From an uncultured bacterium (GTDB lineage Bacteria > Chloroflexota > UBA5177 > JANWHV01): 64,000 nucleotides of DNA. The notes beneath the pieces are model-generated. The model had not been told where the DNA came from and did no database searches. It worked only from the letters and a program-made list of their open reading frames with translations. The DNA is taken from NCBI GenBank assembly GCA_963729625.1, contig CAVSOU010000010.1:1-64000 (forward strand). Reading direction: 5' to 3'. The position numbers and the translations under genes are program-made. Numbering within the stretch: the stretch's first letter is position 1; each line of letters starts with the position of its first letter. Of the stretch, positions 1-64,000 are shown in pieces.

Positions 1-53
1 TCTGGTCACCGCAACTATTTCGCCGCGACCGGCGCTCCTTCAGGACACCGCGC
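1..53. repeat. Direct repeat copy 1 (~53 bp, may extend left of the window); contains the SDR stop codon
   Basis: tctggtcaccgcaactatttcgccgcgaccggcgctccttcaggacaccgcgc matches 1175-1226 with one indel and one substitution. Confidence 0.9.
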
Positions 54-1014
54 TCAAGGATGCTGGGTAAGACAAGTCGACGCCGGAGACACTGACGACG
101 GCCTGCCACGCGGCTTCTTGGCTGGCGCGATCGTGGAGGTGAGGGTGGCGCTGCGCCTCAATTGGGCCTGAGAACTTCCCTTGAGCCGAGGCGAAGAATT
201 GCCCTGAGACGTCGGTTCCGAACTTCGACGCCTGGAGGTACCGACGGGCCGCGGTCTCCGGCGTCTGATTCATGCCGGGAATGAGGTTCACGATTGGGAT
301 AAACAGATACTTCAACAACGGGCCAGCGCTTCGCACCACCTTGGTGTCGGTCGCCCCACCGGGCGAGACAGCATACACGGCCATGCCGGAGGGTAGCCGG
401 CGCGCCAGAGCCGCGACCCACCAAGCGATAATGAGCTTCGCGTCGGCATACGTATTGTTGGGCACGTACCTCACGTTCGGCCCGTTGCGAATCAGGGCTT
501 CAACAGCGGCGGTTCGGTCACCCCGGTGGTATTTGGCCGCGAAGGCTGGCACGTCGGTGTACTTGAACATGGGGACGCCCCCTCGGGCTGGCTCCGCACC
601 GGCGATAACAATCCGCGCGTTGGGGCTCAGCAGGTTGGCGCGGAGCAACCCGACAGTCAGTTGATGATGGCCGATCAGCGGGGCCTGAGACGCCTCGACG
701 CCCGCCGCAGTGAGCACGCGCTTCTTAAATGGGACCAACCCTGCATTGAGCAGCAGGAAATCAATCGGCTTACCTAGCTTAACCAGCTCGGTGAGGGCGG
801 ATTGAACGCTGGACGGCGCGTCCAGATCCAGCTCCAACGGCGTGAAGACCTGTGTCTTGGTCTCAGCCGCGAGCTGAGCGGCCGTTTCTTGGACCCGGGC
901 CAGGCTGCGCCCGGTGACGATAACCTGGCGGTAGCCCCCGATGGCGAGTAACCGGGCTGCCGCATAACCGAGCCCGGAGGTGGTGCCGGTGACGAGTGCG
1001 ATCGAATGTTCCAT
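40..1014 (-). CDS. SDR-family NAD(P)-dependent oxidoreductase
   Basis: N-terminal ALVTGTTSGLG Rossmann motif, LLNAG, catalytic YADAK (YxxxK); AAGGAG RBS upstream. Confidence 0.9.
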   Translation of the reverse strand: MEHSIALVTGTTSGLGYAAARLLAIGGYRQVIVTGRSLARVQETAAQLAAETKTQVFTPLELDLDAPSSVQSALTELVKLGKPIDFLLLNAGLVPFKKRVLTAAGVEASQAPLIGHHQLTVGLLRANLLSPNARIVIAGAEPARGGVPMFKYTDVPAFAAKYHRGDRTAAVEALIRNGPNVRYVPNNTYADAKLIIAWWVAALARRLPSGMAVYAVSPGGATDTKVVRSAGPLLKYLFIPIVNLIPGMNQTPETAARRYLQASKFGTDVSGQFFASAQGKFSGPIEAQRHPHLHDRASQEAAWQAVVSVSGVDLSYPASLSAVS

Positions 1015-1061
1015 GTGTATTCTCCTTGCGACGCCAGCGGCGCCTAGCTAATTGTGAACTA

Positions 1062-1097
1062 CTTAGTACCATACTAAGGAGCAGAGGCCGCTGTCAA
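1062..1097 (-). promoter_or_regulatory. Sigma70-like promoter of the SDR gene with a palindromic operator over the -10
   Basis: Minus strand reads TTGACA-N18-TATGGT; perfect inverted repeat CTTAGTA-cca-TACTAAG at 1062-1078. Confidence 0.6.
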
Positions 1098-1174
1098 GTA
1101 CTTTTCGAACTAGTTATTTCAAAATACCGTAGGACCCCGTGGACGAGCACGTAGCGCCGCAATCGCATGCTGAT

Positions 1175-1226
1175 TCTGGTCACGCAACCATTTCGCCGCG
1201 ACCGGCGCTCCTTCAGGACACCGCGC
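1175..1226. repeat. Direct repeat copy 2
   Basis: Near-identical to 1-53. Confidence 0.9.
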
Positions 1227-1240
1227 AGAATGGGACGGGA

Positions 1241-1786
1241 TCAGCGCACCTGCCCGCGCCGGCGCGCGACCGCCTCGGCGGCATGCTGCGCCGTGGCCTC
1301 AGCGTAGCGCGCGCCGTTCTCACGCGCCTTGGCGCTCTCCAGCATGAGCTGGGTTGCGGTCTCCTCGGGACTCCAGCCCCAGTCGATGGCGGTCATGCAC
1401 CAGGTGAAGTCCGCCTTGCTGATGTCCGGGCCGGTGCCGTCGTGGTTGGGCGGGGCGCCCCCCACGCAGCGCTGGTAGTCAGGCCACTGCCTCACTCCGG
1501 CTTTCCGGAGCCGAGAAGCTCGAAACGAGGGGGGAGCGATCGGGGCTTCCTTCGGGGCGAAAAGCTTGAACTCGTCGAGTTGCGCCGGCGTGGAAATCCG
1601 ACCGGGGGCGCTATGGACGATCGCCACAGTGGGGTAGTCGGGCGCGTACTTGTCCTTGAAATTGAGGCTGCCGGCGACACGGGTCGCGCCGCTCGCCGAG
1701 GGATCAGCCCCTGCCGACAATCCGGAGTCACTCAATCTTGCGGGTGCCACCTGTCGGTTCCACTCGGTTATGGTCAAATGGCCCAA
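1241..1786 (-). pseudogene. C-terminal fragment of a RepB-type DNA primase/replication protein
   Basis: GADPSASGATRVAGSLNFKDKY and PDISKADFTWCMTAIDWGWS resemble RepB-primase-domain proteins of mobile elements; the N-terminus is missing. Confidence 0.55.
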
Positions 1787-1859
1787 AAACCAAGGAATCG
1801 TTGTCTGCCCCCGTGTAGGTACGAAGCATCAACTGAGGAACGTAGTGGCCTTTCGCCAT
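1728..1859 (-). pseudogene. Truncated N-terminus of a DUF4238-like protein
   Basis: AAGGA RBS then MAKGHYVPQLMLRTY, similar to the DUF4238 HYVPQxxLR start; stops after 43 aa. Confidence 0.4.
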
Positions 1860-2006
1860 GCGATCCGTTTCCTTTCCGCGGTACCAGACCTCTCGAGACC
1901 CAGCCGACGTGACCACAGTGTGCTGCCATGCCGCCTTGTCTCTCGCCGCTTCCACATCGGGGTCAGTCTGTGTCGCTCCATCGCACAGCGGAGTGCCGAG
2001 GACGTC

Positions 2007-2028
2007 ATCGCAAAAATATCGCAAAAAT
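2007..2028. repeat. Tandem 11-bp direct repeat (ATCGCAAAAAT x2), like an integrase arm site
   Basis: Exact tandem copies about 57 bp from the tRNA-Ala 3' end. Confidence 0.7.
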
Positions 2029-2071
2029 GGCCCCGGCGAGTCCTCGGAGGGACCCCTGCCGGGGCCATTTT
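2024..2071 (-). terminator. Intrinsic terminator hairpin downstream of tRNA-Ala
   Basis: Inverted repeat aaaatggccccggc...gccggggccatttt with A/T tracts on both sides. Confidence 0.75.
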
Positions 2072-2084
2072 ACGCTTGAAACGC

Positions 2085-2160
<76 letters not shown>

Positions 2161-2179
2161 GAGACACCGGGAATCCGTC

Positions 2180-2461
2180 CTATTGCGGCACGGTCTCGGC
2201 GGCCACGACAAGCTCGTGAACACTCACGCGCTGCCGGTTCTTCACCTGCCGCTCAAAGACTACCTCTCCATCGACCAAAGAGTACAGTGTGAAGTCTCTC
2301 CCCATGCCGACATTGTCACCGGGCTTGAACTTCGCGCCACGCTGGCGAACGATGATGTTTCCGCTGATCACCACTTCGCCGCCATATCGCTTCACGCCCA
2401 GGCGCTTTGATTCGCTGTCGCGCCCGTTACGGGAGCTGCCAACGCCTTTCTTGTGCGCCAT
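2180..2461 (-). CDS. rpmA: 50S ribosomal protein L27
   Basis: [16 protein letters not shown]...KRLGVK signature. Confidence 0.99.
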
Positions 2462-2568
2462 CGTGTAGTACCTACTCTTTCCTGAACCGGCACCGCCGTC
2501 GCGAGCGCCGCACCACTAACGTCGGGCGTGCCGCACAGCCAACCCGCAGCCGGAGGCCCCCGATGCGA

Positions 2569-2889
2569 TTACAGGGCCTGTACTTGAATCGCGCTGACCA
2601 GCACGTGCGTCTGGCTCTGCCGATGGCCGGTCTTGCGGCGATAGCGAACCTTCGGCTTGTACTTGAAGACGATGATCTTTGGACCGCGATCCTGACGCAC
2701 GACTTTCCCGATCACCTTGGCGCCCGCAACCATCGGCGTGCCTACGGTGACCTCAGAGCCGTCACTCACCATCAGAACCTTGTCGAATTCGACGTCCTGG
2801 CCGGTTGACACGTCGAGTTTCTCGACTGTCAGCGTCTGCCCGACCTGTACCTTATATTGCTTTCCACCCGTCACCAGTACTGCGTACAC
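2569..2889 (-). CDS. rplU: 50S ribosomal protein L21
   Basis: MYAVLVTGGKQYKV...GHRQ signature; next to rpmA. Confidence 0.99.
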   Translation of the reverse strand: MYAVLVTGGKQYKVQVGQTLTVEKLDVSTGQDVEFDKVLMVSDGSEVTVGTPMVAGAKVIGKVVRQDRGPKIIVFKYKPKVRYRRKTGHRQSQTHVLVSAIQVQAL

Positions 2890-3163
2890 GGTATCCTCAT
2901 CATTTGCCCGTCTCGCCGGCGCGTATCAGGCGCCACAAGGTCAGACGATAACAACTTCAAGAGCTTGTTGTCAAGCGTTTACGCCATCCGCTCCGCGAGA
3001 GGACGCACGGGCGCACACCAATACAGTATGCCCGATTCCCGGCACGAGCACTTCTCGGTCACCGCCATTCAGTGTGGCTTGTGCAATGCGGTGCGAGCAC
3101 GAGAGAGGGCGCGAGTTCTGGTATCCTGACCACGATCAGCCAGCTACGACCCCAGGAGGTCGA

Positions 3164-4195
3164 ATGGACTCGATGCATTCGCCCCGTCGCTTGCTCGTTT
3201 GTGGCGGCGCCGGCTTTATCGGTAGCGCGTACGTACGCTTCGTACTGGCACAGGAGGGCGTCCAGCACGTCACCGTTCTCGACAAGCTGACGTACGCCGG
3301 CAACCTGGCCAATCTGGATGATCTGCGCTCCGACTCCCGTTTCGCCTTCGTTCACGCCGACATCGCGGACGGCGGAGCCGTCCGATCTTGTCTCGAGCAG
3401 GTCGATACCGTGGTCAATTTTGCAGCTGAGACCCATGTGGATCGCTCGATTCAGGATGCAGGCTCCTTCATTCTGACCGATGTGTATGGACTCCACGTAT
3501 TGCTCGGTTGTTGCCTGGCCGCCGGAGTGAGCAGGGTCCTGCAAGTCTCTACGGACGAGGTGTATGGAGAAGTCGTGACAGGAGTGTCAAGCGAAGACGA
3601 TGTGCTGTTACCCCGTAGCCCCTACGCGGCGAGCAAAGCAGGTGGCGATCTGCTCGCACGGGCATACCATATCACTCACGGGCTGCCAGTGGTCGTGACT
3701 CGCGGCTCAAACACATTCGGACCGCGCCAGTACCCGGAGAAACTGATGCCGCTGTTCATCACGAACGCTCTCGACGGCCAGCCGGTGCCGGTGTATGGTG
3801 ACGGCCTGCACGTGCGCGAGTGGATTGCCGTCGACGATCATTGTTCGGGTATCCACGTCGCGCTGACTCGCGGCCTGCCCGGTCAGGTCTATAACGTCGG
3901 CAGTGGCAACCATCGAACCAACCTCGATGTGACCATGCAGATTCTCGCGCTCTGCGGTCGGGGCGCGGAGCTCATTCGTTATGTAGAGGATCGTAAGGCG
4001 CACGATCGCCGGTATGCGATCGACTGTTCGAAGCTGCGCGCCCTGGGCTGGGAGCCCACGGCGCGGTTCGAAGATGCTCTTGCCGCTACCGTCGACTGGT
4101 ACCGCGAGCACGAGGACTGGTGGCGCCAAATACGCGAGGGAACCGCGTTCGCGGAGCACTATCGCCGCACCTACGCGGGCCGCGCGACCACGTGA
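3164..4195 (+). CDS. rfbB: dTDP-glucose 4,6-dehydratase
   Basis: GGAGFIGS, DKLTYAGN, FAAETHVDRSI, STDEVYG, YAASKA; GGAGG RBS before ATG 3164. Confidence 0.95.
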   Translation: MDSMHSPRRLLVCGGAGFIGSAYVRFVLAQEGVQHVTVLDKLTYAGNLANLDDLRSDSRFAFVHADIADGGAVRSCLEQVDTVVNFAAETHVDRSIQDAGSFILTDVYGLHVLLGCCLAAGVSRVLQVSTDEVYGEVVTGVSSEDDVLLPRSPYAASKAGGDLLARAYHITHGLPVVVTRGSNTFGPRQYPEKLMPLFITNALDGQPVPVYGDGLHVREWIAVDDHCSGIHVALTRGLPGQVYNVGSGNHRTNLDVTMQILALCGRGAELIRYVEDRKAHDRRYAIDCSKLRALGWEPTARFEDALAATVDWYREHEDWWRQIREGTAFAEHYRRTYAGRATT

Positions 4196-5067
4196 TCGTC
4201 TGTCTGGGCGACATATTCCTGGATGTTCATGTCCGCCTTGCGCAGGCCGCGAACAGCGCGCTGCGGCCAGAGCCCGTTGCCGCCGTACCAGGGGGCGCGG
4301 CTGCAAACACCGCCTGCTGGCTGGCAAACAGCGGCGCCGCCGCCGGCTTCATCGGATCCGTGGGAACCGATTTCGCGGGCGATGCCCTTGTCGCCGATCT
4401 TCGACTCCGCGGCGTGCGCGCTGCCGTCTCCCGCATCCCCGACATGGCCAGCGGAATCTGCGTGATCGCTCGCGACCCGGACGGTCGCACCGGCGTGAGC
4501 GTGCGCAGAGGCGCGAACGACGTGCTGCTGCTCGATGAGCCGCAGCGCCGGCTCCTCCTCGCCGCCGCGTGGATTCACGTTTCCGCGTACGCCTTCTTCG
4601 CGAAGTCGTCGAGACCTGTCGTGCTTGAGGCAATCGAGCTGGCGCGTTCGCAAGGATCGCCAGTCTCCCTCGATCTTGGCGCGCCGCACCTGGTGCATGA
4701 GGTGGGACCTGCAGAATACCTCCAATTGCTTCGCGCGGTGCGCGCGCGGTTGCTGTTCGCAAATGAGACTGAGGCCGATCTGTTGGCCGGCTCGGACGAC
4801 CCGCTGGATGCAGTTGCCGCACTGGCGGAGATCGCGATCCTCAAGCGCGGCGCGGCCGGATGCGTGGTATGCGATGGGCAACGACGCACCGAAGTCGGTG
4901 CAGTCGCGGCAAACGAGGTCGATTCGACGGGCGCCGGCGATGCCTTTGCCGCCGGCACGCTCGCGGCACTCGCCGTCGGCCGTGACATCCTGGATGCGGT
5001 GCGGGCAGGCGCGATTCTGGGTGCGCGTTGCGTGACCACCGTCGGCGGGCGACCGCGGCTGGTGTGA
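4192..5067 (+). CDS. PfkB-family carbohydrate kinase
   Basis: PGGAAANTA and DSTGAGDAF PfkB motifs; GTGA overlap with the rfbB stop. Confidence 0.9.
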   Translation: MIVCLGDIFLDVHVRLAQAANSALRPEPVAAVPGGAAANTACWLANSGAAAGFIGSVGTDFAGDALVADLRLRGVRAAVSRIPDMASGICVIARDPDGRTGVSVRRGANDVLLLDEPQRRLLLAAAWIHVSAYAFFAKSSRPVVLEAIELARSQGSPVSLDLGAPHLVHEVGPAEYLQLLRAVRARLLFANETEADLLAGSDDPLDAVAALAEIAILKRGAAGCVVCDGQRRTEVGAVAANEVDSTGAGDAFAAGTLAALAVGRDILDAVRAGAILGARCVTTVGGRPRLV

Positions 5068-5139
5068 ACGGCAAGTCGCACAGACCAGCAGATGCTTGGG
5101 AGCGCCGCTTCACGTAGGCGATCCCACATGATTGGCCAC

Positions 5140-5182
5140 TTGACTTCCGAGCTCTGGCGTTCTTTAATAGAACTGATGTTCT
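5140..5182 (+). promoter_or_regulatory. dnaE2 promoter with LexA (SOS) box
   Basis: TTGACT-N17-TTTAAT followed directly by AGAAC-TGAT-GTTCT (GAAC-N4-GTTC, Gram-positive/Chloroflexi type). Confidence 0.8.
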
Positions 5183-5200
5183 TATATCTTCCAGGCACGT

Positions 5201-8200
5201 ATGGATTACGCCGAGCTGCACTGCCATAGCTACTACAGCCTGCTCGACGGCGCCTCCGCGCCTGAGGCCCTGGTAGAGCGCGCGGTGGAGCTTGGGCTTG
5301 CGGCAGTGGCAATTACGGATCACGACGGCCTGTATGGCGCTGTTCGCTTCTCTATGGCGTGCCGGAAGGCCGGCCTGCCCGCCGTGATCGGTTCGGAGGT
5401 CACGCTCGACGACGGCGCGCACCTGGTGCTTCTTGCCCGGACTCAGGAGGGCTACCACAATCTGAGCCGCCTGATCAGCAAGGCGGGACTGGCCGGTTCC
5501 AAGCGACGCCCAGTGCTGCCGCTTGCGCTGGTTGAGCAGCACGCCGAGGGTCTGATAGCACTCTCGGGCTGCGCGAAAGGCGGCGTACCGCGTCTGCTGT
5601 CGGCTGGGGACGGCCCGGGAGCTCGCGCTCTGGCTGCCAGGATGGCGCGCATGTTCGGCGCGGACGGCTTCTGGCTGGAGATCCAGCGGCACTTGATTGG
5701 CGAGGACAGTGCGCTGGTGGCAGCGCTGGCCGGTCTGGCTACCGAGATGGGCATCGGCCTCGTGGCGACGAACGACGTGCATTACGCGCGCTCACCCGAT
5801 GCCGATCTCCAGGACGCGCTCGTCTGCATTCGCGAGCACATCACCGTCGATCAACCGCATCCGGCTCGACGCCGCAACGCCGAATTCGGCTTGAAGAGCC
5901 CGCAGGAGATGGCGGCGCTCTTCTGCGACTATCCAGAGGCAGTGGCTAATACCGTGCGTATCGCCCGGCAGTGCGAGGTCGATCTGGACTTCTCGCGCGT
6001 GCGTCTACCACCATTTCCCGTGCCCGCGGGTCGAACGCCCGTGGAACATCTTCGCGCGCTGTGCCTGGAGGGACTGTGGCGGCGTTTTGGGCAGCCATCG
6101 AAGGCTGCCATCGACCAGCTGGCGCACGAGCTCGGCGTCGTTGAGCGCACAAAGCTGGCCGAGTACTTCTTGATCGTGCACGATATCGTGCGGTTCGCGC
6201 GCGCAAACGGCATCCTCTGTCAGGGGCGCGGCTCCGCGGCCGATTCGCTGGCGGTCTACTGTCTTGGTATCACGCCTATCGATCCGCTGGCGCATCATTT
6301 GCTCTTCGACCGCTTTCTCAATGAAGGTCGGGCTACGATGCCGGACATCGACCTGGACATTCAAAATGATCGGCGTGAGGAGGTGATCCAATACGTGTAC
6401 AACCGCTACGGCGAGGCGCACACCGGCATGGTCTGCAACGTGAACAGCTTCAGATCGCGCTCCGCTCTGCGCGATCTGGGCAAAGTGCTCGGCTTTGCGC
6501 CGGGGCTGATCGATCGGTTGGCCAAGAACGTCGACGGTTGGACGTCGGATGCCGCCCGCGGCGCAGTCGCACGCCTGGGATTGGAAGACGACACCGTCCA
6601 CGCGTATCCATGGGAAACGCTTATTCGCCTGGCGGAGGCCATCGATGGCTGCCCGCGTCACCTGTCGATTCATAGCGGCGGCATGATTATCACTGCGCGC
6701 CCGCTTATGGATCTGGTGCCATTGGAGCGCGCCACCATGCCTGGCCGGGTGGTTGTGCAGTGGAACAAGGACGATGTGGAAGATGCAGGCCTGATCAAGA
6801 TCGACCTTTTGGGGCTGGGCATGCTGTCTCTGGTGGCCGAGGCAGGCACGTTGATTCGACTCTGCGGCGGCGAAATGCCGGAGCAAGAGGATCTCCCGCT
6901 CGACGATCCCGATATCTACGCCATGCTCTGCCGCGGCGATTCCATCGGCTGCTTCCAGGTGGAGAGCCGTGCGCAGGAGCAGATGGTGCACAAGCACCAA
7001 CCACGGGAGTTCAACGACATCGTCGTCCAGGTTGCGATCATTCGCCCTGGCCCGATCATCGGAAACATGGTCCATCCGTATCTGCGCCGTCGCCAGGGCT
7101 TGGAGCCGGTGCGCTACATGCATCCGCTGCTGGAGAACATCCTGCGGGACACGCTTGGAATAGTGCTCTACCAGGAGCAGATCATCCAGATTGCCACCGA
7201 CGTCGCCGGGTTCAGCCCAGCCGAGGCAGACAGTCTGCGACGAGCCATGAGCAGCAATCGTTCTACCGATGCCATGGCCGCGCTGCGGGACAGATTCGAG
7301 GCTGGTTGCGTGCGTGCCGGGCTGCAGCCGGATGATGCCGCCGCATTGTTTACCCAGATCAGTGGTTTTGGCAAGTACGGATTCTGCCGATCGCATGCCG
7401 CCTGCTTCGCGTTGCTCGCGTATCAGTCTCTCTGGCTCAAACGCTATCACCCGCTGCCGTTCTACTGCGCCCTGCTCAACAATCAGCCGATGGGATTTTA
7501 CTCGCCGGCAGTGATAGCGGGAGACGCCCGTCGCCACAAGGTGCAGATTCTGCCTGTCGACGTACGCTACAGCCAGGCGCGCTGCAGCCTGGAGGAGGGC
7601 GGACTGCGGCTCGGCTACAACTACGTCCGCCATATCGGCTCCGCCGCGCTCGACCGTCTGCCTGAGGCGCTTGCAGGCGGCCCATTCACGTCGGTGGTCG
7701 ATTTCTGGGCTCGCACGGGGCTCGACGTCCGCGCCATGGCGGACCTGGCGCGTGTGGGCGCTTTCGACTGCTTCAGTGTTCCGCGCCAGAAGATACTGTG
7801 GGATCTGCCGCTGCTGGCTGAAGAGGCGCAAGCGCTGCGCGGGCAGCGAATCCTCTTGCGCGAGGACGACGAGCCGGCAGATCTTCCTGAGCCCGACGAC
7901 CGCGATCTGGCGCAAGCAGAGCAGGAAGTGCTGGGGATCTCCAGTGGCGTCCACCCCTTCCGATTCGTACGTGCGCTTCTGCCAAAGGACGTGCTCGCAG
8001 CCGAGTCGCTCCGCTTCGTCCCTGCCGGGCGTGCGGTTCTCGTTGCAGGCTTTGCCGTTTGCCGCCAGCGGCCGGGCACCGCGAAGGGCTTCGTCTTTCT
8101 GACGCTCGAGGATGAGACAGGCATGAGCAATGTGATTGTGCGGCCACAAGTTTACGAACGGCAACGGGCCCTGGTGCGGCGGCCGCTCGTAGTGGTAGAA

Positions 8201-8338
8201 GGCGTGATGCAGCGTGAAGGACGGGCGCAGAATGTCATTGCCCGCCGTTTTCTTGCCGTGGAGTCGGTGGCCGCGACGCCAGGAGAAAACGCCGGCAGCG
8301 GCGGTTACCCGGAGCACGCAGTCCATAGCTGGCGCTGA
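5201..8338 (+). CDS. dnaE2: Error-prone DNA polymerase DnaE2 (ImuC)
   Basis: YAELHCHSYYSLLDGAS PHP domain, GRGSAA, PDIDLD, QWNKDD, LLNNQPMGFY, RQRPGTAKG OB-fold; no tau-binding C-terminus. Confidence 0.95.
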   Translation: MDYAELHCHSYYSLLDGASAPEALVERAVELGLAAVAITDHDGLYGAVRFSMACRKAGLPAVIGSEVTLDDGAHLVLLARTQEGYHNLSRLISKAGLAGSKRRPVLPLALVEQHAEGLIALSGCAKGGVPRLLSAGDGPGARALAARMARMFGADGFWLEIQRHLIGEDSALVAALAGLATEMGIGLVATNDVHYARSPDADLQDALVCIREHITVDQPHPARRRNAEFGLKSPQEMAALFCDYPEAVANTVRIARQCEVDLDFSRVRLPPFPVPAGRTPVEHLRALCLEGLWRRFGQPSKAAIDQLAHELGVVERTKLAEYFLIVHDIVRFARANGILCQGRGSAADSLAVYCLGITPIDPLAHHLLFDRFLNEGRATMPDIDLDIQNDRREEVIQYVYNRYGEAHTGMVCNVNSFRSRSALRDLGKVLGFAPGLIDRLAKNVDGWTSDAARGAVARLGLEDDTVHAYPWETLIRLAEAIDGCPRHLSIHSGGMIITARPLMDLVPLERATMPGRVVVQWNKDDVEDAGLIKIDLLGLGMLSLVAEAGTLIRLCGGEMPEQEDLPLDDPDIYAMLCRGDSIGCFQVESRAQEQMVHKHQPREFNDIVVQVAIIRPGPIIGNMVHPYLRRRQGLEPVRYMHPLLENILRDTLGIVLYQEQIIQIATDVAGFSPAEADSLRRAMSSNRSTDAMAALRDRFEAGCVRAGLQPDDAAALFTQISGFGKYGFCRSHAACFALLAYQSLWLKRYHPLPFYCALLNNQPMGFYSPAVIAGDARRHKVQILPVDVRYSQARCSLEEGGLRLGYNYVRHIGSAALDRLPEALAGGPFTSVVDFWARTGLDVRAMADLARVGAFDCFSVPRQKILWDLPLLAEEAQALRGQRILLREDDEPADLPEPDDRDLAQAEQEVLGISSGVHPFRFVRALLPKDVLAAESLRFVPAGRAVLVAGFAVCRQRPGTAKGFVFLTLEDETGMSNVIVRPQVYERQRALVRRPLVVVEGVMQREGRAQNVIARRFLAVESVAATPGENAGSGGYPEHAVHSWR

Positions 8339-8460
8339 TTGTTTCCTGTGATTTGGGCTCGCCGGGTCGAGTTGGGCACCGCGATAAGCCGTATACTCAT
8401 ACAGAGAGGTGGCCCGAGATCTCCCTGCAGGGCGCCCGATTGTAGCATGGGAGTACCACG

Positions 8461-8916
8461 ATGCACGTGCCCGACACGAAGGCCGCGATAGTTGAGATGG
8501 CCCGTGAAGGCTATGCGAACTTCGACGCGGTACTCGCCGGCTTGGGCGCGAGCCGCCTGACAGAGCCGGGCCTCCCCGGGGAGTGGACGGTCAGGGATGT
8601 AGTGGCCCACGTCTCCTTCTGGCAATGTCGACTGCTGCGCATCCTGGACGGCGAGACTCTTGCTTTCGCGCTGCCAGGCGAGGACTATGAGACCGCGCTG
8701 AACCGTATCAATGACGAGGTGTACAGGCAGAGCATGAACATGCCAGCCTCCGAGGTCCTGTCCGCGTACACTGCTTCGCGCGATCGGGTTCTGGCCACAT
8801 TGCAGGAGCTATCCGAAGAGTCTCTTTTGAAGCACCTGGATCCTATCTGCTGGAATACATGGGAGCATTGCGAGGAGCACGCTGCGGCCATACGGCAGTG
8901 GTCAGGCTCCAGCTGA
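8461..8916 (+). CDS. DinB-superfamily four-helix bundle protein (ClbS/DfsB-like)
   Basis: WTVRDVVAHVSFW and NTWEHCEEH motifs. Confidence 0.75.
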   Translation: MHVPDTKAAIVEMAREGYANFDAVLAGLGASRLTEPGLPGEWTVRDVVAHVSFWQCRLLRILDGETLAFALPGEDYETALNRINDEVYRQSMNMPASEVLSAYTASRDRVLATLQELSEESLLKHLDPICWNTWEHCEEHAAAIRQWSGSS

Positions 8917-9022
8917 CCAGCTTGGCGGCCGGACAAGGCGCTCAGCGCGTGAGCGCCGGGACACATTGAGTAGCGCCGCTGTACGAGCGACAGACAGATC
9001 GTGACAGCAGACACTCAAATAG

Positions 9023-9059
9023 CCGCTCCCCTACCCAGAGGGCCCGGGTAGGGGAGCGG
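9023..9059. terminator. GC-rich hairpin between convergent genes
   Basis: 14-bp stem ccgctcccctaccc / gggtaggggagcgg. Confidence 0.65.
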
Positions 9060-9080
9060 AGCTGTTCTAACTAGTCAGAG

Positions 9081-9587
9081 TCAGGAGACCGAGGGCTCGC
9101 TCTGAATCAGGTAGCCACCCGCCGCGATTGCGATCGAGACAATCAGGCCAATGTACGCGCCGAACGAGGGCCCTTCGCTGTAACCTGGCGCGCTCGCGCC
9201 GGAACCAGTCGTGAACATAAACAGCAAGGTGCACAGTGCGGCCAAGATCCCAACACCCATGATCACGCGCGCTTCGGTGAAATTCGGGGGAAGGGATGCC
9301 AGAATCCCGCGCACCTGCACGCCCACGGCGGGAAGGATGATCCACGCGGCACTCACGATGAACAGCACCACCGCCACAAATCCCCAGCCGTGCCAACCGC
9401 TTTCCGAGCTACTGGCAGAGAAGCCGGCGACGCTCGAGGAAAAACTCGCCGAGTACCAGTGGAAGAAGCTGTCGATAAACCCAACGACCCCGGCGATGAG
9501 CACAACCTTCCGACCCATGCTGAGGGCGTTGAACATCTGCTGCGCCTGCTGTAGCTGCGGGTTGGGACCACTTGGATTACTACTCAT
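9081..9587 (-). CDS. Hypothetical membrane protein (about 4 TM)
   Basis: Hydrophobic helices; GGAGGAG RBS. Confidence 0.75.
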   Translation of the reverse strand: MSSNPSGPNPQLQQAQQMFNALSMGRKVVLIAGVVGFIDSFFHWYSASFSSSVAGFSASSSESGWHGWGFVAVVLFIVSAAWIILPAVGVQVRGILASLPPNFTEARVIMGVGILAALCTLLFMFTTGSGASAPGYSEGPSFGAYIGLIVSIAIAAGGYLIQSEPSVS

Positions 9588-9620
9588 GCTCTCCTCCGTT
9601 GTCCTGTCCTCTGTTACTAT

Positions 9621-10019
9621 TTAGCCTGATATAGCGTGCCCGCAAAACCCACAGTACTGCATCCCGTCAGGCACATCCTTACCGCAATTGGGGCACGGGC
9701 GCTCGACCGACGTCACGCGAACTTCCGGCGTCTTATCTCCGATCCGTATCTCTGCTAACTCCTCCTCCAGGGTTTTCACCTGCGCCTGTAAATCCTCGAT
9801 CTTTTGGCGAGTCTCGCCGAGGCTCTCATCATGCAGCGCGCCCGTGCCGATCAAGCCGTAGGCGAGTCGGCCCAAATCCGCAAACGCCTTGTCGAGATCG
9901 TGTCGCTTCCCTCCCAGCTCATTACTCAATCGCGTGAGCTTGATGGTCTTGTCCGCCTCCGACACCACCCGTGACACACTCTGCCCGACAGTCGTGCGCG
10001 CCTTCTCCAAGAACCCCAT
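9621..10019 (-). CDS. Coiled-coil plus C-terminal zinc-ribbon protein
   Basis: MGFLEKA start after AGGAGG; CPNCG...YCGFCG. Confidence 0.85.
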   Translation of the reverse strand: MGFLEKARTTVGQSVSRVVSEADKTIKLTRLSNELGGKRHDLDKAFADLGRLAYGLIGTGALHDESLGETRQKIEDLQAQVKTLEEELAEIRIGDKTPEVRVTSVERPCPNCGKDVPDGMQYCGFCGHAISG

Positions 10020-10314
10020 AAAGTCTCCTCCTGACGTAGGGATCGTCACGATTATAGTACAGTGGCGGAATTACGCAACCTTTCCATGGGAAATTGTCCA
10101 GAGAAGTGAACCCGGACCCCCGGATCGATCGCCTCGCATCCTCGCTTGAGACGCCTCGCGCCGTCATCGCCTGCCGATTTCCGGGGTTGCACGACCTCCA
10201 TATGTAGCCAGCACGGCAGGTGATCGGGTCCGCACACCTCCAGACTTATTGCATATTCTTTCCCCTTTCCGTATACTCATACATGTGCCGGTGAACCCGG
10301 AATGGAAGGATACG

Positions 10315-10749
10315 ATGTCGGCCTTACAGTTCAGTGCGGAGCCTAAGGTAAGACTCTCCGACGATATTCGGAGCATTGACTTCGATCAGCTTCGGGCGCT
10401 GCAATCGGAAACAAGCTGGGCTCAGGATCGCTCGCTGTTCGATCTTCAGCGCGCCGTGGCTGCCAGTGATCTCGTCTTAACAGCCTGGGACGGATCGACT
10501 CTGGTCGGCTGTGTCCGTGTGCTGAGCGATTTCGTCTATAGGGCAGTACTCTGCGACGTCATCGTTCATCCAGCGTACCGGCGGCAAGGTATTGGGCGCA
10601 TGCTTGTAGAGGAAGCCACGTCGCATCCTCGGATGGCGCGGGTCCAGAAGTTTACATTGCTTACTACTACTGCCCGCTCGTTCTATGAGCGTCTCGGTTG
10701 GAAGAGGTATCCCGGAGAGGGTATGGTTCTGGAGCGCGACGAGCGATGA
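10315..10749 (+). CDS. GNAT-family N-acetyltransferase
   Basis: VIVHPAYRRQGIGRML motif A, FYERLGW. Confidence 0.9.
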   Translation: MSALQFSAEPKVRLSDDIRSIDFDQLRALQSETSWAQDRSLFDLQRAVAASDLVLTAWDGSTLVGCVRVLSDFVYRAVLCDVIVHPAYRRQGIGRMLVEEATSHPRMARVQKFTLLTTTARSFYERLGWKRYPGEGMVLERDER

Positions 10750-10831
10750 AACTGGATTCGGGCAGGCGGAGCGGCTCGGGTACCGGAGGGCGTACCTCAT
10801 GGGAACATTAGCCGTAGGTGAGCAGGGGAGA

Positions 10832-12283
10832 ATGGCGGAAACAACGCTGCCGGTTAGCGGGCATGGGAACAAGCAGTGGGGCGGGCGATTCGCTGCTCCG
10901 ACGGATCCGCTGGTGGAACGATTCAGCGGTTCGGTTGCTATCGACGGCAGGCTCATCGTGCATGACATCGCAGGGAGTATCGCACACGCGCGAATGCTTG
11001 GTCGCCAGCGGATTCTCACGATGCAGGAAGCGTCGTCTCTCGAGCATGGCCTCCGAGCAGTGCAGGCCGAGTATCAGTCCGGCGCGCCCCTGCTCGATAC
11101 CGAACTGGAAGACGTGCACACGGTAGTGGAGGTCGCCCTGCGGAAGCACGTGGGCGAGCTGGCCGGCAAACTGCACACGGCCAGAAGCCGAAACGACCAG
11201 GTGGCGCTCGACCTTCGGCTCTACACCAAAGAGGCGTGCGTCGACGCCATCGAAGGCATCGCCGAGCTTCAGTCGGCGTTTGTCGAGCAGGGCCGAACAT
11301 GCTTCAGCCTGGTCATGCCCGGGTACACCCACTTACAGCGCGCACAGCCTGTTCTCGTATCGCACCACCTCCTGGCGTACGTCGAGATGCTGCAGCGCGA
11401 CGTCCAACGCTTCGCCGGATGCTGCTCGCGAGCCGATGTGCTGCCGCTCGGGTCCGGAGCCCTCGCCGGCGTTCCCTACCCTGTCGATAGGGCCTGGCTT
11501 GCCGGCGAGCTTCGCATGGCCGGCGTCGCGCAAAACAGTATCGACGCGGTCGCGGATCGGGATTTCGCGATCGAGTTCTGTGGAGCAGCGGCGATGACCA
11601 TGATGCACCTTTCCCGATTCGCCGAAGAAACAGTTCTCTGGTGCTCGGCCGAGTTTGGCTTCTGGGATCTTGACGACAGTTTTGCCACCGGCAGCTCGAT
11701 CATGCCACAGAAGAAGAACCCCGACGTGGCCGAGCTCATTCGCGGAAAGACGGGACGCGTCTATGGCGACCTGCACGCGCTACTGACGCTGATGAAGGGC
11801 CTGCCGCTCGCCTACAACCGCGATATGCAGGAAGACAAGCCGCCCTTGTTCGATGCGGTCGATACGCTCTCCGCGTGCCTGGAAGCGTGCGCCTCCCTCG
11901 TGCGAGCGCTGCGGCCGAATGCCGAGACCATGGCTGCTGCGGCGGGAAACCTCGTGTGCGCCACCGACGTTGCCGACTACCTCGTCGGAAAGGGCGTGCC
12001 ATTCCGCGAAGCACATTCGATGACCGGCGCGCTCGTACGCCTCTGCTTGGCGACCGGGACAACGCTTCAGGACCTCGACCTGGTCACCTATCGCCGAGTC
12101 TGTCCTTTGATCGACGTCACAATTTACGATCGCATCAGTCCTCAGGCGTCGGTCGCGGCCCGCGCGGCGCTTGGTGGCACCTCGCCCGCGGGAGTGAAGG
12201 CCCAGCTCGATCGTGCTTCGACAATGATCTGGCAGAACAGGACCCTGGCACGCGATCTGGCCGGCAACACAGCCCAAGGATAA
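10832..12283 (+). CDS. argH: Argininosuccinate lyase
   Basis: WGGRF, HTARSRNDQ, GYTHLQRAQP, GSSIMPQKKNPD. Confidence 0.98.
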   Translation: MAETTLPVSGHGNKQWGGRFAAPTDPLVERFSGSVAIDGRLIVHDIAGSIAHARMLGRQRILTMQEASSLEHGLRAVQAEYQSGAPLLDTELEDVHTVVEVALRKHVGELAGKLHTARSRNDQVALDLRLYTKEACVDAIEGIAELQSAFVEQGRTCFSLVMPGYTHLQRAQPVLVSHHLLAYVEMLQRDVQRFAGCCSRADVLPLGSGALAGVPYPVDRAWLAGELRMAGVAQNSIDAVADRDFAIEFCGAAAMTMMHLSRFAEETVLWCSAEFGFWDLDDSFATGSSIMPQKKNPDVAELIRGKTGRVYGDLHALLTLMKGLPLAYNRDMQEDKPPLFDAVDTLSACLEACASLVRALRPNAETMAAAAGNLVCATDVADYLVGKGVPFREAHSMTGALVRLCLATGTTLQDLDLVTYRRVCPLIDVTIYDRISPQASVAARAALGGTSPAGVKAQLDRASTMIWQNRTLARDLAGNTAQG

Positions 12284-12365
12284 GCACAGCCCGTCAATGA
12301 CCCACGACTCCCAGTAAGCGGCACTCGTCGATCGTGTATTATTGCCGGCGTGGAGGTAAGGTTGA

Positions 12366-13646
12366 ATGCCACGTCGGACACTCGTCATTGCCGGAAGCGC
12401 CTTGCTGGCGATCGTGATCATCGCCGTCATCGTGGTCCTCGCCCGTGGGCAGAAGCGTGCCAATCCCGAGCCCACGCTGACCTGTACGCCCACGCGCCAG
12501 GCGCTCATGTCCAGATCACCGATAGCGCATACGCCCGCGGCAGGCACACCGGTGGCGCCCGCGAGTCCAACCTGTACGCCGTCCGCGACGCCGTCCCGTC
12601 GGAGGGTCTCGCCAACCGCGACCGCGCCCCCAACTGCGACCGTACACCCGACCGCGACACCTCACCCTGCGTTCGTAGCCGGGCCGTTGAATGGAGAACG
12701 CGTGACCTGGGCAGTAGCGCACAGACGGCCGGTGGCTGTCGTGGTCGAGAACTATAATCCTGACTCTCGCCCGCAGACCGGTTTGAGCTCCGCAAGCATC
12801 GTGTTCGAGACTGTCGCCGAGTCGGGGATCACGCGTTTCATGCCCGTGTATCTCGAGAACATCCCGCCGGTCGTAGGACCGGTGCGGAGCGTGAGAGTGT
12901 ACTTCGACGCGTGGGCAAATGGTATGCACGCCGTGCTCGTCCATACCGGCGGCAACGACGACGCGCTGGCACAGTTGTTTACGCTGCACAACATCGCGGA
13001 TGTCAACGAGGTCAAGTGGGAGGACGCCAACTACAACCCGACCGTGCCGTTCTTTGCGCGCACTCCGGATAGAGTCATTCCGCACAATATGTACACGTAT
13101 CCGCCGAAGGTTCTGGCATATGAGAAGACCCAACACGTGAAGCTCAATGGGAGCTTTCCCGACTCGCTGCCGCATCACGCGCCCGACAACATCGTTCACA
13201 GACCGACAGGCGGAACCCTCAACCTTGCGTTTTCGTCGAACGTCAGCGCGTCCGACCCCGGATACAATGTCGAATATCAGTTCGATCGCGTTAGCGATCG
13301 GTACTTGCGCTTCATGGGCGGCACGCCGCACGTCGAGCTCAGCACGGGTCACCAACTCGCGCCAAGCAATGTGCTCGTCCTTATGGCAAGCGTTGCGCCG
13401 GATCCATATGGTGGCCCATCGAATCCGGGAGCGGTCTACGTACAGTCGACTGGAAAGAACCTTGCTTACCTATTTCGGGATGGTAAAGAGCTGAAGGGTA
13501 CCTGGCACAAGGCACATGGAGGCACCCCGCTTGTGCTGCTTGACAGCCACAATCGACCCTTTACGTTTAATCCCGGTCAGACATGGATTGAAGTCGTTCC
13601 GTCAGTGGCAGGGAACGTGACCTGGAAGCCGCTCAAGCAGTCATAA
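12366..13646 (+). CDS. DUF3048 (YerB-like) exported protein
   Basis: N-terminal TM, Pro/Thr linker, RRPVAVVVEN, RPQTGLS, ESGITRF, GPVRSVR, PGQTWIEVV. Confidence 0.85.
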   Translation: MPRRTLVIAGSALLAIVIIAVIVVLARGQKRANPEPTLTCTPTRQALMSRSPIAHTPAAGTPVAPASPTCTPSATPSRRRVSPTATAPPTATVHPTATPHPAFVAGPLNGERVTWAVAHRRPVAVVVENYNPDSRPQTGLSSASIVFETVAESGITRFMPVYLENIPPVVGPVRSVRVYFDAWANGMHAVLVHTGGNDDALAQLFTLHNIADVNEVKWEDANYNPTVPFFARTPDRVIPHNMYTYPPKVLAYEKTQHVKLNGSFPDSLPHHAPDNIVHRPTGGTLNLAFSSNVSASDPGYNVEYQFDRVSDRYLRFMGGTPHVELSTGHQLAPSNVLVLMASVAPDPYGGPSNPGAVYVQSTGKNLAYLFRDGKELKGTWHKAHGGTPLVLLDSHNRPFTFNPGQTWIEVVPSVAGNVTWKPLKQS

Positions 13647-13902
13647 GCGCCGCATTGGCGCTACCCGCATCAGGGCGGTATATTACAGCCAATTCGGCCC
13701 GTTCCCGACGGCGGATGCTTCGGGGCGGCAGCCGGTAGCCGGCGGCCGCATTTCAGGGTCAGGGGGGTACGGGCACGAGCAACATGGTGCTGATTCGCTG
13801 CCGGGTCCGCCACCGCGCTTATTCCCCGATCCTCGCGCCCACGACACTCATCGCACTTTAGCGCCTTCTCGCGTGTTCTGACGTTTGTGGTGGAGGTTAA
13901 TA

Positions 13903-15960
13903 GTGAAGGTCTATCCGTCTGAGCAGATTCGGAACGTTGCCTTGCTCTCTCACTCTGGAGCAGGGAAGACGAGTCTGACCGAAGCAATGCTGTATGACAC
14001 TGGAGCGATTCAGCGCTTTGGGCGTGTCGACGACGGTACCACGACGAGTGACTTCGATCCGGACGAGATCAAGCGACATATCTCGCTGTCGACGAGCCTG
14101 ATTCCCTGCGAGTGGCGCGGTGCGAAGATAAACATTATGGACACGCCGGGGTACGCCGACTTCGTGGGCGAGGTCTATCAGGCGCTGGCGGTTGCCGATA
14201 GCGTCCTGCTCGTTGCCTCGGCCGCGTCCGGGCTCGAGGTGGGGACCGAGCAGGAGTGGAAACTTGTCCGCGATCGGGAGCTGCCCAGCGCGCTGCTCGT
14301 CAACAAACTTGACCGTGAACATGCTGACTTCTTCCGAGTCGTCGATCAGGCAAAGTCGCGCCTAAAGGTTCATGCCGTCGCGGTGCAGATACCCATCGGA
14401 ACTGCGCAAGACTTCAAGGGTATCGTCGATCTGTTGACGAACAAGGCATACGTGTTCGAGGGAGGCAAACCGTCCGAGATCGACCTGCCTGCCGAGATGG
14501 TTGAGGAGATTGCGTACCATCGCGATCAGTTGTGCGAGGCGGTCGCGGAGCTGAGTCCGTCCCTAACGGACAAGTATCTCGAGGGCGAGCCGCTGACGGA
14601 CAAGGAGTTGCACGATGCGCTGCGTGAGGCCGTGCGTGCGGGCAGCCTGATGCCCGTGGTGTGCGCCTCGGCTCTGGCAAACGTCGGCATACCGTCGCTG
14701 CTGGACTTCATCATCGATTTCATGCCGAGCCCGGTACAGGCGCGACCGCGTGTGACTGCCGACGGCAAACCGCTCAACAGTACGCCCGCTGCCTTGGTGT
14801 TCAAGACCGTGGCTGACCCGTTTGGAAAGCTCAGCTATTTCCGGCTTTTCAGCGGCGACCTGAGGTCGGATGCCCACCTTTTCAATGTCAATCGTGGGCA
14901 CGAGGAGCGCATCGCTCACCTCCTTATCGTGCGGGGAAAGAACCACGAGGTGATCTCCGAGCTCTACTGCGGCGATATCGGCGCCGCACTGAAGCTGCAG
15001 GATACCGAAACCGGAAACACGCTGGCCACCAAGGAGAAACCGGTAGAGATGCCGGCGATCTTGTACCCAGAAGCATCGTATTCGGCGTCGATCGAGCCCA
15101 AGACGCGTGCTGATCTGGACAAGTTGGGCGGCGCGGTGGCGCGTCTGATCCAGGAGGATCCCACGCTCCACTGGCACAGGGATGTCGAGACCTCACAAAC
15201 GATTCTGTCGGGAATGGGCGAAAGCCATCTGCAGGTGGCGGTCGATCGGCTGTCTCGCAAGTTCGGTGTTGAGGTAACGCTGGGCGAGCCGAAGATCCCC
15301 TACCGCGAGACGGTCACGACGAGCGCGAAGGCACAGGGGCGCCACAAACGGCAGTCCGGAGGTCACGGTCAGTTTGGCGACTGCCACCTTGAGATCGAAC
15401 CGCTGCCGCGAGGCGCGGGCTACGAATTCGTGGACAAGATCGTGGGCGGCTCTGTTCCGCGGCAGTTCATTCCAGCTGTGGACAAGGGTGTGCAGGAAGT
15501 GCTTCACGAAGGGGCACTGACTGGAAACCCGGTGGTGGATGTTCGAGTGACGCTCTTTGACGGTTCATTCCATACGGTGGATTCGTCCGAGCAGGCATTC
15601 AAGACTGCAGCCGGCATCGGTTTCCGCGCGGCGTTTGAGAAGGCCCACCCCGTGCTCCTCGAGCCCGTAATGGAAGTGGTTGTCGTTGTCCCGAATGAGT
15701 TTATGGGGGACGTTGTGGGAGATCTCAATTCTCATCGTGCACGTATCCTTGGTATGGATCCGATGTCGGATGGTATGACTGAGGTAAGGGCACACGTGCC
15801 GATGGCTGAACTGTTTCGCTACGCGACGACTCTCAGGTCCCTGACGCAGGGTCGCGCCAGTTACACGATGCACCTGCTAGGCTATGAAGAGGCGCCGCCG
15901 CACATCATGCAACAGGTGGCGTCCGAGTACCAGAAGGCGCGTGAGCAAAGGGAGCACTAA
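13903..15960 (+). CDS. fusA: Elongation factor G paralogue (EF-G II type)
   Basis: IRNVALLSHSGAGKTSL, DTPGYADF, NKLD, RQSGGHGQFG; divergent effector loop (KRHISL); not in the str operon. Confidence 0.93.
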   Translation: MKVYPSEQIRNVALLSHSGAGKTSLTEAMLYDTGAIQRFGRVDDGTTTSDFDPDEIKRHISLSTSLIPCEWRGAKINIMDTPGYADFVGEVYQALAVADSVLLVASAASGLEVGTEQEWKLVRDRELPSALLVNKLDREHADFFRVVDQAKSRLKVHAVAVQIPIGTAQDFKGIVDLLTNKAYVFEGGKPSEIDLPAEMVEEIAYHRDQLCEAVAELSPSLTDKYLEGEPLTDKELHDALREAVRAGSLMPVVCASALANVGIPSLLDFIIDFMPSPVQARPRVTADGKPLNSTPAALVFKTVADPFGKLSYFRLFSGDLRSDAHLFNVNRGHEERIAHLLIVRGKNHEVISELYCGDIGAALKLQDTETGNTLATKEKPVEMPAILYPEASYSASIEPKTRADLDKLGGAVARLIQEDPTLHWHRDVETSQTILSGMGESHLQVAVDRLSRKFGVEVTLGEPKIPYRETVTTSAKAQGRHKRQSGGHGQFGDCHLEIEPLPRGAGYEFVDKIVGGSVPRQFIPAVDKGVQEVLHEGALTGNPVVDVRVTLFDGSFHTVDSSEQAFKTAAGIGFRAAFEKAHPVLLEPVMEVVVVVPNEFMGDVVGDLNSHRARILGMDPMSDGMTEVRAHVPMAELFRYATTLRSLTQGRASYTMHLLGYEEAPPHIMQQVASEYQKAREQREH

Positions 15961-15990
15961 GAGCGGTTCCGAAACCGGCGCCGCCTTGCC

Positions 15991-17091
15991 ATGGGGATAT
16001 CCACGACTTCTCGACGTCCGAGCAAGGGCAGGGCTAGCCGGCTCGAGCGCATTCTCACTGGGTTGACCATCCTGCTGTTGGTGGTCGCCGTTGCCGGTGT
16101 AGTGCTCTGGCGCCTGCCAAGCAAGTACGAAATCCTCATGCCTGCAACAGCGCAATCGGTGAATCCGATGATCTCCGTCCAGGGCCACCCGCCGCAATCC
16201 GGGCGAGGAGATCTCCTGATGACCTTCGTTTCCGAGCCGGATTCTAACTTGCTCGAAGAAATGCTGGCGAGAGTGGATCCCGATGCGTCGCTACAGCCTC
16301 TGCCACCGCAGTACAACGCCACGCAGGACCAGCAGGCGAATCATCGGCTTATGCTCAGCAGCGAGCAAACGGCCGAGCTAGTCGCCCTGTGCCAGCTTGG
16401 ATACAAGGACTTGTGCTCTGGAGGTCTGCAGATCCAGACCGTCGAGTCGTACAGCAAGGCGGCCGGCATCTTGAAGGTCAACGACATCATTGTCGCGGTC
16501 AACGACCATCCAACAATGACAGCGGACGAATTGCGCGCGGCAATCAGCCCGCTGAAGCCGGGAGCAAGCGTTGCGTTTACGATCGTGCGCAATGGCAAGA
16601 CCTCAACCGTCCGCGTACGAACCATCCTATCGCCGCAGGCTCCGCGTCACACGATTGTCGGCTTTGCGTTCGTGCCGGCGCCGCCGCAGCACTTCCCTTC
16701 CAAGCTCCCCGTGAATGTCAAGATCGATCCCGGCAACATTGGTGGTCCTTCGGCGGGCCTCATGTTCACGCTTGGAGTGATCAACCGTTTGTCGCCAACC
16801 GACCTTACGTACGGCCTCAAGATCGCCGGAACTGGGACTATCAGCCTGGATAGCAGTGTCGGCGCCATCGGCGGGATCAAGCAGAAGGTCATTGGAGCGC
16901 AGTGGGCAGGGGCAAGGTATTTCATCGTACCGTGTGACGGAGGCAACTATGCAGACGCCGCGAAGGTCGTGGGCCATAAGATGACCCTGGTGCCGGTGGT
17001 CACGTTGGACGACGCGCTGCGCTTCTTTCACGCCCTTGGACCCAAGGGGCTCGATCCGAGATTCAAGTTTACTGCGTGTCCGGCGCAGTAA
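15991..17091 (+). CDS. PDZ plus Lon-like S16 protease (YlbL/SdrC family)
   Basis: N-terminal TM, PDZ, IGGPSAGLMFTL, AGTGTI, GAIGGIKQK (Ser-Lys dyad). Confidence 0.9.
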   Translation: MGISTTSRRPSKGRASRLERILTGLTILLLVVAVAGVVLWRLPSKYEILMPATAQSVNPMISVQGHPPQSGRGDLLMTFVSEPDSNLLEEMLARVDPDASLQPLPPQYNATQDQQANHRLMLSSEQTAELVALCQLGYKDLCSGGLQIQTVESYSKAAGILKVNDIIVAVNDHPTMTADELRAAISPLKPGASVAFTIVRNGKTSTVRVRTILSPQAPRHTIVGFAFVPAPPQHFPSKLPVNVKIDPGNIGGPSAGLMFTLGVINRLSPTDLTYGLKIAGTGTISLDSSVGAIGGIKQKVIGAQWAGARYFIVPCDGGNYADAAKVVGHKMTLVPVVTLDDALRFFHALGPKGLDPRFKFTACPAQ

Positions 17092-17096
17092 GGCAG

Positions 17097-18308
17097 CTAG
17101 TCCTGCGCGGGCGGCGGCTCGGTGACGAGTCGCGCGATCGCGACACTCACCAGGCCGAAGACGGCCGCAGTGACCGCGAAGATGGAGCGGATGCCAAATA
17201 CGCTTGCACAGGCGGTACCTCCGAGCTGGCCCATCGCCTGACCCGCGGCGTTGATTCCGGCACTCAGGCCCATCGCCGCACCTTGCTGGTCCCGCGGCGT
17301 GCTCAAGCTGAGCATAGCGCTTGCGGTGGCGAGCATCACGCCCATGGACACTCCGGTCAACGCTCGCAAGAGATACAGCTCGGTGATCGAGCCGACCCCG
17401 TGCTGTGGGATATAGATCAAAGCTGTGGCGACGGTTGACATCGTCAGCCACAGTTTGAACCGACCGCGGCGATCGGCGACACGGCCAGTAATGATGGCGG
17501 CGAATGCACTGCAGATCCCAGCGATCGCAAACACGTTGCCGGAAACCGAAGCGGCATCTCGAGTGGTGGCTCCAAGGGTCTGCACGAATAGGGGAAGGAT
17601 TGGCCCGACTATCTGTCCGCCAAATTGGACCGCGCATAGTACGAGTATGAGCATTCCGATCTGCCGGTTGGCGAGCAGCTTTCGGGCGCCCGTCCAGAAG
17701 CTCGAGCGCTCGCCGCCGCTCGAAGACGGCTCAGGCTCGAAGCTCTCCTCTACATAGAGCCAGGTGAGAACCGTTGCCAGAGCGAGAAGGGAGGCTGCGA
17801 TCAGGAAGGTGAGCTGGAATCCGACACGGTCGACGAGCTGACCGCCAACGAGTGGCCCGATCGACGACCCAGTAAACACCGCCATTTGCATGAGGCCCAT
17901 CGCGAAGCCCAGTCTCTCGCGCGGCACAGCACCGGCAACAAGCGCCTGCGACGCCGCGACACTACCGGTGAATACGCCTTGCAGGATACGTACGACCATG
18001 AGCTCGGCGGGATTCTGGGTGAGAAGCATCAGAAATGCGAGTCCGGCGCCGCAACCCATAGCACGCAGGACCATCAGCTTTCGCCCAAAGCGGTCGGCGA
18101 GCGCTCCCCAGATTGGTGCGGACACGGCCATCGCTACGGTCGTGCTGCCAAACAAGAAGCCCGACCAGATCAAGATCGCATGCTGGTCGTGCACGCCCAG
18201 ATGTTGGACGTAGAGCGGCAGGAACGGATAGATGAAGCTGAAGCCAATCTGGGCGAGGATCTGCGTGATCCAACTGACCCAAAGTGTTCGATTCCAGCCT
18301 TCCATCAT
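17097..18308 (-). CDS. MFS transporter (DHA1/MdtG-like)
   Basis: 12 TM; WGALADRFGRK motif A. Confidence 0.92.
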   Translation of the reverse strand: MMEGWNRTLWVSWITQILAQIGFSFIYPFLPLYVQHLGVHDQHAILIWSGFLFGSTTVAMAVSAPIWGALADRFGRKLMVLRAMGCGAGLAFLMLLTQNPAELMVVRILQGVFTGSVAASQALVAGAVPRERLGFAMGLMQMAVFTGSSIGPLVGGQLVDRVGFQLTFLIAASLLALATVLTWLYVEESFEPEPSSSGGERSSFWTGARKLLANRQIGMLILVLCAVQFGGQIVGPILPLFVQTLGATTRDAASVSGNVFAIAGICSAFAAIITGRVADRRGRFKLWLTMSTVATALIYIPQHGVGSITELYLLRALTGVSMGVMLATASAMLSLSTPRDQQGAAMGLSAGINAAGQAMGQLGGTACASVFGIRSIFAVTAAVFGLVSVAIARLVTEPPPAQD

Positions 18309-18416
18309 GTGGTCATTGTACGACCTGCAAGGGACGAGGCGGCGCGCCGTGGCAGCGTCGTGCCCTGGAGGACCAGGCCAAGCCTGCCTCTATGGGCGCG
18401 GGGTTCCTATCGGCGC

Positions 18417-19310
18417 TCAGGCGAAACCCGGCCTAGCATCCGGAACGATTGGCATCCAGGCCGATCGGGACAGCCCCTGCGAGCGCTGCGGACGTACCTC
18501 CGCGCGCCACAGCCAGGCAAGAGCATTCGCTGCCAGCGCACCTGTCAGTGTGCAGATGATGTTCACGACGTCGTTGGTACACCACGCGTGGCCGGAGACC
18601 AGCGTTGTGGCCGCGCCGCACGCGTGCGTCCGGCGCTCGGTCGGTTTATGGCACAGCGGGCACTGGTAGGCTGCCTGGATAGTAGCTCCAGCGACACTGT
18701 CCGCAAGCGAACCAAGCACGCCGGCGAGTGTGATCACACCAAAGGCTGTCGCTCGGCTCTGCTGGCTCCGACCGGAAGCAGCGACTGCGGCGATCGCGGC
18801 ACTGCCGCAGATGGAGGCCAAGAGGCCGCGCGGGCTGACTGCGCCGGAAGTGCCAGCGGTCGCCACCGCGCCAGAAAGGATCATGTGGGGCGGAGTCGGG
18901 CTTGTCTTTCCAATCTCGGTGGCCCACGTGTCGGCATTTGCCGCTGCGAGAGAGCCGGCGAAAGCTCGATCGACCGCGCGCGTCTGCAACTTTGGGCGCA
19001 GGGCTGCCGCAATCGCCGCGATGCCGCCGTTGGCCAGGGCCTGCACGATATCGCGCTGGGATCCTCTCACCTCCACCAAGGAAGGCCCTGACAACATGCG
19101 CTCTCGCCTCTGCAGGTGCGACAAAGCACTCGAGCTGCCAAAGAACGCGAGCAGCGTCGCGGCCCATTGCGACCCGCCACCATAGAACACCGGGCTGCCC
19201 ACCAGGATCGCACCGATGGCGCCCGAGGATGAGAGCGCGCCGCGACTACGCCCTGCGACGCCGATCGCGGCGCTGAAGCCGAGGGCCAGCAACAAGCGCC
19301 GGCGATCCAT
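18417..19310 (-). CDS. DUF92 (TMEM19/VTE6-like) membrane protein
   Basis: RDIVQALANGG, AAANADTWATEIG, GTSGAVS, DSVAGATIQA-CxxC, NDVVN. Confidence 0.88.
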   Translation of the reverse strand: MDRRRLLLALGFSAAIGVAGRSRGALSSSGAIGAILVGSPVFYGGGSQWAATLLAFFGSSSALSHLQRRERMLSGPSLVEVRGSQRDIVQALANGGIAAIAAALRPKLQTRAVDRAFAGSLAAANADTWATEIGKTSPTPPHMILSGAVATAGTSGAVSPRGLLASICGSAAIAAVAASGRSQQSRATAFGVITLAGVLGSLADSVAGATIQAAYQCPLCHKPTERRTHACGAATTLVSGHAWCTNDVVNIICTLTGALAANALAWLWRAEVRPQRSQGLSRSAWMPIVPDARPGFA

Positions 19311-19317
19311 AGGCCCG

Positions 19318-20388
19318 CTACGACGACCGGCCGACGAAGGACCGCGCGAATTCTCGTATGTCATCGCGCCACGTAGCGCTCAGAGGCAGCGCGTCGAGGC
19401 TCCTCATCGCTGCGTGCCAGTGGTGATTCTCGCGCGCGAGTACAGCTTGGCGCGCTCCGGACGCGTCGAGGAGCTTACGAACGTGTTGCTCATCGCCAGA
19501 GACCGGCGCGCGGGCGTAGCACTTGCGCAATTCTTCCACAATCGCAGGCATCGCAGTCTCCAGCGCAGTAATGATCGGCAATGTCATCTTTCGGGTGGCG
19601 ATGTCGCTGGATGCGCTCTTTCCGGTCTCATACTCGTCGCCCCATATCCCAAGAATGTCGTCGCGTATCTGGAAGGCGATGCCGAGGTCGGTGCCGAAGG
19701 CACGGGTGACCTCGCGCATCGGTGCGATAGTGTTTGCTGCGAGCGCGCCCAGCCATGCCGCCTCGCCAATCAATCCAGCAGTCTTCCGGCCGATCATCTG
19801 CAGGTACAGCTTGGCGGACATGTCAAGGCTGCGCTCGCCCTTCATATCGAGGTACTGGCCTTCGCACAGTCGCAAGATTGTCGATTCAGCTGAACGAAGC
19901 GCAGCAACGAACGAAGCCGGATCGGTCTCGGCCATGGGGGATCCCAACCACGCCAGATGCGCAAGCGAGAACATGCCGTCGCCGGCATTGATCGCCTGAG
20001 GCTCGCCCCATAATGTCCACACGGTCTGCCTGTTTCGGCGAGTCTGACTGCGGTCCTCGATATCGTCGTGGATCAGGCTGAAATTGTGGAGCAATTCCAA
20101 GCCCGCGGCGAAGTGTGCGAGGTTCTCGGGCCGGGCTCCAAGCCCTTCGCCAATGAGCATGCACAGGCTCGGGCGCAAGCTCTTTCCCGGTCGGGCTTGA
20201 CGCGGCTGGAAGCTGGTGTCAACCCAGCCCAGGTGGTAGGACATCATGCCGTAGAACGGCTCGAGCCCGGGGCCGGGACCTATCAACTCCTTCATGACCA
20301 AACGTACGAGCTCGTTGTACCCCGCGAGCCGATCCGGCAGCGCGACGTAGTCGGAGCTAGCCCTTGCCGGTTGGCTTGAGGAAGGCAT
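19318..20388 (-). CDS. Polyprenyl diphosphate synthase (short-chain, GGPP-synthase-like)
   Basis: GKSLRP, FARM NFSLIHDDIED..RR, GQYLD, KT, FQIRDD. Confidence 0.93.
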   Translation of the reverse strand: MPSSSQPARASSDYVALPDRLAGYNELVRLVMKELIGPGPGLEPFYGMMSYHLGWVDTSFQPRQARPGKSLRPSLCMLIGEGLGARPENLAHFAAGLELLHNFSLIHDDIEDRSQTRRNRQTVWTLWGEPQAINAGDGMFSLAHLAWLGSPMAETDPASFVAALRSAESTILRLCEGQYLDMKGERSLDMSAKLYLQMIGRKTAGLIGEAAWLGALAANTIAPMREVTRAFGTDLGIAFQIRDDILGIWGDEYETGKSASSDIATRKMTLPIITALETAMPAIVEELRKCYARAPVSGDEQHVRKLLDASGARQAVLARENHHWHAAMRSLDALPLSATWRDDIREFARSFVGRSS

Positions 20389-20523
20389 CGAGTATCGTCT
20401 CCGTTCTGGCCGCAGGCGCGCGCAGCCATGCCACAGCTTGTCGCGAGGAGCCACGCACTGGTCGTGTGATATACTACCAGAGATTAAGAGGAGAATAATA
20501 CCCACCAAGGAGCAGTCGATCGG

Positions 20524-20787
20524 ATGGATAGCCAGACCAAAACAGGCTTGATCGCGCAATATGCCACGGTTTCCGGGGATACGGGATCACCGGAGGTGCA
20601 ATGCGCTCTTCTGACTCAGCGCATCAACGAGCTGCGCGAACACTTCAAGGTGCACAAACATGACCATCACTCCCGGCGCGGCTTGTTGATGATGGTAGGT
20701 CAAAGGAAGCGCCTGCTTGCGTACATCGCACAGCGGGATGTCGAGCGGTATCGCTCCTTACTGTCCCGGCTTGGCCTTCGCAAGTAG
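20524..20787 (+). CDS. rpsO: 30S ribosomal protein S15
   Basis: [25 protein letters not shown]. Confidence 0.99.
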
Positions 20788-20820
20788 CCGGAGACGTGCG
20801 CGTCTATGTTTGGAGGAGCG

Positions 20821-23061
20821 ATGAGTTTTCGCGATGAGGTTGAGGTCAGCGGAAAAGTGCTGTCGTTTGAGACAGGCGTGCTGGCCGGCCTGGCCGATGG
20901 CGCTGTTGTTGTGCGCTGCGGCGAGACTGTGGTACTTGCTACAGCGGTAGCCAGTGATGCACCCCGTGAGGGAGTAGATTTCTTCCCCCTGACCATCGAC
21001 TACGAGGAGAAGCTCTATTCGGCAGGGAAGATTCCCGGCGGCTTTATCAAGCGTGAGGGAAGGCCGAGTGAGCACGCAATACTTTCGGCGCGCTTGACGG
21101 ACAGGCCGCTGAGGCCGCTGTTCCCGAAGGGGTTTCGGAACGACGTCCAGGTGGTGATGACTGTACTTTCCACCGATCAAGAGAATGACCCAGATGTGCT
21201 GGGAGTGTGTGGCGCATCGTGCGCCTTGGCTATCTCGAGTATTCCGTTCAACGGGCCTATCGCAGCCGTGCGGGTCGGCTACGTGAACGACACGTTCATC
21301 ATCAATCCTACCGAGAGCGAGCTCAAATACAGCGATCTTGACCTGGTGGTGGCCGGAACCCGCGAGGCCGTCATGATGGTTGAAGGCGGCGCCCAGGAAT
21401 TGCCGGAGAGCCTGGTGCTGGAGGGGATCCGCCAGGGGCATCAAGCCTTGCAGCCAATCATCGACATGCAGGAGCGCATGGTTGCGGCGGCCGGCAAGCC
21501 CAAGCGAGAAGTTGCGGTCTACGTTCTGCCGGCCGAGATCAAGGCCGAAGTCGCGGAGCTTGTGCGTGCGGACCTCACTGAGGCTGCGTATAAGGAGCGG
21601 AAGGAAGAGCGTGAGGCTGCGGTCGACGTGGTGCAGAAGGCGGTGCTCGTCCGATTCGCGGACCGCATCGCCGCCGTGACTGTGGCCGAAAAGCAGGTGA
21701 AAGAGGCCTTCCAGGGCGAGCTTAAGGCGCTTATGCGCCGACGCATCTTGGAGGAGGGCATTCGTCCCGACCTCCGCGATCTCACGACTATTCGACCAAT
21801 CACGTGCGGTGTAGGGTTGTTGCCAAGGACGCACGGCAGCGGCCTGTTCACGAGAGGTCAAACTCAGGTACTGAGCATTTGTACACTCGGTCCAGGCACC
21901 GACGAGCAGATGATTGACGACATCACGCCGCAGTCCAAGAAGCGGTTCATGCACCAGTACAACTTTCCTCCGTTCAGCACCGGTGAGGCGCGCCCGCTGC
22001 GCGGGCCTGGCCGCCGCGAGATCGGCCACGGTGCATTGGTTGAGCGTGCAATCGCGGCCGTCGTGCCGGCTGAAGAGGACTTTCCTTACGTCATACGCGT
22101 CGTGTCCGAGGTTCTGAGCTCGAATGGCTCGTCGTCCATGGCTTCGGTGTGTGGAACAACACTTGCTCTCATGGATGCCGGTGTCCCTATCAGTGCACCG
22201 GTGGCCGGTGTGGCGATGGGCCTTATTACCGGCGACGCGGGGAAGTACGCCGTGCTTACCGATATCCAGGGAATGGAAGATTTCCTTGGTGATATGGACT
22301 TCAAGGTTGCGGGGACTGCCGACGGCGTTACCGGCATCCAGATGGACATCAAAGTCACAGGAATTACGTTCGAAGTTATGGAGAGGGCGCTGGAACAGGC
22401 GAACAAAGCGCGGCTATTTATCCTCGACAAGATGCTCGAAGTGATGCCTGAGCCGCGAGAGGAGCTCTCCCCGTATGCGCCGCGTATCGTCAAGATCCAG
22501 ATCAATCCAGAGAAGATCGGTGCCCTGATCGGTCCGGGCGGCAAGGTCATACGCAAGATTCAGGAAGAGTGCCAGGTGACGATCGAGGTGCAGGATGATG
22601 GCACTGTGCTCGTAGCCACGAACAATGGGGCCAATGCCGAGAAGGCCGTCAACCAGGTGAAATCCATCACCATGGATCTCGAGGTCGGCCAGGTCTACGA
22701 TGGCGTTGTTAAGCGCGTGATTGGCATCGGCGCCTTCGTCGAGGTGCTCCCGGGCAAGGAAGGGCTGGTCCACATCTCGCAGTTAGCGGCGCAGCGGGTC
22801 GAACAGGTTGAAGATGTGGTCAAGGTCGGCGATCACCTTATGGTGAAGGTCGTGGAGGTGGACAGCCAGGGCCGGGTGAATTTGTCGCATAAGGCCACGC
22901 TGCCCGGCTTTGAGGACGTGCAGGTGCCGCCTCGCGGCGATCGACGCCCATCTGGTGGCGGGTTCAATGGCGATCGTCGCGGCGGCCCGGGCGGGCGAGG
23001 TGGCCCGGATCGTGGCGGATTCGACCGTGGAGGACCGCCGCGTGACAGGCCGCGGTACTAG
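20821..23061 (+). CDS. pnp: Polyribonucleotide nucleotidyltransferase
   Basis: DFFPLTIDYEE, RREIGHG, SNGSSSMASVC, GDMDFKVAGT, KH and S1 domains. Confidence 0.99.
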   Translation: MSFRDEVEVSGKVLSFETGVLAGLADGAVVVRCGETVVLATAVASDAPREGVDFFPLTIDYEEKLYSAGKIPGGFIKREGRPSEHAILSARLTDRPLRPLFPKGFRNDVQVVMTVLSTDQENDPDVLGVCGASCALAISSIPFNGPIAAVRVGYVNDTFIINPTESELKYSDLDLVVAGTREAVMMVEGGAQELPESLVLEGIRQGHQALQPIIDMQERMVAAAGKPKREVAVYVLPAEIKAEVAELVRADLTEAAYKERKEEREAAVDVVQKAVLVRFADRIAAVTVAEKQVKEAFQGELKALMRRRILEEGIRPDLRDLTTIRPITCGVGLLPRTHGSGLFTRGQTQVLSICTLGPGTDEQMIDDITPQSKKRFMHQYNFPPFSTGEARPLRGPGRREIGHGALVERAIAAVVPAEEDFPYVIRVVSEVLSSNGSSSMASVCGTTLALMDAGVPISAPVAGVAMGLITGDAGKYAVLTDIQGMEDFLGDMDFKVAGTADGVTGIQMDIKVTGITFEVMERALEQANKARLFILDKMLEVMPEPREELSPYAPRIVKIQINPEKIGALIGPGGKVIRKIQEECQVTIEVQDDGTVLVATNNGANAEKAVNQVKSITMDLEVGQVYDGVVKRVIGIGAFVEVLPGKEGLVHISQLAAQRVEQVEDVVKVGDHLMVKVVEVDSQGRVNLSHKATLPGFEDVQVPPRGDRRPSGGGFNGDRRGGPGGRGGPDRGGFDRGGPPRDRPRY

Positions 23062-23090
23062 GGGCGAGCATCTCTTTTGACATAACGTAC

Positions 23091-23135
23091 GGCCGGCCCC
23101 GGCGGTCTCGAGACTGTTCGGGGTCGGCTGGTTTC
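23091..23135 (+). terminator. Hairpin after pnp
   Basis: gccggccccg...cggggtcggc stem followed by tggtttc. Confidence 0.5.
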
Positions 23136-23172
23136 ATAGCAGGTGGGAGATGTCGAGGGTGCGGAGGGCCAA

Positions 23173-23841
23173 ATGAACGAACGGCACCATCAATTTGGCG
23201 TCCTCTATGCGGAAGTCAGTGCATGCCCGAACTGTGTGTTGTCCCGCACGCGTATCAAGGCCGTGCCTGGCGAAGGGCCCGTCGATGCGGAGGTGATGTT
23301 CATCGGCGAGGGCCCCGGGTTCCATGAGGACCGGCAGGGCCGGCCGTTCGTTGGCCCGGCGGGCCGGTTCCTGGAAGAGCTGCTCACGAGCATTGGATTC
23401 CGACGCGAACAGGTGTATATCACCAACGTTGTCAAATGCCGGCCACCGGAGAACCGCGACCCGGCGCCGGGCGAAATCGCGGCCTGCTCTCCCTACCTCG
23501 ATCGACAGCTCGCGATCATCAATCCGAAGGTTGTGGTTACGTTGGGCCGATACTCTATGGCGCGCTTCTTCCCAGGACAATCGATCACGCGCATTCATGG
23601 CCAGCCAAAGCATGAGGACGGCCGCACCATTCTTCCCCTCTTCCACCCGGCCGCCGGTCTCCGCAGTCCGGACGTCGCGGCGATGACCAGGCAGGATATG
23701 CAACGGATTCCTGCCCTGGTCGACGAGGCGCGGAATCGCAGAGACTTGCCTGCTGCCAAGGCTGTCACCGGGACTCTCGCGCCGGCCCCCGTGTCTCCGG
23801 GCACGGACGAATCCGGACCGAAGCAACTGTCGCTGTTTTGA
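23173..23841 (+). CDS. Uracil-DNA glycosylase, family 4 (Fe-S)
   Basis: CPNC, FIGEGPG, GRPFVGPAG, NVVKCRPPENRDP, FHPA. Confidence 0.95.
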   Translation: MNERHHQFGVLYAEVSACPNCVLSRTRIKAVPGEGPVDAEVMFIGEGPGFHEDRQGRPFVGPAGRFLEELLTSIGFRREQVYITNVVKCRPPENRDPAPGEIAACSPYLDRQLAIINPKVVVTLGRYSMARFFPGQSITRIHGQPKHEDGRTILPLFHPAAGLRSPDVAAMTRQDMQRIPALVDEARNRRDLPAAKAVTGTLAPAPVSPGTDESGPKQLSLF

Positions 23842-23866
23842 CGGCCCCGACGGCTTCCTGGCAATT

Positions 23867-25568
23867 ATGACGAACGAGGCGGCAATCCAAGGAGTTGACG
23901 GTCGCCTCCGTCGCGGCCCCCGCCTGCGCGCGATTCCGCTTGGCGGTCTCGAAGAGATTGGCAAGAACATGATGGTCTTCGAGTTTGGAGACGACATCGT
24001 GGTTGTCGACGCCGGTCTCATGTTCCCAGACGATTCCATGTTCGGCATCGACCTGGTGATCCAGGACGTGAGCTACCTGGAGGAACGCCGAGATCGCGTG
24101 CGCGGGTACATTATCACCCATGGCCACGAAGACCACACGGGCGCGCTTGCCCTATATATTGCCAAGGGTTCCCGCGCCGGTGTATGCGGCGGCGCTCACC
24201 CGCGGGCTGATCGAAGTTAAGCTTCGGGAGCACAAGCTCTACGATACGGTGTCTATGGTGACGGTCGTTCCGGGCTCGGCGATTACTCTGGGCAGCTTTT
24301 CCGTCGAGTTCTTCCACCAGTGCCACAGTATTCCGGATGCCTTGGGCGTTGCCCTGCACACGCCGGTCGGGACCGTCGTGCACACCGGCGATTTCAAGTT
24401 TGATCAACGGCCGGTGAACGGCAAGCCTCCCGACTACGGCACGCTGGCTCGCTTGGGAAGCATGGGCGTGCTTGCCCTCTTTTCGGACAGCACGCGAGCT
24501 GACTCCCCCGGCTTTACTCCGTCGGAAGCTGTGGTGACTGAGGGTCTGAGGCGTGTTTTCGCGCGCGCCAAGGGCAGGATCATCGTCGCCACCTTCGCAA
24601 GCCTTATCGCTCGTGTGCAACAGGTGGTCGACGCGGCAGTCGAAGGTGATCGCCGGGTGGCGATTATCGGCCGCAGCATGGTCAACAATGTGAGCCGAGC
24701 GATCGAACTGGGTTATCTGCGCGTGCCTCCCGGCGTATTTGCACGCCTCGACGAGATTGACAGCATCCCGCGGCAGCGGCTGGCTGTTGTCACGACCGGG
24801 AGCCAGGGGGAGCCGACGAGCGCCCTCACACGAATGGCTTTCGGTGATCAGAAGCACTTGACTATCGAGCCTGGTGACACCGTGATAATCTCGGCCACGC
24901 CGGTGCCGGGAAATGAAGAGTCGGTTGCGCGTAACGTCAATAATCTGTTCAAACTTGGCGCTAACGTGGTTTACGAGCCTCTCGAGCAGGTGCACGTGAC
25001 TGGCCACGGATCGGCGGAAGATCTCAAGCTGATGATTGGCTTGCTCAAGCCTCGCTACCTCGTGCCAATGCACGGTGAGTACCGGCACCTGGTCATGCAC
25101 AAGCGCCTAGCGATGCAGATGGGCGTCCCGGAAGAGCGAATCATCATTGCCGAGAATGGCGCCGTGTTGGAGACTGACGGAGTGCATTTGCTGCGCTCCG
25201 GCACAGTTGCAGCCGGAAAGGTGTACGTGGATGGGCTTGGCGTCGGCGACATCGGCGATGTCGTGCTGCGCGATCGCCAGATGCTTGCACGGGATGGAGT
25301 GGTCGTGGTCCTAGTCACGATGGATCGGCGAACACGCCGGCCTGCGGCCGCCCCCAATCTCGTAACGAGAGGCTTCATTCACGTAAACAATGCGGACGCC
25401 CTCATTGAAATGGCGCGTGCGGTTGTGTACGATGCCTTGGACGCCCACCTCGACGAGTCGGGGGAGTGGGCGTACGTGCAAGCAAAGATTCAGGAAGCCC
25501 TCAAGAAGTTCCTCTATTCCAAGACCAAGCGCCGGCCGATGATCATTCCGGTGGTGATGGAGGTTTGA
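23867..25568 (+). CDS. rnj: Ribonuclease J, split by a +1 frameshift at ~24146-24149
   Basis: PLGGLEEIGKNM and THGHEDH in the first frame; LPYIL..HSIPD..HTGDFK..TGSQGEP..HVTGH in the next frame. Confidence 0.92.
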
Positions 25569-25591
25569 GGAGCCGGAAAAGCGAAGTCAAC

Positions 25592-27913
25592 ATGGCAGTC
25601 CGCAAGCCCGTACCTCAAAGCGGCCCGGCTAGTCGCGGACCGAAGACATCTCACCAGACCGAAAAGGCTCAGCGTACGCGAGCGAAGCGTGCCGGAACGG
25701 GTGACAGCGCTGTTCCGGTCGATGGTCAGTGGGTCCCGGTTGTTTCGCGGAGCGAACGCTGGCGGGACGCGGCGAGGCTTTCGGTTGTCGCTGTTGGCGT
25801 CGGGCTTGCGCTAATGGTGGTCAACCGGACTGCTGCCGGTCCATTCGTTGTCTCCGCGCTCGATTGGGCCGCCTATCTCCTGCCCCCTCTCCTCGTAGCT
25901 GCCGGGCTCGATCTCCTGCGGAGGACGACGCGCGGACGCCCGCTTCTTCACCTTGAGGAGACGTGCGGTCTGCTGGCGCTCTTCGCAGCAGGCCTCGTCT
26001 CACTCGGAGCCGGTCACCACGCCGGACCATTTGGAAATGAAGTCGCGACCCAACTGCACGCGTATGTTGGTGCGGAAGGTGTTCCTCTTGCCGCCACGTT
26101 CCTCGTGGCCTGTGGTATGGTGCTCGCGTTCCACGTCACTGCAGGCCACGGCTGGCGCGGTCTGGCTCTTGGGTTCAAAGTAACTTTCCGACTCTGCGTG
26201 CTTAGCTGCCGTGCGATCGTCCGCCTTGGTCGCCTGCCTCGTCGCGGGCAACCGCGTCCACCCGCGGTGGCGGATGGTGAGCAACAATCGAACCGCGCAC
26301 CTCGGGCCAAGCACCTGTCGCCGGCCGCGAAGAATGTTGTGGCGTTGACTGCGGATGATTCCGATCTTGATCCGCCGGTCGAGGCCCTTGCCTTGATGAT
26401 TCCAAGCCTCGTCCCGGACGAGGAGGAACCGGACGATGCCTTAGCCGGCCTTGAGCCCGAGCCGGCTTGGGTCTATCCTCCTCTGTCGCTGCTCGACAGT
26501 GTGGTGCAGGACGACGAAGCATCCCCGATCGACAATGCACTTCGCAGCCGGATTATCGAGGACACCTTGAATGCGTTCAGCGTGCGAGCCAGAGTCGTCG
26601 GATCGCACACTGGCCCGGCCATCACGCAGTTCGACGTACAGCCCGAGCGTGGAACGCGCGTGCAGCGTGTGACCGCGCTGCAGAACGACCTCGCGCTGGC
26701 TCTGGCGGCTCGCAGCATTCGTATCCAGGCCCCGGTTCCAGGGCAGAACGTGATCGGGATCGAGATACCGAATGCTAGGACGGCCAAAGTGACGCTCCGC
26801 GAGGTGCTCGAATCCGAACCCTGCTCGAAACTCAAATCGCCGCTCAAGATTGCCCTTGGCAAGGATGTCTCGGGCGGCGCGGTGATGGCAGACCTTGCGC
26901 GGATGCCGCACCTGCTGATCGCCGGCGCCACTGGGTCGGGCAAGAGCGTGTGCTTGAACTCGTTGATCAGCTGCCTGCTGTATCACAATAGTCCCGATCG
27001 ACTTCGATTGCTGATGGTCGACCCAAAGATGGTTGAGCTCGCGGTGTTCAACGATGTGCCTCACCTGCTGGCTCCCGTAGTCACCGACGCCACGAAGGTT
27101 ACTGGAACCCTGAAGTGGGCACTGAAGGAGATGCATCGCCGGTACAAGCTGTTTGCAAAGCGCGGCGCAAGGAACCTCGCGCGCTACAACGAGATGCAAT
27201 ATGATCCCAAGGAGGTACTGCCGTTCATCGTGATCATCATCGACGAGCTGGCCGACCTGATGATGGTCGCAGCGGAAGACGTGGAAGAAGGGATATGCCG
27301 GCTTGCGCAACTGGCGCGGGCAACCGGCATGCATCTGGTTCTGGCCACACAGCGGCCCTCGGTCGACGTTGTCACGGGATTGATCAAGGCAAACTTTCCC
27401 GCGCGCATCGCATTCGCGGTCAGCTCGCAGGTAGACTCTCGCACCATTCTCGACCAGTCCGGCGCGGAGAAATTGTTGGGCAGAGGCGATATGCTCTACC
27501 TACCGAGCGACGAGGGAAAGCCGATCCGGGTGCAAGGTGCGTACGTGTCCGATTGTGAGATCGAGAACCTAGTCGGCTTCTGGAAGACGAACTCCTCGCG
27601 ACCAGTGGAGATGATTCCGGCAGGCGAGCTCGAGCCGCCTCCGAAGGTAGAGGAGCCAGACACAGATGACTCGCTGCTCGACGATGCAGTGCGGATTCTG
27701 CGTGAGTATCGACGTGCTTCGGTGTCCCTTCTGCAGCGCCGGTTGAGCATCGGCTATACGCGCGCGGCTCGACTGCTGGATGTGCTGGAGGATCGCGGCG
27801 TCGTCGGGCCTTCCGAGGATGGCCGCTCGCGCATCGTGCTCGACGTTGGCGGGCCAAGCATCCAGGAGCCCGCAGAGGCAGCCCTGGTTGACGACGACGC
27901 GCCACCATTGTGA
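25592..27913 (+). CDS. ftsK: DNA translocase FtsK/SpoIIIE
   Basis: N-terminal TMs, MPHLLIAGATGSGKS, DELADLM, ATQRPSVDV, GAEKLLGRGDML, gamma domain. Confidence 0.97.
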   Translation: MAVRKPVPQSGPASRGPKTSHQTEKAQRTRAKRAGTGDSAVPVDGQWVPVVSRSERWRDAARLSVVAVGVGLALMVVNRTAAGPFVVSALDWAAYLLPPLLVAAGLDLLRRTTRGRPLLHLEETCGLLALFAAGLVSLGAGHHAGPFGNEVATQLHAYVGAEGVPLAATFLVACGMVLAFHVTAGHGWRGLALGFKVTFRLCVLSCRAIVRLGRLPRRGQPRPPAVADGEQQSNRAPRAKHLSPAAKNVVALTADDSDLDPPVEALALMIPSLVPDEEEPDDALAGLEPEPAWVYPPLSLLDSVVQDDEASPIDNALRSRIIEDTLNAFSVRARVVGSHTGPAITQFDVQPERGTRVQRVTALQNDLALALAARSIRIQAPVPGQNVIGIEIPNARTAKVTLREVLESEPCSKLKSPLKIALGKDVSGGAVMADLARMPHLLIAGATGSGKSVCLNSLISCLLYHNSPDRLRLLMVDPKMVELAVFNDVPHLLAPVVTDATKVTGTLKWALKEMHRRYKLFAKRGARNLARYNEMQYDPKEVLPFIVIIIDELADLMMVAAEDVEEGICRLAQLARATGMHLVLATQRPSVDVVTGLIKANFPARIAFAVSSQVDSRTILDQSGAEKLLGRGDMLYLPSDEGKPIRVQGAYVSDCEIENLVGFWKTNSSRPVEMIPAGELEPPPKVEEPDTDDSLLDDAVRILREYRRASVSLLQRRLSIGYTRAARLLDVLEDRGVVGPSEDGRSRIVLDVGGPSIQEPAEAALVDDDAPPL

Positions 27914-27931
27914 TTAGCGTCGTATAGTCTG

Positions 27932-30175
27932 CTAGCTGCCTGGGGCGCTCAATGAATCAAGAGCAGATTCGTACGCTTGCGTGAGCGTCGACAGCTCGAG
28001 CGCGAAGAGGCCCTTCCAGGTCACTGTGTTGCCGTCGACATGGCCGATCAGTTGTAGCGGCACGTCGAAGGCCTCTGCCAGCGCCTCAAGCCGCGCAAGG
28101 TCGCGATAGCCGAGGCTGGCCACGATCCGTGCAGGGCCCTCTCCGAACAGGGCCTGATTGCGTTGTCCTTCGACGACCGCATCGTCTATTTCCGCTCCGA
28201 GCCCTCCGGCCAGCGCGCTCTCGACAAGTGCCACGGCAATGCCGCCATCACTGCAGTCATGAGCTGACTGAAGTATCCCTGCCTCGATCGCCTTGCGACA
28301 GACCAACTGGACGCGGCACTCAAGGTCGATGTCCAGAGGTGCGAGCTGTCCACACGGTGACAGCCCGCGCGATTGGGCGTAGACGCTACCCGCCAACGAC
28401 ACGTCGTCGGGTCCGATGAGGACGATGACATCACCTTCGCGCTTGAAGCCCGGCGTGCAGATCTTGCGCGCGTCGGCGATCTGGCCGGCCATGCCCACCA
28501 CCGGCGTTGGGTAGATCGCTCCCCACTGGCTCTCGTTGTAGAGGCTGACGTTGCCGCTAACGACGGGTATCGACAGTGCCCTGCAAGCGTCCGCCATGCC
28601 CGCGATTGCTTGCTCGAGCTGGTAGTAGATCTCAGGCCTCTCGGGATTGCCAAAGTTCAGGCAATCGGTGACACAGAGCGGCTTTGCCCCGACGCAGACG
28701 AGGTTGCGTGCTGCTTCCAGTACGGCAAGGGCACCGCCGATATACGGCTCGAGGTAGCAATGCCGTCCATTGCCGTCGATCGTGAGCGCGATCGCATCCC
28801 GCCGCCCCTTCAATCGCAGGACCGCAGCGTCCGCCCCGGGAGGAACGACGGTATTCGTCTGAATCGTGTGGTCGTATTGGCGCCACACCCGGCGCTTGCT
28901 TCCGATGTTCGGGTGCGCCAGTAGCGTCACCAGCGCCTGACCGAAATCGCCGGTGTCAGGCAACACATACGGTCGCGCGCGCAGATCTTGGACCTCAGGA
29001 TCCTCGACTCCCTCGAGCGTGTATGCGGGACACTGCTCGGTAAAGAGCCTGACCGGGACCTCGGCCACGATCTCGGCGCCATCTCGCACACGCATGATGT
29101 TGTCGTCAGTCACTGCTCCGATGACTGCGTGCGGGAGCTCCCAGCGATCAAGCACGGCCTCCACCTCCGCCAGCAGGTGTGGTTGAACCGCGACGAGCAT
29201 TCGTTCCTGGCTTTCGCTGAGCATCACCTCGTACGCGGTCATCTTCGGCGCTCTGCGCGGCGCGAGGGCGATGTCGATATCGATGCCGGCGCCGGTCTTG
29301 TCGGCCATTTCCACGGTCGAGCTCGTCAGTCCGGCAGCGCCGAGATCCTGCATGCCGGCGATGATGCCGCGATCTCGCAAGTGCAAGCAGGCTTCCATGA
29401 GCAGCTTCTCCGTAAGCGGGTCTCCGACCTGGACGGCCGGCCGGCGTTCGTCGGACTTCTCGTCGAGCTCAACTGAGGCGAAGGTCGCGCCATGAATCCC
29501 ATCACGGCCGGTTGCTGCGCCGACGAGAATGAGGAGGTTGCCGGGAGCGCCCGCATGCGCGCGGACGATTTTAGCTTCATCGACCAGGCCCACGCACATG
29601 GCATTCACCAATGGGTTTCCGGCGTAGCACGGCTCGAACACGGTCTCTCCGCCGACCGTGGGAATGCCCATGCAGTTACCGTACCCACCCACACCGGCAA
29701 CGACACCGCCGAAAATGTGACGAAGCCATGCATCATCGTCTGCCGGGGTGCTCGAACCAGGTGCACCCGAGGGCGTGCCGAACCGCAGCGAATCGAGCAT
29801 CGCGATTGGCCGGGCGCCCATGGTGAATATGTCACGAAGAATGCCGCCCACTCCGGTTGCCGCACCCTGATATGGCTCGATGGCGCTGGGGTGGTTGTGG
29901 CTTTCTACCTTCAGCACCAGAGCAAGTCCATCGCCTAGACTCACCGCGCCCGCATTTTCACCTGGGCCTTGCAAGACGCCGGTTCCACCCGTGGGGAATC
30001 GCTTGAGTAATGGTCGCGAATGCTTATAGCCGCAATGCTCGGACCACATCGCTCCAAACATGCCGAGCTCGACTGCCGTGGGCGCTCTGCCAAGTAGGGC
30101 GACGATCCGATCATATTCATCTGGAATAAGGCCGATGATACGCAATTGCGCTGGCGAGGGTCGTTCGTCACCCAT
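27932..30175 (-). CDS. purL: Phosphoribosylformylglycinamidine synthase subunit PurL (small form)
   Basis: [39 protein letters not shown]. Confidence 0.98.
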
Positions 30176-30860
30176 GCATGGCCTCGATCATAGACCGGAA
30201 CACAATCGCTCCATCGGTGCCCCCAAGCAGCGGATCGCACGCCCGCTCGGGATGCGGCATCAACCCGAAGACCGTTCCCTCGCGATTTTGTATCCCGGCG
30301 ATGGCCCAGATCGAGCCGTTCGGATTCGCGGAGGCTTCCAGCGCACCGTCGTCGAGGCAGTACCGAAGGAGAATCTGGCCGTCCGCCGAGATCCGGGCGA
30401 GCTCATCCCCATCGCAATGGTAGCGCCCTTCGCCGTGCGAGATCGGCATTCGCAGGACTGTACCGGCAGGTGTGCCACCTAGAAACATGCGGCTGGGCGC
30501 ATCGACAATCAGGCTGGCCCATTGGCAGCGAAACTCAAGCGAGTCATTGCGCAAAAGGGCGCCAGGCAGTAGGCCCGCCTCGGCAAGTACCTGCATACCG
30601 TTGCAGATGCCGAGGACTGGTTTTCCACAGGCGACATGCTGAAACACGGCGTCCATTATCGGGGAGAACCTTGCGATAGCCCCGCATCGGAGATAATCGC
30701 CGTGTGCAAAGCCGCCCGGAAGCACGACCGCGTCGGCTCCGCGAAGATCAGTCTCCTGGTGCCATATGATCTCGGCGTCCTGATCAAACAGCGTGGTCAG
30801 GATGTACCTAGTATCTTCGTCACAATTCGACCCTGGGAACGCTACCACCGTCCACTTCAC
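30168..30860 (-). CDS. purQ: FGAM synthase glutaminase subunit PurQ
   Basis: [28 protein letters not shown]. Confidence 0.98.
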
Positions 30861-31138
30861 GTCGACGTCCCATCCGCCATGACGACAGTGAACGTTTCGA
30901 TTACGGGGTTGCTTAGCAACCGCTCACATGCGGATCGTGCCTGCGCAAGCGCGCTCTCGCCTGTCGGCGCCGCCACAGTCAGCCGGAAGTACTTGCCGGC
31001 GTGGACTTCGCCGATCGAGCTGTAGCCCATAGCATGCAAGCCGCGCAAGATTGCTTTGCCCTGCGTGTCAAGCACCGCCGGCCGCAGGGTGACGCGTACG
31101 TCGATGCCGTACGTCATTGGCGCCTCTACGTCAGTCAT
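30857..31138 (-). CDS. purS: FGAM synthase subunit PurS
   Basis: LDTQGKAI...GKYF...CERLLSNPVIE; lies between purC and purQ. Confidence 0.95.
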   Translation of the reverse strand: MTDVEAPMTYGIDVRVTLRPAVLDTQGKAILRGLHAMGYSSIGEVHAGKYFRLTVAAPTGESALAQARSACERLLSNPVIETFTVVMADGTST

Positions 31139-32042
31139 GGAGATCCCTCCCTGTGAGCAATGTGTACGCGGACCGGTATCTCGCCAGAGTTGCCGCAACG
31201 ACATCCGGCGGCAGTGGAGGCGCAGGCGGCTGCCTGTTCCAGCCGGAGCTGAGCACATAATCGCGAACAGGTTGCTTATCGAAGCTGGGTTGCACGCGCC
31301 CAGGCTCGTAGTGCTCCACAGGCCAGAATCGTGAGGAATCCGGCGTGAGCAGTTCATCGATGAGCGTGAGCTGGTCATCGACGAATCCGAACTCGAACTT
31401 GGTGTCGGCGATGATGATGCCGCGTTCAAGCGCGTATTGCCGCGCGGCACTGTATACTTCAAGGCTTGTCGTTTCAAGCTGCGAGGCCATTGGCAGTCCC
31501 ACCAGTGCGACAAGCTGGTCAACACTGATATTCTGGTCGTGGCCGGCATCGTTCTTAATCGCCGGGGTGAACACGGGCTCCGCAAGCTCCTCGCATTCGA
31601 TCAGGCCGCCAGGCAGCGGCAATCCTGCCAGCGTACCGCATGCTGTATACTCGACCCACCCGGAACCGGCCAGAAATCCACGGACAACGCATTCCACGTC
31701 GATCCTCTTCGCTCTCCACACGAGCGACGATCTGCCGGCAAGGTCGGTTTCTCTAGGATCCAAGCCCAGTGTTGCCGCGATCACGTCCCAGTCCGCGGAA
31801 ATCAAGTGGTTCGGCACAAGGTAAGACATCTTCCCGAACCAGAAAGCGGAGATCGCTGTCAGGATGCGGCCTTTGCTCGGAATATCTGTGGGCAGGATAC
31901 AGTCAAACGCCGAGATGCGATCGCTCGCGAGCATCAGAAGGCGGCCTCCGCCAGCGTCATATGTGTCGCGAACCTTGCCGTGGTACAGGTGAACAAGGTG
32001 TGCTAACGCACGATGGTGGTTGGCCGATAGCCGCGGCCCCAT
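31131..32042 (-). CDS. purC: SAICAR synthetase
   Basis: GKVRDTY, SDRISAFD, ECVVRG, IIIADTKFEFG, DELLTPDSSRFW, FDKQ. Confidence 0.98.
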   Translation of the reverse strand: MGPRLSANHHRALAHLVHLYHGKVRDTYDAGGGRLLMLASDRISAFDCILPTDIPSKGRILTAISAFWFGKMSYLVPNHLISADWDVIAATLGLDPRETDLAGRSSLVWRAKRIDVECVVRGFLAGSGWVEYTACGTLAGLPLPGGLIECEELAEPVFTPAIKNDAGHDQNISVDQLVALVGLPMASQLETTSLEVYSAARQYALERGIIIADTKFEFGFVDDQLTLIDELLTPDSSRFWPVEHYEPGRVQPSFDKQPVRDYVLSSGWNRQPPAPPLPPDVVAATLARYRSAYTLLTGRDLHD

Positions 32043-32043
32043 G

Positions 32044-32775
32044 CTACTCGTCGCCGTCGAGCTTGAAGTAGCGGTACGTTTCTCCGTGGGAGAAGGCGTG
32101 TCCCTCGGCTGCAGACGCTGCCCACTCGCTCATCATCGCTGACGGGTCCCATTCACCCAGCTGACTCTTGTGCGCGGCGAGTGCCCGGACCTTCAGGGAG
32201 AACGCTTCGCTGATGTCGACGATGACGTCGTCGACTTCAGACATACCGACGAAGACCTCTGCCACTTTGTGCGGCTGAAATCCCTCGGCGAGCAGCTCGG
32301 GGAATGTAAGAGGATCGCGTGCGGCAGGGAAGATCGCGGCTAGAGCAGCTTCTCCGGTCGCGCGATGATCGGGATGGTTGATGTATCCGCGCCCAGCGTA
32401 GAATCGCGTCGGGTCCTGGCAAATCGCCGCTGCCGGCTTGTACTTTCGGATAACCCGAGCGATATCGCGGCGCAACGCGAGAGAGGGAATGACCATGCCA
32501 TCCTCGTAGTGAAGGAACTCGACGTGCCTCACTCCGAGAATGGAGCACGCATCCTGTTGCTCGGCGCGGCGCATAGCTGCCAAATCCGTGCTGCTTATTG
32601 ACGGGTCATTTGAGCCCTTGTCGCCGTCAGTGACGAGCAAATACACGATCTCGCAACCGCCTCGCGCCCATGTTGCCACAGTCCCGGCCACCATAAACTC
32701 GGCGTCATCCGGATGCGCCACGATGACTATCGCACTGGCCGGGACCGCTGCGTATACTTCAAGTTCCTTTGTCAC
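32044..32775 (-). CDS. PIG-L/LmbE-family deacetylase
   Basis: VAHPDDAE, TDGDKG, HPDH, AHKSQ. Confidence 0.92.
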   Translation of the reverse strand: MTKELEVYAAVPASAIVIVAHPDDAEFMVAGTVATWARGGCEIVYLLVTDGDKGSNDPSISSTDLAAMRRAEQQDACSILGVRHVEFLHYEDGMVIPSLALRRDIARVIRKYKPAAAICQDPTRFYAGRGYINHPDHRATGEAALAAIFPAARDPLTFPELLAEGFQPHKVAEVFVGMSEVDDVIVDISEAFSLKVRALAAHKSQLGEWDPSAMMSEWAASAAEGHAFSHGETYRYFKLDGDE

Positions 32776-33089
32776 GCGTGCACCACCCTTTCCCAAATCT
32801 GATTCCGAGCCCAGCGGTTTCGCGCGCCTTGATGACCGCTTTCTCAGGATTCAAATGGTCGACTTCGACAATCCATGCCCTGCATATTGTACGGTATCGA
32901 CGGGACACGTCACCGTGCCGTCTCGCACGTAATGTCCCGTTGCTCGATGCGCCAAAGCCTGACCGTCTCCGGCCGCGGTCGGCTACTTTGTGTTCATGCG
33001 TCGGATTTGCGAACGGCGGAACGTGGCCGCTATCGCACCAACTCGCGAGGGTACAGCGGGGCAACAGGTCGGGATGGGAAGGCCTGGAC

Positions 33090-36000
33090 TTAAAGTGGGA
33101 TCAGCCCAAGTTCACGTCCTCGCGTGACTGCCTCGGTACGCGTGGTCACGGCTAATTTACCGAAAATGCTGGCAAGGTGCGTCTTTACCGTACTCTCGCT
33201 CAGGCTGAGTTGCTGAGCGATTTCCTTATTGCGCGAGCCCGTAGCGAGAGCCCGAAGCACACCCATCTCACGTTCCGTGAGTTGCTCGACGACGTCCCCA
33301 TGTCGTGCCATCTCGCCGAATCGCTCGAGCAGCTTGCCGGCTACGATGGGCTGGAGAAGCGACTCGTTTCGGGCTGCGGCTCGAACCGCCTGGGCCAACT
33401 CGTCGGACGACACGTCCTTGAGCACGTAGCCTTTGGCTCCAGACTTGATTCCCTCGTAAATGTAATCGTCATTATCGTACGTAGTGACGATGACGCAGCG
33501 AATGTCTGGGAACAGCATGCGCACGCGAGAGATGACTTCCACCCCCGAGATATCGGGAAGCTGAAGATCGCAGAGCACCACATCGGGGCGAACGTCATTG
33601 ATGATGCGCAGGCCGTCCGAGCCGGTGCCCGCAGCTCCAATAACCTTGATGTCTCCATGTTCAGCGAGCATGTGTTCAAGTCCCTGCCGCACCATGGAGT
33701 GGTCATCGATCAATACGACTCGTATTCGTTGACCGTCCGCCCTGGCTTCGCCATTCAGAGCAGCCGTGGCCGCGCGGTAAACCGTATCGCGGGTCCGCGA
33801 CGCCGGTTCCGAAGGCGTGTAGGGGACAACACACCAGGCGCGTGTCCCTTGCTGCGCCGCACTCTCGATGCGCAGGCTACCTCCCACGAGCCGGGCCCGC
33901 TCGGCGGCGCCCGCCAGACCAACCCGCCCAGTGCCCATAAGGTCAATCTCAGATGGGTCAAAGCCCTTTCCATCATCCTCGATCAGCAGCGTGAACGCAT
34001 GTTCGCCATAGTCGAGAAGGATTCTGACATTTCTGGCCTCACTGTGAGACCAGACATTGTCGAGGCCGACCCGCACAAATCGCTGCACGACCGAGCCAGT
34101 CTCCGGCCTGAGGGGCTTCGGTTCTCCCGTCACCACGACCTCCGGCTTGATTCCAACTCGCCGCTCGAGCTTGGGGGCCTCAATCCGCACCACCGTCCTG
34201 GGATCCTCGAGAGTGACGCTGGCGGACCGAAGATTCCACACGATTCGTCGCGTCTCCGCAATCGCCGATCTCGCTGTGTCCCGTGCCTGCTCCACGACTT
34301 CGCGCTGGGGAGAATCGTCCGGTAGTCGTTGGAGCGTGTGCTCAAGCTGGAGAACGATTGACGTAATCATTTGCGCCAGCACGTCGTGTATGTCGCGCGC
34401 GAGCCGGTCTCGCTCGGTCCGCATCGCTCCGTGCCGGTGGTCGTCTAACCGGCTCCGCAGCACGTGGCATGTGATGAGCACCTGACCCAGGGACGCTGCG
34501 AAGTCAAGATCGTTCTCGTCGTATGCGTCAGATCGACGATCGGCCAGCAATATTGCGCCGCCGAACTGATTGTCAGGCAGGATCGGGATTGTCAAGACGC
34601 TGCGATAGCCTGCTTCGGCGAGTTGAGAGCCAAGCTCAAGCTCCGCGGGTGCGCCCTGAGTTTGCACCACGCGGCCATACAGCCTGAATGACAATTGGTC
34701 GGCCGCTGCCCTCAGCAGCGAACGAATCTCCTGCCTCGCCTGAGTCACTTCCCTGGGTTTGCTACCTGCCTCGAAGGCGATGACATCCGAAGCGGTCGTT
34801 CCGATTTGAAGGAGCGCGGCGTCGAAAGGGAGCCTCTTTCGCATTTCGCGAAGCATATCCAGCTCGACATCATCATGAGTCAGATGCGCTACCAGATGGC
34901 TCAATAGCTGGCAGATTGCATGGAACTGGAAGGTACGCGCGCCGGCGCGCTTCTCCGCTTGGCGCTGAAGTGAGACGTCCTGGATTAGCGCAAAGGCTCC
35001 TGCGGGTCTCCCATCGTCATCGGTCATCGGAGTTGCCGATACAAGCACGGTCGCAAAGGACCCGTCGCGAAGCTGGAGAAGGGACTCCTCGCTGGAAATG
35101 GATACGCACTCGCGAAACGCACGCGTCAGAGGCCACCGCTCAATCGGATATGGCTGATGGTTAACATAATGCGGACCGAACCTCGGCGGCTCGACGTGGC
35201 CGGACGCCGACATTGGCGTGCCGCTCCGGGCAAGACCCACCGCAGCGCTGTTCCAGAACTGGATGTCGTAGGGAGGAATGCCGGCGATGATTATTGCGCT
35301 GGGCGATTGAAACGCGGCCGAGCGAAGCACGTCACGCTCACTCTGCATAGTCGCATATGCTAGGTCTCGTTCTTCACGCGACCGAGCCAGGACAATGCGG
35401 GCGGCAACCTCCGATGCAACCTGTTCAATCAGCATGACCTCGCCGCTTTCCCATTCCCGAGGCGTGCCGATCTGGACCACAACAATCGCTCCCATGAATT
35501 CACCGCGCAGCGCGAGCGGTGCTACTAGCAGCGAGCACACTCCGCTCGCCAGTAAGAGCTCCCGATTCGCTCGAATCGAAACTTCTCCGCCGACGTCGTT
35601 CGCAATGTCCGGCACGGCCAACGTACGCCGGTCGTGTGCCACCAAGGTGAGAATCGACTGGATGACTGACTCAACTCGGCCATCCAGCGAGGCCGAACGC
35701 TGGGCGAACATCGCGGCCCGAGTCGGCTGCGACCTGCCAAGCCCTAAGTACACGCCGCACCACGACGCATCCAGTGCCTGGCCGATGGCCGTGGCTACAT
35801 GCTCGCTGACTGATTCGATGCGGTCGACGTCTCGTAGTGTCTCCAGAATCGTAGCGCGAAGCAGCGCCATCCGCGCGCGTGCCGACTCTTCGGCAAGTAC
35901 CATTGCATTCACATATGCGGTTGAGACGTGGCGCGAGAATTCGACAAGCGCATCATTCGCAACGCTGTGATACTCCGTGACGCCGTGATAGCCGAGTCCG

Positions 36001-36419
36001 ATGAAGCCGAGTAGCCTATCCTGCTGGATAAGGGGAAGCCCGAGCCACGTTCGTACCTGATCCGCCTCTGGAATTGACTGCAGCAGGTCGGACCAAGCAT
36101 GGTGAATCTCAACGTTTGGAATGTAGATGATCCGGCGTCTGGTGCGCATCTCACGCAAAAACGCCAGGGGCTCGGCCAGGGGTACTGATCGCGCGAGGTA
36201 CTGAGCCTTTTCTCCCGCACCGCCGGCGGCGACACAACGTATCACGCCGTCCTGGTTCGTATACAAGCCCACCCTATCGCACGCAGCCAAGGACACCGTG
36301 GCATCGACGATTGAGGTCAGCAGTTGCGGCAGCCGAAGGCATGCATTGACTGATCCGACAGCCTCGAGTAGTCGCGAAGCCGAGTCGTCGTACGTGTTCT
36401 GAACAGACCGGCCGGCCAA
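33090..36419 (-). CDS. Soluble hybrid protein: GAF-GAF-PAS-GAF-HisKA_3-HATPase-REC-LuxR HTH
   Basis: ERDRLARDIHDVLAQ H-box, IEDDGKGFD, VLIDDH...LCDLQLP...GYVLKD receiver, LTERE...NKEIA...TVKTHL HTH. Confidence 0.92.
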   Translation of the reverse strand: MAGRSVQNTYDDSASRLLEAVGSVNACLRLPQLLTSIVDATVSLAACDRVGLYTNQDGVIRCVAAGGAGEKAQYLARSVPLAEPLAFLREMRTRRRIIYIPNVEIHHAWSDLLQSIPEADQVRTWLGLPLIQQDRLLGFIGLGYHGVTEYHSVANDALVEFSRHVSTAYVNAMVLAEESARARMALLRATILETLRDVDRIESVSEHVATAIGQALDASWCGVYLGLGRSQPTRAAMFAQRSASLDGRVESVIQSILTLVAHDRRTLAVPDIANDVGGEVSIRANRELLLASGVCSLLVAPLALRGEFMGAIVVVQIGTPREWESGEVMLIEQVASEVAARIVLARSREERDLAYATMQSERDVLRSAAFQSPSAIIIAGIPPYDIQFWNSAAVGLARSGTPMSASGHVEPPRFGPHYVNHQPYPIERWPLTRAFRECVSISSEESLLQLRDGSFATVLVSATPMTDDDGRPAGAFALIQDVSLQRQAEKRAGARTFQFHAICQLLSHLVAHLTHDDVELDMLREMRKRLPFDAALLQIGTTASDVIAFEAGSKPREVTQARQEIRSLLRAAADQLSFRLYGRVVQTQGAPAELELGSQLAEAGYRSVLTIPILPDNQFGGAILLADRRSDAYDENDLDFAASLGQVLITCHVLRSRLDDHRHGAMRTERDRLARDIHDVLAQMITSIVLQLEHTLQRLPDDSPQREVVEQARDTARSAIAETRRIVWNLRSASVTLEDPRTVVRIEAPKLERRVGIKPEVVVTGEPKPLRPETGSVVQRFVRVGLDNVWSHSEARNVRILLDYGEHAFTLLIEDDGKGFDPSEIDLMGTGRVGLAGAAERARLVGGSLRIESAAQQGTRAWCVVPYTPSEPASRTRDTVYRAATAALNGEARADGQRIRVVLIDDHSMVRQGLEHMLAEHGDIKVIGAAGTGSDGLRIINDVRPDVVLCDLQLPDISGVEVISRVRMLFPDIRCVIVTTYDNDDYIYEGIKSGAKGYVLKDVSSDELAQAVRAAARNESLLQPIVAGKLLERFGEMARHGDVVEQLTEREMGVLRALATGSRNKEIAQQLSLSESTVKTHLASIFGKLAVTTRTEAVTRGRELGLIPL

Positions 36420-36543
36420 TGACGCTCACTCCTCGCTAGGACTACCGCCCGCGCGGAATTCAGCATGCCCGACTCCTGGGCGCCTGCGATCCGAGGCCGC
36501 CCTGCGATTGGAGACCGAGCGGTATCAAACCACGGCACTATCG

Positions 36544-36975
36544 TTACGTATCTGCACCGGCATGGAGCGCTTGATGCGGCCGGTTCTTCCTGTAGCGAGT
36601 TACCGCCTGCTCCAGTGCTTCGTCCAGCTCCTCGATCAGGTATGGCTTGGCAAGGAATGCGTGAGCCCCGGCGCGTCTTGCCTGCATTTCGGGATCATCG
36701 GAAGACACATTGGCGCTCAGCACGATGATGGCAGCAGGTGCTTTCTGCTGTATCGCCGCGGTTGCGACCAAGCCATCCTGGCCGGGCAACCCCCAATCGA
36801 TAACCACAACATCGGGCCGTTCACGCTCAACGAGCGCGACCACGTCGATACCGTTTCGGGCCTCCGCTATCACTTCATGACCCAACTCCGCGAGCTGCTG
36901 CCTGAGCAGTTCCCGGATCTGGGCGTTGTCCTCAGCTACAACTACCCGGTACGTGTCCGGCGCTGTGCCCTGCAT
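36544..36975 (-). CDS. Single-domain response regulator (AmiR/PdtaR-like receiver, no ANTAR)
   Basis: VVAEDN, VIDWGLP, FLAKP. Confidence 0.9.
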   Translation of the reverse strand: MQGTAPDTYRVVVAEDNAQIRELLRQQLAELGHEVIAEARNGIDVVALVERERPDVVVIDWGLPGQDGLVATAAIQQKAPAAIIVLSANVSSDDPEMQARRAGAHAFLAKPYLIEELDEALEQAVTRYRKNRPHQALHAGADT

Positions 36976-37065
36976 AACGGCTCGACTCCGCGTAACGCAT
37001 CAGCAGCGTCGCCTGCACAGCGATGAACCGCAGTGATCGAGGCATTGACGCCTGCCCGATGCGTC

Positions 37066-37094
37066 ACTGTAGCTGAGTCCGCGTGCGATGTCAA
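37066..37094 (-). promoter_or_regulatory. Sigma70-like promoter for the response regulator and hybrid kinase
   Basis: TTGACA-N17-TACAGT on the minus strand. Confidence 0.6.
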
Positions 37095-37104
37095 TACGCA
37101 TATG

Positions 37105-37147
37105 GCGAGCGGGATGATGGAGCCCTTTGCTCCATCATCCCGCTCGC
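37105..37147. terminator. Perfect 19-bp stem hairpin
   Basis: gcgagcgggatgatggagc-ccttt-gctccatcatcccgctcgc. Confidence 0.7.
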
Positions 37148-37192
37148 TCTAGATACCCGCCTTCGAATCAACCCGGGCAGAAGACCTCGCCG

Positions 37193-37489
37193 TCAGGAAC
37201 CGGCGCCCGCCTGAACGGCGGCCACGGAATCGGTCCGGCGCCGGCGCCTTCGACCTACATACCCCTTCGTGGCGTACGGTGTCGCATCGCCCCAAGAACG
37301 GATGAGGCTGGTGCTCCCACAACGACCGCAAGTCAGCACAGCACGCGACGGGAGAGCCAACGCTTCGGCCTGGCTGACCGGAACACTGCTCGTTTCAGTG
37401 TGGTGGACAAATCCCCGGCTGTTTGAACAACTCAAGCACTCGATCTGCCGCGCATACAGTCCCACGTGTATCTCCAATTGCTGGCACAT
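37193..37489 (-). CDS. Small protein with two CxxC motifs and an Arg-rich tail
   Basis: CLSC...CGRC, RRRRRR; followed by a strong hairpin. Confidence 0.55.
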   Translation of the reverse strand: MCQQLEIHVGLYARQIECLSCSNSRGFVHHTETSSVPVSQAEALALPSRAVLTCGRCGSTSLIRSWGDATPYATKGYVGRRRRRRTDSVAAVQAGAGS

Positions 37490-37788
37490 CAGTCTACGAA
37501 CTGGGGCGGCCAGCTACATGGCACCTCCTGGCGCCAGTCTTCTACTACTACGCGTATTTTCCTGCCGGGTGTGGCGAGGCGCACCACCTGTCCGGTTGAT
37601 CCTTAGGTTCAAAAGGGACTAGCCCGCGAACTCATCCTTGGTCGTACGTGAGGCCGATGTGCATTACCAGGCATACAGACATAGTGATTCCAGGTGGCGT
37701 GTTTGGCGCCTGTATCGTGCCGTGCGCGGAAATCCTGGGTTGAACCCCGCCTCGGCTGCTGGGACAGACAAGTCGAATCTGCAGGAGC

Positions 37789-38331
37789 ATGATGAGGAAG
37801 CGCCTGAAGCCGATCCTGCTGGCAGCATTTGTGTCGCGCGAGCTTGCCGATCGAGCAATTGAAGATCTGGTAATCGCTGGATTCGCCGGGCACTCGATCG
37901 GCCTGATCTCTCCGTTGCAGCTGCAGGGTAGAATGGTGGGTACGGGATGGACCCTTCCCGAGGGTCGTGAAACGTCGCCTATTGGCAGCATCCACTTCGA
38001 CATTGCTGAACTGGGTCCGACAGGCCCTGTCAACAAAGAGGGACCGGGAGCGGTTTCGCTTCCCGGCAACGTCATACAGATCCCGGACCTCGGTTCATTT
38101 TCCGCGTGCGGCTTCTTTTCAGGCGCAACCAGCGACAAACAGTGGCTTGCGAGCTGCCTGGCCGGCACAGACCTCACTGGCCCCGAGCGCGGCCAATTCG
38201 AGCTGCAGATCGAGGCCGGCAAGACATTAATTGGCGTTCTTCCCGAGGGCCGGGTGATTCTGGCAGGGGAGATACTCCGGCGATATGGTGGCGAGCTAAC
38301 GCACGAGCGGAGCCACAGCGCGCGCTGGTGA
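37789..38331 (+). CDS. Hypothetical protein (general-stress-protein-like N-terminus)
   Basis: AGGAG RBS; AAFVSRELADRAIEDLVIAGF...IGLI pattern; EILRRYGG. Confidence 0.6.
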   Translation: MMRKRLKPILLAAFVSRELADRAIEDLVIAGFAGHSIGLISPLQLQGRMVGTGWTLPEGRETSPIGSIHFDIAELGPTGPVNKEGPGAVSLPGNVIQIPDLGSFSACGFFSGATSDKQWLASCLAGTDLTGPERGQFELQIEAGKTLIGVLPEGRVILAGEILRRYGGELTHERSHSARW

Positions 38332-38493
38332 GGCAAAGCACCGATCGGCGCACACGGCCCTCACGCGTATACGGTAAGATCCGTTAAGCAGCGACGTGAG
38401 CCGTGGTTGTGCCAGGTTGGCGGGTCGTTGCGCTGCGTGCAGCGCAGAACGACACCGTATTCAGGATTTGTGCGTTGAGACCAGGAATCCAGA

Positions 38494-38994
38494 GTGGGTA
38501 ATCCCGCGATTCGACTGCGCGTCAGGCAGCGTGTGCTTGGAGCAGGCGTAGCCTACGTTGTCATGGCGGCGGACGTCGACGACGTCGTGTTCGAGGTGAG
38601 GAGCGTTCCCACCAATGTCGGGCATACGTTCGAGATGCTGGATCCCGACGGTACCATCGTTGCTTCGATTCACCAACACCTGCTCCCGGTGGAACCGAAC
38701 TACGTCATAAGGCGCGAGGGCATCGACGTTGGCGAAGTGCACCGCGACCTCGCGGCTGTGACATTCCCGCGCTTTGTTCTCGGCGGGATCCGCGACGGTC
38801 TCGTTCTGACCGCGGATCAATCCGACACGAAGTTCAACGTACTGCACAGTGGCAGCATTGTTGCGCGCGTCGAGAGAGTCCTGTCATTTGTTGGCTCGGC
38901 CTACTCAGTGGACTTTCTTCGTGACGTCGACGTCCCGACCATACTGTGTCTGCTGATCGCCGCCGACGACGCGATGAACCTGGACGCGAAATGA
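38494..38994 (+). CDS. LURP-one/scramblase (Tubby C-terminal-like) protein
   Basis: VRQRVLG start, beta-rich core, YSVDF...ILCLLIAAD C-terminal helix. Confidence 0.7.
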   Translation: MGNPAIRLRVRQRVLGAGVAYVVMAADVDDVVFEVRSVPTNVGHTFEMLDPDGTIVASIHQHLLPVEPNYVIRREGIDVGEVHRDLAAVTFPRFVLGGIRDGLVLTADQSDTKFNVLHSGSIVARVERVLSFVGSAYSVDFLRDVDVPTILCLLIAADDAMNLDAK

Positions 38995-39311
38995 CTCCGT
39001 TAGTGCCTTCATGAGCGTCTAGAGCCTAGCCATGACCGACTATCCCGGGCCATGGCGCTGGCAGGATGCCTTGGGACAAATCTCACGCAGCACCGTGGCC
39101 CGCCAAGTGTAGCCTTCAGTCCGGCCCTGCGGGTTCCACGCTTGCTTCAAAACAGGGCCGGAACGGGCTGGGCTCCCTAGTGGGTTCCCGGTGATGACGC
39201 CGGCAGCGCTGGTGGTCTGCGTCCCCGCGACGACATTGCCCTCAGCGTCCAGGGCGTTTGTATCGACGACGTCAAGTGGCGCCGGGCCGGACAACCGCAA
39301 GAGCGATCTGC

Positions 39312-40685
39312 TCATCTCGGCCTGGCCCGCACCGGCATGAAGGCTACCCGCGCCAGGAAGTCGCGAAGTAGGATCCGCCACACATACCACGCATGCCCAC
39401 CATTGATGAAGTCGGCCACCACGCCTATACGTGACCCTTGCAGCGTTGCAACCTCGTCGGCGGCAGCACGATGGATCGGATCCTGCCGGCCGCCGCCCAC
39501 AAGGATGCCGACCCGTCGAAGGGCAGCGACCTGCGCGGGGGTGAGCGTTGTGATGCCTGGAAATGGACTCATCACGGCGTAGTACCCGAAGGCACTCGTA
39601 TGGTTGACGAGCAGGGAGTTCACGAGGCCACCGCCGCACGATAGACCGCCAAAGGCGCGTTGCGACACCTGACTGGACACGTTGAAGTGGGCTTGCACAT
39701 AGGGGATCACATTGGCTACGAGGTCATGGTCGTACGCGCTGACCCATGGATCCGGGTGCGATAGGCAGTCACCTGCGAACCCGTTGAAGTTGGTCATAAC
39801 GACGACCATCGGTTGCACCAGACTGGCGCCGATCAGGTTATCCAAGATGTTGGCCGCGTCACCTTGGGTGGTCCAGTCCATCTCGTTTCCCCAGTAGCCG
39901 TGGCTGAGGTAGAGGGTCGGGTAGGGCGTGGCCCGTTGCGGGTTGTAGGCGGGCGGTGTGTAAATGGCCAGGGCGTGTGTCCCGCGCGGGGTGAGCGACT
40001 CAGGAGACGTGTAGGTGAAATACGCGAGCGAGCCGTGGACACGGCTCGGCGCCTGCCACGAGTAGTCGGCCGTGCGATAGGAGTGGTCGGAGGGGACGTA
40101 GACCTGGCTGTTGGGCTCGACCGAGCCCGCGGTGATCCCGTGGCTGGTGTTCCAGGGCGGGTTACTCGGGTCGGAGATCTCCGTGCAGCCCGTCTGATCG
40201 GCAGTGCGACAGTTGATAAAGAAGCCGTAGGTGAACACGCCGGACGGCAGCGGGGTCGTGTAGGACCATACGCCGGTGCCGGGATCCTTGGTCATGGCGA
40301 TGACCGGCCAGTTGGCGGCGACATCATTGGGGTGGGCAATCGGGAAGTCACCGGGCGCCCACTTCGCCGGCAGCAGCCCCTGGGAGCTGCTTAGCGTCGT
40401 CTGCGCCGGGCTGGAGAAATACCATTCGCCCTTGATCTGCACGCTGGTCGCTCTGGGGTCGCGGTAGTGGAAGGTTACCGCGTATCCGGTCGGAGGACTG
40501 CCCGTGTGCCGCACCGAGGGAGAGAGCCCGGGACTGATCGCAGTGTCTGACAAGAGGTTTTCGGCCCAAATGGACCTGGACGAGGCAGGGTGCGCGGCGG
40601 CCTGAGTCGCCGGCAATGCCGGAGCCAGCGAGATCATCGTCGCCAGGAGCACGAGCAGGGTGCACAATCTGCGGCACATGCGCAT
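39312..40685 (-). CDS. Secreted esterase (alpha/beta hydrolase, CE1/Fes-like) with N-terminal beta-sandwich
   Basis: Signal peptide; YTPPAY...YPTLYLSHG, GLSCGG nucleophile elbow, GGHAWYVWR. Confidence 0.88.
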   Translation of the reverse strand: MRMCRRLCTLLVLLATMISLAPALPATQAAAHPASSRSIWAENLLSDTAISPGLSPSVRHTGSPPTGYAVTFHYRDPRATSVQIKGEWYFSSPAQTTLSSSQGLLPAKWAPGDFPIAHPNDVAANWPVIAMTKDPGTGVWSYTTPLPSGVFTYGFFINCRTADQTGCTEISDPSNPPWNTSHGITAGSVEPNSQVYVPSDHSYRTADYSWQAPSRVHGSLAYFTYTSPESLTPRGTHALAIYTPPAYNPQRATPYPTLYLSHGYWGNEMDWTTQGDAANILDNLIGASLVQPMVVVMTNFNGFAGDCLSHPDPWVSAYDHDLVANVIPYVQAHFNVSSQVSQRAFGGLSCGGGLVNSLLVNHTSAFGYYAVMSPFPGITTLTPAQVAALRRVGILVGGGRQDPIHRAAADEVATLQGSRIGVVADFINGGHAWYVWRILLRDFLARVAFMPVRARPR

Positions 40686-40781
40686 AGGAGGAACTCCTTT
40701 CGATCAGGACGTCAGCATGGTACAGCCAAGCCGGAAGCGGGTCGGCGCGCACGTGCCACAGCATCGCGGTGCAACTATGCC

Positions 40782-41417
40782 TCAGTACCGCGCCATGACG
40801 AATAAGCCGGAGAAGGTAGGGGGCTGCATAGGCCCGCCGTTCGGCAATTCGTCTTTGTAGTACCCCGGCTGGGCTTCGATGGCCCAATAGTCTATGGGAT
40901 ACGGTCCTCCCGACCAATCGGGGCGGACCGGGTTATGCACCTCGCGCACGGTCTTGGCGCCGTAGAAGGTCATCCACTCGTCGGTAACGATAAGTTCCCC
41001 CGCACCTTGACTGATGTCGAACTTGCCATTGCCGTGGGTGGTGACGTGACACGTTCCATGCAGCAGCTTGCTGGTGAACAGCTGTGCGTTGCACTCAGGG
41101 CTGACCCCGCTGCCGTCGCTCATGAAGGTCTCCTCCCCCTGGAAGGTGGCGTGCTTGCCGGAGGCATCGCTCACGATATCCATGGTAATCGCCGTCGTAA
41201 CCTTTTGGGACGGCAGCGTAGTGTGATTCATGGCGTCCCTGACTCCCCACCGCCAGTCGCCCGTCGTGACGGAGGGGTCGTCCACCCATATGCCCTGGAC
41301 CACCCAGTGGCCGACCAGCGACGGGCTGCCGCTCGCCGCGGCCGCATGCCGCGGTGCGCCAGTGGCCAACACCGAGACCAGCATGAAACCAATTGCCAGA
41401 CAATGAAGTGCTCGCAC
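40782..41417 (-). CDS. Secreted hypothetical protein (beta-rich)
   Basis: AAAGGA RBS, Sec signal ending AAA, LVGHW motif, two Cys. Confidence 0.7.
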   Translation of the reverse strand: MRALHCLAIGFMLVSVLATGAPRHAAAASGSPSLVGHWVVQGIWVDDPSVTTGDWRWGVRDAMNHTTLPSQKVTTAITMDIVSDASGKHATFQGEETFMSDGSGVSPECNAQLFTSKLLHGTCHVTTHGNGKFDISQGAGELIVTDEWMTFYGAKTVREVHNPVRPDWSGGPYPIDYWAIEAQPGYYKDELPNGGPMQPPTFSGLFVMARY

Positions 41418-41533
41418 GATCCCCGATCCTTTCGCATCGTGGTTTCAACTTTCCGGGGCTCCAAACGACCTTTCTTGGTGCATACTTGCTTCGCCTGGCC
41501 GCAGCTGTCCTAACCCGCCCATCCGCGACCCGC

Positions 41534-41574
41534 CGGGGCACCCGCCCAAAGGGTGGGTCGTGGTGCCCCGGCTC
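41534..41574. terminator. Nested GC hairpin between the two secreted-protein genes
   Basis: gccggggcac...gtgccccggc with an alternative inner acccgccc-aaa-gggtgggt stem. Confidence 0.45.
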
Positions 41575-41644
41575 TGGTCCCAAGTCTATCAGTCAATGCC
41601 ACCGGGCACGCCTATGAGGCAGGCGCCGCTCCCGCCGCGCGCGT

Positions 41645-42184
41645 TCATTGGACATTGCCGCGATCTGGGAACAGTCTGGTTGCGTTCATGGTGACGATAG
41701 CCGGTACGCTGCTGCTCGTGCCATCGGGATTGTGCACCGTAAGCGAGGTCATGATCGCCAGAATCTCGCTCGCGTTATCGACGAACACCGTGGACCAGGT
41801 CGCTGAGCGAATCAATGTGCCCGATGGGTCGTAGAGGCTGACGGTCTGCGTGCCGGTGCAGTCGGGATTCACCGTGGCGGTGCCTTTGATCGTGTTCACG
41901 GCGATTTGGCCGCCTACGCTGGCGGTTTGCGTCCCTGAGATATTCCCGTGGGCGTCCCAGGTGGTTCTCCCGACGACTGCAAAGAGGGCCGGACCGGCCG
42001 GCCGGATGAGCGTTCCGGTTGCGCTGTGTCCCCACACCCCTGCCACGGCGGCGGTGGAGCACGTGCCAGGGCCCTGGCTCCGAGCCTGAGCGGGCGTTCG
42101 CGCTCCCGGAGGCGCCGCTACCGTCGCCACTCCCAGCAAGAGCGTGGCGGCGAGACAGAATATCCCCGCAGTGTTGCGCTTCAT
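41645..42184 (-). CDS. Secreted lipocalin-like beta-barrel hypothetical protein
   Basis: GGAGGA RBS, signal peptide, CSTAAVAGVW...GTATVNPDCTG (paired Cys). Confidence 0.75.
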   Translation of the reverse strand: MKRNTAGIFCLAATLLLGVATVAAPPGARTPAQARSQGPGTCSTAAVAGVWGHSATGTLIRPAGPALFAVVGRTTWDAHGNISGTQTASVGGQIAVNTIKGTATVNPDCTGTQTVSLYDPSGTLIRSATWSTVFVDNASEILAIMTSLTVHNPDGTSSSVPAIVTMNATRLFPDRGNVQ

Positions 42185-42552
42185 GGATGTCCTCCATTCC
42201 CATTACTGTGGTTTTGGGTCGATGCACTTCGGACCTGTACCAGAACCACACGGACGACGCTGACCCCTTTCTTGAACCGTGCGCTCGGCTCACCCTCCTT
42301 CCTTACGCTCCCGATAGCGTGCCGCTGATATTTCAACTGGCTCAACGGCACCGGACCGTGCGCGGCCTTGACCCTGCGTCGCGCGCACTAGGAGCACTCA
42401 ACATCGCCCAGCCACCACACGTTTCCTGCCGCCTCGCGCGGGAGTGGGACGAGTTCGGGTCCGCCCGCGGCGGTTCTTCCGGCGAGAAGGCGCGCTGCGC
42501 GGGATGCCTCCCCCTTCCGTACAGTCTGCGCTTGGCTGGACGTCGCGCACCA

Positions 42553-42615
42553 GGCACAGCAGCGGCACAATGGCGGCACGATAGAGGCACAATGCCGGTT
42601 CCGGCGTGCTATGAT
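42553..42615 (+). promoter_or_regulatory. Four phased GGCAC direct repeats (11-bp period) upstream of an extended -10
   Basis: GGCAC at 42553, 42564, 42575 and 42586; TGcTATGAT at 42607-42615. Confidence 0.7.
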
Positions 42616-42665
42616 GGTGCCGGGAGCGGGAGGAAGGCGGCGCCGCAGAGCGCAGCTAGGGTGCG

Positions 42666-45600
42666 ATGGCTGGTACAGCCCCGCAAGTGTTTGGCAGGCT
42701 GCTCCGAGAGTACCGCCTGGCCGCCAGCCTGACGCAGGAGGAGCTGGCGCAGCGGGCGGGCTTGAGTGCGCGCGGGCTCAGGTACCTGGAGCAGGGCACC
42801 CGCCGCGCCCATCCGGACACGGTGCGCCGGGTCGCGGATGCCCTTGGCCTCACGACCGCGGACCACGATCGTTTGCTCGCGGCCGCGCGTGCTTCTCCGG
42901 AGGGTGCTGCAAACACCGCAGTGCCGTGGCTCGGTCTCGTGGGGGAGGGCCAATCGCTGCTCACCGGGCGGCTGGAGGAACAGCTGTCGCCAGGCGAGAG
43001 AACGTCCCTCGCCGTCCTCTCGCATGCGGTGGAGGACGGCGACTTTGTGGCGCGGCTGCAGGCTGACCTCGCCGCGAACGGTGTCGCAGGCTGGTCGGAG
43101 CACTCCCAGCCGCAGTCCGGGGCGGGCCGGCCGGAAGCGATGCGGACGGCCATGCGCGCCTGCCGGGCTGTGCTGCTGGTGGCGTCGCCCGCTACCCGCT
43201 CATCGCGCTGGGTCCTCAGGGAGCTGAGCCTGGCCGAGATGTACGGCCGCCCCATCGTGCCAATCTGGTCGGCGGGGGAGGAGTGGCAGGACTGTGTGCC
43301 AGTGGGACTGGCCAGCGTGCCCTACGTGGATGCCCGCGGGGCGCGCTATGCCGAGGCAATCGCCGCCATCGTCGCCGCCATGGGCGCGCGCTCTCCCATG
43401 GAGGACTTCGTGCGCGCACCTGCCGCGCCGGTGGTACCACGCAACCCGTACAAAGGCCTGCGCGCGTTTGGCGAGGAGGACGCGGGCGACTTCTTCGGGC
43501 GGACCGCCTTCGTGCAGACGCTGGTGGAGGCGGTTGCGTCCATCCTGGCTACGGCGCAGGCCGCGCCGGCCCGCCTGCTGGCGGTAGTGGGGCCGAGCGG
43601 CTCGGGCAAGTCCAGCCTGGTGCGCGCCGGGCTTGTGCCATGCCTGAAGGCGGGCGCCTTGCCCGGCAGCGAGAGCTGGGTCTACCTCGATCCGGTCCTG
43701 CCCGGCGCCCGGCCCCTGGAGGCCCTGGCCGTGGCCCTGGCAGGCAAGGGTGAGCGCAGCATCCATGCCCTGCGGGAGGACCTCGGCGCCGAGGACGCCC
43801 GTGGCCTGCACCTCTGGGCGCGGCAACTGGCGCCTCATCCCGAGCAGCGGGTGGTGCTGGTGATCGACCAGCTCGAGGAGCTGTTCACGCTCACCACGGA
43901 TGAGGAGGAACGCCGGCAGTGCATCGACCTCCTGCTCACCGCGGTCGGTGAGCCGCGCGGCCCCCTGCTGGCCATCCTCACCCTGCGTGCCGACTTCTAT
44001 GACCGGCCACTGGCCTATCCCGGTCTCGCGGCCCTGCTGGAGACGCACGGCAAGGTCGTGGTGCCGATGAGCGTGGCCGAGCTGCGGGAGGCCGTCGAGC
44101 GGCCCGCCGCCCTGCCCGACGTGCAGCTCGACTTCGAGCCCGGCCTGGTGGGCGACCTGCTCTACGAGGTGGCAGGCCAGGCGGGGGCGCTGCCGCTGCT
44201 GGAGTTCACCCTCGAGCAGCTCGTCGCGCGCCGCCAGGGAACGACCCTGACCGTGGCCGCCTACGAGGAGCTGGGCGGCGTGCGCGGCGCGATGAGCCGG
44301 CAGGCCGAGGCGACCTACACCGCGCTGCCCACCGACGATCATCGACATCTGGCGCGGGCGCTTTTCCTGCGGCTGATCGACCCGGGCGCCACCGAGCAGG
44401 ACACGACCCGCCGGCGAGCAGCAGTGAGCGAGCTGATCCTGTCCGACGCCGGGCAGACTGCGCTGATGCGCGAGGTCGGCCGACGCCTTCGTGCTGGCGC
44501 GGCTGCTGACCGCGAGCGAGCAGGGCGGGGTGAGCCGGCTGGAGGTCAGTCACGAGGCGCTGATTCGCGAGTGGCGGCGGCTGGCCGGCTGGCTGCACGA
44601 GGCGCGCGAGGACGTCCGCCTGCAGCAGACGATCAGCGCCGACGCCGCGATCTGGGCCCGGCGTGGCCAGCCCAGCGACCATCTCTATCGCGGCACCGTC
44701 CTGGCGGAGGCACGGGCCTGGGCAGCGCGGAACACGCCGAGCGCCGAGGAGCAGGCTTTCCTGGAGGCGGCTGGGCATGCAGAGCACGAGCAGGCGGCGA
44801 GCGGAGCAAGTGCGGCAGGCACGGGAACTGGCGCTGGCGCGGCAGGCGGCCCGGGCCAACCGGCGTGCAGCTACGCGGCTCCGCCTGCTGGCCGGCGTGC
44901 TGGCCATGTTCCTGGTGGTGTCCGCGGGCCTGAGTGCCTTTGCCGTCAACAACGCCTCGGTGGCCTCCGATGCAAGGGCGCGCGCGGTCGCGGCCCGCGA
45001 TGCGGCGCTAGCCGAGGTCGCGCGCGATGTCGGCCTGCGGGCCGGCACGTTGCTGGGCAGCCATTTGCAGGTCGCGCTTCTCCTGAGCGTAGAGTCCGAT
45101 CGGCTGAGCGGCTCACCGCGGAGCCGTGCCGCGTTGATCCGGGCGGTCACCTATAGTCCTCGGCTGCTCGCATTTCTCACCACGCAGGCCAGCGCTGTAC
45201 TCAGCGTGGCCTTCAGCCCAAAGGGCACAATCCTGGCTGCGGGCAGTGACGACGGCACGGTCCGGTTATGGGACATACCGCGCCGGCAGCCCATCGATCC
45301 GCCCCTCGCCGGCCATACCGGAGCCGTGAATACCCTGACATTCAGTCCAGACGGCGCGATCCTCGCCTCGGCGAGCGACGATGGCACGGTGCGGCTGTGG
45401 GATGTGGCCCGCCACCGGCTCCTCGCGCCACCCCTGGCGGGGCAGGGAGCATTTCTCAAGAGCCTGGCCATCAGCCCGAACGGCCGGATCCTCGCCTTCG
45501 GCGGCAGTGCCGGCACGATCCAGCTCTGGGATGTGGCAGGCGGCCGGCCGCTCGGCCCACCGCTGAGCGGACCGGTCGGGTCCGTCTTTGACCTGGCCTT

Positions 45601-47077
45601 CACGCCGGACGGCACGGTCCTGGCCTCGTGCAGCGGAAGCAGCACGATCTCGCTGTGGGATGTGGGCCGCCACCAGCCTCTCACGCCCTTGACCGATGGG
45701 CCCACCTTCGCGGCGCTGAGCCTGGCCTTCAGCCCCGACGGCAAGACGCTCGCCAGCGGCGGCGATGGGGGCGCAATACTTCTGTGGGATATGGCGAGTC
45801 GTCGGGTTTCAGGCCGACCACTCACCGGGCACACCGGACCGGTGTTTGGCGTGGCCTTCAGTCCCGACGGCAAGGTACTCGGCTCCGCCGGGCAGGACAG
45901 CACCATCCGGCTCTGGGACGTGGTGGACCGGCAACCGCTCGGCTCGCCACTGGTGGGACACGCCGGTTCTGTCAATGGCCTGGCCTTCAGCCCCGACGGC
46001 AGGACGCTGGCGTCCGGTGGCGATGACGGCACGATTGGCCTCTGGAACGCGGCGAGCGCGGAATCGCCTACCAAGGTGCGGGTGCTCGCGGGGCATACCG
46101 GCGCGGTCGAGAGCGTGGCGTTCAGCCCCGACGGCGCAGTCCTCGCGTCGGGCAGCGACGACGAGACCGTTCGCCTATGGCGTGTGGCAAGTGGTCAGCC
46201 TGCGGGCTCGCCGCTCAGAGGGCACACGGGCCCCGTGCTGAGCGTGGCATTCAGCCCGGACGGGACGACCCTCGCCTCGGCCAGCGCCGACACGACCGTC
46301 CGCATGTGGGATGTGGCAACAGGTCGGGCGGCAGGCCCGGCCCTCACCGTGCAGGCAGTCACGTGCGTTGCCTACAGCCCCGATGGCACGATGCTGGCTA
46401 CTGGCGGTCGTGACGGCATCGTCCGGCTGTGGGATGTGGCGAACCGGCGGCAGCGCGGTCCGCCGCTGACCGGGCACACGGCTCCGGTGTCGAGCGTGGC
46501 CTTCAGTCCCGACGGCCAGACGTTGGCGTCCGGCAGCACCGACGAGACCATTCGCCTGTGGAACGTGGGGAGCGGACAGCTGCTCGGCCGGCCCCTCACG
46601 GGTCGCACCGGCCCGGTGAACGGCGTGGCGTTCAGCCCGGATGGCAGGATCCTCGCCGCCGGCAGCGTGGAGGGCACGGCCCTGCTGTGGGATGTGGCGC
46701 ACCGGCAACCGGCCGGAACGGCGCTCGCCGGGCACACCGGCCCGGTGCTCAGCGTGGCCTTCAGTCCCGACGGCCAGACGCTGGCCGCCGGCAGCGCCGA
46801 CAAGACCATCCTCCTGTGGGACGTGGCAAGCGGGCAGCTGCTTGGTCCGGCCTTCGCCAGGCACACCGACGCGATCGTGAGCCTCGCGTTCAGTCCCAAC
46901 GGCTGGCTGTTGGCCTCCGGGAGCAACGACACGACCGTCCGGCTGTGGTCAATTGGGCCCCAGCAGCCCTTGGCTCGGCGTGCCTGTGCGATAGCCAATC
47001 GCAACCTGTCGCGCCAGGAATGGCAGCAGTACCTCGGCGACCTGCCGTACCACAGGACGTGCCCGGTCGTGGCTTGA
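42666..47077 (+). CDS. XRE HTH - TIR - nSTAND1-type NTPase - TM - 14x WD40 protein (~1469 aa reconstructed), split by +1 indels at ~44478 and ~44800
   Basis: FGRLLREYR..LTQEELA HTH; DFVARLQADL..SSRWVLRE TIR; NPYKGLRAF..FFGR, GPSGSGKSS, VIDQLEELFT, LRADF, GALPLLEF, VSHEALIREW; hydrophobic helix; GH..AFSPDG..LWD repeats. Confidence 0.88.
45175..46950 (+). repeat. 14 coding WD40 repeats (~129 bp each)
   Basis: Recurrent ttcagccccgacggc / ctgtgggatgtgg nucleotide motifs. Confidence 0.9.
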
Positions 47078-47146
47078 AGCCGTTTGCAGTCATCGACTTC
47101 GCTGTCGGAAACCGGTTCTCCGTGACGTATCGCTGAAGTGCGTTTC

Positions 47147-47240
47147 TTACTCGTTGAGCACATGCCAGACATCGAGCTGCGGTGCCAGCGCCGGATACAT
47201 GCTCGCTCGGGCAGCTTTCATGGCGCTGCCCCACCACACG
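47147..47240 (-). pseudogene. Possible DDE transposase remnant
   Basis: GSAMKAARASMYPALAPQLDVWHVL resembles the segment ending D/C-x-W-H in IS256/ISL3-like transposases; lies at the island edge. Confidence 0.3.
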
Positions 47241-47384
47241 CCTCGGCGAGACGCTCCCACGACACTCCGTGGCAACGCGCGCGGCCGCACGGTCCTCGGC
47301 GCCCCCTCGGTCTGCGCCGCGTGCTGCTCCCTGGATTTCCACGCGGCCCATGGCAGGTCCATCCCTGCCCGCTCAAACGCCGGC

Positions 47385-47458
47385 TCGAACGACACAGACA
47401 GGAGGGGTGTGCCATAACACACCACCGATCCGTCCCTCAAGCAGCCTGTGTCGTTCGA
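47385..47458. other. Long nested stem-loop between convergent genes
   Basis: 13-bp perfect stem tcgaacgacacag/ctgtgtcgttcga enclosing ggtgtg-ccataa-cacacc. Confidence 0.6.
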
Positions 47459-47505
47459 TTTGCCTCTGGTAGATCCCGATCACGCTCGAAGGGGATAGTC
47501 ACCAC

Positions 47506-49914
47506 CTAACACTCGCTGTAGCCGCAGCCGTGGCACTTCTTGCAGCCCTCCTCGAGGACAAACGCTGCGCTGCTCCCGCACTGCGGACACAAGTTGCCCA
47601 GCACTCTGGCAATAGGGAGCCTGCCCGCGGCCGGGGCGCCCTGGGCGCCGCCGTGGCCATTCCCGTTTTCCGTGGCATGCCTCGGTAACGGCCGTGACAC
47701 CGTGCTCAGTCCTTGCTGGATGTGCCAGCTCAGCGCCTGCGCGACGGCATCGGGCAGCGAGAGCACGCGTTCGGCGCCAAATCCAATGGATCGGCTGCCG
47801 CCAATGCCACGCATCTGCCCGGCAATGAGCTGCAGCCGCTCCTCTGTGGGAATTGGAGACGGCAAACGGAGATTCAGCGATATGAGCCTGCCCAGGGCTT
47901 CAGCTAGAGCCGCGATGTCGGAGCCCGCTCGACCCACGCTGATGAACACCTCAAGAGGTCCTGCATCATCCGAGTTGACGGTAATGTTGGCCGTGCCTTC
48001 CGGAGCTCTCAGTTGTCGCGTGTAGCCCCAGACAATGGGGGGACGCGGCTTCACCGTCATCGGCATAGACGGGATGTGCGCCTCGTAGTCGACGCCAGCC
48101 CCGGGAACCTGCATCGGCATCGCCGGCGCGGTCGCATCTCGGGTGCCGGCGTTGAGCACCTGGCCCGTTGCCAGACAACCGTCCCTGAATACCGTGATGC
48201 CCTTGCAGCCCTCCTGGTAGGCCAGCAGATAGGCGCGGGCAACATCGTCGACCGACGCCTCGGTGGGAAGATTCACCGTCTTGCTGATGCTGTTGTCCAC
48301 TCCACGTTGGAACGCAGCCTGCATCTTGATGTGCCATTCGGGCAGAATCTCGTGGGCCGTGACAAATACCCGTTGCCAGCGCTCGGGAACCACGTCGAGG
48401 TCGGCCACTGTTCCGTGGTCGCTGACCTTCTCCATAAGCTGGTCCGAGTAGAATTCCTGCTCGCGGGCTATGCGCTCGAAGACGGCGTTGGTCATGATGA
48501 GCTTGCGCTCAGTCACCTTTCCGCGGTCGACAATGTGCATGAAAGCAAGTGCAAACGCCGGCTCAATTCCGCTGGAACAATCGGCGATGATACTTATCGT
48601 GCCTGTAGGGGCAACCGTAGTGAGCGTCGCGTTTCGCAGGGCCGGCCCGTTCTTATAGATTGACCGGGAGAAATTGGGGAATGACCCACGCGTCCCTGCC
48701 AGCTCTTGCGACTCCTTGTGTGCTGCGCGATTGATGAACGACATAACCTTCTCGCCCAGAGCGAGGGCTTCGTTGGAGTCGTAGGGAATGGCCAGAAGGA
48801 ACAGGAGATCGGCCCAACCCATCACGCCGAGACCGATGCGCCGATTCGCTCGAACAGTATCGTCGATCAGCTGCAACGGCAGGGGGTTAATCTCGATGAC
48901 GTCGTCGAGGAATCGCGTCGTCACGCGAGTGACACGTTCGAGCTCATTCCAGTCAACATCGTACGTAGCACCATCGAGTTTGACGACACACTCGGCCAAG
49001 TTGATGCTGCCGAGGTTGCATGCGTCATACCCGCCGAGCCATTGCTCGCCGCAAGGGTTGGTCGCCTCAATCTGCTCCAGCTCGGGTATGGGGTTGCTGC
49101 CACTGTTGTTAGCGCGATCGATGAACAGCAGGCCCGGATCCCCGGTAGCCCACGCTGCATCACAAATTCGATCAAACACCATCTTTGCGTTGAGCGTGCC
49201 CGTGACTTTGCCAGTGTGCGGGTCGCGAAGCTCGTAGTCGCCTTCACGTTCGAGCGCATGCATGAACGCTTCTGTCGCGGCAACTGAGATGTTGAAGTTG
49301 GTGATATCCCGGAGGCCCGTTTCGGGATCGGGTCGCTTGCAGTCGATGAACTTGAGGATGTCCGGATGATCGACGCGAAGAACGCCCATATTGGCGCCGC
49401 GCCGCGTGCCGCCCTGTTTGACTGCTTCGGTAGCGGCATTGAAGACGCGAAGGAAGCTCACTGGGCCGCTCGCGACACCTCGCGTCGTCGCGACCTCGCT
49501 GCCTTCCGAGCGCAGGCGGGACAATCCGAAGCCTGTGCCGCCGCCGCTCTTGTGAATGATGGCCGCATATTTGATGGCGTCAAAGATCTCGGGGAGGCTA
49601 TCGCCTACCGGCAGGACAAAGCACGCCGACAACTGCTGTCCGTTGTTCTTGCCCGCATTCATCAGGGTCGGTGAGTTAGGCATGAACTGCCGGTCGACCA
49701 TAACCTGATAGAAGCGCTCGGCAATATCGCTCACTTCCGCTTCGTCCGCGCCCCACGTGCGCTCAGCATCCGCAACCGCCGATGCGACCCGCCAGCACAT
49801 CTGATCCTCGTCCTCGAGCGTGACGCCGTCTTTGCGCCAGAGGTAGCGTTCCTTCAGCACACGTGCCGCACTCTCCGACCACCGCCCCTTCTTGCGCTCC
49901 ACGATCATCGGCAT
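47506..49914 (-). CDS. nrdJ: Class II (B12-dependent) ribonucleotide reductase with C-terminal TSCPD/zinc ribbon
   Basis: PNSPTLMNAG, QLSACFVL, RRGANMG, TNPCGEQ, CNLGS, APTGTIS, EEGCKKCHGCGYSEC. Confidence 0.96.
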   Translation of the reverse strand: MPMIVERKKGRWSESAARVLKERYLWRKDGVTLEDEDQMCWRVASAVADAERTWGADEAEVSDIAERFYQVMVDRQFMPNSPTLMNAGKNNGQQLSACFVLPVGDSLPEIFDAIKYAAIIHKSGGGTGFGLSRLRSEGSEVATTRGVASGPVSFLRVFNAATEAVKQGGTRRGANMGVLRVDHPDILKFIDCKRPDPETGLRDITNFNISVAATEAFMHALEREGDYELRDPHTGKVTGTLNAKMVFDRICDAAWATGDPGLLFIDRANNSGSNPIPELEQIEATNPCGEQWLGGYDACNLGSINLAECVVKLDGATYDVDWNELERVTRVTTRFLDDVIEINPLPLQLIDDTVRANRRIGLGVMGWADLLFLLAIPYDSNEALALGEKVMSFINRAAHKESQELAGTRGSFPNFSRSIYKNGPALRNATLTTVAPTGTISIIADCSSGIEPAFALAFMHIVDRGKVTERKLIMTNAVFERIAREQEFYSDQLMEKVSDHGTVADLDVVPERWQRVFVTAHEILPEWHIKMQAAFQRGVDNSISKTVNLPTEASVDDVARAYLLAYQEGCKGITVFRDGCLATGQVLNAGTRDATAPAMPMQVPGAGVDYEAHIPSMPMTVKPRPPIVWGYTRQLRAPEGTANITVNSDDAGPLEVFISVGRAGSDIAALAEALGRLISLNLRLPSPIPTEERLQLIAGQMRGIGGSRSIGFGAERVLSLPDAVAQALSWHIQQGLSTVSRPLPRHATENGNGHGGAQGAPAAGRLPIARVLGNLCPQCGSSAAFVLEEGCKKCHGCGYSEC

Positions 49915-50007
49915 CTCATCCTTCCTAAGAGAGTTTGCAGTATTGCTTGGGGTTCACGCCTGGCAACACGTGGCGTCGCCGAGCGAATGCACCTCAGGAC
50001 TCCATGG

Positions 50008-50466
50008 CTAGTCGTGGCGCACGCGCTCGATTGCCTCCTGCAGCTGGCGGAGCGATGTGAAGCTGAGGTAGACCGAAGCGAAACGAAGATACGCGATGTC
50101 GTCAAGCTCGCGGAGCCTGCTCATCACGAGCCCCCCGATCGTCTGGCTGCTCACTTCTGACACACCTTGTCTGAACAATTCAGACTCGACATCGTCGACG
50201 ATATTGTCCACAGCGTCGGCCGGAATTGGCAGACGATGGCACGCTGTCGAGACACCGCGGCGCAACTTATCGCGATTGTAATCCTCGCGCTGGCCATTCT
50301 TTTTCACTACCGAGAGCCCTACGTGTTCGAGCCGCTCATAGGTCGTGTACCGCTGCCTGCAGGCGGTACATTCCCGGCGTCGACGAACGCTTCCACCGCT
50401 CTTGGTCTCAGTTTCGCGCGAGTCTATCACGCGAGAGTCGTTATGGCCGCAGTATGGGCACTTCAC
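50008..50466 (-). CDS. nrdR: Transcriptional repressor NrdR
   Basis: MKCPYC..VIDSR..RRRRECTAC..YTTYE, ATP cone, AYLRFASVY. Confidence 0.98.
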   Translation of the reverse strand: MKCPYCGHNDSRVIDSRETETKSGGSVRRRRECTACRQRYTTYERLEHVGLSVVKKNGQREDYNRDKLRRGVSTACHRLPIPADAVDNIVDDVESELFRQGVSEVSSQTIGGLVMSRLRELDDIAYLRFASVYLSFTSLRQLQEAIERVRHD

Positions 50467-50495
50467 GATGCATCACTTTCCGGCGCCTCTGCACG

Positions 50496-50511
50496 CCCCA
50501 ACATGTAGTGT
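50496..50511. promoter_or_regulatory. NrdR box
   Basis: ccccaacatgtagtgt against consensus acaCwAtATaTwGtgt; 30 bp upstream of nrdR. Confidence 0.7.
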
Positions 50512-50789
50512 TGGAACCTCAGACCTCCCCAGAGCATTGTATACGGTAGCACGTCAATGCTTGGGGATCAATGGGCATGCCGCCCAGTCTGAGGCGAGTT
50601 TCTCGGCTCGACACGAAGGCCTCTTCGCCAGTCCGTCAGGTGGCGCTCGGCGGCAGTCTTGGAAGGGCTGTCAAAGGTGTTACTCTACAAGTGATGAGCG
50701 ACGACGGCACGTTTCAGCCATCTGCCGCGGGCGACAACCGCCTGGTTATAGGCTGGCACGGCGGCGGTTTGGTCGCTGCCCTGAAGGTG

Positions 50790-51818
50790 ATGCGCGAACG
50801 TACTCGTTTGCCCGTCGCGGGCGCAGCCGCCCTTGTGGCGCTGGCTATTGCAATCGTAGCGGTGGCGTGGCACAGTCACACAACCCACACGGAAACAAGT
50901 CCAAGCCTGGCTGCAACGGTGAACAGCCTGCCGGTGACCCTGGCGGCCTTTCATCGCCAGTTGGATTTTGCCCGCGCGGCGTATGACGGGCCTGGATCAC
51001 CTGGTCCGTCGCCCACGGGACGCACAGTTGAGCAGCTGATCGTCGATCGCGCCATGCAGCAGGCCATCGGCGAAGTGCTCATCGACGACACGGCCCGGCG
51101 CGATCGAGTTTCCGTTTCGGATGCAGATGTTGCGGCCGAGGTCCGCCGTATGACGAGCCAGGCCGGCGGACCAGCCAGCTTGCAGGCTGAGATGAAGTCG
51201 GTACATATGTCCGCCGCGGAACTTGATTCGATCGCACGGCACACGGAGTTGCGCGACCGTCTCGCAGAAATGCTGCACGATCGTGCCTGGCTGGATGAGA
51301 TGTTTGCCAATGCGGAGATCCGGTACTTCGTCGACGATTTGTCCGAGTTCGGCGCCGCGCCCACCGTCGCATTGGGCCAGCGAGCGGCGCCGTTCGTCGC
51401 GGAGGACCTGCGTGGTCGCGCGGTCTCACTGGCTGATCTGCACGGCAAGGCAGTTGTGCTCAACTTCTGGACAACGTGGTCGGGTTACAGCCGATCGGAG
51501 CTTCCGTTACTGCTGCGATTCGCGCACGCGCATCCAGAATTCTATGTCGTCGCCTTGAACCATTCGGAAGACATCAACACGGTTCGAGTGTTTATTCACT
51601 CGCAACACCTCGATGGCCTGACCGTGTGGCTCGACAAAGGCGGGCAGGCGTACGCCAGTTATCAGATGAGCGGCATTCCGGCCACCTTCTTCATCGACAT
51701 GCACGGTATACTACGCAGCTACAACTATGGCGCCCTCGCGGATATGGCAACGCTCAGCGACCAGGCACGGCACGCGTTGCGCGGCCTGGACAATACATAC
51801 CTCAATCAGAGCCAGTAG
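50790..51818 (+). CDS. Membrane-anchored SurA-N-like domain fused to a TlpA/ResA-like thioredoxin fold lacking CxxC
   Basis: TM; ATVN...V..AAFHRQL, VSVSDADVAAEV (SurA/PrsA-like); VLNFWTTWSGYSRSELP; cis-Pro IPATFFID. Confidence 0.8.
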   Translation: MRERTRLPVAGAAALVALAIAIVAVAWHSHTTHTETSPSLAATVNSLPVTLAAFHRQLDFARAAYDGPGSPGPSPTGRTVEQLIVDRAMQQAIGEVLIDDTARRDRVSVSDADVAAEVRRMTSQAGGPASLQAEMKSVHMSAAELDSIARHTELRDRLAEMLHDRAWLDEMFANAEIRYFVDDLSEFGAAPTVALGQRAAPFVAEDLRGRAVSLADLHGKAVVLNFWTTWSGYSRSELPLLLRFAHAHPEFYVVALNHSEDINTVRVFIHSQHLDGLTVWLDKGGQAYASYQMSGIPATFFIDMHGILRSYNYGALADMATLSDQARHALRGLDNTYLNQSQ

Positions 51819-51823
51819 AGCTG

Positions 51824-52375
51824 ATGGCAACGGTATCGGCCTCGGTAAGAACACTCGTACGCAGGTTGATTGGCTGGTCGCCGATGGTTGTGGCCGCTCT
51901 GGCGGTCCTCATCGCCGCGACTCTTGTCCTGAAGCCGGCGAGTCATGCCACCGGCCTGGTGGGAAGAGCAGCGCCAGACTTCACGCTTCGAGACACGGCG
52001 GGTGCGTCCGTTCGCCTCAGTAGATTATCCGGACATCCAATACTGTTGAATTTTTGGGGAGTCACCTGCGAGCCATGCCGGCTCGAGGTGCCAGTGCTGC
52101 AGCTGGCTTATGAACGGCATCGCGGAACAGGACTACTCGTGATCGGCGTGGACGCCCAGCTCGACGACGCGCAAGCCGTCACATCATTTGCATCCGAACA
52201 CGGAGCCACGTACCCCATGCTGCTCAACCCCAGCCAGGCGCTGCTGCAGTCATACGACCTCTCAGCCCTACCGCGAAGCTTTCTGATAGATCGTTCCGGT
52301 GTGATCCGCGCGGACGAGCAAGCCCCGTTCGAGGATCCCGGCACGCTCGAGGTAGCGTTACGAGCGATTCTTTGA
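51824..52375 (+). CDS. TlpA/ResA-family disulfide reductase
   Basis: APDFTL, LNFWGVTCEPCRLEVP, LPRSFLID. Confidence 0.92.
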   Translation: MATVSASVRTLVRRLIGWSPMVVAALAVLIAATLVLKPASHATGLVGRAAPDFTLRDTAGASVRLSRLSGHPILLNFWGVTCEPCRLEVPVLQLAYERHRGTGLLVIGVDAQLDDAQAVTSFASEHGATYPMLLNPSQALLQSYDLSALPRSFLIDRSGVIRADEQAPFEDPGTLEVALRAIL

Positions 52376-52380
52376 CGACG

Positions 52381-53598
52381 CTACCGTTCACGGCGGAAGA
52401 ATCGCCGGATGGTCTCGACGCGCTCCAACGCCTGTCCGTGCAGCTTGCGGCGCATCGCCGGATCGAGCCATCCGAGCAACGGCCCTCCGAAACCACGATC
52501 GGTTCCTTCCGCAGCGCTGGACGGAGCGTGAAACGGCAACTCTGCCGTGGACGACTCGGCGCTTGGCGGGACGGGCGTCGAAACGGGCTGCGCTGAGGCG
52601 GCCGCCGCCATCGTCGCTGGAATGGGCGCCTCGGTCTCTGTCGCGGGCTGGGCATGCGCTCGAGTGGCTTCTGCTCTAGGCCCGTGGGCCACGGCCACTA
52701 TCAGCTCGCCGGAGTCCGGAGCAGGCTGGGTCTCAGCAGAGGCCCTGTCATTGGCGGCGGGAGCTCCCGTGGCGGCGATCGTGAATTCTGGACGACCGGC
52801 GCCATGAGGGCCCGGCGACACTGGCGCGACGTGTGATTGTTCGGCACAGCCCTCCGGCTTCGCCGGTCCCGTCTCGCTCAACTGTGCATCAGCAGGGCTA
52901 CCAGTCAGGTCGGACCCTGGCGCCACGACGCCGGAGGTCCGGGAGCCGGTCGCACCGGCAGCCTCAACGGGAGCGCCTGCAGCCGCTGCCGCGCTGCCCC
53001 TCTCGGCGTCATTCGCCGGTTGCATTCCGGGTTCCGGCGCCGCTGGATGTGCGGAATCTTGTCGTTCCGGCTCAGTAGCGGTAACGTTTCCATTCATGGG
53101 CACATGAGACGCGGATCGGGTGTGAGAGACGACGGCATCGCCCGAGGAAGGCGCCGGAGTCTCCGCAGACTCGACAAGCATGCGCCTCGACGTGCCCTCG
53201 ATTGTCGCTCCTTCAAGCAGTTTCAGGCGGTTGTCCCGATCGCTTACCTGCGCCTGCAAATAGCCGACCTGGCCGGATAGTCGAACACGATCTTCCTGCA
53301 GCCTCGCAATTTGCTCGTCCCTGTCTCGCAACATTTCGAGCAGCATGAGGAAGTTGGCATGGGCTGTCGACGATTCGCGTCCATCAAGCTCGGTCGCCGG
53401 CGGCTTTTCAATTCCCGCGACCTGAACAGTCGCGACCGGCTGACCTAGCGAGACCAGGTCCGCGCGAGACACCAGCCACCGCTTGCCGCGCCGGATAGCG
53501 GGCAGCTTGCCCGAGTGAGCGAGGGATCGCAGTTCCCGCTTGGATCGGCCGCTCTGCGAGGATGCCTGGCTCAGCGTAAGATGGTCGTCGATTGACAT
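52381..53598 (-). CDS. Excisionase/MerR-like HTH + coiled coil + low-complexity tail protein
   Basis: LTLSQAS...GKLPAIRRGKRWLV; heptad-rich middle; Ala/Pro-rich tail. Confidence 0.75.
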   Translation of the reverse strand: MSIDDHLTLSQASSQSGRSKRELRSLAHSGKLPAIRRGKRWLVSRADLVSLGQPVATVQVAGIEKPPATELDGRESSTAHANFLMLLEMLRDRDEQIARLQEDRVRLSGQVGYLQAQVSDRDNRLKLLEGATIEGTSRRMLVESAETPAPSSGDAVVSHTRSASHVPMNGNVTATEPERQDSAHPAAPEPGMQPANDAERGSAAAAAGAPVEAAGATGSRTSGVVAPGSDLTGSPADAQLSETGPAKPEGCAEQSHVAPVSPGPHGAGRPEFTIAATGAPAANDRASAETQPAPDSGELIVAVAHGPRAEATRAHAQPATETEAPIPATMAAAASAQPVSTPVPPSAESSTAELPFHAPSSAAEGTDRGFGGPLLGWLDPAMRRKLHGQALERVETIRRFFRRER

Positions 53599-53685
53599 GC
53601 GCCAAGTGTAGCGTCTAGAGCGAGCGAGCACAACCTGTGCGTGACGAACCTGCGCCACACGCGGCCGGCAGGCCGGAGATTGCCT

Positions 53686-54009
53686 CTAGCTCTGGCCTTG
53701 CGCCTGAGGTTTCGGCAGGTCCGGGAGGGGTTCGGAAAGCACGGGTACAGCCGCCGGACGCGGGGGGCCGAGCCGAAGGATGCGACGCAAGTCGTCCATG
53801 GTCACGCGCCCAAAGACGCTCCCGCCACCTTCGACGGCGACCACCGGGATTTCATAGCGATATCGTTCGAACAGATCGACATCGGTCATGATGTCAATTT
53901 GCTCAACCGCCAACGGGCACTCACGCGATAACTCTTCGAGAAATCCTTCAGCTAACTCGCAAAGGTGACATCCTGGTTTGGTGTAGAGACGGACAACGGG
54001 TATCGTCAT
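53686..54009 (-). CDS. Glutaredoxin-like protein (DUF836)
   Basis: LYTKPGCHLCE...YEIPVV. Confidence 0.9.
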   Translation of the reverse strand: MTIPVVRLYTKPGCHLCELAEGFLEELSRECPLAVEQIDIMTDVDLFERYRYEIPVVAVEGGGSVFGRVTMDDLRRILRLGPPRPAAVPVLSEPLPDLPKPQAQGQS

Positions 54010-54015
54010 GGGGCT

Positions 54016-54366
54016 TTACCAATAGCGAATATAAAGAAAGGCGACAAGCAGAAGTCCTGCAATCTGCACGAAACCGGTTGGCAGCCCTCCCAGGCTGACC
54101 GTTGAGTACGTTAGCACCGTCCACAGCGCGGCCACCACGACGACGAAGCTCACACCCCGGGTTGCGTTCACTCCGCCCGTGGATGCGCGCCTGAAGCCAT
54201 ACGGATCGTAGGATGCCATCCCGCGAGCCGCCGGTCGCACGCCCCTCGGTCGCTGCCTGGGCTGTCGCAATTCGCGCCACCAGCGCCGAACGGCTAGATA
54301 TCGGCGCGTAATGAAGCGATATCGCCAGTAGAGGGAGTTCTCCTGAAGTTTCTTGAATAGGCCCAT
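54016..54366 (-). CDS. Hypothetical membrane protein
   Basis: Basic N-terminus and two C-terminal TM helices; 6 bp upstream of the DUF836 gene. Confidence 0.6.
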   Translation of the reverse strand: MGLFKKLQENSLYWRYRFITRRYLAVRRWWRELRQPRQRPRGVRPAARGMASYDPYGFRRASTGGVNATRGVSFVVVVAALWTVLTYSTVSLGGLPTGFVQIAGLLLVAFLYIRYW

Positions 54367-54553
54367 TGGGACCTGCCTTCACCTTGTGGGCGCAAGGTAC
54401 GATATCCACCCTGCACGGTATTTCGATCGTAAGTATAGGCCCGTGCGGAAATTCAGTCCATTGCAGGATGATCTGAGGATTTCGGCGGGCGACATGGCGA
54501 AGTGATCGGCAAAGATGAAGGAAGCTGCGCGCGTCGACCCCGGAGCGAACTCC

Positions 54554-54805
54554 CTAGGGCAAACCAAAAGCGAGTAAGGCGACACCAATGCTCAGCAGAC
54601 CCAATGGAGGCAGAATACTATTCGTATTCCTTTGGCCACCGATGGTTTCGACCTGGCCATCGAAGGTCACCGAAGTGGTCAGCAACACGTAGACAGCGAT
54701 CAACACGAGGGCCGCACCAAGCAGCGCCGAAAGGCGACGCAATCGCCGCATCCGGCGCGCGCGACGCATCTGTTTCTCGTCATATGCGCGCATATGTGGC
54801 CTCAA
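54554..54805 (-). CDS. Small hypothetical 2-TM protein
   Basis: Arg-rich start followed by two hydrophobic helices. Confidence 0.5.
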   Translation of the reverse strand: MRPHMRAYDEKQMRRARRMRRLRRLSALLGAALVLIAVYVLLTTSVTFDGQVETIGGQRNTNSILPPLGLLSIGVALLAFGLP

Positions 54806-54881
54806 TTGACATTGCTACGTCCGCTGTCGAACGGCGCGTCGTGAACCCGAATGCTATCGCTACGGGCACCAAACGATTGAC

Positions 54882-54921
54882 TTAACCTATATTGACAAAT
54901 ATCCGACTAGCGCAGTAAAGT
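54882..54921 (+). promoter_or_regulatory. Promoter of the DtxR-family gene with a DtxR-like half-site
   Basis: TTGACA at 54892 followed by TAAAGT; TTAACCTAT just upstream resembles the CTAACCTAA half-site. Confidence 0.45.
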
Positions 54922-54970
54922 TATCGCAGGCGGCCAGGACCGGCCGCGAAGCTCGGCGGGTTGGAGTCGT

Positions 54971-55711
54971 TTGGATTCTATCACTAGCACGGTTATATCC
55001 GACTACCTTCAGACAATTTACAACACCGCGATGGAGGGCGACCCAGTTATCGCGGCCGGACTGGCGCGTAAGTTCCGCGTGTCCGCCCCAAACGTGGCCG
55101 CGATTCTGCGTCGCATGGAGCAGGGCGGCCTGGTGCAGCGCGACAGCCGGAAGGCCATCGCCCTGACCGATGCCGGCAAAGCACGTGCCGAGGTCGTGCT
55201 GCGCAAGCATCGCCTAGCCGAGCGAATGCTGATCGAGCTACTTGACCTGGACTGGATCGCGGCCCACCAGCAGGCGCACCACCTCGAGCACGCGTTCACT
55301 CCCATGGTCGAAATGCGGATTGACGAGGTGCTCAATCATCCCGCAACATGCCCCCACGGCAACCCTATCCCGGGCGGCGTGCGAGACGCATCACAGTATC
55401 TTCGCGACGTGGGGGCGCTGCGCCTGAGCGACGCGCCAGCAAGAGACTGGCTCGAAGTCATCTGCATTTCTGAAGTGGTCGAAGACGAGACCGCAGTATT
55501 GCGTTACGTTGGCGACAAGGGCTTGCGACCTGGAACACCGCTTACGGTTTGTGAGCGCGAGCCTGGAGGCGCGATCAGCGTCGACGTGCGCGGTCGCACC
55601 GTGGTGCTCGGGCTCGATCTCGCATCGAAGATCTGGGTCCGACACCTGGCTGGTGCGACTGCTAAGGACGCGAGACCGGATGATACCGGCACACCAGGCA
55701 GACTCGCGTAG
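54971..55711 (+). CDS. DtxR/IdeR/MntR-family metal-dependent regulator with FeoA/SH3 domain
   Basis: DYLQTIY, RKHRLAERML, HLEH, PATCPHGNPIP. Confidence 0.95.
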   Translation: MDSITSTVISDYLQTIYNTAMEGDPVIAAGLARKFRVSAPNVAAILRRMEQGGLVQRDSRKAIALTDAGKARAEVVLRKHRLAERMLIELLDLDWIAAHQQAHHLEHAFTPMVEMRIDEVLNHPATCPHGNPIPGGVRDASQYLRDVGALRLSDAPARDWLEVICISEVVEDETAVLRYVGDKGLRPGTPLTVCEREPGGAISVDVRGRTVVLGLDLASKIWVRHLAGATAKDARPDDTGTPGRLA

Positions 55712-55712
55712 A

Positions 55713-55905
55713 TGGCAAAACCTTCATCCAGGCGTCGTGCCGGGCGACGGAGGACCAGTGTGGAACACGAGCAGTCTCCTCGATGACGGCAGCGGCTTCG
55801 GGGATGTCCTGCACAGAGTGTTGGGCTATTCGTCTTCACCATCCCTGCTCCAGCTTCTGGCATGGGCGGCCTTCCTGGCGGTGGGTCTCGCAGCATTCCT
55901 AGAAT
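55713..55905 (+). pseudogene. C-terminal remnant of an FTR1/EfeU iron permease
   Basis: PVWNTSSLLDDGSGFGDVLHRVLGYSSSPSLLQLLAWAAFL matches the FTR1 C-terminus; no start codon or N-terminal REGxE helices. Confidence 0.65.
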
Positions 55906-56061
55906 CGACCGGATCCGCGTTCGTACGCGTGAAGGCAACCCTGGACAAGCCTTCAGGCTTGTCGCGAGCGCAGTTTCCGGTCACCAGGTTCTCAGGTAAG
56001 CTGACCAGTAGGGCATGTTGGCGCAGAGGCTTGTCAACCCGAGCTAGAGGTGTGTAGAGGC

Positions 56062-56799
56062 GTGGGATATCCGCTCGTCGTCTTTGCCGTTAGCACCGTG
56101 TTCTGCGCAACGGTGTTGCAGCAGTACGTGCACCGTCGCAGGAGTTACCAGCTCGCGTGGAGCCTGGCACTCGGCTCGGCTTCCGCCGGCTCTCTCGCTT
56201 ACGTAGTCTTTCTCCTGGCCGGCAGACCTGCACTGGCGTTTCGGCTGTACTACATCTTCGGGGCCCTTCTGACCGCTCCTCTGTTGGGCATTGGCAGTCT
56301 CCTTCTCGCCTCGCGGACGCCCGAGGCCCGCAGGCGCGTGCGACGGATCATCAGCCTGGTGGGCCTCGGCTGCATGGCGGGCGCAGCTCTCCTGCTCGTC
56401 AATCCAATACACGCCGAACTCTTGCGACAGCTTGATGGCGGCCCTGGCACCAACCCGGACGTCTACGCGGAAGGGGCGTGGAAGCCGGTGCTCATCGTGC
56501 TGAACATCGTCGGCGCGGTAGGCGTGTTTGGCGTCGCCCTGCACTCGGGCTGGCAGCTCTATCGGCGATCCGGTACGCGGCGGCTGGTGGTAGCGAACGG
56601 GCTCATTGCGTTCGGGACCTATGTGATTTCTCAGGCCGGTGGGCAAGCCCGCACGGGCTTCGGCGCAGGCGCCTTCTGGCTCACAATGGCCGTGGGCTGG
56701 CTCGTGCTGTTCGGCGGCTTTCTGTGCACGTTCAGCCTGCGCAGCGAGAGCTCAAGTGCACGGCAGACTATCAGCCGTCGTGATGCGGCGACTGCTTAG
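56062..56799 (+). CDS. Hypothetical 7-TM membrane protein
   Basis: Seven hydrophobic segments; RRRSYQLAWS, FRLYYIFGA. Confidence 0.75.
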   Translation: MGYPLVVFAVSTVFCATVLQQYVHRRRSYQLAWSLALGSASAGSLAYVVFLLAGRPALAFRLYYIFGALLTAPLLGIGSLLLASRTPEARRRVRRIISLVGLGCMAGAALLLVNPIHAELLRQLDGGPGTNPDVYAEGAWKPVLIVLNIVGAVGVFGVALHSGWQLYRRSGTRRLVVANGLIAFGTYVISQAGGQARTGFGAGAFWLTMAVGWLVLFGGFLCTFSLRSESSSARQTISRRDAATA

Positions 56800-57682
56800 C
56801 TTGTTGCATATCCGGACGACGTTCATGTTGACGGCGACATTCGAAGAGGACTACAGCTGCCGCGACCGCAAGGTTGAGTGAGCCACCGTGCGCCATCGGT
56901 ATGCTTACCGACATATCACAGTCCGCTATGATGCTACGCGGCAGCCCTTCGCCTTCGTTGCCGAAGACCAGGACGCACCGGCTTGGAAGGCGCGCCGACC
57001 AAATGTCGATCTCTGCCCTGGAAGATGTGGCGACAACCCTGAGGTCGTGCGCGCGACACCACGCGAGCAGCGTGGCCCACGAGTCCGCTCTGGCGAAGGG
57101 CACTGAGAACAGAGTACCCATGCTTGCCTTGACAGATGCAGGGCTATAGATGTCGGTCCCCCCCATGACAATCGCTCCATCACAGCCGGTCGCGTCGATT
57201 GTGCGAAATGACGTGCCAAGGTTTCCAGGATTACCCGGCGAGTAGAACGCCGCGAAAACAGCGGCTTCGGGGACCGCCAGACCAGGTAGTCCGGTGTCGA
57301 ACTGGGAAACGATGGCGGCGAGCCCAGATGGGCGATCGCGCTCGGCCAGATCCTCAAACAGCGCGCCGGATAGTGAGAGCACGCGAGCGCCTCGCCGGAT
57401 CTGGCGAACGACCATTTCTCTCGCGCCCTCGCTAGATAACAGGTCGGGCGCAACGATCAACGTGTCAATGGGGGCTCGGAAGTCGACGGCGCGCCATACA
57501 GGGAGAATGCCCTCGACAAAGAACGATCGCTGCCGGTCTCTCTCGGCGCGCACCCGCAGAGAGCGTACGCGTCTCACCAGGGGATTCGTCCTGCTCTTTA
57601 CAGCATCGCGGACAAGCTGCTTCCAGGCATCCTCGACTTCAGCTGCGGTCGCAGCATCACCGATCTGTCCCTTTGGAACCAT
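56771..57682 (-). CDS. TrmH/SpoU-family RNA methyltransferase
   Basis: FFVEG, NPGNLGT..RT, KASMG, FGNEGEGL, IPM...SLNLAVAA. Confidence 0.93.
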   Translation of the reverse strand: MVPKGQIGDAATAAEVEDAWKQLVRDAVKSRTNPLVRRVRSLRVRAERDRQRSFFVEGILPVWRAVDFRAPIDTLIVAPDLLSSEGAREMVVRQIRRGARVLSLSGALFEDLAERDRPSGLAAIVSQFDTGLPGLAVPEAAVFAAFYSPGNPGNLGTSFRTIDATGCDGAIVMGGTDIYSPASVKASMGTLFSVPFARADSWATLLAWCRAHDLRVVATSSRAEIDIWSARLPSRCVLVFGNEGEGLPRSIIADCDMSVSIPMAHGGSLNLAVAAAVVLFECRRQHERRPDMQQAKQSPHHDG

Positions 57683-58004
57683 GTGGATAGTTGCCTCGGC
57701 TTGCCGTCAACCGAACTGTTGCGGATTTGACCGTGGGCGGTCTCCACTCATGATAGCCTGTCGGACCTACAGCCATCCGCTGGACGAACAAGGATCACCT
57801 GGATTGGCCGCTGCTGCCGGGCCAACTGATACCTGGCATACCGATCCTCACCTGCAGGTCCAACCGAAGACAGGCGCGTTCAGACGTTCGTCGAGTAGCT
57901 GACGCCTCTCATTAGGGACGTGACGGAGAGACACAGGTACTGTCACGCCTGGCGACCTGAATTGGATGAGTTGGCCGTTCGGTACAAAAAAACGGCTCGA
58001 GCAC

Positions 58005-58033
58005 TTGCGTTTTCGGCCATTGAGGCGTATATT
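58005..58033 (+). promoter_or_regulatory. Sigma70-like promoter
   Basis: TTGCGT-N17-TATATT, ~230 bp upstream of the zinc-finger ORF. Confidence 0.45.
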
Positions 58034-58267
58034 CTGTCGGTGTGGGACGCTGTATCCTCGCCGGTATCGCCGTCACCTCCGAGGACGCAGTTGGACTCTC
58101 AAGTCATGTAGAGCAACTCGCCACTCCACCCGCTCCTGGTTACTACCGGGTCGGATGACCGCAGACTTTCACAGAGGGCTTACACAAGTGACGGAAGTTG
58201 CGAAACCCACAAGCGCTGAGACGTCAGGTGGTGCAACGCAATGAAAGACCGTGGTGGAGGTCGCGGA

Positions 58268-58507
58268 ATGGCGGCTCGGCACCAGGACCCAATTCACTGC
58301 CGCCATTGCCATCGCGAACTTGGGCCCAACGTGCCGCACGCATGTGGCCATTGTGGCGCGAACGTCTGTGGCGCGTGTGGTGGGCTGCGAGACAACCCGT
58401 CCGGTAACGGGTACCTCTGTGCGCGCTGCCACGAGGCTGCGGTGGAATGGCGCGCTCGGTGGCACTTGCGCTCGGATGCACGGACCCTCGGCCCGCTTAA
58501 CGTATGA
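58268..58507 (+). CDS. Small 8-Cys zinc-finger protein (FYVE-like spacing)
   Basis: GGAGG RBS; C-x2-C-x11-C-x2-C-x4-C-x2-C-x13-C-x2-C. Confidence 0.65.
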   Translation: MAARHQDPIHCRHCHRELGPNVPHACGHCGANVCGACGGLRDNPSGNGYLCARCHEAAVEWRARWHLRSDARTLGPLNV

Positions 58508-58588
58508 TTCGCGGAGAGCGCGAGAGTCTCTTGCCAATGCATGCGACGCCAAGCTCGAGCGGGGTAATGCCTATGTCGGAAGGTTAAC

Positions 58589-59047
58589 GTGGAACTGTAT
58601 CTGCTTCGCCACGCCGAGGCGGGAGACGCATCGCGTGATGAGGACCGCGCGTTGACAGATCACGGTCGGCTTCAGGCAAGCGCCGCGGCAGGTGGCATCT
58701 CCTCGTTGCGCCTCACGCTAGAAACGCTTGTCAGCAGCCCGGCCATTCGCGCAGTGCAGACAGCTGAGCCTGTAGCCGCGGCGCTTGGGCTCCCGCTTGA
58801 GACGGCCGACGCACTGTCAGTCGGGCGAAGCCCGGCCGAGGCTTTGGAACTGCTCGCCATGTACAGAGGCCCCATGCTGATGTTCGGCCACGAACCGCAG
58901 CTCTCGGGTGTGTTAATGGCCGTGACCGGCGGTCGTGTGCGCATGCGAAAAGCCATGTTGGCGCGCATCGACCTGGAGTCGCTGGACCCCGCGCTAGGCA
59001 GGATCGCGTGGATCCTTTCCTGGCAGCATCTCAAGGGGATCTCCTAA
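58589..59047 (+). CDS. sixA: SixA-type phosphohistidine phosphatase
   Basis: LYLLRHAEA, RALTDHG, SSPAIRAVQTA, GHEPQLS. Confidence 0.88.
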   Translation: MELYLLRHAEAGDASRDEDRALTDHGRLQASAAAGGISSLRLTLETLVSSPAIRAVQTAEPVAAALGLPLETADALSVGRSPAEALELLAMYRGPMLMFGHEPQLSGVLMAVTGGRVRMRKAMLARIDLESLDPALGRIAWILSWQHLKGIS

Positions 59048-59207
59048 CTCGCAGTGCACCCAGGCGCTCGTATCGTGCCACTCGCTTGAGAATCGCGCGA
59101 AGGGGCTGTTCTTCGCCGGCCTTTATCCCCTACGAGCGTGTCGATCCCAGACTACTTGACGTAGGCTAGATGCGGGTTACGAGCGAAGGGAAAGTATCCA
59201 CAAAACG

Positions 59208-59570
59208 ATGGGACATCCAAAGCGAGTCTTGGTTGTCGACGACGACACGATGGTTCGAGAGTTTATGCGGGATGCGCTTTCGGTGCAGGGCTACGCGGTT
59301 GAAGAGGCGGAGGACGGACTCGATGCCCTGGAGCAGGTGCAGGAATCCGAGTTCGACGCTATTCTGCTCGACATGCAAATGCCCAAGATGGATGGCTGGG
59401 CGTTTCTCAGAAGCTTCGAGATGCTCGAGGACCAGCGTGCGCAGATCGTGGTGTGCTCGGCCTTGGTAGACCTCGATCCACGTGTGAGCCAGGTGTCAGC
59501 GGCTGGATTTCTTTCGAAGCCGTTCGCGCTTAGCGATCTCTACGAGTGCATGCAGCGGTGTATGGGCTAG
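59208..59570 (+). CDS. Single-domain (CheY-like) response regulator
   Basis: LVVDDD, LLDMQMPKMDG, LSKPF. Confidence 0.93.
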   Translation: MGHPKRVLVVDDDTMVREFMRDALSVQGYAVEEAEDGLDALEQVQESEFDAILLDMQMPKMDGWAFLRSFEMLEDQRAQIVVCSALVDLDPRVSQVSAAGFLSKPFALSDLYECMQRCMG

Positions 59571-59675
59571 GACTGCAATGTCCTTGTTGAGACAGATCCT
59601 CTGTGACTTCACGAATCAGCCGGCAGACACGCGTACCGGCTCACAGCCGGCGCCCGTCGGCTCCGCTCAAGATCC

Positions 59676-59936
59676 TCAATTGGTCGCGCGTCGTTGACCA
59701 GGCGATGTGAGGATTTGAGAAAGCACCTGGTCAGTCTCCAACGCTTGCGTGCCGGCGAGCGTGATGGGCTGGATACCTTCGCAGTAGACTTCCAGTATTT
59801 GAGACTGCGTCATGAACTTCCATCCGACAACCTTGTCAATGTCAAATACAAGCTTTTGCAGCGGTGTGTGAATTGCATGCATGTTCATGATGCGTGCGCC
59901 CTCCATGATGTTGTCGCGGTTCATGTCGCGTAGCAT
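59676..59936 (-). CDS. Small hypothetical protein
   Basis: Protein-like composition; GGAGG precedes an internal ATG, so the start is uncertain. Confidence 0.5.
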   Translation of the reverse strand: MLRDMNRDNIMEGARIMNMHAIHTPLQKLVFDIDKVVGWKFMTQSQILEVYCEGIQPITLAGTQALETDQVLSQILTSPGQRRATN

Positions 59937-60270
59937 AGCACGAGTCGGTCAGGATTTGTTCGAAGATCGGGTATTGTAGGCTGCTGCGCTACATGCGGAA
60001 AACGCTGCCTCAGCGCCGGCGCGCGCGCCCAGGGAAGCCGCCGCTGTTCGGGCGAGGCTCAAGAATATTGCCGCTGACTTTCGTGACAGAGGCTGCGTTG
60101 ATGCCCAAGGTCAGCTGTCAGCGGGCAGCCTGAATGGCGAGGGGCCAAAGGGGGGCCCCTATTGTGATAATCTTTCGTATCGGCGTACTATGAATGTGGG
60201 TAAACGGCTTGGCCAAGCGGCCCAGCCGACTACCGTTGCCGAAGGCCGAGCACTGGAGGGCATTCGGTCT

Positions 60271-60882
60271 ATGCGACAGATTACGGTGTTGCTCGCGGTC
60301 TCGTCTCCCACACTTTGTGCGAAAATGCGGGGTGAGGTGATTGCAGACCCGGAGTTGGTGCTCGTCGGAGAGGCGGACGCCCCGTCGCAAGCCATCGTTG
60401 AGACACGGCGATTCGAGCCGCAGATCGTCTTGTGCGACCATGGGATGCTTTCCGATGGCCAGATGTCTGTGCTTGCGCAGCAGGCCTACGTCGTATCACT
60501 GCTCGTTTTGGTCACCCCAGACGATGAGTCCTGGCTGCCGCGACTGACCGTTCCTGTCGCGGGTACGGTGTCTGCCCATCACAGGCCGGGTGACCTGGTC
60601 AACAAGCTGCAGGCGATCATCAACGCTCCGGTTGCGTCTCTGGAGCCCAGCGTGGCGCTCGACGACCGGGATCCGGCGGTCGTCGATCAAGAGGACCTCA
60701 AGCCACTTGCTTACGACCCTGCCCAGGTGCCAAGTATCTCGAATGTGCCTGATCTTGTAGGAGTTCGCGATCCGGATGCACCGATTGGAAATGCCGGAGC
60801 GTTCGGGATGCCGATGGTCAAGAGCACGTCATTGCTGAAGAGGGTCGTCACGATGCCGGGCGGGGCCTCAGGCAAGCCCTGA
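60271..60882 (+). CDS. Atypical (pseudo-)receiver-domain protein
   Basis: NarL-like LVGEA...PQIVLCD, but the acidic pair is replaced by SS and the conserved Lys is absent. Confidence 0.6.
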   Translation: MRQITVLLAVSSPTLCAKMRGEVIADPELVLVGEADAPSQAIVETRRFEPQIVLCDHGMLSDGQMSVLAQQAYVVSLLVLVTPDDESWLPRLTVPVAGTVSAHHRPGDLVNKLQAIINAPVASLEPSVALDDRDPAVVDQEDLKPLAYDPAQVPSISNVPDLVGVRDPDAPIGNAGAFGMPMVKSTSLLKRVVTMPGGASGKP

Positions 60883-61111
60883 ATCGCCGCAGGAAGGTCG
60901 GCCGATCTCGACGCCTGGCCCAGGTTCGGTGACGTGCTGTGCTATGATACCGATAGTTTGTGCGCGATATGCCTCGAGAACCCGTGGAGCGGTTGGCAGG
61001 TGTAGTCCGCGGCACGAATGGGGTTAGGGGCAATCGTGGCGATAGGGTCGTTGAAGACTTTCCGCACCACCTCCAGGTTTGGCCCAAGTGAACCGGCAAG
61101 GCGAGGCTTTG

Positions 61112-61342
61112 ATGAGTCTTGCTGACCGCTCCGCCAGGCGGAAACGGGCGGTGGCCAGACCTCGCCGATGCAAGGTGTGCAGACGCCCTGGCCCGCATCG
61201 CCGGAGAGATTGGCAGGGCCGCTGCACCACCTGCGCTGCCTACTGGCGTCGCACCGGTCGGGAACGACCGTTCGTGCTTGACGGTCGGCGCGAGGCCAAG
61301 GGCCAGCGGGTGCTGCCGTTCGCCCGTGAGCTGCAGACATAG
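61112..61342 (+). CDS. Small basic zinc-finger protein (GATA-like C-terminal motif)
   Basis: CKVC-x14-CTTCAAYWRRTGRERP; GAGG upstream. Confidence 0.5.
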   Translation: MSLADRSARRKRAVARPRRCKVCRRPGPHRRRDWQGRCTTCAAYWRRTGRERPFVLDGRREAKGQRVLPFARELQT

Positions 61343-61369
61343 GCTCGCTGCCGACCGACAATCTTCGGC

Positions 61370-61577
61370 ACGCGTTACCGGCAGGATTGAAGACTTCGCG
61401 CCCAACGCCGGAGTGGGGCGGATCACGTTCCATGGAGTGCGCCACAACCATGCTGGGCTGCTGCTACGGGAGGGCGTGGATCACACGCCCGCAAGCACGG
61501 GATTGAGCAACGCCTCGACACAGATCACCGCCGACATGTCTTGTTACCCATTCTGTTACACACGTGAGCAGAAATGA
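61370..61577 (+). pseudogene. Degenerate tyrosine-integrase C-terminal fragment
   Basis: RITFHGVRHNHAGLLLREGV...LSNASTQITAD is a decayed HxLRH...LGHAS..IT.D.Y; followed by tgttac direct repeats at 61542 and 61554. Confidence 0.65.
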
Positions 61578-61639
61578 GGAGGTGTCGAACCGGGCCATTG
61601 ATAGACAACCAACCAGCAACACGGTATCCTACTCCATGC

Positions 61640-61712
<73 letters not shown>

Positions 61713-61718
61713 CCGCTC

Positions 61719-61757
61719 ACAACAACCCCCTTCCGGTCAGAAGGGGGTTGTTGTTGT
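61719..61757 (+). terminator. Intrinsic terminator after tRNA-Lys
   Basis: acaacaacccccttc...gaagggggttgttgt stem. Confidence 0.8.
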
Positions 61758-61901
61758 CTTCCGGGATAATCGTGGAAGAGAGACCTTCGGCGCCAAACCT
61801 TGCCAGAGGATGGGGTACACATTCCGCTCACAGTTTTGGCAAATGGATCTGCCCCAGCTTCGCACGCTCAGCACTGACAACTGCATACGGTTAGGTCGTC
61901 G

Positions 61902-64000
61902 TCAGCCGAGGGCGGCAACCAACTGTTCAGCCTGTGCGACGTCCCAAGATGCTCCTAGCCGCCGGAATATGGCGAGCGCCGCCGCAAGCTGGTCCCGTGC
62001 CGGATCCTGCTCGCTCCGCTGTACATACAGTAGGCCAAAGGCTTGCAGGAGGCGGCCCTCGGCATAGGGGTACGGCGTAGATCGCGCCAGGTACAGCCCC
62101 TCGGCAAGACTTGTTTCGGACTCACTCCACGCTTGGCGCTCGATTGCGATAAGGGCTTGCACCCGCAGGGCATCCACGAGTGTCGACCGAACCTTTTCCT
62201 CTCTGGCGCGCTTGACGGCTTGCTCGATCACGCGCTGTGCCTCGTCGACCCTGCCAAGATGCAGCATCGCCATGGCCAGGTCCGGCAGCATCCAGGCCGC
62301 GTCTTTGAGCTGCTCCCGCTGTAGCATCGTCTCCACACGCGCCAGGGATGCAGCGGGATCGCCTCGGAGCAGATCGAGCCCCGCCAGCAGCCGCTCCGCC
62401 CACGTTTGGGCTCTGACGTTGCCCGTGCGGATCACATCGGCGATCGCACCGTCGAGACGAACGGATGCCTCATCCCAGTCGCCGCGCACCATTGAGATTT
62501 CCGCGCGCAGGCACGCGGTGAATGGGGTTAGCGCGAGGCCAGGCGCCGTCTCGACTGCACGCTCCAAGTCCCGCTCCGCTTGATCCCAGTTGCCAAGATC
62601 CAAGGCGACGTTCGCGTGTGTCGACAGGGCCCTCGAGATCATCCCCGGGTCGGCAACCTCCTCGGCTATCGCCAGCCACCGCTCGGCGAAATCACTCGCC
62701 GGACCGAGCTCGCCAAGTAACTGATGTACCCCCTCGAGGCCTTCGAGCGTCGGGGCCAACAGGCCGACATTACCCAGCCCTTCGGCGAGCTGCAGCGCCT
62801 CCTGCAAGACGACAAGTGCTTGCTCGGACAAGCCGGCATGGTTGAGGGCATCCGCTTGCTGCAGCAGCGCCTGACCCAACAGGTTCGCATTGTGAGTGCG
62901 CCGCGCCAGCGCCACAGCCTTCTCGGATAGTCTCAGAGCAGGCTTGGCCTGCTCCCGATACTGCAGGAGCGTCGCGAGCCCGATATAGAGGTCGCCCTGC
63001 GCCTCGGCCGAGGCGCAACCCTCAATCAAGGCGACCATGGCTCTGCTTGAGGCGGCGCTCTCCCAGAAGCCATGATCCGTAAGTGCTGTATAGCTACGCC
63101 TATCGTGGTTGATGAGCATCTGCACGGCCTGTTCGAGGGCGGCGATACCGCGCTCCGGGCGGTCGGAATGGGTGAGGAACGACCCGAGCTTCGCGTAGAC
63201 TGCCGCGCCAGCCGTCTGCCGTCCCAGCCCGATCAAGTGATCGGCAAGTTCCCGATAATGGCGCTCCGCCGCCGCACTTGCTCCCTGCGCCAGGGCGTGG
63301 TCGGCTGCCAGCCGCAAGTAGTGCACGGTTTTCTCGACGGCATCACTCCGCGCGTAGTGATACGCCAGAGTCTCCACCCCCGCGGCGCCCGGCATGCGCT
63401 CAAGTATGTCCGCCACGCGCTCGTGGAGTGACGCCTTCCGAGTGGCGGTGAGATCGTGATAGATGGTATCGCGCACGAGATCGTGCGTGAAGCAGTACGA
63501 GCGCGGGCTGGACTCTTCCAGCAGTCGCGATCGGCAGCATTCGTCCAACGCCGCGAGGAGCTCGCTTCGCGGCCGCCTGGTAATTTCGGCCAGCACGGCA
63601 CGATCTGCCACCCGCCCGATCACTGCCGCCTCGCGTAGCACCTCCTGAGTGCCGGGGCGTAGAGCCGCAAGCCGCTGACGCAAGCTCTGTGCCACGTCCC
63701 AGGGGACCCCAGCATCGGCGCCGGTGCAGAGTGCCAAGGCGCAACTGCGTAGGAAGAATGGCACGCCACCTACCCGCCGCAGGATCTGTTCACGCTCCGA
63801 CGCACCGGCGAGCGGCGTGTCCAGCAGCAGCTGGTCAAGGAGCGCTGCCGCATCCCCTGGAGGGAGCGGAGCGAGGAGATGATGCTCGCCCAGATCGGCC
63901 CGCCGCACGTCGACGAGCCAGGTCGTCAGCAGGTGCTCCCCGCCTACCTCCGAATCACGATAGCCACCGATGAGGCGGAGCGGCGATCGGGGTGCCGCCT
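61902..64000 (-). CDS. AAA (STAND/MalT-like) ATPase + TPR protein, 5' end beyond the window
   Basis: LIGGYRDSE, LAPL, GGVPFFL, AAVIGR, YCFTHDLVRDTIY, LHERVA, then TPR-like helices. Confidence 0.85.
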   Translation of the reverse strand, partial: AAPRSPLRLIGGYRDSEVGGEHLLTTWLVDVRRADLGEHHLLAPLPPGDAAALLDQLLLDTPLAGASEREQILRRVGGVPFFLRSCALALCTGADAGVPWDVAQSLRQRLAALRPGTQEVLREAAVIGRVADRAVLAEITRRPRSELLAALDECCRSRLLEESSPRSYCFTHDLVRDTIYHDLTATRKASLHERVADILERMPGAAGVETLAYHYARSDAVEKTVHYLRLAADHALAQGASAAAERHYRELADHLIGLGRQTAGAAVYAKLGSFLTHSDRPERGIAALEQAVQMLINHDRRSYTALTDHGFWESAASSRAMVALIEGCASAEAQGDLYIGLATLLQYREQAKPALRLSEKAVALARRTHNANLLGQALLQQADALNHAGLSEQALVVLQEALQLAEGLGNVGLLAPTLEGLEGVHQLLGELGPASDFAERWLAIAEEVADPGMISRALSTHANVALDLGNWDQAERDLERAVETAPGLALTPFTACLRAEISMVRGDWDEASVRLDGAIADVIRTGNVRAQTWAERLLAGLDLLRGDPAASLARVETMLQREQLKDAAWMLPDLAMAMLHLGRVDEAQRVIEQAVKRAREEKVRSTLVDALRVQALIAIERQAWSESETSLAEGLYLARSTPYPYAEGRLLQAFGLLYVQRSEQDPARDQLAAALAIFRRLGASWDVAQAEQLVAALG

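Follow-up and report, generated by a model that had tools for sequence, protein, structure and literature searches.

A probably decayed member of a Chloroflexota family of predicted membrane-spanning TIR-STAND receptors

Described relatives and domain content

The nSTAND1 clade of NTPases was named by Kaur, Iyer, Burroughs and Aravind in 2021 (PMC8195603), and the TIR-nSTAND1 proteins treated there (Kaur 2021, eLife, PMC8195603) resemble the gene considered here, which occupies positions 42666-47077 (plus strand) of the window, that is, of the whole 64,000-nucleotide stretch of DNA analysed. According to the accessible part of that article, they share with our gene the NTPase clade (PF20703, 312 bits), the N-terminal TIR effector slot, C-terminal superstructure-forming repeats, and the occurrence in filamentous/multicellular bacterial lineages. 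The same part of the text gives no description of a transmembrane (TM) helix after nSTAND1, of an XRE helix-turn-helix (HTH) before the TIR, or of iterons; its supplementary source data may list them. A STAND NTPase combined with a tandem WD40 sensor is also described, in the accessible part of a second article (Nature 2026, PMC13581612), for Apaf-1 and for bacterial STANDs with Apaf-1-like WD40 repeats; however, Apaf-1 is soluble and carries an N-terminal CARD and 7+8 blades, whereas the window gene has a TM helix between NTPase and propellers, HTH plus TIR, and 14 repeats. The same layout, in which a single TM helix joins a cytoplasmic NTPase switch to an extracytoplasmic sensor that varies, is reported in the accessible parts of two preprints on the ParA "PCTM"/TIR-ParA receptors, some of which carry a TIR (bioRxiv 10.64898/2026.10.19.760177), and on bNACHT proteins with TM regions (bioRxiv 10.1101/2022.07.19.500537). 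As presented in those parts, these receptors use a ParA or NACHT NTPase and PASTA, SPOR, cadherin or other sensors and have no fused HTH, whereas the window family uses nSTAND1 and WD40. On the whole, the locus appears to be a decayed member of a variant of the known TIR-STAND conflict receptors, and the family is widespread in Chloroflexota. Rather probably, the locus is a copy that lost its function recently, from a lineage-expanded family of Chloroflexota type-II single-pass NLR-like STAND receptors (HTH-TIR-nSTAND1-TM-neck-2x7 WD40-Cys cap) working through the mechanism proposed in the last section.

The first-pass annotation had read the domain order from the letters alone, and the Pfam profiles HTH_31, TIR_2, nSTAND1 and 14 WD40 stretches agree with it. 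The XRE HTH (42690-42875, plus strand) matches HTH_31 over aa 9-70 (48.7 bits, cut-off 27) and also HTH_3 (42.2 bits, cut-off 23); its model (pLDDT 90-98 over aa 11-70) has the five-helix fold and, in a fold search, resembles C.BclI (2b5a) and C.AhdI (1y7y), while PADLOC matches it to capH and Control_protein. The TIR (43017-43367, plus strand) matches TIR_2 over aa 118-234 (54.2 bits, cut-off 28), and its model superposes on the SPARTA TIR-APAZ with an rmsd of 2.0-2.3 Å over about 133 columns, SARM1 and RUN1 being matched too. The glutamate that had been noticed in this domain is indeed retained: Glu186 (43221-43223, plus strand), in the motif SSRWVLREL, stands at the W-x3-E-L position and, in weak alignments (E 0.07-0.5) to 7uxr and 3h16, falls on the Glu of their W..EL motif. 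Thus, the domain has the profile match, the fold and the catalytic-position Glu of TIR NADase effectors, an activity that is predicted here. The Glu is present in the TIRs of 22 of the 27 relatives of the HTH class; across 121 TIRs (the best 120 homologues of 6428 plus the window protein), this column holds E in 59, H in 40 and Q in 9, and, since E occurs in only 59 of the 121, NADase activity is not constant in the family.

The nSTAND1 NTPase extends, in its frame-0 part, over 43446-44474 (plus strand; aa 261-603, profile positions 1-315, 312.1 bits, cut-off 27.1), and profile positions 314-378 of PF20703 are matched (55.7 bits) in the frame-1 segment described in the next section. Both nucleotide-binding motifs previously read by eye were recovered, i.e., Walker A GPSGSGKS at 43590-43613 (aa 309-316) and Walker B VIDQLEE at 43860-43880 (aa 399-405), both on the plus strand; with the full-domain profile they place the protein in the nSTAND1 clade. 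The AlphaFold2 (AF2) model of the frame-0 segment (pLDDT 83) gave as fold matches the SARM1/SPARTA TIR and the C.BclI/C.AhdI HTH.

Two single-base insertions in the reading frame

The locus had been treated as one receptor gene, an idea that holds for the domains and their positions; however, two 1-nt insertions spread its reading over three frames, and hence the locus lacks one uninterrupted coding frame. The "repaired gene" of the first-pass annotation hinted at such a break, which was never spelled out there. Indeed, the open reading frame (ORF) listing of the locus contains 42666-44933 and 44663-47077, in differing frames, and no single ORF over 42666-47077. All features being on the plus strand, the first segment (frame 0, 42666-44477, 604 codons) carries the HTH, a linker, the TIR and nSTAND1 and ends at one extra G (GTC-G-GCC, 44478), which shifts the reading to frame 1; the middle segment (44479-44799, 107 codons) carries the C-terminal part of nSTAND1 and the next helical region, and is 84% identical to the paralog in tblastn; one extra A outside any homopolymer (GCGGCG-A-GCGGAG, 44800) leads to frame 2, where the last segment (44801-47077) holds an Arg-rich stretch, the TM helix, the neck, the WD40 repeats and the cap, with coding to 47074 and a stop codon at 47075-47077. 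Two unbroken copies served as references, a paralog of 1463 aa from this genome and a positional homologue of 1472 aa from a congener; the G was found by tblastn with the paralog and appears in the DNA alignment as a 1-nt gap in both the paralog and the congener copy, and the A is likewise extra with respect to both. As neither insertion falls within a slippery or repetitive tract, phase variation and programmed frameshifting were discarded as causes of the frame breaks.

Against the congener copy, none of the seven segments reaches a dN/dS of 1 (HTH 0.17, linker 0.77, TIR 0.58, NTPase 0.30, inter-shift segment 0.22, TM/neck 0.29, WD40 0.44), and the gene is, on sequence grounds, most likely a recent pseudogene. 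It is also conceivable, albeit unlikely, that the locus is intact in the organism and encodes a working 1470-aa receptor, the extra bases being errors of the assembly consensus. This idea agrees with the nature of the lesions (both single-base insertions, the corrected reading showing no premature stop), with purifying dN/dS values that include the inter-shift segment, and with the draft state of the genome (21 contigs, 87% complete, 5% contamination). Moreover, an assembly error is possible at 44478 and 44800 because reads are absent over both sites: the search for sequencing runs brought up one peat metagenome, sharing 0.06 of the words, and no RNA data set, and the metagenome yielded short contigs of relatives that cover none of 44433-44469 and almost none of 44766-44802, and thus no usable read cover there. 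However, the six intact paralogous frames of the same genome (1355-1537 aa, about 26.5 kb, of similarly high G+C) contain no frameshift at all, whereas two errors per 4.4 kb would predict about 12 across them; the extra A lies outside any homopolymer; and the neighbouring long ORFs (1109 and 802 aa) are unbroken. In addition, three further paralogs are interrupted, the first by an IS element of 1.54 kb, the second by frameshifts together with a TAG and the third by frameshifts, and neither the IS insertion nor the TAG can be a read error. If the gene is a pseudogene, the copy in the window most likely yields no working receptor, since the insertions would cut the protein past the NTPase core.

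The predicted membrane helix and the likely position of the propellers

The hydrophobic helix that had been pointed out in the C-terminal half, LLAGVLAMFLVVSAGLSAFAV (44885-44947, plus strand), consists of 21 uncharged residues (KD 2.31) and is preceded by five Arg among 15 aa. When 120 homologues and the window protein were compared, with a Kyte-Doolittle(19) value of at least 1.9 taken as a clear segment, a hydrophobic segment at the same position was clear in 102 of 121 proteins and borderline (1.62-1.89) in 18 more; the sole clear exception (0.96) is a relative with GAF domains in its place. The mean number of K+R within 15 aa of the helix is 3.84 on the N side vs. 1.49 on the C side, with N exceeding C in 92 of the 102. 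A helix of about 20 residues with a K/R excess on the cytoplasmic side is the pattern of a type-II single-pass protein, and the helix therefore likely spans the membrane with an N-in/C-out orientation, which would leave the WD40 propellers outside. The earlier proposal of a sensor outside the membrane is thus supported as a prediction. In the relatives, the modules following the helix include Beta_helix and Chlam_PMP repeats; an NCBIfam scan of two of them (P0082 and P0118) for wall-binding domains after the helix gave nothing usable, and their precomputed labels PF01471 and PF06832 are given no weight here.

The 14 WD40 repeats (about 45146-46951, plus strand), which had been counted as two seven-bladed propellers, are in register, in units of about 43 aa, and give 14 Pfam stretches totalling 482 bits. 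They are followed by a two-helix cap containing the Cys pair already remarked upon (C729 and C754, at 46985 and 47060, plus strand), which is conserved: across 27 sequences C729 never varies and C754 is kept in at least 90%. The frame-2 segment was modelled by AF2 (pLDDT 88) as one unbroken helix (residues 2-84), 14 blades and two helices. The top fold match of this model is 2ymu, a "highly repetitive propeller structure" whose 14 WD40 repeats form two propellers (43% identity over 609 columns, E 6.7e-58) and whose solved chain is the propeller part only; the Apaf-1 chains 3shf and 3sfz (E about 1e-38) and Aip1 are also among the best matches. A recombining WD40 array of the "highly internally conserved" type was discarded because the DNA identity between repeats is just 67-75%.

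These matches bear on a different possibility, i.e., that the hydrophobic helix is a peripheral anchor or is buried and does not cross the membrane, with the propellers in the cytoplasm as in Apaf-1. WD40 propellers of like sequence type do sit in the cytoplasm in other proteins, which speaks against the proposed topology: the units are of the ordinary FSPDG...LWD type, the best fold matches (2ymu, Apaf-1, Aip1) are cytoplasmic, and, a signal peptide being absent, export would begin about 740 residues along the chain. Nevertheless, we regard this possibility as quite unlikely, given the length and hydrophobicity of a segment that is modelled within one long helix, the strong positive-inside bias, the conservation of its position in 120 of 121 relatives whatever comes after it (the only one lacking it having GAF domains), and the restriction of the conserved Cys pair to the part beyond the helix.

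To our knowledge, the experimentally studied prokaryotic STAND/NLR-like immune proteins all sense ligands within the cell. With a predicted sensor past a TM helix (in 120 of 121 proteins, borderline ones included) and a charge bias that points outward, this large, conserved clade appears to differ from them; if the topology is confirmed, bacteria would use STAND switches for sensing the exterior too, much as TIR domains serve Toll-like receptors.

Promoter repeats, gene family and possible function

Upstream of the gene, a direct repeat of 11 bp occurs four times in a row (GGCACnnnnnn x4; 42553-42596, plus strand) and represents a candidate operator (iterons) for the HTH. This is the sole site in the 5.4-Mb genome with any 5-mer repeated four times at 11-nt spacing, and GGCAC-N6 x3 occurs genome-wide only there, chance predicting 0.08 triples and 0.00016 quadruples; the array is kept upstream of the congener copy. 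It lies just upstream of an extended -10-like box, GTGCTATGATGG (42606-42617, plus strand), common to the paralog promoters, a TGnTAnnnT box being present in 10 of the 14 upstream regions of HTH paralogs examined. The form GTGCTATG[AC]T was rejected as a general motif: since its 24 genome-wide sites are about the chance number, it is meaningful just by its recurrence at paralog promoters (5 of the 24 sites are upstream of HTH-TIR paralogs). A simple sigma-70 scan found no -35/-10 pair, and no site was obtained when 42200-42700 and 47000-47560 were scanned for sigma-70 promoters and terminators. Other paralogs have different recognition helices and different arrays (GGGGT x3, CCATGGAGA x2), neither of which recurs elsewhere in the genome; this co-variation is not independent evidence because there are about six classes, inherited with the adjacent gene. 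Paralogs lacking the HTH have neither the -10-like box nor an iteron array.

Restriction-modification controller (C) proteins and the CBASS protein CapH are small regulators of XRE type that, as free-standing dimers on inverted repeats, act on the promoter of the defence operon to which they belong; inverted repeats are the usual targets of XRE HTHs. The window HTH differs from them in being part of the receptor chain and in having direct, not inverted, 11-bp repeats upstream. We suggest that the HTH is more likely an autoregulator of its own promoter than a second output. The first-pass annotation had instead seen two effector domains and an uncharacterised dual-output design. Such a design is not supported as a peculiarity of this locus, the gene being broken here and the same architecture recurring among the homologues, as detailed below, and the HTH looks less like a second effector than like an autoregulator, its array occurring only at its own promoter. 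A true dual output, in which activation would let the HTH switch other genes while the TIR cleaves NAD+, seems rather improbable, even though both domains are present and look intact, the slot before the TIR otherwise holds classical effectors (trypsin, kinase, CHAT) in relatives, and HTH domains figure among the effector modules of related conflict systems in the accessible parts of Kaur et al. (PMC7159879, PMC8195603). Indeed, the genome's only candidate operator array of this kind is at the gene's own promoter, as are those of two paralogs; the HTH resembles autoregulators (C proteins, CapH); and no segment is better conserved than the HTH (88% aa identity, with the dN/dS of 0.17 given above), whose upstream repeats are conserved too, as expected of a cis-linked regulator.

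Among the best 120 of the 6428 significant matches, the TIR directly precedes nSTAND1 in all 120, and the module before it is absent or is a Zn ribbon, an XRE HTH, a trypsin, a kinase, a CHAT or a second TIR. HTH-TIR-nSTAND1-TM-WD40 occurs in 27 of them, some bearing the JGI label [quoted passage not shown]; the architecture is thus common, not rare. Besides the intact and broken paralogs mentioned above, a fourth further locus retains an HTH-TIR fragment only. The genome holds about 10 nSTAND1 loci, 4 of them decayed, which fits the birth-and-death turnover typical of conflict genes; in the congener there are at least 13 nSTAND1 matches, none above 75% identity. A search of genome contigs for related loci returned a single one, from an uncultured Chloroflexia MAG (58% identity), useless for synteny.

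In the intact form, represented by the paralog and the congener copy, the propellers would, as the positive-inside rule suggests, bind a ligand outside the cytoplasmic membrane; by analogy with Apaf-1 and Avs-type STANDs, binding would relieve autoinhibition via the TM/neck helix, so that the cytoplasmic nSTAND1 binds NTP and oligomerises. The juxtaposed TIRs, with their catalytic-position Glu kept, would then assemble and cleave NAD+, leading to growth arrest, death or a signal, while the HTH, judging from the iterons and its fold likeness, would bind the four repeats over its own promoter and set its own expression with no separate regulon.

A different function should also be considered, namely developmental or environmental signalling by a membrane-tethered MalT/AfsR-like STAND regulator that answers an extracellular cue, the TIR being an oligomerisation scaffold. 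MalT-type activators join a STAND NTPase to an HTH, and arrays of short boxes in their target promoters suit binding by an oligomer; MalT, which binds MalT boxes when oligomerised, is a soluble protein that lacks a TIR, ends in a LuxR-type HTH and governs a real regulon, whereas the window HTH is N-terminal and of XRE type. The HTH together with the direct-repeat arrays recalls such boxes, the host lineage is Chloroflexota, and the Glu column is not conserved in the wider family. The genomic context is also compatible with signalling: PADLOC gave the protein no Avs or NACHT model and no NTPase match (only HTH_VI, capH, ThsB TIR-like, and HEAT-ARM_XIII on the WD40 part), and no defence island was found in the window flanks, where the neighbours are housekeeping. 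These neighbours are an esterase, two predicted secreted ORFs of no known family, ribonucleotide reductase, NrdR and peroxiredoxin-like genes. Because the NTPase match is absent and the flanks encode an esterase, ribonucleotide reductase and NrdR, the locus is not tied to phage defence in particular. We nonetheless judge signalling of this kind hardly likely. The arrays are confined to the promoter of the gene itself, hence there is no target regulon; furthermore, sister architectures swap in trypsin, CHAT or kinase, most TIRs of the HTH class keep the Glu, and the number, decay and divergence of the nSTAND1 loci fit birth-and-death turnover.

As regards the conflict-receptor reading, we tentatively propose, as a possibility that we consider doubtful, that the family represents bacterial "surface NLRs", in which the external WD40 part would recognise non-kin cells, parts of phages or other foreign surfaces and, through a single TM helix, trigger a cytoplasmic STAND-TIR module of death or alarm, each paralog having a private HTH/iteron circuit. 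If this is true, one polypeptide would functionally be a hybrid of a Toll-like receptor (sensing outside, TIR inside) and a NOD-like one (STAND switch), and a cell would own a set of external immune receptors, each under its own autoregulation. The private iteron arrays offer a directly testable case of paralog-specific autoregulation of immune receptors. Since the sensor seems to lie outside the cell and each copy has private promoter repeats, the family outweighs the window copy, which matters mainly as evidence of birth-and-death turnover in the repertoire.

Lastly, the two predicted secreted neighbours (40782-41417 and 41645-42184, minus strand; block 40782-42184) are ORFs in divergent orientation whose N-termini resemble signal peptides, and they move together with the STAND gene as a block of about 6.3 kb. 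This block (40784-47087) is 78-79% identical at the nucleotide level to one contig of the congener (G001:C12), while the window flanks map to another (G001:C8); its recent horizontal transfer is unsupported because its identity equals that of the flanking ribonucleotide reductase region (78% vs. 80%). Pfam and PADLOC gave no match for the two ORFs, whose proteins are 72-73% identical between the two genomes and which may be linked to the STAND gene.

Reading frames and probable decay of the receptor gene

The first-pass annotation had presented 42666..47077 (+) as the gene of a receptor with HTH, TIR, nSTAND1 and WD40 domains; the domains and motifs stood up to profile analysis, while the three-frame structure of the gene had gone unmentioned. 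The first ORF (42666-44933, +, 755 aa) contains HTH_31 (aa 9-70; Pfam 48.7 bits, cut-off 27), TIR_2 (aa 118-234; 54.2 bits, cut-off 28) and nSTAND1 (aa 261-603; 312 bits, cut-off 27.1), the last covering profile positions 1-315 of 379 only. The second ORF (44663-47077, +, 804 aa), which overlaps the first in another frame, carries WD40 in 14 stretches (482 bits); the 14 units are about 43 aa long and line up in register. The end of nSTAND1 (profile positions 314-378, 55.7 bits) is encoded in a third frame at 44470-44676, the translation of which reads '...ARLLTASEQGG...EVSHEALIREW...', typical of this part of the domain. Every motif first reported by eye was located on the forward strand: Walker A (43590-43613), Walker B (43860-43880), SSRWVLREL with the TIR glutamate E186 (codon 43221-43223), the hydrophobic helix (44885-44947) and the C-terminal Cys pair (46985 and 47060). 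Many other long ORFs overlap the gene on different frames and strands, such as 42019-42732 (+; 237 aa, without a Pfam match), 42609-43103 (-) and 43200-44348 (-), and appear to be a side effect of the high G+C content.

The intact paralog P0004 (1463 aa), encoded on contig C11 of the same genome, covers the gene in three collinear tblastn pieces: residues 1-602 at 42666-44477 (frame 0, 74% identity), 603-706 at 44479-44790 (frame 1, 84%) and 731-1462 at 44885-47071 (frame 2, 62%). The DNA alignment places an extra G at 44478 (GTC-G-GCC) and an extra A at 44800 (GCGGCG-A-GCGGAG), each facing a 1-nt gap in both P0004 and the intact congener copy (G001:C12, 1472 aa). Two assembly errors would account for the same pattern, an explanation that we regard as unlikely; real mutations are favoured by these comparisons because no frameshift occurs in the open frames of six paralogs (1355-1537 aa; some 26.5 kb in all, for the most part just as rich in G+C), the A at 44800 lies outside any homopolymer, and sister copies bear lesions that read errors could not produce. 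Among the latter, one paralog is split at C11:517537-519078 by an insertion of 1.54 kb with the gene of an integrase-like (rve/DDE) transposase, and another (C11:750181-754567) has one TAG and two frame changes. Contigs from the one sequencing run that shared words with the sequence (6% of them) leave both insertion sites uncovered. The transposase ORF (337 aa) lies on the opposite strand, and the paralog that it splits is 70-77% identical to P0004.

Judging from its reading frames, the window copy is most likely dead. The dN/dS values calculated by segment against the congener copy (NG86) were 0.17 for the HTH, 0.77 for the linker, 0.58 for the TIR, 0.30 for the NTPase, 0.22 between the two shifts, 0.29 for the TM/neck and 0.44 for the WD40 part, with dS ranging from 0.33 to 0.60; the gene was therefore under purifying selection over most of the divergence, including the stretch now out of frame, and its decay is, as read from this comparison, recent. 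At the amino acid level, the TIR (43017-43367) is 66% identical to its G001 counterpart, the HTH 88% and the NTPase 79%, the TIR thus evolving faster than both.

The candidate TIR effector and the predicted external propellers

For aa 1-260, AF2 gave a model (43-row alignment, pLDDT 83) with a disordered linker at 81-102, followed by a TIR fold matching SARM1 (7anw, E 3e-5), the TIR-APAZ chains of SPARTA (rmsd 2.0-2.3 A over about 133 columns, 21% identity), RUN1 and RPS4; together with the TIR_2 profile, these matches bear out the TIR-like domain originally suspected. A phmmer search against PDB sequences returned weak matches only (7uxr, E 0.069; 3h16, E 0.46), both of which place E186 on the Glu of the W-x3-E-L motif. 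Across the family alignment (the best 120 of 6428 matches plus the window protein), 59 of the 121 sequences have E in this column, 40 have H and nine have Q; within the HTH class, 22 of the 27 members have E. The window TIR also retains all the invariant and near-invariant family positions. By the Glu criterion alone, the domain, a putative NADase, looks catalytically competent.

In the same 121 proteins, the best 19-residue Kyte-Doolittle window located 360-480 residues after Walker A scored at least 1.9 in 102; 18 more scored 1.62-1.89, with plainly TM-like Gly/Thr-rich segments after 'KRYTRRT', and a single one (P0039, 0.96) has GAF domains instead. In the kinase- and trypsin-class relatives P0052, P0056, P0060, P0062, P0087, P0103, P0118 and P0122, the hydrophobic segment is preceded by K-R-Y-T-R-R-T-V/L-L-V-G-L-A-G, which resembles a twin-arginine export motif but is placed internally. 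The 15 residues before the helix contain on average 3.84 K+R vs 1.49 in the 15 after it (n = 102); K+R is higher on the N side in 92 of the 102, equal in nine and lower in one, and the net charge is greater on the N side in 96. By the positive-inside rule, this bias would place the HTH, TIR and NTPase in the cytoplasm and everything after the helix outside, a predicted topology that agrees family-wide with the inside/outside layout proposed at first.

According to the AF2 model of 44801-47074 (27-row alignment, pLDDT 88), residues 2-84 form one continuous helix comprising an Arg-rich stretch, the TM and a neck, followed by two short helices, 14 blades and a two-helix C-terminal cap. Across the 27 aligned sequences, the first Cys of the cap never varies and the second is conserved in at least 90%, as might be expected of an extracellular disulphide. 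Foldseek matched this model best to 2ymu (43% identity, E 6.7e-58) and next to tandem-propeller proteins, Apaf-1 among them.

The HTH domain and its candidate promoter iterons

Upstream of the start codon, at 42553-42596 (+), lie the four 11-bp iterons GGCACAGCAGC GGCACAATGGC GGCACGATAGA GGCACAATGCC; nine bases after the array and about 50 nt before the ATG lies an extended -10-like box, GTGCTATGATGG (42606-42617, +). The array is the sole site in the 5.4-Mb genome where any 5-mer occurs four times at 11-nt spacing, the chance expectation for GGCAC being 0.08 triples and 0.00016 quadruples. The congener copy keeps both the box and the array (three GGCAC and one GGAAC). A regular expression detected a similar box in 10 of the 14 paralog upstream regions with the HTH pattern (L026 and L029, having no HTH match, were dropped). 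The two TIR-nSTAND1 paralogs that lack the HTH also lack the box and the array.

The other HTH paralogs have repeats of their own, called by eye except for the genome-wide counts: GGGGTnnnnnn three times at C11:374602 and CCATGGAGA twice at C17 (both unique in the genome), GGCAAAG / GGGAAAAG at C11c, CGGCAAG three times at 12 nt at L028 and ACAGTTG twice at L027. The recognition helices vary in step with these repeats, a co-variation of about six classes that is confounded by linkage: SARGLRYLEQ in the window and congener copies, STRALKYLEQ in C11c, STSAVKKLEQ in C11:372, SLRGVLYLER in C17 and its G001 counterpart, and GVRSISDLER in L028.

The modelled HTH is alike in fold to C.BclI and C.AhdI and matches the PADLOC capH and Control_protein models, all of which are autoregulators of defence operons. 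Direct repeats are uncommon as binding sites of XRE proteins; the 11-bp period would put the candidate iterons on one face of the helix, an arrangement shared with the MalT boxes, repeat arrays that suit an oligomer. The box and array data, the recognition helices and these likenesses, taken together, lead us to read the HTH as a cis-acting autoregulator acting on candidate sites suiting an oligomer, and not as a second effector. The 'dual-output' design once suggested for this protein is thus better explained as one effector plus an autoregulator, given the genome-unique array at its own promoter and the likeness to C proteins and capH.

Upstream of the HTH-nSTAND1 paralog without TIR on contig C14 (from 191039, -), the arms of a perfect 13-bp inverted repeat, AAACCTGCCACAC ... 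GTGTGGCAGGTTT, are separated by 21 nt and followed by a GTGCTACGCT box. This putative operator is of the classical XRE type, which sets it apart from the direct repeats found at the TIR-bearing copies.

Family, relocation and genomic context

When the 604-aa N-terminal part was searched against longer proteins, 6428 of the 8000 candidates scored matched at E <= 1e-20, and the best 120 were kept. The named ones among these 120 belong to Chloroflexota, Ktedonobacteraceae and Aggregatilineales MAGs, and several bear the JGI name 'WD40 repeat protein/transcriptional regulator with XRE-family HTH domain'. By phmmer, the TIR is immediately N-terminal to nSTAND1 in 120/120, a query-biased sample with TIR in the query, and the window HTH matches 24 of the 120, three more (P0077, P0081, P0101) having Pfam HTH labels. 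In ten diverse members, Pfam places before TIR-nSTAND1 nothing, a Zn ribbon, an XRE HTH, Trypsin_2, Pkinase, CHAT or a second TIR, and after it Beta_helix/Chlam_PMP repeats, no recognisable domain or, in one case, GAF; WD40 follows in the window protein (Pfam) and in many other listed hits (precomputed labels). Thus, a TIR with a second N-terminal domain is a theme of the whole clade, not peculiar to this locus, and the idea of a special design did not hold: HTH-TIR-nSTAND1-TM-WD40 is a common, database-annotated and experimentally untouched variant of TIR-STAND receptors.

In the published sources, nSTAND1 was named as a STAND clade of counter-invader systems with TIR and other effectors (PMC8195603); DGRs target nSTAND1 proteins that bear CLec/FGE sensors, and some DGR targets are predicted to be periplasmic (PMC10907252); 589 STAND clades were classified, with WD40 and Apaf-1-like sensors noted (PMC13581612); type-II single-TM ParA immune proteins are receptor-like with external sensors (10.64898/2026.10.19.760177); bacterial NACHT proteins with TM regions are predicted readers of membrane or periplasmic signals (10.1101/2022.07.19.500537); and HTH domains were counted among effector modules (PMC7159879). 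We found no description or test of the HTH-TIR-nSTAND1-TM-WD40 architecture or of its promoter repeats in the literature searched, the supplements of which may tabulate the architecture. External sensing by STAND proteins and paralog-private iterons are both open to testing at the family level.

The genome harbors 22 nSTAND1 matches, 14 of them above the cut-off, at about ten loci (six intact, four broken), and separately an HTH-TIR-only fragment (C11:644666-645235). The 604-aa part has a match at E <= 1e-30 in seven of the 31 related genomes, this one included, and in three of the four congeners; in one congener of 8 Mb there are 13 matches, many of which lie in open frames 1474-1671 aa long and none of which is more than 75% identical.

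The stretch 40784-47087, which contains two divergent ORFs upstream as well as the gene with its promoter, is 78-79% identical to G001:C12, and the flanks (the response-regulator/kinase side and the ribonucleotide reductase side) match G001:C8 at 68-80%; therefore, a 6.3-kb block changed place between the two genomes, its divergence being equal to that of the housekeeping flank. Comparing window 36001-56000 with G001, the flanks are collinear with G001:C8, where a different 12.7-kb filling sits, and the block on G001:C12 adjoins a further paralog fragment. The two ORFs that travel with the STAND gene, 40782-41417 (-) and 41645-42184 (-), have signal-peptide-like N-termini, 72-73% amino acid identity to their G001 counterparts and no Pfam or PADLOC match; they may be partners of the STAND gene or related to its ligand. 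The former has a weak relative at a distance of about 3.5 kb from the C9 paralog.

The neighbours of the gene comprise an esterase (39312-40685), ribonucleotide reductase (47506-49914), NrdR (50008-50466), peroxiredoxin-like genes and the two putatively secreted ORFs; nothing in this neighbourhood points to phage defence, and none of the PADLOC models matches the NTPase. The interpretation as a conflict system is based on the domain repertoire, paralog expansion and decay, congener divergence and the literature on the clade.

The HTH-TIR-nSTAND1-WD40 genes (window 42500-47100 and the C9, C17 and C11 paralogs) have a G+C content of 0.70-0.72 and a GC3 of 0.83-0.87, with flanks at 0.62-0.65; the two TIR paralogs without HTH and the C14 copy without TIR, at 0.62-0.66, are closer to the mean of the genome. 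These G+C islands may stem from a foreign origin, from biased gene conversion among repeats or from amino acid composition.
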